The notes under the pieces were generated by a model. That model was given only the letters and a program-made list of their open reading frames with translations. It made no database searches and was not told the DNA's origin. Positions 1 through 64,000 of a DNA stretch of 64,000 nucleotides are shown here, in pieces. Every line of letters starts with the position of its first letter. Position 1 is the first letter of the stretch. The stretch is from Carpediemonas membranifera BICM (taxonomy: Eukaryota > Protista > Fornicata). The stretch is from positions 1 to 64,000 of the forward strand of contig JAHDYR010000041.1 of the NCBI GenBank assembly GCA_019828565.1, given 5' to 3'. Both the position numbers and the translations under genes were made by a program.

Positions 1-159
1 AAAAGGCTGAGGGGAGATGAACCCAGCTTTCCTGCGTCTCCAATCAAATCTGAGTCACTGCTCAACGATAACAGCCTTCTTGGATCCATTAAGACTGAAA
101 GAGATGCGAAGACTCCCGCTCGTGACTCTTCTCTGACAAATCCTTCGGTCCAACACCAA

Positions 160-749
160 ATGATCCAGGATCTTCACCAATACGTTGTTGGTGAACGAAA
201 GTTCGATATGGCACATCAGCAAGAGCTGAAGCGTCCTACTGCTGATGACAGTGATGACAGTGATGTCAGCATTGCTGAGAAGACAGGTCCGCTGATTTCT
301 TTTCGATATGTTTATGCGTCAACTAGCATTTTTGCTGCGGGCATTGCACTTCCCCGGATTGGTTGGGCAATCCGGAGAACGAAACTGACTTCGCCCAGTG
401 CGGATCATGCAACCGCTACTACCATGGGAGGTGCGTGAGGTGGCTCAGCAATGGGAAGAAGGCCATTACCAATTTCACGTGTCCGGATTGTGCTGCTGCT
501 TCTGAATGCACCCGCTGCAAGGCTAAGATCAAATCGTCAAAGGGAAGGGACTCTTTCTTCTGCAACATGTGCAAATCTTGGTATTGCAAGCCATGCGGTG
601 TGGCCATGTGGGAGACCTCGATTGATGGAACCGTTGCCAGGTTCTTATTTTTGCCAGGTCTGCAAGGAAAGCCTCCTGGCACTGAATCCGAGTCTGGCAT
701 TGTGAGAGTAAAGGAAGGGAAGAAGCGATCCAGCCTTTATGTAATTTAA
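160..749 (+). CDS. PHD-finger protein (partial, probably spliced; likely transposon cargo)
   Basis: Frame from ~327 reads CGHC...CGSC-NRYYHGRC...CPDC (C4HC3 PHD), followed by a second Cys cluster CTRC...CNMCKSWYCKPC. Exon boundaries not resolved. Confidence 0.6.
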
Positions 750-2572
750 TCACTTGCGGCTTATCTACATACAGCGGCCGGCCGGGGTTAGCCACTCACT
801 GGGGTCAACATCATCCCACGGCAGCAAATTCGCTGCAGTAGATTGACTGTCGTCCCCGCTGGGGAAGGTGGGGAAGGTGTGGAGACGTTTCTATTACGCG
901 TTTATTGGGCAATGTGGGTCAAACAACAATTTCTGCTGGTATTGGTTTCTCATACAACGGCATCCATGGAAGAGTTGGTGTCCACCGCAGAATATTGTTG
1001 TACGCGTACCACCGTTTGTTGAGTGGGTTGAACAGCCAGTAAGTGCTGGGGGACTTATCCATCAGTGTCACTGCATATTTTGATGCCTCAAAGCGCGCAA
1101 TAGCAGGAAACCCATGCGATTGTCTCGAAACCACAGTTTGTCTGCTCCCGCCGTCTACTCGCACATAGATAAGGACGTTGTTGGGCAATAGCACAAACTT
1201 GGAAAGTGGGTACAACCTATACACCCTCATGTTCGCTGCAAGGAATCGGGTTTGGGTCCAAAAATAGAGATCGGACAATGTTGGGGATGAGTCGGGATCT
1301 ACCGATGAGATAGCAATCATTGCCAGATCTAACGATCATAAACCTAGACTGTGCAACAAAGATGATTGCGTCGATCCAGACAGGTGTCCTCCTGAACCCC
1401 GGATGGGCGACATCCGTCATGTCATCAGCGGGAATATGACCAGTGGTATTACCGGTGAAGAACTGGGCTGGGACTATATTCTTTGTCTTGATGCCCGGAC
1501 CGTTCCGGACAAGATAACAAGTCCAGGCACGGCCCTGATCCCTCCAAGATTGACGGGAAGTTTCACCTTAGCAAACGAAGAGAATCGGTGAGTGAGGGCC
1601 ACATCGTGTCCAAAACCAAGCCATCATATTAACGCCATACTCCTGAGAAGGCGCTGTAACGAGCACCCCGTGCATTGTGTGCAACATGATGTAAGTGTTG
1701 CAGTGGCAGTCAAGAACAAATCGATGCCTGCACCACAGATGCATCTTGGCAAGCTTCTCAGCTATGGCTGCGGGGAAAACCGCCTGATGGACAGATGTAA
1801 CACGAGCGAACCACAAGTTGCCAATGTAGAACGCCTTGCTGGTTGAGAAGAAGAAACACTTGCCATCAGACCAGAACCGCATGATCCGGTGACGGAATGA
1901 ACGATGATTGTCGTGGAAGACAAACCCACAATAATGCACGAGCTCTGATGCATCATAGCTCTTGATGACAGTCCGATCTCTCTTAGCAACACTATGTGAA
2001 AAACATGAACTTCCTGCACATGAACCAGAGAGCGCTCGAGTCACCATCGGTCACCGTCCTCAGTATGGCCCACAACGTCCCCTTGTATAAGCGTGTGAAG
2101 ACGGTCGGGCAGCGATTCGCCTTCGCGAAGCTGAACATCCATGCTTAGCTGTGGATGGCTTCGCAGTTTGATGACGCGAGAGAGAATCCGGGCAACCTGC
2201 GATGCCTGATCCGAATTCTCAAGCTCTTGCGCGTGAAGACAAGCAAGCTGAAGCATGTCATCAAACGTCTCCAGGTCTTGAAAGATGTGATAGAAATGCG
2301 AACGCGCAGGGAACATAAAAGAAGACCCTTGTGGCTTGTTCTAAATAGCCCGGCAGGTTGTTGGGCAAAGTTTTGCACAGGACACAAGAGTTCCAGTAAA
2401 GGTCACAAACACTGAGCGACAATTGTCTGTGATTAGAATCAGTCATGTTCCCCCTATAGCTGTTCTTAAACTGCACTGCCAAAATGAGGTGGAGAAAATG
2501 GCATCGACATTTTTTTACGTAGGACCAATATAAACAGCGAAAAAAACGTAAAGGAAACAAAACTGGGAGGAC

Positions 2573-3322
2573 ATGCATATCTCCACACAAGCTACTTTGG
2601 TCATCTGGAGAATGACACCTTACGGTAACATTCTAGCACCATCAAGCGTTTCCGCCGTCAATGTCATTCTAGCAAACGTTTACACCTCGATCCAAGGACA
2701 CCACGCTAATGGCATGGATCGACGGTTCCGTCAATGCGATAAGGATTCGCGTTCGTTGTTCAAGGCTGTCTTGCTATCTCTAACTGATGGTGATATTGAC
2801 AAGAGCATTCTTGATCCTGTCTTTGTTTCCTTGCTTGATGGTAATACGGATCGTTTTCGACGTAACATATGTGCTACTGTCAGAGAGTACACACCAACAT
2901 GGTCCCATGCCTTCTCACCTGCGTCGGACGAGAGAGATAGCTTGTGCGAGGACAACCACCTGCTACTCGAGAAGATTGAGAACACCGAGCATGCATTTCA
3001 GTTCGCAATGGCGCTCAAGCGGATCACTGAAGGTGTCAATGTCGTTGATGATGAGGTTACTGTCTTTAACGCGATCGCCAAAAGGCTGGGTATCCAGACC
3101 ATGAAGTTTGATGTCTCACATTATGCTCTCAAAGACCTTGGGTGTGATATTAGGAACGTGTTCGGAGTGAAAGAAGCCATGAAAGATCACGAGGCAGATT
3201 TTTCGAGAGTCTTGTACCAGACGAGATACACTGTTCGCACAACACGTTTCGTTATGATCAAAACAACCAGAAGTTCCCTCTCGAACATACGACACGTTTC
3301 CCAATTGCAGCTGACGCAATAG
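2573..3322 (+). CDS. Hypothetical protein, possibly the N-terminal part of the downstream transposase gene
   Basis: 249-aa ORF co-oriented with and ending 33 nt before the transposase-like ORF; no motif recognised. Confidence 0.35.
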   Translation: MHISTQATLVIWRMTPYGNILAPSSVSAVNVILANVYTSIQGHHANGMDRRFRQCDKDSRSLFKAVLLSLTDGDIDKSILDPVFVSLLDGNTDRFRRNICATVREYTPTWSHAFSPASDERDSLCEDNHLLLEKIENTEHAFQFAMALKRITEGVNVVDDEVTVFNAIAKRLGIQTMKFDVSHYALKDLGCDIRNVFGVKEAMKDHEADFSRVLYQTRYTVRTTRFVMIKTTRSSLSNIRHVSQLQLTQ

Positions 3323-3355
3323 GCTCCTTGCCGGTTCCGGTCAACAACTACTTAC

Positions 3356-5141
3356 ATGATGGAACGCACATTACTATCTTCTTCAACAGCGAAGATGAAC
3401 GAGATCAATGTGTCTCCATGCTTTCCCACCCTCAACCCCACCAAGTTGAAAAGCGATCGGTGGGCCTTTGTCAAGTCGGTTAAGTATAACATTTCCAGCC
3501 GTATTGCACGAGGCATTCAGTCACCACAGTATCTCGAGACAGCCAGAGATATTTGGTATGATACAACGACACATGTTAGCAGAGAAGCGCGTGTTGAAGC
3601 TAGCTACATTCCAGTTGACATTCTCATCTGGTTTGATGCATGGCGAGGGACTACGACCGCTGTCAAATTCAGGCTGATTGACATGACAGGAGAGGTCTTT
3701 CCGCAGAGAGTGACATCACCATTCAGACTGCTTGAGTACCAGGGAAAGGAGGATCTTTTGCCAACATACTTTGAGTATATTCAGTCTAACGTGGAAGAGG
3801 CAATCCAGAAGTCATTCCAAGTGCGAGAAACTGGAAGGTGGGCAAGAATCAACAGAGTATTGCTGATTGGTGACCACCCTGCCATGTCGACAGTTGTGGG
3901 CTCGCTGCAAGGAGGGCATTATCCATCGCCTTTCCAATCGAATAGTAAGCGAAACATGGGTTGGATGCCGTTTGGCGCCACGTTCCGGACCACACTTCAG
4001 CACGTCCTCCAAGCCAAAGAAGGTAGTATTGCTGAATCTACATCGGGTATTCCAGATCCTGCCGCGCACTGGGGCAGCTTTCTCCTGGCGACTGACCGAA
4101 GGCGTTCGTTGGAATACAGAAGAAGAAGGTTACGTCAAACTCTCTTTGAGGGATCGTCGATTGCTCCTGACAGTGTGTTTCTTATCCCCCCAATCATGCA
4201 CTGTTGCCATCATTTCATGGGTCAGGTGGCCCTAATGGCGGGAATGTTCAAACCGCGGAATGACGGCTCACGAGAAGAGAACGCTCAGTGGGGACGTTAT
4301 CTGCAATCTATCCAAGATTTCAAACCGCCAGATCGTACAACTGGGTGTAATGAGCATATGTTAGGCCGCAGGTTGATGGCCAACATGGCAACGACGTACT
4401 ATCATGCGTTTCCTGTCTCTGTTCAGTCCATCTTCAGACTAATGGGATATCTTTTCTCCCATTATTACTCAACTGCGACAGTGACGGAAGATATCGTGTG
4501 GTGGCATCGAGTTGCTGCACTGTTGGTCCACTTACTCCATGTAAGCCTCTCCTTGGTCACTGATAAGCCCATCCCGGTTCCCACACCATCCGAGGCAAAA
4601 ATCAATGCGGCCATTCACTCAGACGCTATATAGCAATGCAATTGTCGCAACCATTCCCGAGATACAAGCCGCAACAATGCTTCCTTTTGGTGTCATCATT
4701 GAGGAGTACTTCGAGAGAGACTTCATTGGCAACCAGGATGCTCGTGTACATTTGAGGAGGAACACAGTTCTGCAGCAAGTTATTCTGAGAGAACAAACGG
4801 AGATGTTCTATCGGTTCCTGCGCGGTCCTGTATCTTATGGTCGACGTGAGGGCCACGTACCACTTCTTTCCCCTCTGATCAGCCTCCGAGTACACAAATG
4901 TTGCAAAGATCACGCTCAATGGATTCGTATTCAACAGGATATGACAGAAACGTTGCCAAAGTCTGATGTCAACGATCTGAATAGAAAATTCGAGCAGAAC
5001 GTCGCTCATTTGTGGGAAAGCATGCTGAGACGAGCGCGAAAGTCATGGAACAATGAAGACTGGCTGTTTATCAAGGTTCGGGATGATCGTGAGAACGGTG
5101 TTCGTCTTGACGTGTGTCTATGCAGAGAAGGCTGTCCATAA
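3356..5141 (+). mobile_element. DDE transposase-like gene (CMC/Transib/Chapaev-type), frameshifted near 4605-4633
   Basis: Ordered motifs IWFD (D1), LLIGDHPA (D2) and PPIMHC (cf. D.MH / P.LH), then IIEEYFERDF (E) in the overlapping second frame. Confidence 0.5.
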
Positions 5142-5897
5142 ATCGTAGTTGTATTTAGCGGGGAGACAATAATCAACCACACGCCCGACCAAGCAGGAAA
5201 GTGACGCCCCTGGGATTGACGGGGAAACCCCGCATATTCCGGCAGCAAAACTTCGCTGAAACGGAACCACATAATTACTTGACTGATTTTTGGATCTTAG
5301 AGAAGACTTGACGCGCATAAACTCAGGTTGATCGTCAAGATCTCCGAAAGGAACGCAACTGCTGCCTAAATCACCTTTTTATCATTATTAGTCGGTTCAG
5401 CTTTTTTTCTCGCAAGTCCGTCATCATTTCGTGACATAATCCGCGGGATCCGTAGCGAACGATGACTCCTCGGAAAAAAACACATAGTTGTGCTCTACAC
5501 TTGACCTACATTCCAAATATTCACTTTGTTCTTTCCAACGGCTCAGTTTTGTCATGCGTTGACCGACCAAGAATGTGAGCGTACACTGACACTATTGGTT
5601 GCATGATGTGAAACATCGTGTATTGCGTACATGAACAAAGTTTTAAGCTGTTATGACTCGTATTCGTTGAGATATGGCTGTTTGTTCATACGCCTAAAAA
5701 TGCACACATGGTCAAATCTGTCGAAACAAAAAAGAATTGGGAATATCTCGGGAATGACACGTTGCCGTTTTTCAAAAATCGGGCAAGCCCAACGAATGAT
5801 AGTATGGGATCGCTCAGAGATGCCGTTATAGATGATATAACGACGTCTCTGAGCTTTTCAGCGATGTCAGTTTCTGGCCACGTCCAAGTTCGGCTCT

Positions 5898-6403
5898 GCG
5901 AAAATAACAGTGCATTGCACTATAAGTCATACATTTGGAATACAGCAATGCACTGTTATTTTCGCCAAAACCACGCTGACCTACCATTGTCCATGGGCTT
6001 GACGGGGGTGATCTTCTCGGCTTGGATTTGGCTGAAACTTGGTATATGTGTAGTATTTGATATGTTAGGACGGATCCAAGATTTTTACATATCGTTCGAG
6101 TCTATTTACCGAGATATACGTAAAGCAAAATTAGGGTTGAGTCTATTCTGGCTGAAAAGCGGTATGGTGGGTTCTCTGACTGTCTGAACACGGCTCCAGA
6201 AGTTTTACGTGATGAATTGGCATATTTATATTGCTTTGCGTAAACAGAAAATTTTGACAGTACCTACAATCAACTACCTGCATATACATGCTATAAACAT
6301 GCTTAAAATGCCTTCAGTCGTACGTGCTATATACTAAAGCTCTTCCTGCATCTTATTTCGAAAGAACAAAATATTCACTCTGAAAATAACACTGCATTGC
6401 TGT
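5898..6403. repeat. Three copies of a 21-22 bp inverted repeat; MITE-like element 5942-6403
   Basis: gcgaaaataacagtgcattgc (5898-5918) is the perfect reverse complement of 5945-5965; 6382-6403 is an inverted copy of 5942-5963 with one mismatch. Confidence 0.65.
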
Positions 6404-6409
6404 GAAATT

Positions 6410-6751
6410 TTGGAAAAGATGCTAGATATCACTATTCTACGCAGCTGGATTCGTGAGCATCATGAGAAGACCGTTAGGATTGCTTCTGCTGCACCTGGTC
6501 AAGAGCGTAAGGCTATTCGAGCAGATAAGAGTATGTTCGAGAGATGGTTCGCACTCCGGACGAATAAGAGCCGCTTGGAGCACCTCAAGGAGCACAAAGT
6601 GATAACGAAGACAGCCCTGAGATGCGCGCTGGTCGATAACATCGTCATTGACGAGATTCGTGATGTGTTTGGTCTCGCTGGCCGAGTTTCACTAATGGAT
6701 CTCATCAACAAGGCTTCCCTTCCCGAGCTCATGGCCAAGTGCAAGGCGTAA
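6410..6751 (+). CDS. Hypothetical protein
   Basis: 113-aa ORF with coding-like composition; no motif. Confidence 0.3.
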   Translation: MEKMLDITILRSWIREHHEKTVRIASAAPGQERKAIRADKSMFERWFALRTNKSRLEHLKEHKVITKTALRCALVDNIVIDEIRDVFGLAGRVSLMDLINKASLPELMAKCKA

Positions 6752-6901
6752 TACGCTGTAGTTTAATTGTTTGAGCGCGTTCATTTTTTCTTGCAATCGT
6801 CCTTTTTTCATGTATTCCGGGACTTATTCCGGGACTTAAAGTCCCGGTTAAAGTACCAGAAAAAACAGCATGTCACACCGCAACGGTTCGCACAGGAGCA
6901 C

Positions 6902-9779
6902 GCGTGCGTGCAGCGTGAGTGTGGGGTGTTCATTCAGAGTCGAGATGTGACTCGACCCCCAAATGGCGAGTCGGACGCGAACGGGCAGCGCGCTCCTGGA
7001 ATCAGCAGAGCGATACTCACTCCACGTATTCCGGTAGCGCGCGGTCCGGCGCCCTCCGCCCGCCTCGATGCTCGGCCGACCCAACTCGACCCTCGTCTGG
7101 ATGCGACAGAGCAGGCGATTCCGGCCGAGCTCTGGAGATGAATAGTAGACATACATGGTGCGTTTACTGACAGTGCGCTGCGTGCGTGCAGCGTGAGTGT
7201 GGGGTGTTCATTCAGAGTCGAGATGTGACTCGACCCCCAAATGGCGAGTCGGACGCGAACGGGCAGCGCGCTCCTGGAATCAGCAGAGCGATACTCACTC
7301 CACGTATTCCGGTAGCGCGCGGTCCGGCGCCCTCCGCCCGCCTCGATGCTCGGCCGACCCAACTCGACCCTCGTCTGGATGCGACAGAGCAGGCGATTCC
7401 GGCCGAGCTCTGGAGATGAATAGTAGACATACATGGTGCGTTTACTGACAGTGCGCTGCGTGCGTGCAGCGTGAGTGTGGGGTGTTCATTCAGAGTCGAG
7501 ATGTGACTCGACTCCCCAAATGGCGAGTCGGACGCGAACGGGCAGCGCGCTCCTGGAATCAGCAGAGCGATACTCACTCCACGTATTCCGGTAGCGCGCG
7601 GTCCGGCGCCCTCCGCCCGCCTCGATGCTCGGCCGACCCAACTCGACCCTCGTCTGGATGCGACAGAGCAGGCGATTCCGGCCGAGCTCTGGAGATGAAT
7701 AGTAGACATACATGGTGCGTTTACTGACAGTGCGCTGCGTGCGTGCAGCGTGAGTGTGGGGTGTTCATTCAGAGTCGAGATGTGACTCGACCCCCAAATG
7801 GCGAGTCGGACGCGAACGGGCAGCGCGCTCCTGGAATCAGCAGAGCGATACTCACTCCACGTATTCCGGTAGCGCGCGGTCCGGCGCCCTCCGCCCGCCT
7901 CGATGCTCGGCCGACCCAACTCGACCCTCGTCTGGATGCGACAGAGCAGGCGATTCCGGCCGAGCTCTGGAGATGAATAGTAGACATACATGGTGCGTTT
8001 ACTGACAGTGCGCTGCGTGCGTGCAGCGTGAGTGTGGGGTGTTCATTCAGAGTCGAGATGTGACTCGACCCCCAAATGGCGAGTCGGACGCGAACGGGCA
8101 GCGCGCTCCTGGAATCAGCAGAGCGATACTCACTCCACGTATTCCGGTAGCGCGCGGTCCGGCGCCCTCCGCCCGCCTCGATGCTCGGCCGACCCAACTC
8201 GACCCTCGTCTGGATGCGACAGAGCAGGCGATTCCGGCCGAGCTCTGGAGATGAATAGTAGACATACATGGTGCGTTTACTGACAGTGCGCTGCGTGCGT
8301 GCAGCGTGAGTGTGGGGTGTTCATTCAGAGTCGAGATGTGACTCGACCCCCAAATGGCGAGTCGGACGCGAACGGGCAGCGCGCTCCTGGAATCAGCAGA
8401 GCGATACTCACTCCACGTATTCCGGTAGCGCGCGGTCCGGCGCCCTCCGCCCGCCTCGATGCTCGGCCGACCCAACTCGACCCTCGTCTGGATGCGACAG
8501 AGCAGGCGATTCCGGCCGAGCTCTGGAGATGAATAGTAGACATACATGGTGCGTTTACTGACAGTGCGCTGCGTGCGTGCAGCGTGAGTGTGGGGTGTTC
8601 ATTCAGAGTCGAGATGTGACTCGACTCCCAAATGGCGAGTCGGACGCGAACGGGCAGCGCGCTCCTGGAATCAGCAGAGCGATACTCACTCCACGTATTC
8701 CGGTAGCGCGCGGTCCGGCGCCCTCCGCCCGCCTCGATGCTCGGCCGACCCAACTCGACCCTCGTCTGGATGCGACAGAGCAGGCGATTCCGGCCGAGCT
8801 CTGGAGATGAATAGTAGACATACATGGTGCGTTTACTGACAGTGCGCTGCGTGCGTGCAGCGTGAGTGTGGGGTGTTCATTCAGAGTCGAGATGTGACTC
8901 GACCCCCCAAATGGCGAGTCGGACGCGAACGGGCAGCGCGCTCCTGGAATCAGCAGAGCGATACTCACTCCACGTATTCCGGTAGCGCGCGGTCCGGCGC
9001 CCTCCGCCCGCCTCGATGCTCGGCCGACCCAACTCGACCCTCGTCTGGATGCGACAGAGCAGGCGATTCCGGCCGAGCTCTGGAGATGAATAGTAGACAT
9101 ACATGGTGCGTTTACTGACAGTGCGCTGCGTGCGTGCAGCGTGAGTGTGGGGTGTTCATTCAGAGTCGAGATGTGACTCGACCCCCAAATGGCGAGTCGG
9201 ACGCGAACGGGCAGCGCGCTCCTGGAATCAGCAGAGCGATACTCACTCCACGTATTCCGGTAGCGCGCGGTCCGGCGCCCTCCGCCCGCCTCGATGCTCG
9301 GCCGACCCAACTCGACCCTCGTCTGGATGCGACAGAGCAGGCGATTCCGGCCGAGCTCTGGAGATGAATAGTAGACATACATGGTGCGTTTACTGACAGT
9401 GCGCTGCGTGCGTGCAGCGTGAGTGTGGGGTGTTCATTCAGAGTCGAGATGTGACTCGACCCCCAAATGGCGAGTCGGACGCGAACGGGCAGCGCGCTCC
9501 TGGAATCAGCAGAGCGATACTCACTCCACGTATTCCGGTAGCGCGCGGTCCGGCGCCCTCCGCCCGCCTCGATGCTCGGCCGACCCAACTCGACCCTCGT
9601 CTGGATGCGACAGAGCAGGCGATTCCGGCCGAGCTCTGGAGATGAATAGTAGACATACATGGTGCGTTTACTGACAGTGCGCTGCGTGCGTGCAGCGTGA
9701 GTGTGGGGTGTTCATTCAGAGTCGAGATGTGACTCGACCCCCAAATGGCGAGTCGGACGCGAACGGGCAGCGCGCTCCT
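6902..9779. repeat. Tandem satellite, 278-bp unit, ~10.3 near-identical copies
   Basis: Unit starts gcgtgcgtgcagc recur every 278-279 nt (6902, 7180 ... 9684). Visible variation is confined to the C-run after ctcgac. Confidence 0.97.
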
Positions 9780-10073
9780 CCAGCAACACCGAGGCCGCCG
9801 CCTCGCCCGAGACCTTCACGTTTCGATTCGATCCTCGTCGAGAACCCGGCCACTGATGACCCCACAGCCTACAAGTGCCACGATATCCAGGTACAAGAAG
9901 GCGACACTCGCACCGCCATTGACGTGACGGTTGTGAGTCCCCTAGCTACCGGTTTTGAAATTGACAGATGGGTGCGCTCGAAGTTAAGCAAGAACCTAAT
10001 GATACTGCTGCTGAGATACGCGAGTCCTTGGAAAAGGCTGAGTCGGTCGTCCAGAGATCTTCTGGCTGGGTAA
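9780..10073 (+). mobile_element. Fragment of a restriction-like endonuclease (RLE) domain of a non-LTR retrotransposon
   Basis: HDIQVQEGDTRTAIDVTVVSP...RSKLSK resembles the PD-x-DV(T/S)V...KxxKY RLE signature of R2/CRE/NeSL-type elements; fused to the last satellite unit. Confidence 0.5.
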
Positions 10074-10113
10074 GGTAAGATTGCTTACCTTACCTTACCT
10101 TACCTTACCTTAC
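10070..10113. repeat. TAAGG/CCTTA telomere-like microsatellite with an inversion point
   Basis: gtaaggtaag-attg-(cttac)6. Confidence 0.85.
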
Positions 10114-10648
10114 GCTCTAGCGGTCTTTACACCGCAAGTCTTACTGCCGTGATACCGGGAAACAAAGAGGGAGCTCTCCGTGCACGTCGCAGATCCATCC
10201 CTCGCAGAGGGAGAGCCTTCTGCCAACACCCTCGAACTGATGGAAAATAGTCTGACGACCGCCAACACGCACAACACCCTCAACCTCATGGCCGTGTTCG
10301 TTGCCTACCCCCTATTCCCTACACCTATGTTCAACCACACGGCTTGTAGGGAGATCTTTTGAAACAGAGAACACATACGTGTGAAGCCCTTCGGGACCTG
10401 ATAAATAAGCAGAAATAACAATTAGGATACCACAGGGGGTAAAAATTTTGAGTTTGAGCCATTTTTGCCAAACCTCAAAAAAACCTTACGCATTTTATGC
10501 GAGCCACAAATTCGAAAGAATGGTTTGTTCATTGAAACGCCTATATGAAGGCAATAAGGTATATATTAAGTCATTACATAGGATAGCACGAACTACTGCG
10601 TCGTCAAAAACGAAAACAACATTCCGTCAATGTTCTCTCGCCATTACG

Positions 10649-11105
10649 ATGGATGTGGAGGACCACCACCCTCATGTCGAGGTTGCTCGGGGTCTGACAG
10701 CCGTCCGGCGTTACTGCAAAAAGGATGGCTGCTTCAGAGCATGGAACTGCAGCCCTATCACCACCGGACGGCATTCAAAGGAGAGAAACACCGACGTTCT
10801 CCATCTAGACCCGGTAGAAGCACTGCGCACAAAACAAGTATCCTTCGTAGACTTCCGCGCGTTCCTATACGCACACAACTTCCTGAAACTACACACACAG
10901 GTGAATGAAGTCCTAGATACGCCGCGCGGTATCTGGATATGGGGTCCACCAGGCACTGGCAAGTCCTGGGCTGCCAGAAATAACTATGGCGCCAGCGACC
11001 TTTACCTCAAGGCTCAGAACAAGTGGTGGGACGGCTACTCCGGCGAGAAGACAGCTATCATCGATGATCTCGACACGGACTGTCTCAACCACTACCTGAA
11101 GATAC
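10649..11105 (+). pseudogene. rep: Fragment of a divergent CRESS-DNA virus Rep (motif III + SF3 helicase)
   Basis: HPHVE...YCKK (motif III), GPPGTGKS (Walker A), KWWDGY, IIDDLD (Walker B). Lacks motifs I/II and motif C; clearly different from the array Reps. Confidence 0.9.
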
Positions 11106-11143
11106 ATACTGTCCAGGGTTCAGGAATTTCCCTTATTGGGTAG

Positions 11144-11179
11144 GGGAATTTCCTCGGGCTTTCCCCCGAGGAAATTCCC
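11144..11179. other. Perfect 15-bp hairpin
   Basis: gggaatttcctcggg-ctttcc-cccgaggaaattccc. Confidence 0.8.
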
Positions 11180-11304
11180 TAGCATTTCGACTCGGTAAGA
11201 AAAAAAATAAATCAACAACGAGCTGTATTCATAATCTATAAATGAGGTTGAATACATGCCTACACATGAGGACTACTCATGCGTAGTTTTGAGCTTTAAA
11301 TCCT

Positions 11305-11968
11305 GATTTGCTGTTTTAACTCAATGTAAGGGAAGACGGATGGGGAGAAGTTGCACTTGCGCATTTACCTGTAGGTCCAATAGACAATTTATATCGCGCT
11401 AATAGAAACCGCGCAAGCCGCTTAAGCCAAGCATCCGGCCATCGCGAACCTCCTCCGTTCCTTTCCGCGTGGAACGATGAACAGCCCCGCATCCTTGGCG
11501 ATAATGCGCGAGTTCTTCAGCTGCTCGGCATGATGGTCCCTTGGATGCGGAGGATCCTGGCCTCGCCTGACTTTAACCCCGGGTGCAAGCCCACTAGCAC
11601 CGAGAAGGACCTCCTCGGCAAAGAGCTCGAACAAGACGTGGATTCATCAAGAATGCTTCGTGAGATGTCCAAACGAGCGGTGTACCAGAAAACCCATGCC
11701 AAGATCATTCGTGATCTCATTAAGTACCGGAACCGCGCAGCTCACAATGAGCTTGAGCCCGACACCCTGCCCAAGGTCCTGGAGCTGATCGAGAGCTTGG
11801 CCCAGGCCTTCTCGGTTCCATTGCACAATAACGTCAGGGCGTTCATCGCGCTACTTAAGTCGCCAGTGTCGCTCGTTGCGACAAGTGAACATCATGCGCT
11901 GACGACGAAGGTCAACAGTCTTGAGGATGAGATTGAGAGGCTGCGTAGCGGCGGCCGTAAGACCATGC
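11305..11968 (+). repeat. Duplicate of 33678-34341 (5' HEPN part of the 486-aa gene), truncated by the viral array
   Basis: Near-identical 664 bp; ORF 11530-12003 matches the N-terminus of ORF 33903-35363. Confidence 0.95.
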
Positions 11969-13257
11969 TCAGACTTCTGCGCACGAATCTGCTTGAAGTC
12001 TGAATACCGCGAGATCGCGCGAGGTGCGCGATCTAGCTTATGCTGAGAACGTTTCGACTTCTTAAAGTCGGAAACCTTATAGGACAAAGAAAACTTGTCC
12101 GGGCGGAAAGCCTCATACTCATCCAAACGACGATAACGAAGGTAGTCCTTCAATATCGCCTTCGTGTTAGGATTGCGCATACTAGATATCACGCGATCAT
12201 ACATACGACGTGAGTACGGAGAAAGGGAATCGCGGAACTGCAAGCGTTTCGCAGTAGGGTTGCGGAAAGAGGATGCCCACTTAACGAGATCCTGGTTCTC
12301 GACAGCATCAAACTCAGCCCAAAAGGGCTGCAGACGTCTAGACGTACTGCGAAAATCGGGATGATAAGTTCGAATGAGCTTCGACCACTGCGGAGCATCG
12401 GACGAATACTGCAGATGCTTCATCGCATAAGGATAAAGCGACTTAGGATTGTGATAACGCGCATTACGAAGAGGCGCTGCTGGGGGCACATAAACGCCGG
12501 CGAGGCGATCAAACGCCTCGTCGCGCTTCTCCGGGACAGACGACCGAGCCTTACGAACAAGAGGAGCAGTAGGTCTCCGCTTACGAGGAGGAGCGCTCTG
12601 TCGAGCAGGAGGAGCAGCGTCCTCTTCCGGACGCTGCTCAATGGGACCAAGGGCAGGCTCGGGAACAGAACGGTGATCGGGAGCATTCATGATTGGAACC
12701 GAGAGATAGACATGCCCCAAAATAGGGTCACGGTAGGAACGCAGCACCTTGCCTGCGTCCTGGTGAACCGTAAAAAAGGCATTACGATGCTTACCAAGAG
12801 TACGCACAATACCTGGCATATCGTCCAAAACTGACATAACATGAAGAGTGTTATGCCCAGGCTGATACGGCTTCGGCTGCTGGCTGTCAGGAACAGAACT
12901 GACAACGTCGCGCAAATAAATTGCGGACTTCAGCCAGCCTTCCTTCAGCGCAGAATCCTTAGTAGGAACCTCGCGAAACCACTTGCCAAAAGCAAGCTTC
13001 GTCGCAGGATCTCCAGACTTGAAGGCAAGATCATGAACCGCAGAAAGAGTATTCATGCGAACTTCGCCCGACTTAATGTAGCGAAGCAAATCACCGACGG
13101 CCGCATAATCATGCGAGCCAGGTCCAATAGAATCGCCGTACGGAGCAAGCCCGCCGGCTGACTTCTTATTGGAAAGATAATCGATTACGTCACCACGTAA
13201 ATCGGAGTCACTGACATACGAACGCACAAAAGCATCCCAATCAACGTCAGATGACAT
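11967..13257 (-). pseudogene. Viral PLA2-like/Arg-rich protein, copy 1 (3'-truncated at the integration junction)
   Basis: Matches 18215-19675 up to the junction; the ORF runs on into flanking DNA to 11851. Confidence 0.85.
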
Positions 13258-13369
13258 CGCGCAGCAAAAAACAACAAATAAGCGCCAGGTGCACTACAGC
13301 GCACCCTGACGCTCTCCTCTACCGAGAGGAATTGACCAAAAAACAGACCTATAAATGCCGGGGACAGTG

Positions 13370-13469
13370 GCCAATTCCCGCTAGTAATATTAAGGGCGCA
13401 TTTCAGCACACGACAGTTTAAGGTAAACTTAAACTGCGCGCGCTTCGCGCCCTTCTAGCGGGAATTGGC
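13370..13469 (-). promoter_or_regulatory. Viral rolling-circle origin 1 (TAATATTAC on the minus strand, 13384-13392)
   Basis: Nested stems gccaattcccgctag/ctagcgggaattggc, aagggcgc/gcgccctt and cagtttaag/cttaaactg, between divergent genes. Confidence 0.85.
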
Positions 13470-13548
13470 TACTCATTTCTGAATCATTCAAAATGAGATG
13501 GATTGCAAATCCTGGATCGAGATTTGCGCAGTTTTGGGTGGGTCAGAA

Positions 13549-14403
13549 ATGCAAGCGAAGACGTGGTTTCTAACATACCCACGTTGGAACGCGGATAGTC
13601 CTACAGAGTTCCATGAAATCATGCAAGGCATCACTCTATTACTTGACAAAGAATTTAACAGAGAATACGTCGCTTACGTCATCGCTCGAGAGAAACACCA
13701 CGACCCCGAAGACTCCGACGAATCGTGTAACTTGCACTATCACATCTTCCTGAAACTTAACAACAAATTAAGATGGAACGCAAAGACATCACCTCATGCA
13801 TGGGATCTATGGGGCAATCACCCAAACGTGCAAACGTGTAGATCGCCCGACGCAGTCGTGAAATACTGCCAGAAGGAGGGGGATTACGAAGCCGACGGGG
13901 TTAACCTAGAGAGCCGAGCCAAGAAGCGAAAGGCATATAATCTCGAGATGTTCACCAGAGACCCGCTGGATCTGGTGAAAGAGGGCCTAGTTAACCCAGC
14001 ACAATACCTTAACTGTGTTAAGGCGCAGGCTCACTACAAACTACACGCAGAGCCCCAGACTCACGCAGAAGGCACCAGAGGCATCTGGATCTGGGGCGAA
14101 CCAGGAGTTGGAAAGTCGCACGCCGCAAGACACGAATACGGCGAAAGCATCTTCGTTAAGGCTCAGAATAAGTGGTGGGACGGCTACAAGGGCGAAACGG
14201 TAATCATTCTGGATGACCTAGACACACCTGTGCTGAACCACTACCTCAAAATCTGGGCAGACAGATGGGCTTGCTCCGGTGAGGTGAAAGGCTCAACTGT
14301 GCCACTCAGGCACGAGACGTTCATCGTCACGTCAAACTATCCAATTGAGCACTTCACAGACGGGGACAATGCAATGAGAGAGGCGCTGACGAGGGAGGTT
14401 TAA
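13549..14403 (+). CDS. rep: CRESS Rep copy 1 (C-terminal +1 G frameshift near 14393 removes the RRF Arg finger)
   Basis: FLTYP, LHYH, YCQK, GEPGVGKS, ILDDL, VTSN. Start MQAK preferred over 13498 because of the shared gtcagaaATG context. Confidence 0.95.
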   Translation: MQAKTWFLTYPRWNADSPTEFHEIMQGITLLLDKEFNREYVAYVIAREKHHDPEDSDESCNLHYHIFLKLNNKLRWNAKTSPHAWDLWGNHPNVQTCRSPDAVVKYCQKEGDYEADGVNLESRAKKRKAYNLEMFTRDPLDLVKEGLVNPAQYLNCVKAQAHYKLHAEPQTHAEGTRGIWIWGEPGVGKSHAARHEYGESIFVKAQNKWWDGYKGETVIILDDLDTPVLNHYLKIWADRWACSGEVKGSTVPLRHETFIVTSNYPIEHFTDGDNAMREALTREV

Positions 14404-14839
14404 GGTGAGACACCTACAGAAGATGAAAGAGAGAATGTAAAGACTAACGAACAATTTAAGCAATCGAAGATTGGCCTGATATTGGCTAGAGCAGAAGGTA
14501 TAATAGCCGAGGGGGTTGACGCGTATAGCGCAACAATAAGGGAAAAGCGTGGGTTCAAGTGAGAAAAAAGAACACCACGTGCTATCAAAAAAAGACTTGG
14601 GTTCGAGCCCAAGACAGATAGGAGAAATGCCACCCGGCTTCGCCGGGCGGACTTTGGGAAATCCGTATAGTAAATCATATCTAGATAAATCTAGTAGATT
14701 TCCTGGATACGGTGGTCAGCTAGATTTAAGAAAAATCTTGACCAAAGTGATTTGATATAATAAAAATGAGACGATTCGCAATCTCGACACCGTCGACACC
14801 GCGATCTCGCAAAACCCGCCGGGCCATAAGAACCACGAA

Positions 14840-15463
14840 ATGGTTTGTTGACTGATATGCCCCGTCGAGGGCTGGGGTGTATCAAAACGATGTTTATATA
14901 GGATCAACACGCTCACGTTCAGTTCTCTCCGTCAAACTCCGATGTTCGTTTCACTTAGCGTTTTCACCCAGTTCAGCACCCAGCAGCTTAGGGTCGAGGA
15001 CCTTCCGACCCTGGAACCTCACCAGGACACGCCTGAGGGTCAGCGCCTCCTCTCCGACGACTCCCTCTTCAGCACGCCGCCTGAAGCCAGCATGTACGAT
15101 CTATGGAGCGCTCCGCAAACTCCTGACCTCTCCCGCTGCCGGCAGAAGCTGAATTTTCAGGATTACCTGAAGACGACTGAAAGCGAAGAGGAAGACGATG
15201 ACTTGTTCATCGAGCATGAGCCGGCAGGGGACGACTGCGACATGGAATGGAATCCGGGGTACACCAGCGACGAAGTCTGGGAGCGCTACGTCGCAACATG
15301 TGAGCGCGTAGGTACGATCTGGCCTAGAGTAGAGGTCATATCCCGTTGGAAGGAGGAGGAGCCAGAGGGAGAGGATGAGCTTCAGCGCTTCATCTGGAGC
15401 TGGTTCACGGATGACCAGCTCCAGAACGTGCCCTCGTGGCTGAGAGAGCACGAGTTCGAATAA
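14840..15463 (+). CDS. Viral acidic protein, spliced: join(14840-14842,14902-14943,14972-15463), 178 aa
   Basis: Introns GTTTGT..TAG (59 nt) and GTTCGT..CAG (28 nt), conserved in position and phase across divergent alleles. Confidence 0.8.
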
Positions 15464-15809
15464 AGACTGATAATGTTTATGTTGTTTCGGGCCTCCGACT
15501 GCCCAGTAAAACTGGGACGGCCCTTTATATCTTCAGCTTTTCATTGCATTCCCGGCGTTCGCTACGTACCTCCGCTCAGGCTTTCGCCGGCTATCTTACG
15601 CGCTATCGCGCGCGCTGCTGCGCGAGCTATGTAAATGGGGCCCCTCCCCCATTTATGGGGTTTCCGAATTAACGTAAAGAGTCGTGTTCACATTTAAGTG
15701 CAGATCAAAATTTGAATTAATCAAAATGAGATGGATCGCAAATCCCGGATCACTTTTTTGATCTCGACACACGACGACACCACAAAACGCAGTTTTACCC
15801 GAGTCAGAA

Positions 15810-16418
15810 ATGAACGAGAGAGCAAAAGACGAACAAAACCTCGTAGAGCAACTGGAAACAGCTGCCAAATGGTTCCCAACGATGTATATTCCGCATTTCC
15901 AACGCGAAATCGAAAAAGCACTACACAATAGCGCACAACCCGTTTATCCGCTAGAAACTGCGAACAAAACGAGCCTCAAGAACTGGTACTTCTCATGGAT
16001 GACACAAGAAGACAGACCGACAAACGTTTTCGCTAAGCAACTCGCTAACAAACTAAGAGAAGGAACTATCACAGTTCGCGCAACAGCGCTGACCGATGGT
16101 GGGCCATGGACGACAATCTACCACTGCGAAATACACTCTGCAAGCCGCATCTCGGGTAAAATGCTCGCAACAACAGTAACAGAGGTCGCGAGAGATAACG
16201 GCGTCATAACATCAGTGACGATGGCATACAAGCAGCCGCAATTCCGCGACTACCGCATCACTGAAGGATATGCCCACGAACCAAACGACAAATCAATTCT
16301 AATGACAGTCGAAGGCACGAGGGCCATATACTCAGAAAAAGCAGTCGTCGAAGAAGAAGAAGACACAAGACAACTAGAGGTGACACAAGAAGGTCATGGA
16401 TTTAATTTGCATAAATAA
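15810..16418 (+). CDS. Viral hypothetical protein (202 aa), copy 1
   Basis: Length conserved with the divergent copy 22224-22832; shares its leader motif with rep. Confidence 0.85.
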   Translation: MNERAKDEQNLVEQLETAAKWFPTMYIPHFQREIEKALHNSAQPVYPLETANKTSLKNWYFSWMTQEDRPTNVFAKQLANKLREGTITVRATALTDGGPWTTIYHCEIHSASRISGKMLATTVTEVARDNGVITSVTMAYKQPQFRDYRITEGYAHEPNDKSILMTVEGTRAIYSEKAVVEEEEDTRQLEVTQEGHGFNLHK

Positions 16419-17394
16419 TGGTAATACCAATACCAGGGGTTTGGACAGTATCGCCGTCTGGGACGACCATAGGCAGAAACGCCTTGTAACGATCAACAGA
16501 AAAAGGATCTGTTGTCTTCTCAATCAAATGCAGGTTGCCCGCATTGGGAGTGCCAACTACCTTCCATTCAAGATCATATGGGGCAACAAACAAGCACTCG
16601 GGGCTAATCCCGGGAGAAAGAGAATGCTGCCTCTCCAAGGGCATCAACATAGGATCCCACGACGGAGTACCAGGAGGAAGAGAGCTACCCTCCGTATCCA
16701 ACTGAACGCGGAGGTCAGACGGAATAAAATAGGTATCAACAAACAGCACACAGGGAGATGACTTAGAAGTCAACTCTTGACCTGGGAGCCTATAACGCTG
16801 AAGCTGAATCAAGTTCACGCCAGACTCATAGTTGATAGCAACCGAGAGAGACGACGACCCATCGTCATGAGTAACAACACGAGAAACACACGGATGACGA
16901 TCAATCAAATGCAACTGAGTTGCCTTTCTACCTACAGGGAAATCGTTCGAATCGCCACCATAGATAGTCAGAAATGGGGGGTCGGGAACAAACGCTGGAC
17001 GCGGCTGGAAGGTGGACCCAGTCCACCCACCATCACCATCAACGACGCGAATGCCAGCGAGAGAAGAAGATTCTTCCAGAGCAGAAACAATTTCCTGCTC
17101 GACTGCGCCCGGCTCAAGAAAAGCCGAGCCAGAAGCAGTCTCCATCAAACCAACATTCATAAAGCCGTTAACGACGAACACTCCAAAACAAAAGCCTTGA
17201 TCACACTGCTCATCCGGCGTAATCGGATCGCCGGAAGCATTACACATACGAGCATAACCAGAGCAGGAAGTAAGCGTCTTCACCTTCTGACCATAACTAT
17301 GCATATCATCGTAACGAACACCAACAGTAGCATGCTCGCCAAATCGCAAAACATGCTCATTGTAAGCCGACAACGCGTTCGACGGATAACTCAT
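16402..17394 (-). CDS. Viral protein (330 aa) downstream of the capsid; candidate second structural or protruding-domain protein
   Basis: Protein nearly unchanged in copy 2 apart from an in-frame deletion; same frame as the capsid ORF. Confidence 0.8.
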   Translation of the reverse strand: MSYPSNALSAYNEHVLRFGEHATVGVRYDDMHSYGQKVKTLTSCSGYARMCNASGDPITPDEQCDQGFCFGVFVVNGFMNVGLMETASGSAFLEPGAVEQEIVSALEESSSLAGIRVVDGDGGWTGSTFQPRPAFVPDPPFLTIYGGDSNDFPVGRKATQLHLIDRHPCVSRVVTHDDGSSSLSVAINYESGVNLIQLQRYRLPGQELTSKSSPCVLFVDTYFIPSDLRVQLDTEGSSLPPGTPSWDPMLMPLERQHSLSPGISPECLFVAPYDLEWKVVGTPNAGNLHLIEKTTDPFSVDRYKAFLPMVVPDGDTVQTPGIGITIIYAN

Positions 17395-17412
17395 TAACAG
17401 AACAGATCAAGT

Positions 17413-18207
17413 TTATGTAGAAGGAGACAGATAAGACGCAATCGTCTTCTCTGCAGAAGGCATCGAAAACTCAACAGTATACTCGATCCAAAAACGACCG
17501 AGCAGATCGGGGGTAGAACGGGTAGCAGAGCTAGCATAGACAAACTGACCGTTATCAGTACCACGGTCAGGAGCATTCGTAAACTGAGGGTTAGTAGACT
17601 TGCTGGAGGAGCGAACCGGTACGGGCAACGACCAAGAAGACCAGCAAGGACCGGAGGCAGAACATTCGTTCTGCAACATACGAGTGGGATCAACAGGAAC
17701 GGGCTCCAGAGGATTGGGCTCCCACATAATAGTGATAGTGCCAGCGCCCTGAGGAGATTCCTCGGGCTGATAGACAAGGTGAGCAGATACGATCTTGTAA
17801 CGATCGAAGTTCTTGCTCAGCGCATCGAGGCGGTTAAACACATTTCCAACCGTAAAAGGGTGATGACCCATGCCGGACCTATAAATGCCGCCAGCCTGAG
17901 TAATGGCGGCATCCTGGATCTGATAACGACTATCGCGGTAAATCCGATAGTCCACAGCAGGGTGAACAGCCGGGTCTGTACGAGCAGTCACGGGAAACAG
18001 AACCTCGCGGAAGGTCATGCGGAGACGGCCGTTACTCCGGGGCGAGATGATCTTCGTCTTGCGATACACGGACCGACGAAAGGGAAAACGACGCGAAGTA
18101 GTAGCCCGCTTACGCGATGTACGGCGAGGACGACGAGTGAAACCACGACGGGTTCGGCGAGGCCGACGGCTAGACCGACGGCGATTTCTTCTAGCTCCAT
18201 ATGCCAT
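17413..18207 (-). CDS. cap: Capsid protein (264 aa): Arg-rich arm + tombusvirus-like S-domain jelly roll
   Basis: MAYGARRNRRR arm; FREVL, FNRLDALSKNFDRYKIVSAHLVYQP, GTITIMWEPNPLEPVP, DNGQF and LGRFWIEYTVEFSMP match S-domain motifs. Confidence 0.88.
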   Translation of the reverse strand: MAYGARRNRRRSSRRPRRTRRGFTRRPRRTSRKRATTSRRFPFRRSVYRKTKIISPRSNGRLRMTFREVLFPVTARTDPAVHPAVDYRIYRDSRYQIQDAAITQAGGIYRSGMGHHPFTVGNVFNRLDALSKNFDRYKIVSAHLVYQPEESPQGAGTITIMWEPNPLEPVPVDPTRMLQNECSASGPCWSSWSLPVPVRSSSKSTNPQFTNAPDRGTDNGQFVYASSATRSTPDLLGRFWIEYTVEFSMPSAEKTIASYLSPST

Positions 18208-18214
18208 ATTTATG

Positions 18215-19675
18215 TCAATATTTACGCCAACGATAGACCCGCCGAGACTGGCGATATCCACGAGAATTATAATATCTACGATAACGAGGTCGCCACATAG
18301 GAGTGCGCCCAAAATTGCGTGGCTTATACCAACGGGCACCGCGATGGGTGAAAAACTTGGAATGCCAAGTAGGACGGAAGGGGCGACGCTCAGACTTCTG
18401 CGCGCGAGTCTGCTTGAAGTCTGAATACCGCGAGATCGCGCGAGGGGCGCGATCTAGCTGATGAGAGCGTTTCGACTTCTTAAAGTCGGAAACCTTGTAA
18501 GACAAAGAAAACTTGTCTGGGCGAAGAGCCTCATACTCATCCAACCGACGATAACGAAGATAATCCTTCAATATCGCCTTCTGGTTAGGATTACGCATAC
18601 TAGCTATCACCCGATCATACATATGACAGGAGTACGGACTAAGGGAATCGCGAAACTGCAAACGTTTCGCAGTCGGGTTACGGAAAGACGATGCCCACTT
18701 AACGAGATCCTGGTTCTCGACAGCATCAAACTCAGCCCAAAAGGGCTGCAGACGTCTAGACGTACTGCGAAAATCGGGATGATAAGTTCGAATGAGCTTC
18801 GACCACTGCGGAGCATCGGACGAATACTGCAGATGCTTCATCGCATAAGGATAAAGCGACTTAGGATTGTGATAACGCGCATTACGAACAGGCGCTGCTG
18901 GGGGCACATAAACGCCGGCGAGGCGATCAAACGCCTCGTCGCGCTTCTCCGGGACAGACGACCGAGCCTTACGAACAAGAGGAGCAGTAGGTCTCCGCTT
19001 ACGAGGAGGAGCGCTCTGTCGAGCAGGAGGAGCAGCGTCCTCTTCCGGACGCTGCTCAATGGGACCAAGGGCAGGCTCGGGAACAGAACGGTGATCGGGA
19101 GCATTCATGATTGGAACCGAGAGATAGACATGCCCCAAAATAGGGTCACGGTAGGAACGCAGCACCTTGCCTGCGTCCTGGTGAACCGTAAAAAAGGCAT
19201 TACGATGCTTACCAAGAGTACGCACAATACCTGGCATATCGTCCAAAACTGACATAACATGAAGAGTGTTATGCCCAGGCTGATACGGCTTCGGCTGCTG
19301 GCTGTCAGGAACAGAACTGACAACGTCGCGCAAATAAATTGCGGACTTCAGCCAGCCTTCCTTCAGCGCAGAATCCTTAGTAGGAACCTCGCGAAACCAC
19401 TTGCCAAAAGCAAGCTTCGTCGCAGGATCTCCAGACTTGAAGGCAAGATCATGAACCGCAGAAAGAGTATTCATGCGAACTTCGCCCGACTTAATGTAGC
19501 GAAGCAAATCACCGACGGCCGCATAATCATGCGAGCCAGGTCCAATAGAATCGCCGTACGGAGCAAGCCCGCCGGCTGACTTCTTATTGGAAAGATAATC
19601 GATTACGTCACCACGTAAATCGGAGTCACTGACATACGAACGCACAAAAGCATCCCAATCAACGTCAGATGACAT
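18215..19675 (-). CDS. Viral 486-aa protein with N-terminal PLA2-like motifs and Arg/Tyr-rich C-terminus
   Basis: PYGDSIGPG and NTLSAVHDLAF motifs; basic tail RPRYRRYYNSRGYRQSRRVYRWRKY. Confidence 0.8.
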   Translation of the reverse strand: MSSDVDWDAFVRSYVSDSDLRGDVIDYLSNKKSAGGLAPYGDSIGPGSHDYAAVGDLLRYIKSGEVRMNTLSAVHDLAFKSGDPATKLAFGKWFREVPTKDSALKEGWLKSAIYLRDVVSSVPDSQQPKPYQPGHNTLHVMSVLDDMPGIVRTLGKHRNAFFTVHQDAGKVLRSYRDPILGHVYLSVPIMNAPDHRSVPEPALGPIEQRPEEDAAPPARQSAPPRKRRPTAPLVRKARSSVPEKRDEAFDRLAGVYVPPAAPVRNARYHNPKSLYPYAMKHLQYSSDAPQWSKLIRTYHPDFRSTSRRLQPFWAEFDAVENQDLVKWASSFRNPTAKRLQFRDSLSPYSCHMYDRVIASMRNPNQKAILKDYLRYRRLDEYEALRPDKFSLSYKVSDFKKSKRSHQLDRAPRAISRYSDFKQTRAQKSERRPFRPTWHSKFFTHRGARWYKPRNFGRTPMWRPRYRRYYNSRGYRQSRRVYRWRKY

Positions 19676-19786
19676 CGCGCAGCAAAAAACAACAAATAAG
19701 CGCCAGGTGCACTACAGCGCACCCTGACGCTCCTCTACCGAGAGGAATTGACCAAAAAACAGACCTATAAATGCCGGGGACGAGTG

Positions 19787-19886
19787 GCCAATTCCCGCTA
19801 GTAATATTAAGGGCGCATTTCAGCACACGACAGTTTAAGGTAAACTTAAACTGCGCGCGCTTCGCGCCCTTCTAGCGGGAATTGGC
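19787..19886 (-). promoter_or_regulatory. Viral origin 2 (nonamer 19801-19809)
   Basis: Same hairpin and TAATATTAC as origin 1. Confidence 0.85.
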
Positions 19887-19964
19887 TACTCATTTTGAAT
19901 CATTCAAAATGAGATGGATTGCAAATCCTGGATCGAGATTTGCGCAGTTTTGGGTGGGTCAGAA

Positions 19965-20855
19965 ATGCAAGCGAAGACGTGGTTTCTAACATACCCGCGT
20001 TGGAACGCGGATAGTCCTACAGAGTTCAATGAAATCATGCAAGGCATCACTCTCTTACTTGACAAAGAATTTAACAGAGAATACGTCGCTTACGTCATCG
20101 CTCGAGAGAAACACCACGACCCCGAAGACTCCGACGAATCGTGTAACTTGCACTATCACATCTTCCTGAAACTTAACAACAAATTAAGATGGAACGCAAA
20201 GACATCACCTCATGCATGGGATCTATGGGGCAATCACCCAAACGTGCAAACGTGTAGATCGCCCGACGCAGTCGTGAAATACTGCCAGAAGGAGGGGGAT
20301 TACGAAGCCGACGGGGTTAACCTAGAGAGCCGAGCCAAGAAGCGAAAGGCATATAATCTCGAGATGTTCACCAGAGACCCGCTGGATCTGGTGAAAGAGG
20401 GCCTAGTTAACCCAGCACAATACCTTAACTGTGTTAAGGCGCAGGCTCACTACAAACTACACGCAGAGCCCCAGACTCACGCAGAAGGCACCAGAGGCAT
20501 CTGGATCTGGGGCGAACCAGGAGTTGGAAAGTCGCACGCCGCAAGACACGAATACGGCGAAAGCATCTTCGTTAAGGCTCAGAATAAGTGGTGGGACGGC
20601 TACAAGGGCGAAACGGTAATCATTCTGGATGACCTAGACACACCTGTGCTGAACCACTACCTCAAAATCTGGGCAGACAGATGGGCTTGCTCCGGTGAGG
20701 TGAAAGGCTCAACTGTGCCACTCAGGCACGAGACGTTCATCGTCACGTCAAACTATCCAATTGAGCACTTCACAGACGGGGACAATGCAATGAGAGAGGC
20801 GCTGACGAGGAGGTTTAAGGTGAGACACCTACAGAAGATGAAAGAGAGAATGTAA
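19965..20855 (+). CDS. rep: CRESS Rep copy 2 (intact)
   Basis: All HUH and SF3 motifs including RRF. Confidence 0.96.
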   Translation: MQAKTWFLTYPRWNADSPTEFNEIMQGITLLLDKEFNREYVAYVIAREKHHDPEDSDESCNLHYHIFLKLNNKLRWNAKTSPHAWDLWGNHPNVQTCRSPDAVVKYCQKEGDYEADGVNLESRAKKRKAYNLEMFTRDPLDLVKEGLVNPAQYLNCVKAQAHYKLHAEPQTHAEGTRGIWIWGEPGVGKSHAARHEYGESIFVKAQNKWWDGYKGETVIILDDLDTPVLNHYLKIWADRWACSGEVKGSTVPLRHETFIVTSNYPIEHFTDGDNAMREALTRRFKVRHLQKMKERM

Positions 20856-21252
20856 AGACTAACGAACAATTTAAGCAATCGAAGATTGGCCTGATATTGG
20901 CTAGAGCAGAAGGTATAATAGCCGAGGGGGTTGACGCGTATAGCGCAACAATAAGGGAAAAGCGTGGGTTCAAGTGAGAAAAAGAACACCACGTGCTATC
21001 AAAAAAGACTTGGGTTCGAGCCCAAGACAGATAGGAGAAATGCCACCCGGCTTCGCCGGGCGGACTTTGGGAAATCCGTATAGTAAATCATATCTAGATA
21101 AATCTAGTAGATTTCCTGGATACGGTGGTCAGCTAGATTTAAGAAAAATCTTGACCAAAGTGATTTGATATAATCAAAATGAGACGATTCGCAATCTCGA
21201 CACCGTCGACACCGCGATCTCGCAAAACCCGCCGGGCCATAAGAACCACGAA

Positions 21253-21879
21253 ATGGTTTGTTGACTGATATGCCCCGTCGAGGGCTGGGGTGTATCAAAA
21301 CGATGTTTATATAGGATCAACACGCTCACGTTCAGTTCTCTCCGTCAAACTCCGATGTTCGTTTCACTTAGCGTTTTCACCCAGTTCAGCACCCAGCAGC
21401 TTAGGGTCGAGGACCTTCCGACCCTGGAACCTCACCAGGACACGCCTGAGGGTCAGCGCCTCCTCTCCGACGACTCCCTCTTCAGCACGCCGCCTGAAGC
21501 CAGCATGTACGATCTATGGAGCGCTCCGCAAACTCCTGACCTCTCCCGCTGCCGGCAGAAGCTGAATTTTCAGGATTACCTGAAGACGACTGAAAGCGAA
21601 GAGGAAGACGATGACTTGTTCATCGAGCATGAGCCGGCAGGGGACGACTGCGACATGGAATGGAATCCGGGGTACACCAGCGACGAAGTCTGGGAGCGCT
21701 ACGTCGCAACATGTGAGCGCGTAGGTACGATCTGGCCTAGAGTAGAGGTCATATCCCGTTGGAGGGAGGAGGAGCCGGAGGGAGAGGCAGAACTGAACCA
21801 CTTCATTTGGACGTGGTTTACCGACGAGCAACTCCTAAACGTGCCCTCATACCTGAGAGAGCACGAATTCGATATGTAA
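21253..21879 (+). CDS. Viral acidic protein copy 2: join(21253-21255,21315-21356,21385-21879)
   Basis: Same splice sites as copy 1; C-terminus diverged. Confidence 0.8.
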
Positions 21880-22223
21880 ACATTCTGAGTATTTAAGTTG
21901 TTTCGGGCCTCCGACTGCCCAGTAAAACTGGGACGGCCCTTATATTTTCAGCTTTTCATTGCATTCCCGGCGTTCGCTACGTACCTCCGCTCAGGCTTTC
22001 GCCGGCTATCTTACGCGCTACCGCGCGCGCTGCTGCGCGAGCTATTTAAATGGGGCCCCTCCCCCATTTATGGGGTTTCCGAATTAACGTAAACAGTCGT
22101 GTTCACAATTAAGTACAATCAAACCGTTTGAATTAATCAAAATGAGACGGATCGCAAATCCCGGATTGCTTTTGATCTCGACACACGACGACACTACAAA
22201 CCGCAGTTTTACCGGAGTTAGAA

Positions 22224-22832
22224 ATGAACGACAGAGAGAAAGAAGACCAAATCCTCATAGAGGAAATCGAAACTGCCGCAAAACAGTTTCCGCCTATGTA
22301 CACTGCACATTTCCAACGCGAAACCGAACAAGTACTGCACAACAGCACTCAACATGTCTATCCCTTGGAAACAGCTAACAAAACAAGCCTCAAGAACTGG
22401 TACTTCTCATGGATGACACAAGACAACACCGCGACAGACGACTTCGCTCTGCAACTCGCTCAGAAACTAACAGAAGGCACGATTACGGTCCGCGCAACAG
22501 CACTGCTCAATGGCGGACCATGGACGACAATGTACCACTGCGAAATACACTCTGCAAGCCGCATCTCAGGGAAGATGCTCGCAAAAACAGTCAGAAAAGT
22601 CGCAAGAAACAACCCGGTGATAACATCAGTGACTACGGCATACAAGACGCCACAGTTCTACGACTACCGCATAACTGAACCATATGCCCACAAACACAAC
22701 GACAAATCAATTCTCATGACAGTCGAAGGCACGAGGGCCATATACTCAGAAAAAGCAGTCGTCGAAGAAGAAGAAGACACAAGACAACTAGAGGTGACAC
22801 AAGAAGGTCATGGATTTAATTTGCATAAATAA
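22224..22832 (+). CDS. Viral hypothetical protein (202 aa), divergent copy 2
   Basis: Many substitutions over the first ~160 aa; identical C-terminus. Confidence 0.85.
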   Translation: MNDREKEDQILIEEIETAAKQFPPMYTAHFQRETEQVLHNSTQHVYPLETANKTSLKNWYFSWMTQDNTATDDFALQLAQKLTEGTITVRATALLNGGPWTTMYHCEIHSASRISGKMLAKTVRKVARNNPVITSVTTAYKTPQFYDYRITEPYAHKHNDKSILMTVEGTRAIYSEKAVVEEEEDTRQLEVTQEGHGFNLHK

Positions 22833-23763
22833 TGGTAATACCAATACCAGGGGTTTGGACAGTATCGCCGTCTGGGACGACCATAGGCAGAAACGCCTTG
22901 TAACGATCAACAGAAAAAGGATCTGTTGTCTTCTCAATCAAATGCAGGTTGCCCGCATTGGGAGTGCCAACTACCTTCCATTCAAGATCATAGGGGGCAA
23001 CAAACAAGCACTCGGGACTAATGCCAGGAGAAGGAGAATGCTGCTTCTCCAAAGGCATCAACATAGGATCCCAAGACGGCGTACCAGGGGGAAGAGAGCT
23101 ACCCTCCGTATCCAACTGCACACGGAGGTCAGACGGAATAGAATAGGTATCAACAAACAGCACACAGGGAGATGACTTAGAAGTCAACTCTTGACCTGGG
23201 AGCCTATAGCGCTGAAGCTGAATCAAGTTCACGCCAGACTCATAGTTGATAGCAACCGAGAGAGACGACGACCCGTCGTCATGGGTAACAACACGAGAAA
23301 CACACGGATGGCGATCAATCAAATGCAACTGAGTTGCCTTTCTACCGACAGGGAAATCGTTCGTTGGACGCGGCTGGAAGGTGGACCCAGTCCACCCACC
23401 ATCACCATCAACTACGCGAATACCAGCGAGAGAAGAAGATTCTTCCAGAGCAGAAACAATTTCCTGCTCGACTGCGCCCGGCTCAAGAAAAGCCGAGCCA
23501 GAAGCAGTCTCCATCAAACCAACATTCATAAAGCCGTTAACGACGAACACTCCAAAACAAAAGCCTTGATCACACTGCTCATCCGGCGTAATCGGATCGC
23601 CGGAAGCATTACACATACGAGCATAACCAGAGCAGGAAGTAAGCGTCTTCACCTTCTGACCATAACTATGCATATCATCGTAACGAACACCAACAGTAGC
23701 ATGCTCACCAAATCGCAAAACATGCTCATTGTAAGCCGACAACGCGTTCGACGGATAACTCAT
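22816..23763 (-). CDS. Viral 330-aa protein copy 2 (315 aa; 45-nt in-frame deletion)
   Basis: Alignment to 16402-17394. Confidence 0.8.
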   Translation of the reverse strand: MSYPSNALSAYNEHVLRFGEHATVGVRYDDMHSYGQKVKTLTSCSGYARMCNASGDPITPDEQCDQGFCFGVFVVNGFMNVGLMETASGSAFLEPGAVEQEIVSALEESSSLAGIRVVDGDGGWTGSTFQPRPTNDFPVGRKATQLHLIDRHPCVSRVVTHDDGSSSLSVAINYESGVNLIQLQRYRLPGQELTSKSSPCVLFVDTYSIPSDLRVQLDTEGSSLPPGTPSWDPMLMPLEKQHSPSPGISPECLFVAPYDLEWKVVGTPNAGNLHLIEKTTDPFSVDRYKAFLPMVVPDGDTVQTPGIGITIIYAN

Positions 23764-23781
23764 TAACAGAACAGATCAAGT

Positions 23782-24576
23782 TTATGTAGAAGGGGACAGA
23801 TAGGACGCAATCGTCTTCTCTGCAGAAGGCATCGAAAACTCAACAGTATACTCGATCCAAAAACGACCGAGCAGATCGGGGGTAGGACGGGTAGCAGAGC
23901 TAGCATAAACAAACTGACCGTTATCAGTACCACGGTCAGGAGCATTCGTAAACTGAGGGTTAGTAGACTTGCTGGAGGAGCGAACCGGTACGGGCAAGGA
24001 CCAAGAAGACCAGCAAGGACCGGAGGCAGAACATTCGTTCTGCAACATACGAGTGGGATCAACAGGAACGGGCTCCAGAGGATTGGGCTCCCACATAATA
24101 GTGATAGTGCCAGCGCCCTGAGGAGATTCCTCGGGCTGATAGACAAGGTGAGCAGATACGATCTTGTAACGATCGAAGTTCTTGCTCAGCGCATCGAGGC
24201 GGTTAAACACATTTCCAACGGTAAAAGGGTGATGACCCATGCCAGACCTATAAATGCCGCCAGCCTGAGTAATGGCGGCATCCTGGATCTGATAACGACT
24301 ATCGCGGTAAATCCGATAGTCAACAGCAGGGTGAACAGCCGGGTCTGTACGAGCAGTCACGGGAAAGAGAACCTCGCGGAAGGTCATGCGGAGACGGCCG
24401 TTACTCCGGGGCGAGATGATCTTCGTCTTGCGATACACGGACCGACGAAAGGGAAAACGACGCGAACTAGTAGCCCGCTTACGCGATGTACGGCGAGGAC
24501 GACGAGTGAAACCACGACGGGTTCGGCGAGGCCGACGGCTAGACCGACGGCGATTTCTTCTAGCTCCATATGCCAT
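23782..24576 (-). CDS. cap: Capsid protein copy 2
   Basis: As copy 1, with two visible amino-acid changes. Confidence 0.88.
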   Translation of the reverse strand: MAYGARRNRRRSSRRPRRTRRGFTRRPRRTSRKRATSSRRFPFRRSVYRKTKIISPRSNGRLRMTFREVLFPVTARTDPAVHPAVDYRIYRDSRYQIQDAAITQAGGIYRSGMGHHPFTVGNVFNRLDALSKNFDRYKIVSAHLVYQPEESPQGAGTITIMWEPNPLEPVPVDPTRMLQNECSASGPCWSSWSLPVPVRSSSKSTNPQFTNAPDRGTDNGQFVYASSATRPTPDLLGRFWIEYTVEFSMPSAEKTIASYLSPST

Positions 24577-24583
24577 ATTTATG

Positions 24584-25141
24584 TCAATATTTACGCCAAC
24601 GGTAGACCCGCCGAGACTGGCGATATCCACGAGAATTATAATATCTACGATAACGAGGTCGCCACATAGGAGTGCGCCCAAAATTGCGTGGCTTGTACCA
24701 ACGGGCACCGCGATGGGTGAAAAACTTGGAATGCCAAGTAGGACGGAAGGGGCGACGCTCAGACTTCTGCGCGCGAGCCTGCTTGAAGTCTGAATACCGC
24801 GAGATCGCGCGAGGGGCGCGATCTGGCTGATGAGAGCGTTTCGACTTCTTAAAGTCGGAAACCTTGTAAGACAAAGAAAACTTGTCTGGGCGAAGAGCCT
24901 CATACTCATCCAACCGACGATAACGAAGATAATCCTTCAATATCGCCTTCTGGTTAGGATTACGCATGCTAGATATCACCACGGCCGCATAATCATGCGA
25001 GCCAGGTCCAATAGAATCGCCGTACGGGGCAAGCCCGCCGGCCGACTTCTTATTGGAAAGATAATCGATTACGTCACCACGTAAATCGGAGTCACTGACA
25101 TACGAACGCACAAAAGCATCCCAATCAACGTCAGACGACAT
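24584..25141 (-). pseudogene. PLA2-like protein copy 3 with a ~903-nt in-frame internal deletion
   Basis: 185 vs 486 aa; the junction lies at an ATCACC microhomology near 24975-24980. Confidence 0.85.
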
Positions 25142-25258
25142 CGCGCAGCAAAAAACAACAAATAAGCGCCAGGTGCACTACAGCGCACCCTGACGCTCCT
25201 CTACCGAGAGGAATTGACCAAAAAAAAAACCCGGAGCTTAAAATGCCGGGGCCAGGGG

Positions 25259-25358
25259 GCCAATTCCCGCTAGTAATATTAAGGGCGCATTTCAGCACAC
25301 GACAGTTTAAGGTAAACTTAAACTGCGCGCGCTTCGCGCCCTTCTAGCGGGAATTGGC
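25259..25358 (-). promoter_or_regulatory. Viral origin 3 (nonamer 25273-25281)
   Basis: Same hairpin as origins 1 and 2. Confidence 0.85.
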
Positions 25359-25435
25359 TACTCATTTGAATCATTCAAAATGAGATGGATTGCAAATCCT
25401 GGATCGAGATTTGCGCAGTTTTGGGTGGGTCAGAA

Positions 25436-26326
25436 ATGCAAGCGAAGACGTGGTTTCTAACATACCCGCGTTGGAACGCGGATAGTCCTACAGAGTTCAA
25501 TGAAATCATGCAAGGCATCACTCTCTTACTTGACAAAGAATTTAACAGAGAATACGTCGCTTACGTCATCGCTCGAGAGAAACACCACGACCCCGAAGAC
25601 TCCGACGAATCGTGTAACTTGCACTATCACATCTTCCTGAAACTTGACAACAAAATAAGATGGAACGCAAAGACATCACCTCATGCATGGGATCTATGGG
25701 GCAATCACCCAAACGTGCAAACGTGTAGATCGCCCGACGCAGTCGTGAAATACTGCAAGAAGGAGGGGGATTACGAAGCCGACGGGGTTAACCTAGAGAA
25801 CCGAGCCAAGAAGCGAAAGGCATATAATCTCGAGATGTTCACCAGAGACCCGCTGGATCTGGTGAAAGAGGGCCTAGTTAACCCAGCACAATACCTTAAC
25901 TGTGTTAAGGCGCAGGCTCACTACAAGCTACACGCAGAGCCCCAGACTCACGCAGAAGGCACCCGAGGCGTCTGGATCTGGGGCGAACCAGGAGTTGGAA
26001 AGTCGCACGCCGCAAGACACGAATACGGCGAAAGCATCTTCGTTAAGGCTCAGAATAAGTGGTGGGACGGCTACAAGGGCGAAACGGTAATCATTCTAGA
26101 TGACCTAGACACGCCTGTGCTGAACCACTACCTGAAAATCTGGGCAGATAGATGGGCTTGCTCCGGTGAAGTGAAAGGCTCGACTGTGCCACTCAGGCAC
26201 GAGACGTTCATCGTCACGTCAAACTATCCGATTGAGCACTTCACAGACGGGGACAATGCAATGAGAGAGGCGCTGGTGAGGAGATTCAAGGTGAGACACC
26301 TACAGAAGATGAAAGAGAGAATGTAA
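25436..26326 (+). CDS. rep: CRESS Rep copy 3 (intact, slightly diverged)
   Basis: All motifs present; YCKK and LVRRF variants. Confidence 0.96.
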   Translation: MQAKTWFLTYPRWNADSPTEFNEIMQGITLLLDKEFNREYVAYVIAREKHHDPEDSDESCNLHYHIFLKLDNKIRWNAKTSPHAWDLWGNHPNVQTCRSPDAVVKYCKKEGDYEADGVNLENRAKKRKAYNLEMFTRDPLDLVKEGLVNPAQYLNCVKAQAHYKLHAEPQTHAEGTRGVWIWGEPGVGKSHAARHEYGESIFVKAQNKWWDGYKGETVIILDDLDTPVLNHYLKIWADRWACSGEVKGSTVPLRHETFIVTSNYPIEHFTDGDNAMREALVRRFKVRHLQKMKERM

Positions 26327-26724
26327 AGACTAACGAACAATTTAAGCAATCGAAGATTGGCCTGATATTGGCTAGAGCAGAAGGTATAATAGCCGAGGGG
26401 GTTGACGCGTATAGCGCAACAATGAGGGAAAAGCGTGGGTTCAAGTGAGAAAAAGAACACCACGTGCTATCAAAAAAAGACTTGGGTTCGAGCCCAAGAC
26501 AGATAGGAGAAATGCCACCCGGCTTCGCCGGGCGGACTTTGGGAAATCCGTATAGTAAATCATATCTAGATAAATCTAGTAGATTTCCTGGATACGGTGG
26601 TCAGCTAGATTTAAGAAAAATCTTGACCAAAGTGATTTGATATAATCAAAATGAGACGATTCGCAATCTCGACACCGTCGACACCGCGATCTCGCAAAAC
26701 CCGCAGGGCCATAAGCACCAAGAA

Positions 26725-27342
26725 ATGGTTTGTGTGCCGATAATGCCCTGCGAGGGCTAGAAGGTATCTAAAACGGTCTTATATAGGTTCAACAAGCTCA
26801 CATCGAGTCCTCTACTTCCGTCGCCGAGGTACGTTACACTTAGACCGTTCACACAGACTATCGAAACTCCGCAGCTTAGCGTCGAACAACTTCCGTATCT
26901 AACTCCTCACAACAGCACTCTGGAGGGACAGCAGCTCCTAAGCGATGATTCCATCTTCTCGACGCCGCCGGAGGCCGATTTCTATGAATCCTGGGGTGCC
27001 CCGGAGACGCCGAACCTCGCAAGAGTCAGACGGCATCTTTTTCTCCCGACAACCATAGAGTCGGACGACGATGACCTGTTCGTTCATCCAGAGCCGGAGG
27101 GGGACGACACGGAGATGGGGTGGATGCCGGAGTACGACGAAGATGAGGTGTGGGAGAAGTATGTAGCGATCTGCGAGACAGTTGGAGTCATATGGCCTCG
27201 CATCGAGGTGATCGAGAGATGGAAGGAGGAGGAGCCGGAGGGCGAGGAGGAGCTGAGACGCTTCCTCTGGAGCTGGTTCACTGACGACCAGCTCAAGAAC
27301 GTGCCCTCTTACCTGAGAGAGCACGAGTTCGATGAATTTTAA
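26725..27342 (+). CDS. Viral acidic protein, divergent allele: join(26725-26727,26787-26828,26857-27342)
   Basis: 59-nt GTTTGT..TAG and 28-nt GTACGT..CAG introns give a full open frame homologous to copy 1. Confidence 0.8.
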
Positions 27343-27583
27343 ATATTCTGAGTAGTTTAGTTGTTTCGGGCCTCCGACTGCCCAGTAAAACTGGGACGGC
27401 CCTTATATTTTCAGCTTTTCATTGCATTCCCGGCGTTCGCTACGTACCTCCGCTCAGGCTTTCGCCGGCTATCTTACGCGCTACCGCGCGCGCTGCTGCG
27501 CGAGCTATTTAAATGGGGCCCCTCCCCCATTTATGGGGTTTCCGAATTAACGTAAACAGTCGTGTTCACATTTAAGTGCAATC

Positions 27584-28933
27584 CAGTATCCATCGAAAAC
27601 TCGATCTACTTCAAGGACGGAGTGCCGATTATCCCCAAGGGAGAGACACGCGACAAGGCCCTTCGGACCGCTCACCAATTTCATACGGGAGCAAATTCAA
27701 CGTTCCAAGCACTCGCCACGTCTGCATTTTGGCCGGGGATGCTCTTGGACGTCAAAAAGCACATCAAGACGTGCCCCATTTGTCTGAAGACTCGCATCAA
27801 GGACTACTTTATCGCCCAAAAGGGCCAGACAAGACGCACCAGACCATGGGAGACAGTGGCAGTCGACACAATTGGCCCTCTCCCAACGGATTCGCTGGGC
27901 GCTCGCTACATCATTGTGGCTGTAGACATGTTTACAAGATACACCGAGCTCGTCGCAGTCGCATCGATCGACGCCGAGACCTCCGCCAGGGCCCTATGGG
28001 ACCACGTTTTCACGCGACACGGGATACCGGCGGAGATTCTGTCCGACGGCGGCCCGGAGTACGCGAACTCGATAGTTGAACAACTCACAACGTCATTGAA
28101 AGTCGCACACCACTTCACCATCCCGTTTCATCCACAGAGCAATGGTCTCGTGGAGAGAAGGAATGCGGAGATTGGAAGACACCTACGGTGGCTTGTCCTG
28201 GCAATAGCCTACAAAGACCAGTGGTGCGGACTCCTACCGACGGTCCAGATGATTATCAACGGCACGACACATACGGCCACGAAGTTCTCCCCGCACGAGC
28301 TGATATTTGGCCATGAGCACAACATGTTTACAAGCTGGTGGACGAACGACAACAACTCTCCGATCAGAGATTTCCCAGAGTTCAAAAAGGACCTGGAGCT
28401 GGCCCTTAACGCCCTGGAGACCACTGCCAGAGAGAGTGTGGGCCCGGGCCAAAAGACAATAGTCAACACCGAACTGAAGCCGGGTGACTACGTCCTCTGG
28501 AAAGATGAGGCCCCTCAGAAGCTAGACGCGCGCAACAGGGGCCCATGGAAGGTACACGATGTACTTGATAATAACAGAATAGTCCTGCAGTCGATACTCG
28601 ACGGATCGACCAGATCAACCCACATTGAAAAACTCATGATGTTCGACACGGATGCCGTAACGGACACGATGATGCTTCAACTTGCAAGCTTCGACCAGAA
28701 AAAATGGGAGGTAGAGCGAGTAGTATCGGTAGACTGGAAAGAAGGGACAGCCGCCATCAAGTGGGTAGGATTCGAAAACATAACGGAAGAACCACTCTCG
28801 GGAGTGAAACACCTCGAGGAGATGAAGAGGTTGGCCCGTAAGGCGAGGAAGAACCTGAAACTCTACTAACCATCTTTTTCCCCCGTTCCTTGCAGGTTGG
28901 GGGTTTTCTCATCAAAAAGGGAGGTAGTGTCAC
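27584..28933 (+). mobile_element. Ty3/gypsy (chromovirus-like) 3' fragment: integrase + chromo-like domain, PPT and LTR start
   Basis: HxxxH...CPIC zinc finger; VAVDTIGP, ILSDGGPEY and SNGLVERRN (DDE); GPW; WEVERV..IKWVGF. Stop at 28869, PPT aaaaagggagg ~28914-28924, TGTCAC at 28928. Confidence 0.9.
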
Positions 28934-29382
28934 CGGTCTATAAACTGCTCCGTCCAGTTTTGACCACTTTTACCCCGCTGCGGTTTACTGTAAATGATTT
29001 CAACCGACAGCCAGGCTTCCTCTGGATTCCTTTCCATCCATCTGGTGTCACCGACCTTGAGCGTAAGCTTCTCTTTGTGTAGTATCGTCTGGGAGAGGCT
29101 GGATAGCGATACTGAAATACCGAACTTCAGCTGCACGACAGTGGCTATGTCGCTAAGCCGAGCAGCCGGATTCTGGAGAACATAGTCACGTACATACTTC
29201 GTCACTTCTGGGCTCATCTTGGTAGCTGATCTCACTCTCTTTCCAGAGCATTTCGCTCTATTGGCCTTGATATCATAGATGACATTGCGGCAACGGCCCG
29301 TTACGCGTGCAATGTTTGCTATAGACATTTCACTTCCGAGAAGTGTTGCTATGTTCAGTCTCTCTGAATCAGTTACGACCAT
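28930..29382 (-). mobile_element. IS630/Tc1-like transposase N-terminal HTH fragment
   Basis: MSIANIARVTGRCRNVIY and VLQNPAARLSDIA...FGISVSLSSLSQTIL...LTLK resemble tandem HTHs; DDE domain missing. Confidence 0.65.
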
Positions 29383-29455
29383 TCACTCTCTTCAATTTGT
29401 GAGCAGAACTTTGAATGAATCAAAACCAATTGTTCATTTTTACGCTGAAAGAGCA

Positions 29456-32400
29456 ATATGTAATAATATATAACCATAGAACGAACAAAAGCATGTCCAA
29501 AGCATTGGAATTCACGCCAGAGGTCCCTCTGGAGCTGCTCGAAGACCTTGTCTATGAGGCAGCAGCCTACGTCTTCGACCCGGAGCCTCACCGCCACGTC
29601 CTCGACACGGATGCGCTTCGTGTTGTAGTTTCGGAGCCCTCGGCCAAGCATATCCGTTCCGTGAGGGTTTATGTTGGCCAGAGCAACAAGCACGAGCTTG
29701 CCATGCGCTTTAACGAGCCGAAGGACGGCAGAGCTGCCACACTCTCCCACGTGTTTGGCAAGCAGAAGGAGCAGTTCAAGCGCTCTGTCGCTTGCGTTGC
29801 GATCATGATAGTGTGCATTCCTGTTGTCACTCACAATTGCGAAACTCGCTCTCTGTTCCATAACCTGCACATCGGATTTGAACGATGACGACAGCCAACA
29901 GTGGATCGCATTTGAGCATCTTGCGGCTCTATACACCACTATAAAGCGTGGTAAGATAGAGACCGCAAGTCAATGCATCAACATGATCGAGGATTCCTGT
30001 GTGGAACGATTTGTGATGTTCTGGCTAACTACAGAGAACGCGGCGACGATTTACAACGAGAAAACGGCTGCTCTGCAGGAGAGCTATGGAGACGGAGTTG
30101 TGCGGTGCTCGGGTACGGACAGCATCACGAGAACAATATCATCTTCCTCTCGTGGTGTCGAGCATGTATCGAGCATTGAGCGAGCATCAAGCGTCATGCA
30201 GCGTCACTTGGAGTTCCTGCATTGGGGCAAGATCGCCCTTTCCTGTAGCGGCAGGACGCTAGCTGACTTTGCGACTCAGCACTTCCCCTTCCGTGTCTCT
30301 GATATTGAACGCAAGATTGTCTTCGTGGTGATGGTCACCGTTCCCAATGAGTTCATGGTTTGGTATAAGGCGCTTGTTGACGAGAAGATCGATGAAGAAG
30401 AGTTTACCTACTACATCATTTATCGTCTTAACTCCAGCGCGAAGGATCACATGGTTGTTAATGCCCTAACCTTCAAATATGAATGATCAGAGAGAGTGAT
30501 GTGGTTAAATGGATTGCAAATGAGTCTTTTTAATGTCTCACCACCTGTTTGGGCCTCAGCGCTGTCGTTCAGGCCAATCCACGTTTGTGGATCCGTGCAG
30601 TTTATGGCTTATCGACCGGACATCTCCTGAACTGAGCGCCAGGGGGCGGAGGTGGCGTTGGCGTGGGGCGTGGAGGCGCTGGGGGCGGGGGTGGCGTTGA
30701 TATTGGGCAATTACATAAAGTGCACGGTGCTTGGAATTTCATTCCAACCTCAAAATGGCGGGAAAGCATTATTGGAAGGAACTAGTGGCAGCTATGCGGT
30801 TCTTTATACTGCAAAAGCAACCAGCTGTCGTCAAAAGCGCGCCATCTACCATCAATAACCAACATCTGCGTTGCACTCAGGCCATAAGCACCAAGAAATG
30901 GTTTGTTAACCGATAATGCCCTGCGAGGGCTAGGAGGTATCAGAAAGTGTTTTACACAGGTACAAGACGTTCACATTCAGTTCTCTCCTTCGTCTGACGA
31001 AGTAAGTACCACTTGGCAAATTCTTACATAGGTTCAGCATGAGCAGTTTAGGGTCGAGGACCTCCCAGTTATCCGTCCTCACGCCGAAAGTCCGGAGGGG
31101 CAGCAGCTCCCGTCCGACGACTCCTTGTTCTCGACCCCGCCGGAGGCGAGCGTATACGACCAGTGGACCGCCCCGTCCACTCCGGACCTCACACGGGTGC
31201 GCCGGGAGCTCTTTCTACCGTCTGTAGAAAGCGACGATGATGACACGTTCATCGTGCCAGAGCCTGAGGGCGACGACGTCGATATGGAGTGGAACCCCGG
31301 TTACACATCCGACGAGGTTTGGGAGAAATATCAGAGAAAACCAGAGAATCTACGCAAAAACAGTGGAGTACCATCAGAGAACTACTAGACAGCTACCTGA
31401 TCAAGGAAGGAAACGCCCGGACCTTACTACTGCGCAGAAGTGACGACTTTTCCGAAAAGTCCTTCGGCGCAAGCTCCACAGCCCGCAAGGAAGTACTAAC
31501 CAACGTCAGAAGGATCCTCACAGCCTCAGGAGTGACCGACAACAGGGACACCATCCTCAGACATCCGAACGGCATCCACGGGCTTCGCGACCTCTTCATC
31601 ATGGTAACAGAGGCCCTAGACCCCCAGAGAAGCAGAGATTCAGCGCATCGCCAGCTCTAACGAGCCCACATCAGTGAGACCAGGGCACAAGGACATGGCC
31701 AGATGGCCCAAGGAGCAGTCCATCGAACAAGCAGTCCTGCAACCCAGAGGCCAGAACCCCATTCAGTGGGACAACGTCAGAGACAGCGTCGAAAACAGAG
31801 AGACTGGCATGTACTCGGTCATCACAGGGACAGCAGAGGATGAAGCCCCCGAGTGCCTCAGCGGCGAGCAAGTGTGGGACCCGTCCAACAGAGGACCCAT
31901 CACCAGAGTAGCCATAGAGCAAGAGGATGGCACCTTCAGAGTTCTACTGGACCTGGAAGACACGGAGGCATGGCCCATCACCAGGTACATGGAAGAGGCA
32001 AGAGACATCCTGAGACTGCAGGCACCATAGGCACCAGTGGTGTGGCAAGCGGCATGGAATAGCTCAGGAGTAGACACCAGCGGCCGTAGCGGTATCCGGA
32101 AGCGAGGGGAAGAGACGCCGCTCAGTGGCAAGCCGCAGTTTGCAGTAGTCAGAGCCGAAATCATCGGAGCAGAGATCAGCCGTGACAAGAGAGCCGAACA
32201 TGCCTCCCAGGAGGACAGGTCTGCTAGCACGGACATCGACAGCGACGTAGAGATGACGAGGCCGGACAGTATCTGTGGTAGCCAAGCCCCGGCAACCCCA
32301 GCGTCTCAGAGGATGAACAGAGTCAGCGCCAACAAGAGAACCACAAGGACCCCCAAGCGGCTGGTGCTGGGGGCGAGGCATCAGGCAAGCGTACTCAGCT

Positions 32401-32529
32401 TCCTATAGACAGTGCGAACAGAGACAAGGAGGTGCCGCCGAGGATTAGCCTGGAAGACATCGTCCAAGAGCATATCAGAGACCAGCAGGAGACCAGAAGG
32501 ATGGCTGATGAGGGGAGGAGCCAGCCCGA
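29456..32529 (+). repeat. ~3.07-kb composite segmental duplication, copy 1 (copy 2 at 36447-39519)
   Basis: Near-identical sequence and ORFs; includes unknown ORFs (29493-30486), a viral gene fragment and a purine-rich ORF fragment. Confidence 0.95.
30898..31331 (+). pseudogene. Third allele of the viral acidic gene, 3'-truncated (duplicate at ~37890-38322)
   Basis: ATG, 59-nt intron 30901-30959, 42-nt exon, 30-nt GTAAGT..TAG intron 31002-31031, then RVEDL...STPPE...WNPGYTSDEVWEKY. Confidence 0.85.
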
Positions 32530-33902
32530 TGTAGCGTTGATGCTGATCTCCATGAGATGCTCGATGTCCTTGCACGCCGTTTGCTTTCCCCTGATCATGA
32601 GTTTAACGCTGATCTTGCGGACTCACTGGCCAATCTCATGGATCACTACGTCGAACGTGCTCCAGGTGTCGATACCGCGTACGACGAGGATATGATGGAG
32701 AATCGTTCCCATTATAGAGTTGTTTCCCGCGGCCTTGCCCGCCCTGTTCACCGAGGGCCGGACATATTATTGTAGGATCGCCGATGGGTATCCAGCTCGA
32801 GGTGTAGCTATTGGGATGGCTATGTGCGAGGCGCCTCATTCCCGTGTGAATCTTATTCATCCGAGGTTGATTTTTTTTCGCAGGGCAGAAGGGACGGCAA
32901 GGCAGCGTAGGGCCGCACACAGGGCCCAAATCAAGTCAACTCCGCCGGTTGCCAAGACAAGGTCGAAGGCCGCCAAGGAGAGGAGACTGCTCTGCGACCC
33001 CAAGCCGACGAACCTCACGTCGACCGAGGCAACTGGCCTGACCAAATGGGTCGAGAGTCTCGAAACGCACGGTGATGACACTCTCGCAGTTCGGGCCGAG
33101 TTGCAGAGATTGCAGAGACGGGGCACAACTCAGCGGGCCCACATCGCCATCACCGCCGTGCGCCAGAGTTTGCATCAGCCCGCTCAGGTGGGGGTCCATT
33201 ACACCGACCAAGTGGCCCCTGCCCGTCGCCGTCGCCGCCCGCGGCAGGCTGACCGCCAGCCTGGTGACGGACCAGCCGCAGCTGTGCAGCAGGGTTCCGG
33301 AAACACCACACATGGAGACGGCGAGGAGGTATGTCATTTGGCGACGCCGACGATACGATATCGGAGGGTACCGTGCCTACAGCCCTGCCTCTGATGCCGG
33401 ACCTGCGAACCCCGTACAAGACAACACCTCACTCGGTTGGGATGACGGGTTTGGGTTCGACCGTGGTTTTGATTCGCCCGAACACCAGGATATCTTGACC
33501 CCAATCCCCGTCCGCCTGCATCGTGCCGAGGATCAGCATGTCTCGGAGGCGGGTCGTGCCGAGCGACAGCCTGCCCGGAACAGACGTGGCCCCAACCGCC
33601 GCATTGTTGAAGAAGAAGCCGCACTTGGAAAGTGAGACAGAAACGAGAGAAGAAATGGACCCCGACGCATATGTCACGATTTGCTGTTTTAACTCAATGT
33701 AAGGGAAGACGGATGGGGAGAAGTTGCACTTGCGCATTTACCTGTAGGTCCAATAGACAATTTATATCGCGCTAATAGAAACCGCGCAAGCCGCTTAAGC
33801 CAAGCATCCGGCCATCGCGAACCTCCTCCGTTCCTTTCCGCGTGGAACGATGAACAGCCCCGCATCCTTGGCGATAATGCGCGAGTTCTTCAGCTGCTCG
33901 GC

Positions 33903-45210: not shown

Positions 45211-46200
45211 GTGCCGGGCCTATACCTGTTCGAAGCCTCTGAGTACGAGAGAGAGGCTGGTGACCGTCATGTCGCTGACGGCTGCGTGGAGACGCAGGCA
45301 CTTTTTGTGCTCACCTTCGGAGAGAAGCAGGACTGTGAGTTCTCCACTGCCACAGTGCTCTTCCGCACCAACGGGACCCTCTTCACCCACAAGGTCTGTT
45401 GCGCTGCCTCTCGTTCGGAGTGCGCGTTGCAGTTCTACGACTTCGACGCCGCTGTCGATGAGGCCGAGGTGAGAGCCATCCAGGCCGCCTCTGAGCTCGA
45501 GGGCCTCAAGCTCTACCTCGCTCCCGCCCCCGCCCCCGAGACGCCTCAGTCGATCGCCATCCCCGATGACGACAGTCCTCTACATCTAGAGTTGACCCGG
45601 GCTTTAAACCCCGAGAGCGTCAAGGCCTGGATGGGTCGACCCGACCTGGTCAGCGACCCCGCCGCCCTCCGCCGTGCCATGGACTTGCCCCCTGCCACCT
45701 GCCTTGTCTGCGGTGGCAGTCTGTCTTCTGACCGTAACTTTGTGTGCACCAACACGGTCACCGAGCCCGACCCCCGCAACCCGGGCAAGACGAAGAAGGT
45801 CGTCTGCGGCATGGAGGGCAAGAAGCTCAACAGCAAGGCCGTCAACAAGCGTGTGCTCCGGCTTTCCAAGAATGCAAACTTCAGCATTCTCTGGGCGAAG
45901 GTCCCCGAAGTCCCCCCGAAGTTGACAACCGCGACTATGCCATGGCCCCCTTCGACTGCAAGAAGGGTGTGGCCTGTTTTGAGCCGACCTTCCACAACGC
46001 TGAGCCTCACGCCCGCGCGGCCAAGTGCGTCCTCAACCTGGCCTCGCGCCAGACGCTCTGCCTGCTCGTTAACACCGAGATGGAGTGCATCATGGGCTTG
46101 ACCCTTTCCATCCCTTACCTTACCAATGAGATTGGCTCTGTCACGCCAGTCAGGATCATCCAACCAACAGTCAACATCCCGATGACCGTAAGAACAAGCA
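45211..46200 (+). pseudogene. CxxCG-module family gene, frameshifted near 45910
   Basis: CLVCGG...VC...VC motif; coding appears to continue in a second frame. Confidence 0.45.
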
Positions 46201-46241
46201 TCGATTTATCTCTCATGAGCGCCATAAACAGGGCACGACCC

Positions 46242-47798
46242 TCACATGAACCGTGCCACAATCCGACTCGACCTTGCCTTGTGCCGCTTGAGCAGTCCCC
46301 TGTACGACGCCATGGCGTAGTGCATCCGGTTCCTCAGCCGGCTTCCCCCCACCGCACGGGCTGCCCGAGCCCTGGCGGCCACGGACATGCCCGCATTTCC
46401 CACAGCATATGGGCGACCGCGGGTGAGTTCGACGAGCTCCTTGGTGCACTGTGTCGCCGTGCTGACGAGGGCGAGGTGGGTCTGGGCGGCGGGGCCGAAT
46501 GATGCAGGGATGGCGGCCGTCGCGAGCACGGTCTCGTCGATCTGCGCACAGAGGTGAACCAGTTGACCCGCAGAGACGACGCCGTGGGTCAGGGCGGCGG
46601 CCCTCAGCAGGCCGGGCAGACCAGTCAGAGTGTGCAGGCTAGGGTACGTCCGGGCAATGGCGTCCAGCCGCTTGGCCCAGGCCGAGACGGGCTCGGGCCT
46701 GAGCTCGTGTCTGAGCCGGTCAACGGCGACACCGGTGTCAACGCAGTAGGACACCTCCGCGAGGGTCTTGATGAGGCGGGTGGCGATCTTGTCGTGTACG
46801 GCGGGGTTGCTGGCCCGAACCTGGTCGAGCATCTCCTCAAGGTGCACCGCGAGTACGACTGAGCACAGGGCGTGGACAGCTGCCCACAGCGCTACGGGGC
46901 TATCAGTCGTGGGTGCAGGGACCATTGCTGTTACAGGTCCCGCCATGGCGGCCGGGTGTGGCTCGGAGGACACCAGCTGGGACTCAGTGAGGTCCAGCCC
47001 GCCTGTGGCGACCAAGGCCTCGATGTCCGCGAGAGCGAGGTAGTGGGACAGCAGCAGGGGTCTGCGGGCCTGGACGAGGGCGAGCGCGTCCATGAATAAC
47101 TGTGGTGTGGGCATGGCGGATCTGCAGGGGCAGGTGAACACCGCGTGCATGCAGTGGATCGCAGACACGTGGAGCAGGCCCGCCAGGACGGCGCACGGGA
47201 GCACAGAGAAGAGGGGGAAGGTGAAGACGAGGCGCAGAGCAATGAGGGGCACGAGAGGGGCGACTGTGGTGTACATTGCAGAGGCAGGGAGGGGTGCCCG
47301 GATGGCATCGAAGATGCGGGTGGGAATGGGGGCAGGCCGCAGCGTCATGGCGTCGACTCGGGCCGACATGGCCAGAAGTGTGATGGAGGTAACCACTGCT
47401 GGCGGGATGACGCTTATACGGTGGGATGCGACGGTGAGGAAGAGGATTGCGGCCCAAATCATGTGGCATGACATGGCAACAAGGGTCACACGGTCGAAAA
47501 CGGAGAGGATCCAGAGAAAAGTCCACCGAATGCGGTAGCTGGGGACCTTAAAGAGCTTCACAAACGTGAAGGTAAGCGGTATTGCCGCGAAACTGGCAAT
47601 GAATGCTGGAATCAAGGAAACGAAGTGGAATGACCGCAATAGCGAGTAGAAGCTGATTAGCACGACATGGAACAAGCTAAACCACACAGTAGCACTATAA
47701 ATACGCCACGTGCGTTCGAGTTCGGCCATCTGTCTGAGCAATCGACTTTGGCAGAGTTTTCTCGCCGCAACAAGGACACTAGCCGGCATACAACCCAT
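46242..47798 (-). CDS. Multi-pass membrane protein, NDC1 nucleoporin-like
   Basis: N-terminal TM helices; YLALADIEAL and the C-terminal helical pattern resemble Ndc1. Confidence 0.55.
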   Translation of the reverse strand: MGCMPASVLVAARKLCQSRLLRQMAELERTWRIYSATVWFSLFHVVLISFYSLLRSFHFVSLIPAFIASFAAIPLTFTFVKLFKVPSYRIRWTFLWILSVFDRVTLVAMSCHMIWAAILFLTVASHRISVIPPAVVTSITLLAMSARVDAMTLRPAPIPTRIFDAIRAPLPASAMYTTVAPLVPLIALRLVFTFPLFSVLPCAVLAGLLHVSAIHCMHAVFTCPCRSAMPTPQLFMDALALVQARRPLLLSHYLALADIEALVATGGLDLTESQLVSSEPHPAAMAGPVTAMVPAPTTDSPVALWAAVHALCSVVLAVHLEEMLDQVRASNPAVHDKIATRLIKTLAEVSYCVDTGVAVDRLRHELRPEPVSAWAKRLDAIARTYPSLHTLTGLPGLLRAAALTHGVVSAGQLVHLCAQIDETVLATAAIPASFGPAAQTHLALVSTATQCTKELVELTRGRPYAVGNAGMSVAARARAARAVGGSRLRNRMHYAMASYRGLLKRHKARSSRIVARFM

Positions 47799-47914
47799 CC
47801 AGCCCCCGTATCACTCACCAGACATGCCCGTAAACACATCAATTGTCAGTTTACTGGAGTGCTGATCGTTGTGGACAGATCCTACGCTACGTAAGCTGTC
47901 CCGGGCCATATGGC

Positions 47915-48396
47915 TCATCTGCGCTTGCGGGGCTTCTTTGGCTTGTTCGATGCCACCTTCTTGCCCTGCCCCTTGCCCTTGGCCTGGGGTTGTCCCTTCC
48001 TGGCAGCCGCCGCAGCCGCTGCAGCGGCCTCGGCACGCTGGGTCTGGATTGCCTTCATGGCGTCAGCAACGGCGAAGTAGAACTGCAGCTCTGTGTGAGA
48101 GGGGGGGGGGTGAACAAACTCGAGGAGAAACTTTCGTTGCCTTCAAGAGAGAAGCGGATGCGGCCGCTGGTGAAGAAATCAGCGGGATGCCTCTTATTTG
48201 ACTGTATAAGATGATTCTAAGGGCACCGTACCTCTTCATGGAACTTAACGCCAGTCTTCTTCACGCCATCAAGCAGGAGGTTGTAGTCTGGGTTCTGGAC
48301 GGCCTTTCCCTTGGAAACGATCCTATAGCGGCTTGTACGCGTAACATCAAAGTTGATAGGCCACAGTACACGCCAGCGTGCGTATTCCTCGGCCAT
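47915..48396 (-). CDS. SRP19: Signal recognition particle 19-kDa protein (introns 48202-48231 and 48091-48119; probable G-run error near 47980)
   Basis: Spliced product WRVLWPINFD...AVQNP...EE|SNKRHPADFFTSGRIR...SSK|LQF; Lys-rich tail. Confidence 0.8.
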
Positions 48397-48625
48397 TTCT
48401 CTCAAATTCGGTGTCGTAGTCAGTCATATACATCCGTCACCGTAAACACGGGTAAATACGTAAATCACCACCATGGCTGTGATGCGGCTCCAATTCTCTC
48501 ATTTACATAGCCAGTGGCGACATCGTGGTCATTAAGTTTGCCGTTTGGGTCGAGATGGTTCGAATACTGCAAGTATAACAACTTCAGCCGGGGAAGAAAG
48601 GGGCTACAACCGTGACCTACTCCAT

Positions 48626-49633
48626 TCACTCAGGGTTGAGTCGGCCCGTGAACCCCGTCTGCATAGCCTTCTGCCTGATCCTGACGTTCCAATTGAGACA
48701 AGACCGGAGTGACGTGAACCAGTCGTTGCTGCCTCCACGACGGGACACAGTGTATAGCGGATACGGCGATCTGATTACATCAATTGAATCTCCAACCTGG
48801 AGCTCGATACGGTACCGCCCGTCGATGTTTGCCCAGGCAGTTGATGACGACCCCTTGGGGACAGAGACGCTGAGCAGCGCGTCAACCGGCAGTGTGATAG
48901 GTCTGAACGAGAGGGAGTGGGGGCAGATGGGTGTGAACACCATGACGGGGATCGCAGGGTGGACTACTGACCCGCCCGCAGAGAGGTTGTACGCCGTTGA
49001 CCCGGTGGCGGTAGCGATGATGATCCCGTCGCCGTCTACAGTTGTCAGTGAGTCGCCATCGCATGTGCACTCGAGCTGGGTGAGGAAGGCGGAGTAGCCT
49101 CGGTCAACGGCGACTTCGTTCATGACCTGGAAAGAAGAAGTGGGCTTCCCGTCGTGGTAGACTGTTGCGGTGAAACGAACCCGCTCCAATACATCCATTT
49201 CACCCTTAGTGACGGATTGGATGACCTCGTCAACCTCGTCGGCCGTAAAGGGCGTGAGGAAGCCCAGGGAGCCGACGTTGAACGATAAAACCGGCGGTAT
49301 AGTCTCGTGGAACATACTGCATACGTACAAGAGCGTTCCATCGCCTCCTAGTGTGATCACAAGGTCGAGATCGACCTCGCTGAGATCCTCGGCACTGCAA
49401 ACCTCCACTTCAGAGGGACACCGGTCCGCCACTGATGAATCTACCACCGTGGTGATGCCACTGTTCTCGAATGCCTCGTGAATCTGCTCGAAAAGACGGT
49501 CTGCGGTGGCGTCACCGGGCTTTCGAACGACAAGGACACGCTGGGGCGGCGGCATTGGTTCTCGCGTCAGGAGGCGGCTCTTAGTATGGTTATTGCTTTC
49601 TTTTTTGTTACTTTCATCGTCGGATGACGGCAT
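48626..49633 (-). CDS. NADK: NAD kinase
   Basis: GGDGT, NE, DGIIIATATGSTAYNLSAGG, TPICPHSLSFRP. Confidence 0.95.
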   Translation of the reverse strand: MPSSDDESNKKESNNHTKSRLLTREPMPPPQRVLVVRKPGDATADRLFEQIHEAFENSGITTVVDSSVADRCPSEVEVCSAEDLSEVDLDLVITLGGDGTLLYVCSMFHETIPPVLSFNVGSLGFLTPFTADEVDEVIQSVTKGEMDVLERVRFTATVYHDGKPTSSFQVMNEVAVDRGYSAFLTQLECTCDGDSLTTVDGDGIIIATATGSTAYNLSAGGSVVHPAIPVMVFTPICPHSLSFRPITLPVDALLSVSVPKGSSSTAWANIDGRYRIELQVGDSIDVIRSPYPLYTVSRRGGSNDWFTSLRSCLNWNVRIRQKAMQTGFTGRLNPE

Positions 49634-49847
49634 AATTGCCGCTAACCTCGTTTTTGTGATTCTGGCCAATAAGAAGATGACAGGTCTGAGAACTGCAACA
49701 GACAATATGGCCATACAGTGGCAAGTATTGCCCCAGTAGACCTGTAAGTGCCTGGAATGGTGTGTGTGCAGCCTTTATTAGTCGGGGCAGCATTCTTATT
49801 ATTCTTGACTCAAGCCGTCTCGAAAAACGGAGAACAGGGCTGGCAGC

Positions 49848-50187
49848 TCAGTGGCTCCTCAGAAGATAGCTGATGAGCATGTATGCAATGAGGAATACAA
49901 CCAGGACGAGCAGGACGATGTAGATGAGGCTGACCTTCTTGTGGTGGATCATGTAGGAGACCTTCTCCGCCGTCTTGTGGATCGCTGCGGAAGTAGTCGA
50001 CATGCTATCACCTACTGAGCCGAGGAGGTCATCCTGGTCCTGAACTGTCGTCCCCAAGTCGCTGGAGAGGTCCTTGAGTATGGCAATCTTGTTTGAAAGC
50101 TCGTTAAGCTAGTGTAACACTCAGATGGATAAAGTAACGAACTTCTTCTTCATGATCCCGGTAATATAGCTGGCTGCGGGACTCCAT
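49848..50187 (-). CDS. Bet1-like Qc-SNARE (intron 50109-50142)
   Basis: Spliced product LNELSNKIAILKDLSSDLGTTVQDQDDLL...; C-terminal TM helix. Confidence 0.75.
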
Positions 50188-50400
50188 TCGTGAGACGACC
50201 GATCTGACCTTAAAATGCACAATCATCAATTCCTCGGACCGAGTCCCGAGTTGGTCTTCCGGCGTCAGGCAAAAGAAACCGCCCTCTTACCGTCCTTGAT
50301 GCCTCCATTCTTGAGCGCATAATCACCTTCATTGCGATCTTAACCTTCAGCGCGGTCAAACCCTGACAATGCGGGTCCTCTATTTAACATCACGCGGCTC

Positions 50401-51021
50401 TCATACGGCCTGAGACTGACTGGCAGCCTGAAGGAAGGACACGTGCAGCTGTATCTCCTCGTCAGTCTTCCCTACGCCCTGGGCTCTAAGCTCATCAAAG
50501 TTCAACGGCCCGCCCCTCGCCATGGCTGCCTCTAGCTTCTGGTCATCCGCTGCTGTCCAGCTAGCGGCATGCCTCTGGAAGTTTGGTGGAACCGACACGT
50601 TTTCTCGCTTCGGCTCGGGGGTATCCTCGACCTTCGCCCGCTTCACACCCTCCGCGCCAGGGACATGTGGCTCAACGTCCACGGCTTTGCGGGTGAGGTT
50701 GATCTTGACCTGGCCGCCTGGACGGGGGAGCTCCTTGTCATCCTCGCTGACGTAGCCCACATCGGCGTCATCCATCTCGGCGTCGGGGATCTCATCCATT
50801 GGATCGTATTGCATGTCTTCGAACCAGCGGACGAGACGGCTGCGGTATTTCCTGATCACAAGCTCCTGCTTCCTGATCTTCTGCTCCTTTTCCTTCAGAA
50901 GAAGCAGGAGCCGCATGTTGTGTTCGAGCAGCTTATCCTGCTTTGACCTCATCTCAAGGTTGTTCTGGACCAAGGCTTCCATCCACTTCGGCCGCTCGTG
51001 TCTCTCCTCTTTTCGTTGCAT
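50401..51021 (-). CDS. Coiled-coil protein with C-terminal Myb/SANT-like repeat
   Basis: WTAADDQKLEAAM...GVGKTDEEIQLH. Confidence 0.6.
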   Translation of the reverse strand: MQRKEERHERPKWMEALVQNNLEMRSKQDKLLEHNMRLLLLLKEKEQKIRKQELVIRKYRSRLVRWFEDMQYDPMDEIPDAEMDDADVGYVSEDDKELPRPGGQVKINLTRKAVDVEPHVPGAEGVKRAKVEDTPEPKRENVSVPPNFQRHAASWTAADDQKLEAAMARGGPLNFDELRAQGVGKTDEEIQLHVSFLQAASQSQAV

Positions 51022-51254
51022 AAAAAAATTAGCGGCATTTACCGCCGTCGATGGAGGCCAGACACGTTAGCCGAGCCCTGTACAGCGTTTCAAGGATAGC
51101 TCCACTTATTAACCAGAGAAGAGGTCAAACTCCAGTTGAATAGCTCGACGGGCACCCGAACACGCGGTCTGTAACGCACCAAGGGATGCCATAGATGCCT
51201 GACTGAACCCCCATACTTATGCGAGCTATACTACTATAATCCGAATTTACCGGC

Positions 51255-52104
51255 TCACACCCGGCGGTAAACCTTGATGTAGTGGGTCCCGTCTTTCCGT
51301 AGCGCCCTCTCCGCATCCGCCGTCGCCGTCCCAATAGCGGCCACCACTGGGTCGCCCTTCAGCTCTGAGTCGGTGACCTCCTGGAACATGGGCGAGAGGG
51401 CGAACTGCGAGTCCATCCACTGCCGCAGCTCGAAGACGTCTGTGGCCGTGTATACGATCGCCCCCTTCTTCAGCGCATAGGCGTATTCTGCGAGGAGGTT
51501 AACACTGATGATGCGTCTGCGGTGGTTGCTCTTCTTAAAATGCGGGTCCGGGAAGAGGAAGAGCATCGTGTCCAGCTGGCCCTTCCGGAAGTAGCAGGGG
51601 AAGTGTTTCATCGCGTTCGAGCGGATGACGGCGGCGTTGTCTCCACTGCGACCCTCTGCGCGCTGCTTCAGGATCTGCTCCTGGGCGTATTCCACAACAA
51701 CTTCTCGGATCTCGAGGCCAATGATAAGTTTGTTAGGAAAGAGCTCTGAGAGGCGCATAGTCATCCCGCCATAGCCACAGCCGACGTCAGCAACGCTAAT
51801 GTGCCCGCAACGTTCGATTGCGTCGCGAGTGTAGAGGCGGGTGATGTCGAAATCAGCAGGAGACGTCGGATACGTAACCAGCATGTCTGCGAGGGGGTTA
51901 GCATGTGCTCTGGGTAAGATAAGGGGTGGATAGCTCATACCTGGTGCCGTGGAACTTGCCCTTGACCCGCTTGCTCCCATCCTCAAGCTTCGCGAAGCCG
52001 AGCATGTTTGTGCCTATTTCCTGAAAGTGAGAAGGATCTTCTACGTTGATGTTGGCATATTTCCGCTTCTCAGCGCCATTCTCTATCGTGGATGAGCCTG
52101 CCAT
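51255..52104 (-). CDS. TRM8: tRNA (guanine-N7)-methyltransferase (intron 51910-51940)
   Basis: R|AHANP, DVGCGYGG, GLEIR, FPDPHFKK. Confidence 0.93.
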
Positions 52105-52522
52105 TGTGCTTCAGACAGCGACTCACAGTACATGAAAATATGTCGCATTTACATAAGGCCTGCCAGTGGCTCTTGCTGCTGCCTTCGGTGAGCAAGGCGG
52201 CTGCGAGGTTAGTTAGGCAGTTGCTGCAGCGAGGGGGGAAATATGCATACCATAAATGGATGACCAAGAAGCATTGGAATCAGAATTTTGGCATACTGCG
52301 ATGTCATTCGGACGAAGCAGGCACAGCGTCACCCTACTATAGCCAGCAGACACGAGACTGCCGCGGTACAATGCGACACTTATTCTCTCAGGGAGACCCA
52401 GAGGGGTCCGCTCAGCCGGGGATCGGACTTCAACGGATACGCAATGTTGGTGACTAAACTGCTGCACGTCCTGAAGCTCTCTTAAGCCCATCCCGTGGGC
52501 ATTAGTTTACAAAACCACCACC

Positions 52523-52914
52523 CTACGACAGGGCCTGCGGTGTCGCCTTGATGAGCTCGGTCAGCGACGATTCAGTCGCGCTGATCTGCTTCTCCACGTA
52601 TGCCTTAGAGTTGCCAACGACGGTGAGCTCGTTTGTGAGCTTCTCCACAGTCGATTTCAACCTATCCACGACGGCGGTGTTGGGCTTCATGTAATATGCT
52701 TTTCCGACGGCGACGTAGCAAGACTCGGGCTTAGTTTCCTCAATATCGTGGATTGTAAGCTCAGCGCTCTTCATCTCGTGAGTTTTAAGCATCTCCTGGT
52801 TCTTGAGCTGTATAACTGGGCGGGGAGGACACAAACTGATGCTTGCTGACGTCTGTGATCAGACATCTTGATCTGGAGCTTCTGAAGCTCGTTATAAAAC
52901 TCCTGCTGGGCCAT
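52523..52914 (-). CDS. Prefoldin subunit 1-like (intron 52808-52836)
   Basis: Spliced product MAQQEFYNELQKLQ...YVAVGKAYY; beta-type prefoldin pattern. Confidence 0.8.
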
Positions 52915-53834
52915 TTGTCGACAACTGGAAATTTGTCATAACCTGCGAAAAATTTCAACGCACAACGCAACAAAGACAGTCGGCGACGATATCGGACACG
53001 CTGTGGGTGCGTGTTATGACGTCGCTGGCGTTGCTTGAGCAACTCTGACAAAATGATGACTGTACGATTTTCAGATTTAGAAGGAAATGTTGGAGACCTC
53101 GCAGACGCGGGCGACGAGATCGATGACCTTGTTGCTGTAACCAGCTTCGTCAACCCCGAGACGAATCTACCGTATGTCATCACCCCGGCGTACTTCCACG
53201 TGTTCATCACCAAAGAAGAGCAACGCATGGTCAAGTCTGTGCTCTACGACCAGACCATCAAGCGTAACGCTCCCAAGCAACGCTTCGACGCCTAGTTCGA
53301 TCTCCTGCGGTCTGTGCTTGCTGAAAAGTTCGGTGCAGATTATGTCTTCGTGCCGGTACATATATTCAACATGGATGAGACCTCCATGAGGGCCACAGCG
53401 GAATCTCGCTGCGAGACAGTGTTCCGATAGACCCCATGTTCCTTTCGAAGCCCATGGGTGCAGGACTGACGAGGTCAAGGCCACAACTTTTCATCGTCAC
53501 CATTCCACCGGGCCGACCCGTAACCATCGCCTTGGGGACTCCGAAGATGGTTATCCCCCAGGAGGTTCAGGATTACCTGCAGGCTAGGGACATCCCCCTC
53601 CGGAGATGGCACGACGTCATTTATCAGGCTTGAGGACATGAGGTGGCGTCGGTTCCTGCCTCACACGGCAGCTGTGAGGTGCCGTCTGCCGGCCAATTGT
53701 ACCTCAAGCCCGGCCATTTTCGCCATTGATGGGCACAAGATGTGATGGTTTAATCATTTGATCTGATTAAACACAACACATTCCCCGAAAGCAAGTGTGC
53801 CTGGGAAAAGTTAAATGACAGTCCATTTACTAGC

Positions 53835-54800
53835 TTACTTGCCCATGGCGGGGTTGAGCTTCTTGCCGAAGGCGCGGTTCTTGAGGCCGTTGCGCTTGAT
53901 CTGGAAGTACTTCTTGGTGCGAATGGGGGCGCGGAGGGCAGCCTTGACGGCGTCGTTCTCGAGAACGTTCTTGAGCTCAGTCTCGGTGGAGATGCCGCGG
54001 TGCATCTTGGCGGCGTAGATCTCGTCGAGCTTGGCGATGGCACCCTCAGTCCAGATGACGAAGCGGCCCATGTGGCCACCGGGGGCGAGGTCGAGGAGGT
54101 TGAGGGCATCAACCTTGGCGACAGTCACGCCAGAGATGTTGCGGAAGGAGCGGGCGATGCCGTTGTCCTCAGCGTAGACAACCATGGGGCCCTTGCGCTG
54201 CTTGTAGCGGCGGTTGCGCCACTTACCGTGGCCAGCGCGGGTCTTCTTGGTGTCCTTGACCTTCTCGCAGTCAGCGTAGGCGCCGACCATCTCGAGGGCC
54301 TTGATGGCATCCTTGGTACGGGTGATGGACTCAACGGAGTTGTCGAGGATCAGAGGAACCTGGGGGACGTTCTCAACAAGGTGGCCGCGGCCAAGAAGGA
54401 AAGAGGGGTTGGCGGTGGCAGCGATAGCGGAGGTGACGGCGTAGCGCTTGACGGGAAGGTTCACCTTGCGGTAAAGGCGGCGGGTGACGCGAACGGGGGA
54501 GAACATACGGCCACCACGGCACATGTTGCCGCCGTGAGCCTGGCCGGAGCGAGCGGTACCAGAGCCAGAGACACGGGGAACACGGGCAAGAGCGCGGCCA
54601 ACACCCCAGGAGTGGGAGGTGGTGTCGAGAGAAGCGTACTTGAAGCGGCCGTAAGCCTGACGGTGGTTCTTGTTCAGCTGAGTGTGAGTGAACTGGATGA
54701 TGTCAGCTCTGACGGGGGCGCTGAAAACAGCAGGGGTGTTAACCTCCTTGGTAGCCTTCTTCTCGGCATCGATGGCGTAAACAGAAAGAGTAGGGATCAT
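53835..54800 (-). CDS. RPL4: 60S ribosomal protein L4 (uL4)
   Basis: SWGVGRALARVPRV, GNMCRGGRMF, LAPGGHMGRF. Confidence 0.97.
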   Translation of the reverse strand: MIPTLSVYAIDAEKKATKEVNTPAVFSAPVRADIIQFTHTQLNKNHRQAYGRFKYASLDTTSHSWGVGRALARVPRVSGSGTARSGQAHGGNMCRGGRMFSPVRVTRRLYRKVNLPVKRYAVTSAIAATANPSFLLGRGHLVENVPQVPLILDNSVESITRTKDAIKALEMVGAYADCEKVKDTKKTRAGHGKWRNRRYKQRKGPMVVYAEDNGIARSFRNISGVTVAKVDALNLLDLAPGGHMGRFVIWTEGAIAKLDEIYAAKMHRGISTETELKNVLENDAVKAALRAPIRTKKYFQIKRNGLKNRAFGKKLNPAMGK

Positions 54801-54889
54801 ATCCGGGCTTTCTCGCGCTTGCAAGCACTTTTTTTCAGCAAAAGTTTTCAGAAAAAAGTGAATGACAGCATCCAGTTCCTATGTATTGT

Positions 54890-55540
54890 TTAAAAGTCGT
54901 CATCGTCGTCGGCGGGGACGGGGAGGGCGACGGCCTGCTCGAGCTGGCGCTCCTGCTCGGCGATGTACTCGCGATCGAGGGTGACGTCGGCATCCGGGGG
55001 CTTGACGGCGGGCTCCTCAGTGAACTCGAGGTTGGGGTCGTTCGAGAGGCGACGAGCGAGGTACTTGAAGGGCTTCTCGAAGTTGTAGTTGGTCTTGGCG
55101 GAGATCTCGTAGTACTGGATGTTCTTGCGGCGGTGGAACGTGATGCTCTTAGCCTTGACCTGGCGATCCTTGCAGTCGACCTTGTTGCCGACGAGAACCA
55201 TGGGGATGTTCTCGCAGACACGAACAAGATCGCGGTGCCAGTTAGGGACGTTCTTGTATGTGATACGGGAGGTCACATCGAAGAAGATGATGGCAGCGTT
55301 GGCGCCAATGTAGTAGCCGTCACGAAGGCCACCAAATTTCTCCTGGCCGGCGGTATCCCAAACGTTGAAGTTAACCTGGCCGCGAGTGGTGTAGAAGGGA
55401 AGAGTACGGACCTCAACACCAAGAGTGGCGTGGTATCTGCGCTCGAACTCGCCGGTTCTGTGTCTCTTCACAAAAGTGGTCTTGCCAGTGCAGCCATCAC
55501 CAACCAAAACAAGCTTGAAAGTGGGAACCTCCGCGCTCAT
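54890..55540 (-). CDS. RAN: Ran GTPase
   Basis: [29 protein letters not shown], acidic DDDDF tail. Confidence 0.97.
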
Positions 55541-55913
55541 TGTCGTCATCAATCCCAAAAATGCCCGCCCGACTCTGCGTGATTTAGGTCCGCAGGGGTG
55601 TATGTGTGGCTGCAGCTGGCTGCTAGTGCATAGGGTATGGCTATGGAGCAGAGTTATGATAGTGTCATAAAGTGGGCCCGCACTCTGAGGCGGTCCCCAC
55701 TCATTAAATCGGGGCGGGTGTTCTTCTTTACGAGCGCATTCATGGCGTCCAACACACGCCCTCAGGCGACGTGCTCCTCCTTGAAGCTGAAGCGGAGTTG
55801 AGTGGTGGGTCTCGCCCGAAGCTGCGGAGCATATGCCTGCTCTTGATGGCGACCCACTAACGCCTACCAACACACATTTACACCCCAACTTCCACTTCTA
55901 TCTACTTCTCAGC

Positions 55914-56618
55914 TCATAATTTCGAGAGGTCGCGCTTGACGTCGCTGACCCAATGGCGGCAAGTCGAGAAGAACGGGAAGCCGCAGACAAGCCAGATAGA
56001 GATGAGCGCGACAGTGATGACGATGCAGATGATGAGGAGGAGGAGCTTCATGTTCTTCATCCACATCGCCCGCTTCAGCGCCTGGGACTGCGACTGGAAA
56101 CTGCGGGCCTCGCTCTTGAGGTTCTCGGCGTCGGCCAGAAGGGTGTCTATCTTGTCTCCGCGGTCGATGACCTTGCTGATGTTGTCGACCATGATGTTCT
56201 TGACGTCGTCGATCTGCGCTTGCACGCGGTTGATGCGATCAGCCTCGACGTTGTTCGAGAAGTAGGTCATCTGGGACGAGAGCACCCGGGAGAACTCAGA
56301 GTTGAGCTGGTATGAGCGAGCAGAGTACATCTTGTCGCCATACGTCGTGGTGAAGCGCTTCTTGATGTCGGCAAGGAAAGAGAAAGCAATACGCTGAGCA
56401 AGCTCGTTATCAGCAAGGCACATGTAGCATAGACCATCCTCAACTATATAATGGATGATGCAATCGTCGTAGGTGTAGGAGTGGCGGCTGTCGGGGCCAT
56501 TGGCCACGTTCTCGATGAGGGAACGAGTAATGGAGCTAAAGTTGCCTGAACGGATGGAAAACTCCGCAAGAACCGTTGTGCCGCGGGAAACTACAGAATA
56601 GATGAGAGATCCCGGCAT
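55914..56618 (-). CDS. VAMP7: Longin R-SNARE (VAMP7-like)
   Basis: Longin domain, synaptobrevin motif (RGDKI), TM helix. Confidence 0.92.
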   Translation of the reverse strand: MPGSLIYSVVSRGTTVLAEFSIRSGNFSSITRSLIENVANGPDSRHSYTYDDCIIHYIVEDGLCYMCLADNELAQRIAFSFLADIKKRFTTTYGDKMYSARSYQLNSEFSRVLSSQMTYFSNNVEADRINRVQAQIDDVKNIMVDNISKVIDRGDKIDTLLADAENLKSEARSFQSQSQALKRAMWMKNMKLLLLIICIVITVALISIWLVCGFPFFSTCRHWVSDVKRDLSKL

Positions 56619-56937
56619 TCAGCGGCGGGTTGTCTTTTGTGCGAACAAGAATTTTTTCGTGCAACCCACCGTCATTGACCCAACCCAGCAGCAGTAGCCC
56701 GCGGATGAACTCCAAAGGTCGCAGATGACTCAAGCTGGTTATCAAACTGACGAATTATGGGAGAAAATCTTGTCGGCTATTCTCGGGCGGCGATCAATCT
56801 CAACAAAACGATGACATGGAAACGAAGCACACGTGGTCATCAAAGGTCCGATTTAACTTGTGCTAGTCGTGAGAAATCCGCAAGTGACCAGCATTAATGA
56901 TCAATTGATGATGAAACCGTAAAAAAAATCGTGCGGC

Positions 56938-57915
56938 TCACATGACGCTCATGGACGCCGTATGCGGGTCTAGCATTAGCCCGCCCCTGGTCCTGACGTT
57001 GAAGAACGACTTGAGGTCCTTCTTCGGCGTCTTTCTCAGCCCCGCCCCCAGGTCTAGGGGCAGGCTGTCCGGGGTCATCATCCGGTGCTGCTTCTGGGCC
57101 CCGAACAGCGACCAGACCCTGATAGTCCCGTCACTGCTGCCCGAGGCGACCCTCTTGCCGTCAGACCCGAGGAACATGACCCGACCCCCGTGGGTGGCGA
57201 CCACCCCCTGGCCGATGGGCCCTGGAATATGTCGAACTCCCAGGAGTGTGTGGGTCGACACGCTGAGCAGGCATAGGGTCGGCAGGGACGTCGCCACGGC
57301 AATGTACTGGCCGTCCTTGCTCGCTGCGACTGCCGTGACTGCCTCGAGTCGCCTGTGGTGGGGCGGGGGGACGCTGGGGAGGAGGCGGATGGTGACCTTG
57401 CTCAGCCCGTCCTCAGACAGCACGGTGACGCACTGGTCGTGGCCGATGACGAAGTTGCCCGCCGCCCAGTCGACGTTCAAGTAGTAGTCATCAACAATCG
57501 TCAGGTTCCTGAACGTGCTCGTCGCCGTCACGTTTTCTGCGCCCTGAGCGGCCATGCCCACCGTGGTGAGGGGGTGGCGAGGGTTCTGGGGAAACTGGAA
57601 CACCCGTGCATGCTTTGTGGAGTTGAGAGAAGTAGGACTGTTGGCGTCCTCGAGGCCGGCGATTGATTGGATGAGAGATGCCTCGTACGATGCTGTATTC
57701 TCCTCAGTCTCCTCTAACCTCTGTCGCTGGTGAGGATGGAGCGGGCGCGCGGCTGGTTCGAGGATCTCTGAGAGCGTGATTCAAGTGATTCAAGGCCACG
57801 CCGAGCTGAACGACCGCTGGGTCGGCTCGCCTGTGATTCTTCTGTCGTCTTGTGAGGGCTGGCTCTTGTGGGCTTTTATGTCGAGATCTGAGCGTTCGGT
57901 TCGGGCTTCGCATGG
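56938..57915 (-). pseudogene. WD40 protein, Cdc20/Fizzy-like, apparently with internal repeats missing
   Basis: DDYYLNVDW motif and only ~2-3 WD repeats (ASGSSDGTIRVW); 5' structure unresolved. Confidence 0.4.
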
Positions 57916-58020
57916 TCGTGATGCGAGTGATAAAAGCGGTAATAAACGGTAATGCGAGCAATTATGTGGGTGTATCTCGGGTTGGTGTAGCAGGGTTTGG
58001 GCCGTTGCTGGGCAAACGGG

Positions 58021-59037
58021 GGCAAATCTGACAAATCAATATGATCAGGCGAATATGACCCCCCAGGCGTGTGAATCCAATAGGGCTCCACGCCGCGGGC
58101 TTGCCCTCCCGCATACACTCGCCAACCGCCAGCAGCTGCTGGGTCGTCCAAGTGTATCATCTAGGCTCAATGTCCTAGGTCCATCTGATGTCCGCGCGGC
58201 AGTCTCACACCGCCCGCGCGCTCCTAGCTAGAAGCCGGGTTCCGCGCCGTGCAAGGTGGCGCGGATGTCCCGGTGTGCAGCAAGGGCCAGAGGCCAATGC
58301 AATACCACGGGTCCGAAGACGCCGTGGCGCACAGCTAGGATTTTGACATCATTAGATGGTGGCGGACTTACCTTGTTGCCGCTCCAGGGTCCCGTCGGAG
58401 CACCTGATTGATGTTGTTTAGTTCGGCACGAAGAAGTGACCGAAACTGAGAGAGAGTGAGGAATCGTGATCTATATGTGGTAAATGAGCATCCTAAACAG
58501 ATATAGCAGCAGAGGTGCTTGGAGAGCGATTATATTCGTGCGCGCGAAGGAATGTGTGAAAAAAGTGGCGTCGAAAAAAGAGATACAGAAAAAAAAAAGA
58601 TGACACATTCTGCATATTCTGCGCGGCCATCTCGAGGACGGCAGACGTTGCGTTCAAGGCTGTTAGTGGGGCAACCGCACTATATCCAGGCCTAGTTGAT
58701 GGGTTATGCCATTGGGAGCGGGCTAAGTCATCGTCCATTTCGTCAAATGAAGGTTGGGAGGAGTGATTTCGCTGTCTTCTGCCTCATCGTATGGTTGCTC
58801 GTTGATGTCCATGCTTTCATTAAACCAGACTCAACAGCAAAACATTGTGCTGCACTTTTAGACTGGCAGAGGGTGGGCTCGGCAGACCCCAGCTGCTGGT
58901 ACACAGCCTCCTGCACACGCTGCCCCATCGTTTGCAGCAGTGTTGCTCGCCCTATCCCTGCCCCCGAAGCCATCCATCGGGTGGGCCACCTACGGACTGC
59001 TGAGGATCTGTAACCTCATCGCGGAAGCTCACCCCGG
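58021..59037. repeat. Dispersed repeat copy 2, inside the housekeeping cluster
   Basis: Matches 44195-45129. Confidence 0.92.
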
Positions 59038-59247
59038 CATCCTCGTGCTAATGAGCGAGTTCTGGTGCTGATCCTGAGACCCTGCCTCAATGATGGCATT
59101 GCCGACTTCGTGTGGAAGGCCTACGACGCGGGCAAGTTCGTAGTTGCAGATTTCTCAAATGCCTTCAACTCAGCGGACTGCCGCTTTACCCGTGTGTGGC
59201 CAGTGCCCCCCTGCTGGTGCTACCGATGAGAGCATCGCTAATCATAT

Positions 59248-60624
59248 TTACATCTCGACGTCGTCGACGGTGTTACCCGTGATGAGCTCCTTCTCCCACT
59301 GGTCACAGAACTCCTCGGACCGCCGCACGTCGAGGAACAGGTCCCTGCACTTGACGAAATGCTCCTCCTGGATCTCCTCCATGTTGTCCCGCCGGGCTAC
59401 GAGATGGGCGGTGGTGAGCAGTTGCATGGCATACCGGATGGACGTCTCAGTGCCGATGGTTACCAGATAGTCCATGGCGTCCTCGTCGATCGAGTCGATG
59501 CCCTCAGCGTCCGCCCGGAGCTGCAGGATCTTCTGGATGTCTGCAGCGTCGTACGGCTTCGTGATGATGATGTTCATGCGGTCCAGCATGTCCGCGGGGA
59601 TGCCGTGGGGCGAGACAGTGTCGGTGCCCCTGATCTTGGTGTTCTCGCCCCTGTTGGTGGCCATGATGATGATGGGGGCCGTGCTCTGCTCCATCGCGCG
59701 GTTCATGAACGAGAAGCACTCGATGTCAAGCATGTGGGCCTCATCGATGAACAGCACACCGGGCACAATGGTCGCGCGGCCCTCCTCCCGCCACTCGGCT
59801 ACCTTCTTATCGACGGACTGGCGCACCTCCGGGTTGATCTCACCAGTGGCACCGCTGAACAAGGCCATGAAGCCCTGTGCCCTCGAGTTGATCACGTCGA
59901 TCTCATGCAGGTTAACGGTGTGTGAAACGTGCTTGCGCTTCTGCAGCTCACCAGCGGGGGTCTCGACGAGGCGGGTGCCTGGGCCCTGGGCGTCGTAGTC
60001 GCGGGTTTTGGACCAGGACCGGCCGAGCTTGGTCACCTTTCCGCTCGCCTTGTCGATAGAGATGACGTCGCCGGGAGTGACCTTGTCGGCTTCCATGGCG
60101 TCAATCATCTTGGCGCCGAGGTCGTACTCAGCCTCCATATCGGTCGTCTTCAGGGTGATGCGGCCAACCTTGTCGCCAGTGCCGTCAGTGGGGCGCTCGA
60201 CGACCCACTCAACGACCTCGCCCTCGACGAGCTCGGTCTCCTCCTGGATGCGGAGGCCAATGGACTTACGCATCGATTGAGTCAGGGACTCGGTCTTGTT
60301 GAACTCGTGGGAGAAGAACTCGGAACCAGAGACGGATGTAAACGGGATGTCGGCGCCGAGCTCGCGGGAAATTGCCATGGCGATGGCAGTCTTGCCGCTA
60401 GCAGGAGGACCAGCAATCAGGATACCACGACCAGCAATAGCACCAGCTTGGATCATCTTGACAATGATACCAGCCGACTTACGGGCCGTCTTCTGGCCAA
60501 CGAGGCCTTGGCTCTCCTCGCGAGCGTTCAGCTTATCATCCAGCCCAAGGCCGCGAATATGTGAATGAGCACTAACACGCTCGACAGTAGGAACAGCCGT
60601 TTCGGTGGCACCAGGAATCTCCAT
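59248..60624 (-). CDS. RUVBL2: RuvB-like 2 AAA+ ATPase
   Basis: HSHIRGLG, GPPASGKT, LKTTDME.YDLG.KMI, DEAH. Confidence 0.95.
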   Translation of the reverse strand: MEIPGATETAVPTVERVSAHSHIRGLGLDDKLNAREESQGLVGQKTARKSAGIIVKMIQAGAIAGRGILIAGPPASGKTAIAMAISRELGADIPFTSVSGSEFFSHEFNKTESLTQSMRKSIGLRIQEETELVEGEVVEWVVERPTDGTGDKVGRITLKTTDMEAEYDLGAKMIDAMEADKVTPGDVISIDKASGKVTKLGRSWSKTRDYDAQGPGTRLVETPAGELQKRKHVSHTVNLHEIDVINSRAQGFMALFSGATGEINPEVRQSVDKKVAEWREEGRATIVPGVLFIDEAHMLDIECFSFMNRAMEQSTAPIIIMATNRGENTKIRGTDTVSPHGIPADMLDRMNIIITKPYDAADIQKILQLRADAEGIDSIDEDAMDYLVTIGTETSIRYAMQLLTTAHLVARRDNMEEIQEEHFVKCRDLFLDVRRSEEFCDQWEKELITGNTVDDVEM

Positions 60625-60874
60625 GGACTTTGAGGATCAACGCTTCGTTGCATGAAAAAATTGTTAAACTGCGGACGATCAATCTGACGCCTCAGTGGGC
60701 AAAGCCAGACGCCTACACCTGGTACAGTCGCCCGTCAGAGTCGGGCATTTTTTTTCTAGTTGAGTTTTTGACCCTCCATTAATGTCGGTACAAAACAGCG
60801 TCCGTCCGCCAGTTGAGTGTCCTCACAGAAGGATGGATGCCTGGAACTGCTACGACACATCATATGATTCGCGT

Positions 60875-61606
60875 TTACGAGTATAAAATAGGATAATCAA
60901 TGGGCAGGTTGACGATGCCGGTGTCGAACTTGAGGTTGGTGCGGACAACAACGGCCTTTGCAACCTCGTTCTTCTCGAACACCTCGGCCAGCTTCTCCCT
61001 CAGAGCCTCCTCGGTGTCGGGGTAGACTGCAGCCAGGAGCATGGGGCTGCCCTTGGCGATGGCGGCGACAGACCCCATGGCGGCGAGGGCAGACACAGAG
61101 ACGATGTACAGGGTCTCGCCAACAAAGACGGGAGAGTCAGGGTCAGCGTGCATCAGGTCCGCGGGCCAGCAGGCGAGGTGGGAGGACGACTGAATGTCGG
61201 CGTCGTTGCCAGTCTCGAGGTCGGCGGGGAAGCGGCGCTTCTCGAGAGGAGGGTAGACTTGGTTGCACGTCGGGCAGACGTTGGCCTTGTTGTTGGCCTT
61301 GCGGCTGCCAGCCATGAACGCCTTGCCGTTGCCGACGTTGGAAGCGCAGCTGGCACAGTCACCGTTGCACTTCCCGGCTGCCCGCTTCTGGCCGCAGCTC
61401 ATCGCGGACTCAGGGATCTCGGCAGCAGTGCCACAGTGAATGCCGTCGCAGTTGGAGCAGTTGCCGGTGCAGTGGTGCTCTGGAGCGGCAGGCTTGCTGC
61501 CACAGCCGCCGGAGCATCCGCCAGCAAGCACGGCTTGCGGCTTGCTACTGCAAGCGTTAGAAGAGCAACTGGCACAATCACCAGAACATTGGAACTGGTT
61601 CTGCAT
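60875..61606 (-). CDS. Cys-rich putative Fe-S/metal-binding protein
   Basis: Three CxG(D/N)CxxC repeats; C-terminal SHLACWPADL domain. Confidence 0.6.
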   Translation of the reverse strand: MQNQFQCSGDCASCSSNACSSKPQAVLAGGCSGGCGSKPAAPEHHCTGNCSNCDGIHCGTAAEIPESAMSCGQKRAAGKCNGDCASCASNVGNGKAFMAGSRKANNKANVCPTCNQVYPPLEKRRFPADLETGNDADIQSSSHLACWPADLMHADPDSPVFVGETLYIVSVSALAAMGSVAAIAKGSPMLLAAVYPDTEEALREKLAEVFEKNEVAKAVVVRTNLKFDTGIVNLPIDYPILYS

Positions 61607-61739
61607 GTCTGCAATGATTTCTCACGGCACTGATTCGCGGCACACAGTGGAAACAAGTTATGGCCATGGGCCCTCGGATCACGTAAATGATGGACTGGCG
61701 CTGCGATTTAGTACACGATAGCCGATCATCGTCGGCCAT

Positions 61740-62450
61740 TCACCTCAGACACGAAGTCTCGGCCAGCGCGAGGACGAACTCATCAGCAGTCGGCAGTCGA
61801 TTCGGCCTGGCATTCAGACATGACTCCACTGCCTCCCGGATCGGCTGATACGCTGGGGCGGTGGTGGATGGCATGGCCGCGAGCTCAATGAGGGTGTCGA
61901 CGAGCCGGTCGGCTGGGACGGCAGAGTCGAGCTTGGCCTGGACGCCCTCGAGGAACGCACCGTAGAAGAAGAGCAGCTCGAACAGACGCACATAGTGTGT
62001 AGTGGCAAGCTTGTTGCCGTCAGCCCATCCCGCGAGCCGGGAAATGGCAAAGATCCTCGCCGTCATCTCCGGGGGGAAGTCGGGGCACAGCAGCCGCACC
62101 CACTGGTGCCAGTCCTGCTCAGGGAGTGCGCTGTCGATGACACTGGTGGTCTTCTTGAGCTGTACACACAGGGACCATCTGTTGAGCGTCGTCCGGCTGG
62201 AGTAGTCGTACTCCCGGAACAGGACGTTACGTCCGGACATGACACTGGCAAAACTGGGTAATTCTATGGCGTAGTAAATCGGTACGTACTAGTTGGCAAG
62301 ATCTCGCGCTGTTTGGCCTTCAGACACATTTTGTGTGACGTTCAAGGCATCCTGGACGTAAACATCCAGGCTAAACCGGTCAATATACTCTTTGGGACTC
62401 CATTTGAATCGTTCCTCTTCTAATTTGGCCTGTCGAGAGGGATTTTGCAT
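61740..62450 (-). CDS. CSTPP1/C11orf49-like protein (intron 62254-62289)
   Basis: EYIDRFSLDVYVQDAL, GRNVLFREY...NR, LLCPDFP. Confidence 0.65.
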
Positions 62451-62488
62451 TGGCCAGGGCAAAACTGCACACTTGTGTGCTGGCGCCG

Positions 62489-62807
62489 TCACCCCTCCAG
62501 GCCGGCCTTCTCGGCAGCCCGGTCCTCCCGCATCATCTTCACGGCTCTGGCGACTATTCTCTGTCGCCACTCGGCCTCCTCCTCGGCCCCGCCGCGGTCC
62601 ATCATCGGCGGCACCTGGACGATGGTGGCACGCTCGTTATCCATAGCAATGACTGCGCTCTTCATCTGATCGCTGATGATGGTCTTATCGACTGAAACCT
62701 GCGCAGCACTCGTTTTCTCCTCCTTGTTCCCGTACTGCTCGTAATCAGACACAAATCCGAAGCTATCAGACTCATAACTGTCATATGCATCAGACTCGTC
62801 GCTCATT
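62489..62807 (-). CDS. Small acidic hypothetical protein
   Basis: ORF with coding-like composition between real genes. Confidence 0.45.
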
Positions 62808-63217
62808 TCCCTTCCAAAGCTCCAAACCGACAGACCTCTGTCCGTCGCACCAATCAAGCTATACATACCTCATGTAACAAAGTAAATTAAGCCTGCTAGC
62901 CTTTGTAACACCCTCTCAGTCGATCCCACACTCAAGCTGCTGGGGCCGGGGCCGGGATGATGGCGTCGTGAAGGCCAGCTCGATCAGAGGGACGGCCTTC
63001 AAGGCATGATTCTGGCTCAACGGGGCGTCATCTCTCGCCCTCCTTTACCCGCAAGACGTTGTAGCAACGACAGAAGAACTGCTGGACCAAGCCGTCCAGC
63101 TGCTCCTGGGCTCAAGGAGGCCGCATTCAAGGCTCTTCCACGAGGACCACGAGGATATTGCGAAGTGTTTACGTTAATAGGATATGTAATACTGACCAAC
63201 ACTTCTCGACCGACTCT

Positions 63218-63997
63218 CTAGAAGACATACTGGTTGAGCCCCTCCATGGAGTCCATGCCTAGCTCGAGACCCATGCCGTGGTCAGCTAGGCCAAACAGTC
63301 CCATCTCGCGGGGGGTCGGCTGGGGGGTGTCGCCGAACCAGGACTGGTTGTTGACGGGCATGCGGTTGGAGAGCATGGGGTGGGGGTCGACGTCCTCGGA
63401 CAGGGTCCGCATCGAAAGGTGGGGCATAGAGATCGCGTGGGCGCTGTGGTATTGGGCGAGGTTCTGGTCAGACTGGCGGAGCTGCGCGGCGAGAGTGGCG
63501 TTCTGGGTGCGGAGAATGGTGTTCTGTCGCATGAGCTCCTCGTGGGCCTTGTGGGCCGTCTGCAGCTGCTCGATGAGGTACATCTTGTCCATGGACTCGT
63601 CCGACATATCGAGGTTGCGGTGAGGCGGGGGAGGAGGCGGGAGAGTGACGCCCTCGAGCAGGCGGGGATCCCACCAATGGCGGTAAGGGCAGCCGGCTCT
63701 GGCGCAGCGGCCGGACTTCAGGAAGTCAACGCAGATGGGAACACTGTCAGTGCGGTCGCCAGGGACTCGGCGCATGTAGTGGGCGGCGGACTGGGGGAAG
63801 CGCTTCTTGAGCTCTTCTTCTGTGGGATGCCAATACTTGCAACTCTTGCGAGTGCAAACGCCTCTAAGAAAGTCTCTGCAGATCTCACGAGTTTCAATAG
63901 GGCCTCGCTGGTTCTGGTTCTTCTCGATTCTGCGAGGAGATCTAAGGGTTTGAATGGATTGCTGTTGAATGGAATCGTCCGTTCTCGACACGTCCAT
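63218..63997 (-). CDS. Tandem CCCH zinc-finger protein with coiled coil
   Basis: CRDFLRGVCTRKSCKYWH and CVDFLKSGRCARAGCPYRH. Confidence 0.88.
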   Translation of the reverse strand: MDVSRTDDSIQQQSIQTLRSPRRIEKNQNQRGPIETREICRDFLRGVCTRKSCKYWHPTEEELKKRFPQSAAHYMRRVPGDRTDSVPICVDFLKSGRCARAGCPYRHWWDPRLLEGVTLPPPPPPHRNLDMSDESMDKMYLIEQLQTAHKAHEELMRQNTILRTQNATLAAQLRQSDQNLAQYHSAHAISMPHLSMRTLSEDVDPHPMLSNRMPVNNQSWFGDTPQPTPREMGLFGLADHGMGLELGMDSMEGLNQYVF

Positions 63998-64000
63998 TAG

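Follow-up and report, generated by a model that had tools for sequence, protein, structure and literature searches.

The first 64,000 nucleotides of a gene-rich contig of Carpediemonas membranifera (the window) contain, at positions 11968-27583, a 15.6-kb array in which an ambisense CRESS-DNA virus of ~6.4 kb is repeated head to tail, twice in full and twice in part. The preferred reading, which is given a probability of roughly 70%, is that these copies are genomes of an undescribed crucivirus-like virus, likely a recent capture from a mixed infection, and that four of the six viral genes are transcribed. Judged from its predicted proteins, it would be a CRESS-DNA virus with a crucivirus-like capsid, and the array would give the crucivirus-like lineage a named host, likely its first. 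A first-pass annotation had described a gene-rich CRESS virus with an S-domain capsid, lying in tandem in a protist contig, and this description stands; it is corrected with regard to the P domain, the completeness of the genome and the identity of the duplicated copies. Transcription of four genes and a close relative in seawater are additions to it.

Layout of the array and its origins

Self-BLAST of the window aligned 11967-18611 with 18388-24980 at 95.9% identity and found a third, partial copy reaching 27583, which confirms the proposed head-to-tail arrangement. The three origins likewise lie 6417 and 5472 bp apart as described, the nonamer TAATATTAC occurring once per unit and three times in the whole 64 kb, on the minus strand only, at 13392, 19809 and 25281. 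Measured from nonamer to nonamer, unit 1 (13384-19800; 6417 nt) carries all six genes, and unit 2 (19801-25272; 5472 nt) is 96.5% identical to it. Partial unit 0 (11968-13383; 98.0% to unit 1) comprises an intergenic region and the 5′ part of the 486-aa gene, running from 13257 down to 11968, where it is cut at the left junction. Partial unit 3 ends at the right junction with an intergenic region (27343-27583), which is followed by a Ty3/gypsy-type integrase fragment. All six predicted ORFs of the ambisense unit were found in place. Unit 2 lacks 903 bp of the 486-aa gene, in frame, and 45 bp of the 330-aa gene, and its divergent patch relative to unit 1 covers the C-terminus of the acidic protein and the 202-aa ORF. 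As assembled, neither nick-to-nick unit is intact, unit 1 having a Rep frameshift and unit 2 the 903-bp deletion; the complete genome that had been claimed exists only across the unit 1/unit 2 boundary, where six open genes follow in a row at 14439-20855. The head-to-tail order, together with contigs of the seawater relative that extend over the origin and beyond the right junction, fits a circular genome.

Folding placed the strongest hairpin of the unit at the nonamer. At origin 1 (13370-13469, minus strand; nonamer 13392-13384; z -11.0, 0/200 shuffles), TAATATTAC forms a 7-nt bulge on the 3′ arm of a 40-bp rod rather than a terminal loop, and there is no classical stem-loop. The same rod is found at origin 2 (19787-19886, minus strand; nonamer 19809-19801; z -11.5) and origin 3 (25259-25358, minus strand; nonamer 25281-25273; z -10.2), all three hairpins being intact and identical. 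The apex of the rod carries TAAGTTTAC, matching the nonamer at 7/9 positions; as a nick site this apical sequence was weighed and thought less probable than the perfect-match nonamer. Bulged nonamers are not unique, since 8 of the 47 nonamer sites in the fetched loci fold in this way, albeit with much shorter inner hairpins. A scan of viral contigs with a 23-nt origin stretch gave no match, and an Rfam scan of positions 1-44000 returned 0 matches.

Predicted proteins

Rep is encoded on the plus strand at 13549-14403 in unit 1, 19965-20855 in unit 2 and 25436-26326 in partial unit 3. The frameshift noted before in unit 1 was recovered as one extra base near 14393, which removes the last 13 residues, and the adjoining Reps of units 2 and 3 are indeed open (296 aa each; 98% identical). 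Several one-base differences between units, the Rep frameshift included, fall within or next to homopolymer runs and could be errors of sequencing. The start is most likely the second ATG, as read from the sequence, because the first ATG sits in an upstream motif common to the Rep, acidic and 202-aa genes, all on the plus strand, and because the database protein P0001 begins there. Profile matches to Gemini_AL1 (PF00799, E 7.5e-8) and RNA_helicase (PF00910, E 3.2e-9), as well as to Rep entries of the PDB, give an HUH nuclease fused to an SF3 helicase, the hallmark of a CRESS virus. In a tree of 148 Reps, which took in no classified member of Kirkoviridae, Pecoviridae or Vilyaviridae, the Reps of this lineage, the homologues P0002 and P0003 among them, group with P0110 (support 0.94) inside a supported clade of 32 of the 148 (0.97), and on this sampling Rep would belong to no named family. 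The best named Reps are ~41% identical to it, in keeping with the expectation that the virus has no close described relative.

The capsid gene (minus strand; unit 1, 17413-18207; unit 2, 23782-24576) encodes 264 aa, 99% identical between the two units. The product matches the Viral_coat S domain (PF00729, E 6.2e-10) and the tombusvirid capsids 6mrl (E 2.5e-14), 2zah (E 4.3e-9) and 2tbv (E 3.7e-5), and residues 1-60 hold 26 Arg/Lys, forming a basic R domain. With the Gemini_AL1 and RNA_helicase matches, these results support the proposed combination of Rep with a tombusvirus-type S-domain capsid. The crucivirus-like identity stands as far as the S domain and R arm are concerned, but the usual P domain is missing, the capsid stopping at residue 264, three residues beyond the end of the 6mrl S-domain match. 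A geminivirus-type capsid was not found, matches being confined to tombus/sobemo S domains. When 4401 candidates (145-462 aa) were searched for crucivirus capsids, the only hits belonged to the cluster of the window protein itself, and a capsid scan of viral contigs gave no match. The structural model, predicted without alignment (pLDDT 36.5), was unusable, and its fold search gave nothing at E <= 0.001.

The 486-aa protein (minus strand; unit 1, 18215-19675) has a conserved N-terminal domain with PLA2-like motifs, a lead only, and an Arg-rich tail. Its remnant in unit 2 (24584-25141, minus strand; 185 aa) carries the in-frame 903-bp deletion at 24980, with short ATCAC microhomology. In this family a Gly-Pro-Gly loop precedes an A-x-H-D-x-A helix, as it does in the parvovirus VP1u PLA2 (PF08398). 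In hhalign the score against PF08398 was 16.1, above all 60 of 60 column shuffles (maximum 15.2), at a probability of 1.6% and E 0.03; Atlas leads point to PF09056 (0.85), which 31% of members carry. Nothing was hit in Pfam, nothing significant emerged from PHROGs or from a PDB search with alignment A1, and a scan of viral contigs with the 486-aa alignment gave no match. The putative PLA2 link is weak.

The 330-aa orphan ORF (16402-17394, minus strand, unit 1) has a 315-aa form in unit 2 (22816-23763, minus strand) with the in-frame 45-bp deletion. No relatives were found among 1559 candidates, there was no usable Atlas hit, the best PDB match had E 0.72, and the 344-aa ORF of L001 did not match; a structure prediction made without alignment (pLDDT 30) was unusable. 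That the 330-aa protein might be a detached P domain is offered as an idea. On the plus strand, the acidic gene of unit 1 (14840-15463) encodes 178 aa with 24% Asp+Glu and has two GT-AG introns (14843-14901 and 14944-14971). Its unit 2 counterpart (21253-21879) was identified from the ORF list and by comparison, and the divergent allele of partial unit 3 (26725-27342) is 66% identical in the last exon and keeps both GT-AG introns. The 202-aa orphan ORF (plus strand, 15810-16418) is 80% identical to the unit 2 copy (plus strand, 22224-22832, likewise from the ORF list and comparison), with pN/pS 0.31. A tblastn comparison of the accessory proteins and the capsid with 82 Rep-bearing loci gave no match at E 0.05.

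Transcription, divergence and integration

The splicing of the acidic gene, previously inferred, and the transcription of the virus, for which RNA-seq had been proposed, are both borne out by cDNA contigs. These derive from X1 and X2, which come from one sample, and from X5 of another study; none is recorded as RNA, and they are taken as such from spliced introns and poly(T) ends. They cover four of the six genes, namely the capsid, 330-aa, 486-aa and acidic genes, the latter with both introns removed; Rep and the 202-aa ORF are uncovered in X1, X2 and X5, a blank that carries no evidential weight. The capsid contig spans 18213 to 17400 with a poly(T) end, placing polyadenylation 13 nt downstream of the stop, and begins with a non-genomic tag that is likewise found at the 5′ end of host messages; the 330-aa gene is transcribed from about 17416. 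Host genes have introns of 29-36 nt, spliced in the same RNA runs as the viral genes. Contigs of the 330-aa gene show 0 differences to unit 1 across the 45-bp indel, and a contig at 24801-25162 crosses the 903-bp deletion of unit 2 with 0 differences, so that long and short alleles both exist outside the assembly. The capsid contig is a mosaic: of 10 diagnostic sites, 8 agree with unit 1 and 2 with unit 2; this fits expression of both copies, merged, or else a third template or polishing errors.

The tandem copies had been likened to those of geminivirus infectious clones, but they are no duplicate of that type: read from their pattern of differences, they are distinct, recombined genotypes, a point new to this analysis. 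In all eight copy pairs compared pN/pS was below 0.4 (0.07-0.36), and since the differences are mostly synonymous, the copies would have diverged as live viruses. Units 1 and 2 differ in a patch at 15350-16400 and are near-identical in Rep and in the 486-aa gene, with 0-2 mismatches per 250 nt. Sites at which only unit 3 departs from the others number 181 within 14784-15383, yet 19 within 13384-14783. It is very improbable that a single genome was inserted, then duplicated on the spot and left to neutral decay. The near-identical tracts and the two deletions of unit 2 would agree with such a course, but the mostly synonymous differences in 8/8 comparisons contradict it for most of the divergence; their patchiness and the 66%-identical acidic allele with both introns kept also speak against it. 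Gene conversion may be the source of the identical tracts.

A close relative is present in X3, a seawater metagenome, where 24 contigs match 9800-29500, some of them being short motif matches from other viruses. Eight long pieces are 91-96% identical to the array at depth 3.4-6.3; one crosses the origin into Rep and one runs past 27583 into the region upstream of the 202-aa ORF. Against 19.9 kb of host genes, 0 contigs of X3 matched at 80%, an absence that can be false through filtering, low depth or a host less than 80% identical. Homologues of Rep (P0003, 56%) and of the 486-aa protein (P0162, 36%) each lie on a 7,045-nt Logan contig and, from this equal length, appear to share one contig. 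In C. membranifera, P0002 (Rep, 77%) and P0161 (486-aa, 88%) are neighbouring accessions on a 74,679-nt contig, so that a second host contig appears to pair the same genes; copies elsewhere in the host genome are known from protein records only. Gemini-like Rep genes of this organism have been noted before (PMC8516963).

Integration in a protist chromosome, as first proposed, rests on the assembly, where the array is colinear with host genes, eukaryotic housekeeping genes being recognized by profile matches at 46-62 kb of the contig; no contig in the four runs compared bridges either host-virus junction. The RPL4 protein encoded in the window falls in one cluster with three RPL4 proteins named as those of C. 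membranifera, and database records place proteins of the window on a contig of 175,664 nt. At the left junction the array overlaps by 2 nt (GC) with a truncated host gene copy, the right one adjoins the integrase fragment, and no target-site duplication was seen at the junctions. It is unlikely that episomal variants or concatemers were stitched by the assembler onto a shorter integrated fragment. Such an origin would account for the lack of junction-spanning contigs, for both flanks being themselves repeats, for units that differ in genotype, the outcome expected of a persistent mixed infection, and for a capsid cDNA that agrees with no single assembled copy. However, the junctions are clean, mid-gene and with microhomology, the defective 903-bp-deletion allele recurs in RNA of another year, related pieces sit within host blocks present in duplicate, both in the window and on two further contigs, and an episome that replicates should produce Rep RNA, of which the genome paper saw none (PMC8516963). 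Even then, the virus-host link would stand.

Between 10 and 40 kb, the window has gathered remnants of three or more related viruses together with several transposons. Outside the array, a more distant relative is represented at 10516-11143 (plus strand) by sequence resembling the first exon and intron of the acidic gene and by part of a Rep (42% aa), and 30880-31331 (plus strand) is a fragment of another acidic-gene allele, with a copy at 37872-38322, within a 3-kb duplicated block. This gathering, the transcription of structural genes and the small RNAs reported against CRESS elements in Entamoeba (PMC7493932) could suggest that the host retains and transcribes viral fragments against related viruses, by capsid interference or RNA silencing. 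We consider this improbable, slightly more so than an assembly product, the transcripts being sense, spliced, polyadenylated and started at the virus's own gene starts, and the array, at 91-96% to a wild virus, being too young to show host-level selection.

Under the preferred reading of a recent capture, the minus strand of the window would be the virion strand, and Rep would be expressed from the complementary strand. Rep would nick TAATATT/AC at the bulge of the 40-bp hairpin, and rolling-circle replication would proceed with host polymerases. The capsid, 330-aa and 486-aa proteins would be virion-strand late products of separate messages, probably giving a T=3 shell and minor virion proteins, among which the 486-aa protein might hold DNA via its basic tail and perhaps breach membranes via the PLA2-like domain. 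The acidic and 202-aa genes, sharing the upstream motif with Rep, would probably be early helpers. Co-infecting genotypes that recombined with one another, present as a concatemer or added step by step through homology, would have entered the repeat- and transposon-rich region by end joining and, because both array ends lie inside viral sequence, not at the origin. The present state would be that of a transcribed, mostly non-replicating endogenous element. Origin-to-origin release would yield unit 1 with its frameshifted Rep, as assembled, or unit 2 with the 903-bp deletion, while 14439-20855 could loop out by inter-unit recombination.

A bolder version, possible though doubtful, is a latent inducible provirus that frees infectious circles by Rep nicking or inter-unit recombination, the RNA coming from a few replicating cells; the virus would then represent a new six-gene fornicate crucivirus-like lineage, with a P-less shell, a PLA2-like minor protein and a bulged origin, in a culturable host lacking ORC/Cdc6. 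The intact origin hairpins, the open Reps of units 2 and 3, the run of six open genes and the transcribed set of virion-strand, late-type genes plus the acidic gene speak for it, and the mosaic capsid contig could reflect a recombinant template. Replicational release from tandem geminivirus copies is known, going by a title cited in PMC7468197. It is opposed by the lack of an intact origin-to-origin unit as assembled, by the gemini-like Rep genes being unexpressed in log-phase RNA (PMC8516963), and by X5, whose sole viral contig (240 nt) has a depth of 5.6 against host bins of 29-3592, contig depth being a poor measure. Release of virus, should it occur, would make the array a natural ssDNA provirus. 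We know of no integrase or obligatory provirus in CRESS viruses, and to our knowledge such a state is not established for Cressdnaviricota. In either case, having the host in culture opens particle structure, strandedness and host range to direct testing. Carpediemonas membranifera is reported to be without canonical replication-initiation complexes (PMC8516963), which makes it a test for replication and integration of a polymerase-less DNA virus.

Comparison with known systems

With Geminiviridae the array virus has in common the TAATATTAC nonamer, a Gemini_AL1-type nuclease, a complementary-strand Rep and the origin-to-origin tandem of infectious clones. Unlike in that family, its helicase is nearer circovirus Rep (7lar, E 1.5e-13, versus 0.015-0.029 for two short nuclease-domain entries), the capsid is unrelated, the nonamer is bulged, and the units are non-identical and partly defective. 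The parvovirus VP1u PLA2 (PF08398) differs in that VP1u is a capsid extension with an invariant Tyr, whereas the 486-aa protein is separate, with Phe at this position, longer spacing and similarity below significance. The chicken and canine stool-associated circular viruses (unclassified in the NCBI taxonomy) provide the nearest named Reps (~41%, same 32/148 clade, 0.97) and also have multi-ORF ambisense genomes, of 3.8-4.7 kb. They differ in carrying a nonamer-like motif in a classical terminal loop and in sharing no accessory proteins, and the chicken virus capsid is of the circovirus type (PF02443, E 2e-7), with no alignment to that of the array.

Cruciviruses (PMC7468197, PMC11832652) are alike in the CRESS Rep, the Tombusviridae-matching S domain, the basic R arm and the ambisense layout, and further in size (within 2,474-7,947 nt), extra ORFs and introns. 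In cruciviruses a P domain is usual and generally the largest domain, in contrast to the P-less array virus; among 461 cruciviruses one capsid is truncated without it (PMC7468197). The four accessory genes, the PLA2-like lead, the fornicate host and integration also set the array virus apart. SAR protists or rotifers have been proposed as crucivirus hosts, none being established (PMC7468197, PMC11832652), and evidence on hosts is still asked for (PMC11832652). An integrated, transcribed and host-spliced genome would link a virus of this chimeric kind to a protist that is in culture and does not belong to the predicted SAR group. In Giardia, another fornicate, whole and tandem CRESS integrations are already published, including a 10-kb tandemly repeated element, and the endogenous Vilyaviridae and Naryaviridae of Giardia and Entamoeba resemble the array as whole CRESS genomes in an anaerobic protist (PMC7493932). 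Compared with these elements, the array virus has another capsid type, a larger genome with six genes, units that are not identical, late-gene messages found to be spliced and polyadenylated, and a free-living marine host.

Array structure and surroundings

The window of Carpediemonas membranifera, a fornicate metamonad by taxonomy, holds a real array of viral genomes from a new crucivirus-like lineage; it is transcribed, has a match in a wild virus, and is likely both endogenous and recent. The array (11968-27583) begins with a partial unit that keeps the 5′ portion of the 486-aa gene; unit 1 (13384-19800) and unit 2 (19801-25272) follow, and the array closes with partial unit 3, which contains origin, Rep, acidic gene, and intergenic DNA. 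The three origin nonamers, spaced by 6417 and 5472 bp, and the six ORFs are located where the first-pass annotation had placed them. Identity between units 1 and 2 is 96.5%, with mismatches concentrated at 15350-16400, and unit 2 carries two in-frame deletions of 45 bp and 903 bp. For unit 3, the differing sites number 19 in 13384-14783 and 181 in 14784-15383; its acidic allele is just 66% identical, yet both GT-AG introns are retained. In all eight gene pairs compared between copies, pN/pS is 0.07-0.36, with synonymous versus non-synonymous changes numbering 8 versus 2 in the capsid, 18 versus 4 in the 330-aa gene, and 11 versus 7 in Rep. The low ratios and the patchy differences indicate that the units were under selection as they diverged and that recombination between them preceded or accompanied their joining of the array; the copies represent different viruses.

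Neither array end lies at the origin; both cut into viral sequence. The left junction shows a 2-nt overlap with a truncated host-gene copy (33678-34348, 99.4%), the right junction adjoins a Ty3/gypsy-type integrase, and no target-site duplication is evident. This structure agrees better with a concatemer inserted by end joining than with Rep-directed insertion. The right third of the window encodes NAD kinase, a methyltransferase, RPL4, a Ras-family GTPase, a longin SNARE, and TIP49; the three other members of the 90% cluster of RPL4 are all named C. membranifera.

The 10-44 kb portion of the window accumulates virus and transposon fragments. At 6902-9779, a 278-bp unit (62% GC; without Rfam match) is present in 10.3 tandem copies at 99% identity, and just left of the viral fragments lies (CTTAC)6 (10070-10113), preceded by an inverted GTAAG pair and presumably resembling a telomere-type repeat. 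The interval 10475-11975 is a patchwork of host-gene and viral fragments, including 41 nt from the host gene at 34685 followed by an acidic-gene-like exon/intron, a distant Rep piece almost identical to the Rep relative P0110 of another contig, and, as the last piece, 671 nt of the host gene at 34685 (weak HEPN matches). The integrase fragment (rve, H2C2) and, on the opposite strand, a helix-turn-helix transposase-like fragment are found at 27584-29382. A 3.08-kb block including a fragment of another acidic-gene allele is duplicated at 99.6% (29456-32532 and 36447-39522), and a Gag-like ORF with a zinc knuckle (41010-42407) contains an LLDTGA motif, which we take to be aspartic-protease-like.

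Transcripts and encoded proteins

Contigs of four of the five listed sequencing runs (X1, X2, X3, and X5) were aligned to the window, X1 and X2 coming from one sample and X5 from another study. X1, X2, and X5 behave as RNA, with host introns skipped and poly(T) ends present. X1 and X2 place six and five contigs, respectively, on the array; X5 has two contigs, one of them outside the array, and its 240-nt capsid contig has a depth of 5.6, contig depth being unfit for ranking expression. Both introns are removed in cDNA contigs of the acidic gene, in agreement with the splicing predicted in the first-pass annotation. The capsid cDNA contig runs from 18213 to 17400, has a poly(T) end, and bears at its 5′ end a non-genomic tag also found on host messages; of ten diagnostic sites, eight show unit 1 alleles and two adjacent ones unit 2 alleles. 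The 330-aa message is separate, starts at 17416, and agrees with unit 1 through the 45-bp indel. The 486-aa gene in its full-length form is also represented by pieces, and one contig crosses the 903-bp deletion of unit 2, which is thus not an assembly error. RNA data, which the annotation had named as a check, therefore reveal transcription of four of the six genes, from at least two templates.

Rep contains Gemini_AL1 and RNA_helicase domains. The 264-aa ORF carries a Viral_coat S domain, and its best matches in PDB are tombusvirid capsids (6mrl, E 2.5e-14). Conserved in the 486-aa family are an N-terminal block, which comprises a Gly-Pro-Gly loop and an H-D helix, and a tail rich in Arg, with 30 Arg/Lys among the last 90 residues. 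The block may resemble parvovirus phospholipase A2 (PLA2). Atlas features of residues 1-130 of P0162, a database relative, list clusters of PF09056 fourth (0.85), which is no more than a lead; hhalign against 15 PF08398 domains aligned the H-D helix at a probability of 1.6%, above all 60 shuffles, and P0162 ranked first of 635 targets (E 1.5). A PLA2-like fold is a tentative assignment with slightly less than even odds, and PLA2 activity in this virus is rated lower still, because the invariant Tyr of the parvovirus domains is replaced by Phe. Relatives outside the window were found neither for the 330-aa protein in the searches run nor for the 202-aa and acidic proteins in the family libraries and fetched loci scanned.

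Origin and possible release

Folded as minus strand, the origin spans about 100 nt and forms a 40-bp rod whose 3′ arm carries the nonamer as a 7-nt bulge. The origin hairpins reach z -10.2 to -11.5 (0/200 shuffles each), and no other hairpin in the 325 windows of the unit is as strong as the rod. Of the 47 nonamer sites examined in Rep-bearing loci, 33 lie in terminal loops and eight in bulges; since the latter have inner hairpins of a few pairs, the window origin is an extreme form of a recurring design. At L002:912, L003:5186, L007:2302, and L035:2488, TAATATTAC lies on the 3′ side of a small hairpin within the origin loop, a short version of the bulged origin. A CAAAATGAGA-type motif upstream of all three plus-strand genes, about 60 nt before the cDNA start of the acidic gene, is likely a promoter element or Rep-binding site. 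Three further minus-strand hairpins (z -5.9) occur between Rep and the acidic gene (14590-14730).

If the minus strand is the virion strand, displacement from origin to origin would set free unit 2, with an open Rep and the 903-bp deletion, or unit 1, with a Rep devoid of its last 13 residues. These include the RRF motif, which we take to be the arginine finger. The extra base in the unit 1 Rep may stem from a sequencing error, given that it sits in a G run and that homopolymers also hold other differences between units. Independent of the origin-to-origin units, six open genes in a row are found at 14439-20855. On paper, circle release would be possible; that the array is an inducible provirus is considered unlikely.

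Relatives and comparison with known viruses

X3, a seawater metagenome, has 24 contigs on 9800-29500, which cover 20 of 30 bins and include some short motif matches from other viruses. Among the matches listed, eight long pieces, 91-96% identical at depth 3.4-6.3, contain parts of the capsid, the 486-aa gene, the origin, Rep, and the acidic gene. One contig runs past 27583 into sequence upstream of the 202-aa gene, as would fit a circular genome. At 80%, no X3 contig was found on 19.9 kb of host genes, which, though this zero may be false, suggests a free virus. Another X3 contig (depth 12.5; 15710-15752) joins pieces of the motif upstream of the 202-aa gene, the origin, and the Rep start, separated by unknown sequence; it possibly derives from a second, more distant relative.

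The nearest Rep is P0002 (77%) on a 74,679-nt C. membranifera contig, followed by P0003 (56%) on a public Logan contig of 7,045 nt; the remaining matches are near 41% or partial. The 486-aa protein has five matches, three of them full or near-full, namely P0161 (88%; accession adjacent to P0002, likewise a 74,679-nt contig), P0162 (36%; Logan contig of 7,045 nt), and P0163 (35%; 4,272-nt contig). In a midpoint-rooted FastTree of 148 Reps (matches of at least 250 aa plus the Reps of 17 chosen loci, without shorter Reps or classified family members), the window Reps form one clade with P0002, P0003, and P0110 (support 0.94), nested in a 32-member clade (0.97) with the taxonomically unclassified chicken and canine stool-associated circular viruses. 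Since the capsid of the chicken virus is circovirus-type and that of the window virus tombus-type, the latter was likely gained or swapped in its lineage. Seven IMG/VR loci (L003, L004, L006, L007, L008, L009, and L012) contain two to four similar, non-identical CRESS genomes head-to-tail, which may reflect amplification or assembly chimeras.

No description of the window virus was found in the literature searched, a scope with most subscription journals outside it; Carpediemonas with geminivirus retrieved only a genome paper on the species and its preprint, with cressdna nothing, and with capsid only unrelated work. That genome paper reports four geminivirus-like Rep genes on high-coverage scaffolds without RNA evidence, and "capsid" does not occur in the supplementary files searched (PMC8516963). 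Earlier studies already describe CRESS genomes integrated whole, along with a tandem element of 10 kb in Giardia (PMC7493932), and kirkoviral and pecoviral elements of parabasalids and Blastocystis (PMC9615429); PMC11945456, PMC13475009, and PMC6668415 serve as background. What defines cruciviruses is the combination of a CRESS Rep with a capsid of tombusvirus-like type; their genomes measure 2,474-7,947 nt, a large P domain is usual, and no host had been identified (PMC7468197). In a 2025 paper, BLAST gave no host-genome matches, and rotifers were proposed on the basis of a matching fold (PMC11832652). Rep and S domain, the crucivirus-like features originally proposed, stand, and by them the virus would work like a crucivirus; the P domain usual in cruciviruses is missing, as the S-domain match extends to residue 261 of 264. 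Sharing CRESS Rep and S domain with cruciviruses, differing in the missing P domain, and unplaced by a capsid tree, the virus is therefore filed as a new variant and not as a crucivirus member.

Follow-up and report, generated by a model that had tools for sequence, protein, structure and literature searches.

A doubly spliced accessory gene in an integrated crucivirus-like virus in the genome of Carpediemonas membranifera

Can a viral gene depend on its host's spliceosome from its first codon onwards, and did that dependence arise before the virus entered the chromosome? A gene that we call X, located in the 64,000-nt stretch of Carpediemonas membranifera BICM DNA analysed here (contig JAHDYR010000041.1, positions 1 to 64,000; the window), raises both questions.

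The viral array and the layout of gene X

Self-comparison and origin positions delimit a head-to-tail array of a CRESS DNA virus, and it is from these integrated copies that the virus is known here. Besides its Rep and tombusvirus-like capsid genes, a unit of about 6.4 kb carries the four orphans X, Y, Z and W, which supports the proposal that X is viral. Measured origin to origin, the units are 6417 and 5472 nt long, with partial units at both ends, and are 95–99% identical to each other by self-comparison. The putative origin nonanucleotide occurs once per unit; in the predicted fold it forms a bulge within a long hairpin rather than an apical loop. An integrase gene adjoins the right end of the array, and decay is visible in the frameshifted Rep of unit 1, in deletions within one W and one Z, and in the truncation of X copies 4 and 5.

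11967..27583, no strand assigned: tandem viral array, head-to-tail
13384..13392, minus strand: putative origin nonanucleotide TAATATTAC; further copies end at 19809 and 25281
13549..14403, plus strand: Rep of unit 1, HUH and SF3 helicase, frameshifted near its 3′ end
19965..20855, plus strand: Rep of unit 2, intact, 296 aa
25436-26326: Rep of unit 3, intact
15810..16418, plus strand: orphan gene Y, an ORF with no Pfam family
16402..17394, minus strand: orphan gene Z, 330 aa; mRNA 5′ end at 17416
17413..18207, minus strand: capsid, 264 aa, basic arm and tombusvirus-like S domain; mRNA 5′ end at 18213, poly(A) at 17400
18215..19675, minus strand: orphan gene W, 486 aa, C-end rich in Arg; about 0.9 kb is deleted from within the copy at 24584-25141

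Rep contains an HUH endonuclease domain (PF00799) and an SF3 helicase domain (PF00910) and has 563 relatives at E <= 1e-30. Among the best 120 of these 563 matches, the nearest Rep outside C. membranifera is P0019 (56% identity) and no named crucivirus appears; another C. membranifera Rep (P0018) lies on a second contig. A quick Rep tree of 57 rows joined the window's three Reps with 54 from the best 120 matches. In 30 viral loci whose Reps are related, X, Y, Z, W and the capsid are all absent. The capsid matches PF00729 (E 1.3e-9), and its first matches among solved structures are tombusvirus-type coat proteins (6MRL, E 2.5e-14; 2ZAH; 2TBV); a word-based search with the capsid led back to the window's own cluster alone. 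The S-domain match extends to residue 261 of 264, and the R-S-P domain set does not occur within the one protein. Judged by its capsid homology and its Rep, the virus is classed as crucivirus-like and not as a member of the cruciviruses. Z, which might supply a P-like domain, gave a predicted structure model with a pLDDT of 30.

Gene X consists of an ATG, a 59-nt intron 1, a 42-nt exon 2, an intron 2 of 28–30 nt and a main exon. The original prediction placed this layout at 14840, 21253, 26725 and 30898, and each of these coordinates holds. In each of the four copies, intron 1 has 59 nt and the form GTTTGT..YAG (14843-14901, 21256-21314, 26728-26786 and 30901-30959); intron 2 measures 28, 28, 28 and 30 nt, its donors being GTTCGT, GTTCGT, GTACGT and GTAAGT, respectively; exon 2 is 42 nt in all four and encodes the three peptides foreseen; and both introns are in phase 0. 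The proposed three divergent alleles were also recovered, copies 1 and 2 being identical over 14826-15340 and hence one allele.

14826..14842, plus strand: X copy 1 exon 1, 14-nt leader and ATG; mRNA 5′ end at 14826 (C/ATAA); loose contig ends at 14901 in the cDNA contigs of runs X1 and X2
14843..14901, plus strand: X copy 1 intron 1, 59 nt, start-codon intron, phase 0; removed in X1 and X2; predicted central hairpin
14902..14943, plus strand: X copy 1 exon 2, 42 nt, 14 codons, from layout and contigs
14944..14971, plus strand: X copy 1 intron 2, 28 nt, phase 0; 28 letters absent at 14944 in X1 and X2
14972..15463, plus strand: X copy 1 exon 3; spliced product 178 aa
21253..21879, plus strand: X copy 2; introns 21256-21314 and 21357-21384; 179 aa; its 5′ 515 nt equal copy 1
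26725..27342, plus strand: X copy 3, divergent allele; introns 26728-26786 and 26829-26856, predicted to be spliced; 176 aa
30898..31331, plus strand: X copy 4, divergent allele; introns 30901-30959 and 31002-31031; exon 3 cut off after about 100 codons
37890..38218, plus strand: X copy 5, duplicate of copy 4; introns 37893-37951 and 37994-38023
10520..11143, plus strand: mosaic remnant; ATG, homologous 59-nt intron (10523-10581) and the middle of a divergent Rep

Copy 4 lies outside any full viral unit, copy 5 has a one-base frameshift (real or an assembly error), and the remnant's Rep has 41–46% identity to its nearest Reps. Copy 5 and the ATG-intron at 10520 were both missed by the original prediction, lying beyond its range.

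With a search pattern written from these introns, the two-intron layout was found five times in the window and in none of 200 dinucleotide shuffles. Within each of the three alleles, the start codon is linked to the main exon by double splicing alone: across the three complete copies, the product is 3–11 aa when unspliced, 3–24 aa when one intron is kept and 176–179 aa when both are removed. Intron 2 goes from 28 to 30 nt between alleles, and the exon frame is preserved only when it is removed. The first Met of exon 3 falls at codons 41, 41, 87 and 85 in copies 1–4, respectively, providing no conserved alternative start. Exon 2 shows little third-position bias (position counts 5/3/5, 4/4/5 and 4/4/6). 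The conserved GTAT at intron position 37 was rejected as an internal donor; the segment that its use would retain carries a stop in copies 1–5.

Transcripts, splice signals and the intron 1 hairpin

Transcript contigs came from three shallow runs, which covered the copy 1/2 allele of X together with Z, the capsid and W; X alleles 3–5, Rep and Y fell outside this cover. None of the listed sources is recorded as RNA; we identify the contigs as cDNA because they have adaptor-marked 5′ ends, a poly(A) end and skipped introns. Both introns are spliced out in contigs of the copy 1/2 allele from two of the three runs (one sample), at depths of 3.5 and 4.8. In the contigs of run X1, leader and ATG (14828-14841) run straight on into the exon-2 side at 14901/14902, and 28 nt are skipped at 14944; those of run X2 show the same, with 14826-14841 as leader and ATG. 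Thus, the junctions that had been proposed, 14842/14902 and 14943/14972, are borne out in X1 and X2: the X mRNA starts 14 nt upstream of the ATG, and the copy 1/2 allele loses both introns. We infer that alleles 3 and 4 are spliced likewise, as the frame logic of the layout supports splicing of alleles 3–5. The transcripts of Z, the capsid and W are also present, the contigs having the unit 1 allele for Z, the unit 2 allele for the capsid and, for W, the deletion junction found in its third copy. Spliced-leader trans-splicing was rejected as the source of the common 5′ tag; the tag matches a published laboratory RNA adaptor and does not occur in the window, and none of the three joins has an AG in front of it.

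We compared the viral introns with host-type introns of the same window.

47977..52914, minus strand: comparison host genes, introns 48091-48119, 48202-48231, 50109-50142, 51910-51940 and 52808-52836
62254-62289 and 35804-35838: two more host-type introns beyond 47977..52914, from a motif scan

Removing host-type introns gives back full-length frames in all five genes tried, and a profile search places SRP19 profile positions 1–45 and 49–68 on successive exons. The donor hexamers of six of the seven viral introns also occur among the seven host-type introns, a local set of 29–36 nt chosen by pattern and not a genome-wide logo. Viral and host-type introns have a common 3′ end, T-Y-A-Y-(1–3 nt)-AG. 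A match in size to the host introns seen here (29–36 nt) had been claimed as well; it holds for intron 2 (28–30 nt) and fails for intron 1, which at 59 nt is about double. Overall, the cDNA splicing and the donor and acceptor match uphold the proposed tie between the virus and this host's spliceosome, with splicing observed directly for the copy 1/2 allele only. The signal match indicates a spliceosome of Carpediemonas type, and a related fornicate with the same signals may be the usual host; the Carpediemonas lineage is likely the natural host of this crucivirus-like virus.

The predicted central hairpin of copy 1 intron 1 has a fold z of −3.26 and is reached by 6 of 1000 shuffles, as compared to 105, 140 and 223 of 1000 for the other copies. 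No stem pair shows compensatory changes. The interiors of the introns are identical at 25–36 of 45 positions versus 32–42% at synonymous sites (p 0.003 to 2e-7). Such a hairpin might conceivably shorten the double-length intron 1, as in the long introns of diplomonads. We discarded the effective intron length as evidence, since 27–31 nt is reached by 941–980 of 1000 shuffles and the remnant gives 47 nt. A pattern search for intron 1 gave no matches in viral contigs and none in metagenome contigs.

The product of gene X and the origin of its introns

Between alleles, exon 3 has a dN/dS of 0.16–0.32 with dS above 1 (1.1–1.8), values indicating that the main exon of X is under purifying selection. 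Copy 1 encodes an acidic product with a predicted low-confidence N-part and a helical C-domain, from a poor structure model (mean pLDDT 57). TPPE occurs in all four window copies that were compared and in the related protein P0012, while LxCxE is absent from the same four. Close to the TP sites, copies 3 and 4 alone (2/4) have an RxL-type cyclin motif, which is found neither in copies 1 and 2 nor at the corresponding place in P0012 and P0013. Viral cell-cycle modulators of the geminivirus RepA and papillomavirus E7 type use LxCxE and cyclin-docking RxL motifs, and geminivirus proteins push the cell towards DNA synthesis. By analogy, X is possibly, though doubtfully, a non-structural regulator that binds host proteins and most likely pushes the cell towards DNA synthesis; binding may occur through the acidic flexible part with its conserved TPPE phospho-site and the small helical C-domain.

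P0012, from a contig of 2399 nt, is a relative of X (HMMER E 3e-22, 38% identity) whose protein implies the same 59/42/28 register; it was called as one open 223-aa frame straight through both introns. Its first 45 residues match the unspliced reading of copy 3 at 20 positions without gaps, including codons over all four splice sites, and its source may be the same host genome. P0013 is an X homolog whose called protein does not include the intron-derived start; it and the Rep P0019 both lie on Logan contigs of 7045 nt, probably one and the same. P0014–P0016 (HMMER E 3e-4 to 9e-4) were rejected as repeats or unrelated. Relatives of X were absent from viral contigs, metagenome contigs, a word-based protein search, Pfam, solved-structure sequences and, for query residues 85–163 only, the Atlas. 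A fold search with the poor model gave no viral folds at E <= 0.001 and a best Z of 4.5 among solved folds, which does not thereby make the fold new.

We consider it very probable that X belongs to an integrated CRESS DNA virus as an accessory gene, with introns that are removed in Carpediemonas RNA and that likely evolved for a Carpediemonas-type spliceosome before integration. Four other accounts were weighed. The transcripts could derive from episomal virus replicating in the culture instead of from the array itself; Reps and origins are intact in units 2 and 3, making circle release possible, and the contigs do not distinguish the type of template. However, one contig has the array's W deletion junction together with two variant letters, and the genome paper reports the Reps as unexpressed (PMC8516963), so that we regard an episomal source as unlikely.

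Precise mRNA ends and the transcription of several units (Z from unit 1, the capsid from unit 2 and the deletion junction of the third W) would also suit a domesticated array, its X and capsid genes kept and expressed for the host's benefit, such as immunity to free virus. We find this quite unlikely given the frameshift in the unit 1 Rep, the W and Z deletions, the truncated copies 4 and 5 and the integrase gene at the right end; moreover, purifying selection was measured between viral alleles and not between host strains.

The 5′ region might instead be a two-way switch, some relatives making a longer, retained-intron protein besides or instead of the spliced one. The two introns together (59 + 28 nt) equal 29 codons, leaving the unspliced mRNA in frame with exon 3; P0012 is open across both introns; the remnant at 10520 is open through intron 1; and intron interiors are better conserved than synonymous sites. 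Yet intron 1 has a stop in all of copies 1–5 (codon 4 or 12), the 59 + 30 nt of copy 4 break the frame, the contigs seen are spliced, and an RNA or DNA element or recombination may account for the higher intron identity, which together render a switch improbable. Intron gain after integration, inside the host genome, would say nothing about the free virus and would fit the fact that all copies seen as DNA are integrated and that P0013, probably from a free or separate genome, is called without the intron-derived start, but it is very improbable because the same two positions are used in alleles with saturated synonymous sites (dS 1.1–1.8), although the array units are 95–99% alike, and because the remnant, whose Rep is much more distant, bears intron 1 in a fourth version.

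Under acquisition before integration, the virus would have gained both introns to suit a spliceosome of Carpediemonas type; several related variants, as circular genomes, would have recombined and integrated head to tail, yielding the array. A wider proposal, which we rate as rather unlikely, is a new lineage of six-gene, 6–7 kb crucivirus-like ssDNA viruses of Carpediemonas-like fornicates that remain transcribed and may be capable of leaving the chromosome, in which X would be a new regulator driving DNA synthesis in a host without ORC and Cdc6, and the conserved, structured start-codon intron would set the amount of X.

Most CRESS viruses lack a known host. An entire crucivirus-like genome that is transcribed in a free-living protist kept in culture, with splice signals matched to those of the host, provides such a link, and the C. 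membranifera culture becomes a reagent that may release virus. Intron style offers a possible way of assigning metagenomic relatives, and ORF callers miss or mis-start gene X, as for P0012. According to its genome paper, C. membranifera is without canonical replication-initiation proteins (PMC8516963); therefore, how the virus is copied and what X does become direct questions.

Comparison with known systems

Spliced CRESS genes were already known, and the novelty here is a cDNA-verified, doubly spliced accessory gene together with a host for a crucivirus-like lineage. In mastreviruses, genomoviruses and circoviruses with spliced Reps, one intron joins Rep domains or makes a Rep variant. Like them, the present virus, presumably a small ssDNA virus, depends on the host spliceosome; unlike theirs, its Rep is read as a single open frame, and it is a different gene that has, right after its ATG, a 42-nt exon between two short phase-0 introns. 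Naryaviridae, Nenyaviridae and Vilyaviridae are CRESS families that endogenous copies tie to gut protists. Here, too, the host is indicated by copies integrated into a protist's genome; this host is free-living, and the capsid is tombusvirus-like.

A literature search pairing Carpediemonas with endogenous CRESS, Cressdnaviricota or ssDNA capsid found no papers, most subscription papers being outside its scope. The genome paper describes four Geminivirus-like Rep genes, intronless and without expression (PMC8516963), which most likely are or include the window's three full Reps and one remnant Rep. The passages on these Reps treat each as a single gene; whole viral units, the capsid and the transcribed, spliced neighbours go unmentioned there.

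The introns of diplomonads and parabasalids lie in host genes, are about 40 nt long and have longer signals, and the passages describing them do not mention Carpediemonas (PMC6679479). The introns of X are similarly short, uniform, 5′-proximal and mostly phase 0, with a start-codon intron, a branch point beside the 3′ site and predicted stem-loops in the longer introns. They differ in belonging to a viral gene, and a shortening role for the hairpin is putative here.

Cruciviruses combine a CRESS Rep with a tombusvirus-like capsid, and a 2020 survey predicts splicing in 36 Reps and two capsids, mentions the splice sites of maize streak virus, and identifies no host while suggesting SAR protists (PMC7468197). 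The virus here has in common with cruciviruses an HUH-SF3 Rep, a tombusvirus-type capsid, a NANTANTAN-type nonanucleotide, extra orphan ORFs and an ambisense layout. It differs in a capsid that stops after the S domain (264 aa), with no space for a P domain; in a spliced gene that is accessory and not Rep, its splicing seen in cDNA and not by prediction alone; and in residing in a fornicate and not in the suggested SAR protists.

Splicing of gene X

The original prediction placed a viral gene with two small introns at 14840, 21253, 26725 and 30898, and these coordinates are exact. All four copies have the expected layout: the ATG is followed by a GTTTGT..YAG intron of 59 nt, an exon of 42 nt, a second intron of 28 or 30 nt and then a long exon. 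Phase is preserved among the alleles, as had been claimed, with every gene X intron in phase 0; copies 1 and 2 are without difference across 14826-15340, which leaves three alleles. A pattern for the two-intron layout, derived from the gene X introns themselves, matched five times in the window and in none of 200 shuffles. Two further features belong to this set:

37890: gene X copy 5, within a 3-kb duplication
10520: fourth intron 1 version, 59 nt kept, 25 of 59 columns invariant

Two alleles have an intron 2 of 28 nt, whereas that of the third measures 30 nt; the exons around intron 2 can be aligned between alleles only after its removal. In the three complete copies, removing both introns yields a product of 176-179 aa, compared to 3-11 aa when unspliced and 3-24 aa when one intron is retained. 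The earliest methionine within exon 3 lies at codon 41, 41, 87 and 85 in copies 1-4; therefore, no alternative start is conserved.

We compared the window with contigs from three runs of one sample (X1 to X3; catalogued as 'RNA?'), each containing part of the viral unit. Over 9800-19800, X1 and X2 each supply one contig (depths of 3.5 and 4.8) in which 28 letters are missing at 14944 and the leader and ATG directly abut exon 2, intron 1 being absent. Both introns were thus removed as predicted for the copy 1/2 allele, to which the splicing evidence pertains; X3 has no contig over gene X, and the comparison over 26400-46300 left copies 3-5 without cover.

In these contigs, the same 5′ tag precedes X (14826, + strand), Z (17416, − strand) and the capsid gene (18213, − strand). 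Because the tag matches an RNA adaptor printed in the accessible part of PMC1838911, is absent from the window and has no AG before its joins, it marks mRNA 5′ ends, all at C/ATAA, provided that adaptors were joined to capped ends during library construction, as we infer. The capsid stop codon lies inside C/ATAAA, where the Z mRNA also has its 5′ end (17400-17416, − strand), and the capsid mRNA's poly(A) end, at 17400, is 16 nt beyond it. The adaptor tag, this poly(A) end and the skipped introns identify the runs as cDNA. TAAA also occurs at the stops of X copies 1-3, resembling the UAAA signal of Trichomonas. Among the contigs, Z sequence fits unit 1, capsid sequence fits unit 2, and the deletion junction of W is matched as well, indicating transcription of several units or of their episomes.

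Viral and host-type introns

A motif scan of the window found 17 intron-like matches (shuffled mean of 1.4), comprising five X intron 2 sequences, seven host-type introns of 29-36 nt and five that we set aside (three in one simple repeat, one within an open frame and one other). A short GTAAG tandem repeat (10066-10103, − strand) imitates an intron donor three times. Once six of the predicted host-type introns (all but the one at 35804) were taken out, full-length frames were obtained in all five host genes tried, and SRP19 profile positions continue across one such intron. The predicted host-type donors are GTTTGT (three), GTTCGT, GTACGT, GTACGG and GTATGA, and include the three claimed to be shared with the virus; viral donors are GTTTGT (four), GTTCGT, GTACGT and GTAAGT. 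Set against these seven introns of the window, the claimed similarity in size holds for intron 2 (28-30 nt), but not for intron 1 (59 nt). Viral and predicted host-type introns have in common a T-Y-A-Y near the final AG, which resembles the fused branch point and acceptor described for diplomonad introns in the accessible text of PMC6679479.

The interior of intron 1 is conserved above synonymous sites, with GARGGC and GTAT fixed. This high identity could be due to recombination. A central hairpin is predicted to fold in every version, similar to the stem-loops of long diplomonad introns (same text of PMC6679479), and remains a weak candidate: it is better than shuffles in copy 1 alone, most shuffles also attain the collapsed intron length, and no covariation was found among the versions compared.

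Relatives and protein X

Exon 3 proteins are 68-69% identical among alleles (dS of 1.1-1.8, dN/dS of 0.16-0.32). Searching 1.84 billion representatives with an X profile returned five matches, including two clear relatives, P0012 and P0013, both from Logan contigs only. P0012 is predicted as one frame from the ATG onward through both intron regions, and 20 of its residues 1-45 agree, without gaps, with copy 3 read unspliced, including M-V-C and L-x-R at the first donor and acceptor and R-Y-V and T-Q at the second. Because this match spans all four splice sites, the 59/42/28 layout is likely kept in the P0012 gene, a relative with only 38% identity. P0013 and a Rep, P0019, each lie on a Logan contig of 7045 nt; a quick tree tentatively clusters P0019 with the window Reps and P0018 (support of 85). 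P0018, a 77% identical Rep annotated on a different C. membranifera contig of 74,679 nt, represents a second endogenous locus. In a mosaic remnant at 10409-11143, a leader like that of X, an ATG and an intron of 59 nt are fused to the mid-part of a second, distant Rep; the 41 nt upstream are repeated at 34685-34724.

About one quarter of exon 3 residues are Asp or Glu, and TPPE is present in P0012 and all four window copies compared. The structural model has a low-confidence N-terminal part and a predicted helical C-terminal domain of about 65 residues (pLDDT of 67-83 by blocks) without a clear match to known folds. By analogy to geminivirus proteins, our best guess is that X may be a host-binding regulator of cell cycle or replication, though no conserved RxL-type motif was found across its copies. 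Such a role is also raised for the Reps in the accessible text of PMC8516963.

The viral array and its closest known systems

Gene X belongs to a 6417-nt unit repeated head-to-tail over 11967-27583, with non-viral DNA on its flanks:

Viral unit: origin motif TAATATTAC; Rep, X and Y on the + strand; W, capsid and Z on the − strand
13365-13470, 19780-19890, 25255-25360: origin region, predicted hairpin of about 100 nt
13490, 14763, 15723, 19906, 21176, 22139, 25377, 26648 (+): motif AAAATGAGAYG
27556-28869 (+): retroelement-type integrase gene with zinc-binding and core domains, abutting the array's right end

The array is a mosaic bearing lesions, including a frameshift in Rep 1, a second Z lacking 45 nt and a third W lacking about 0.9 kb. 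AAAATGAGAYG precedes Rep, X and Y in each unit, has no other occurrence in the window, and is likely a viral promoter element. In the predicted origin fold, the nonanucleotide occupies a bulge in one hairpin arm, rather than the usual apical loop.

Other repeats accompany the array. A GC-rich tandem repeat (6902-9779; roughly ten units of about 278 nt) lies immediately to its left. A 668-nt duplicated stretch (11305-11972 and 33678-34345), its left copy interrupted by the array, has a weak HEPN match under the cut-off. Two copies of a 0.9-kb repeat (44194-45104 and 58020-58943) are 95% alike, and many divergent contigs from all three runs map there, indicating a transcribed multi-copy family.

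Splicing is already known among CRESS viruses; our literature searches turned up no earlier case of a cDNA-verified start-codon intron and micro-exon in an accessory gene, within a crucivirus-like array that is transcribed in a free-living fornicate. The genome paper describes four Geminivirus-like Reps as intronless and unexpressed, and its accessible text makes no mention of the rest of the viral units (PMC8516963). HUH and SF3 domains are present in the Rep, and the nearest matches to the capsid S domain are tombusvirus-type structures. The capsid ends after the S domain. Judged by its genes, the virus would be crucivirus-like, sharing the pairing of a Rep with a tombusvirus-like capsid that defines cruciviruses in the accessible text of PMC7468197, rather than a placed member.
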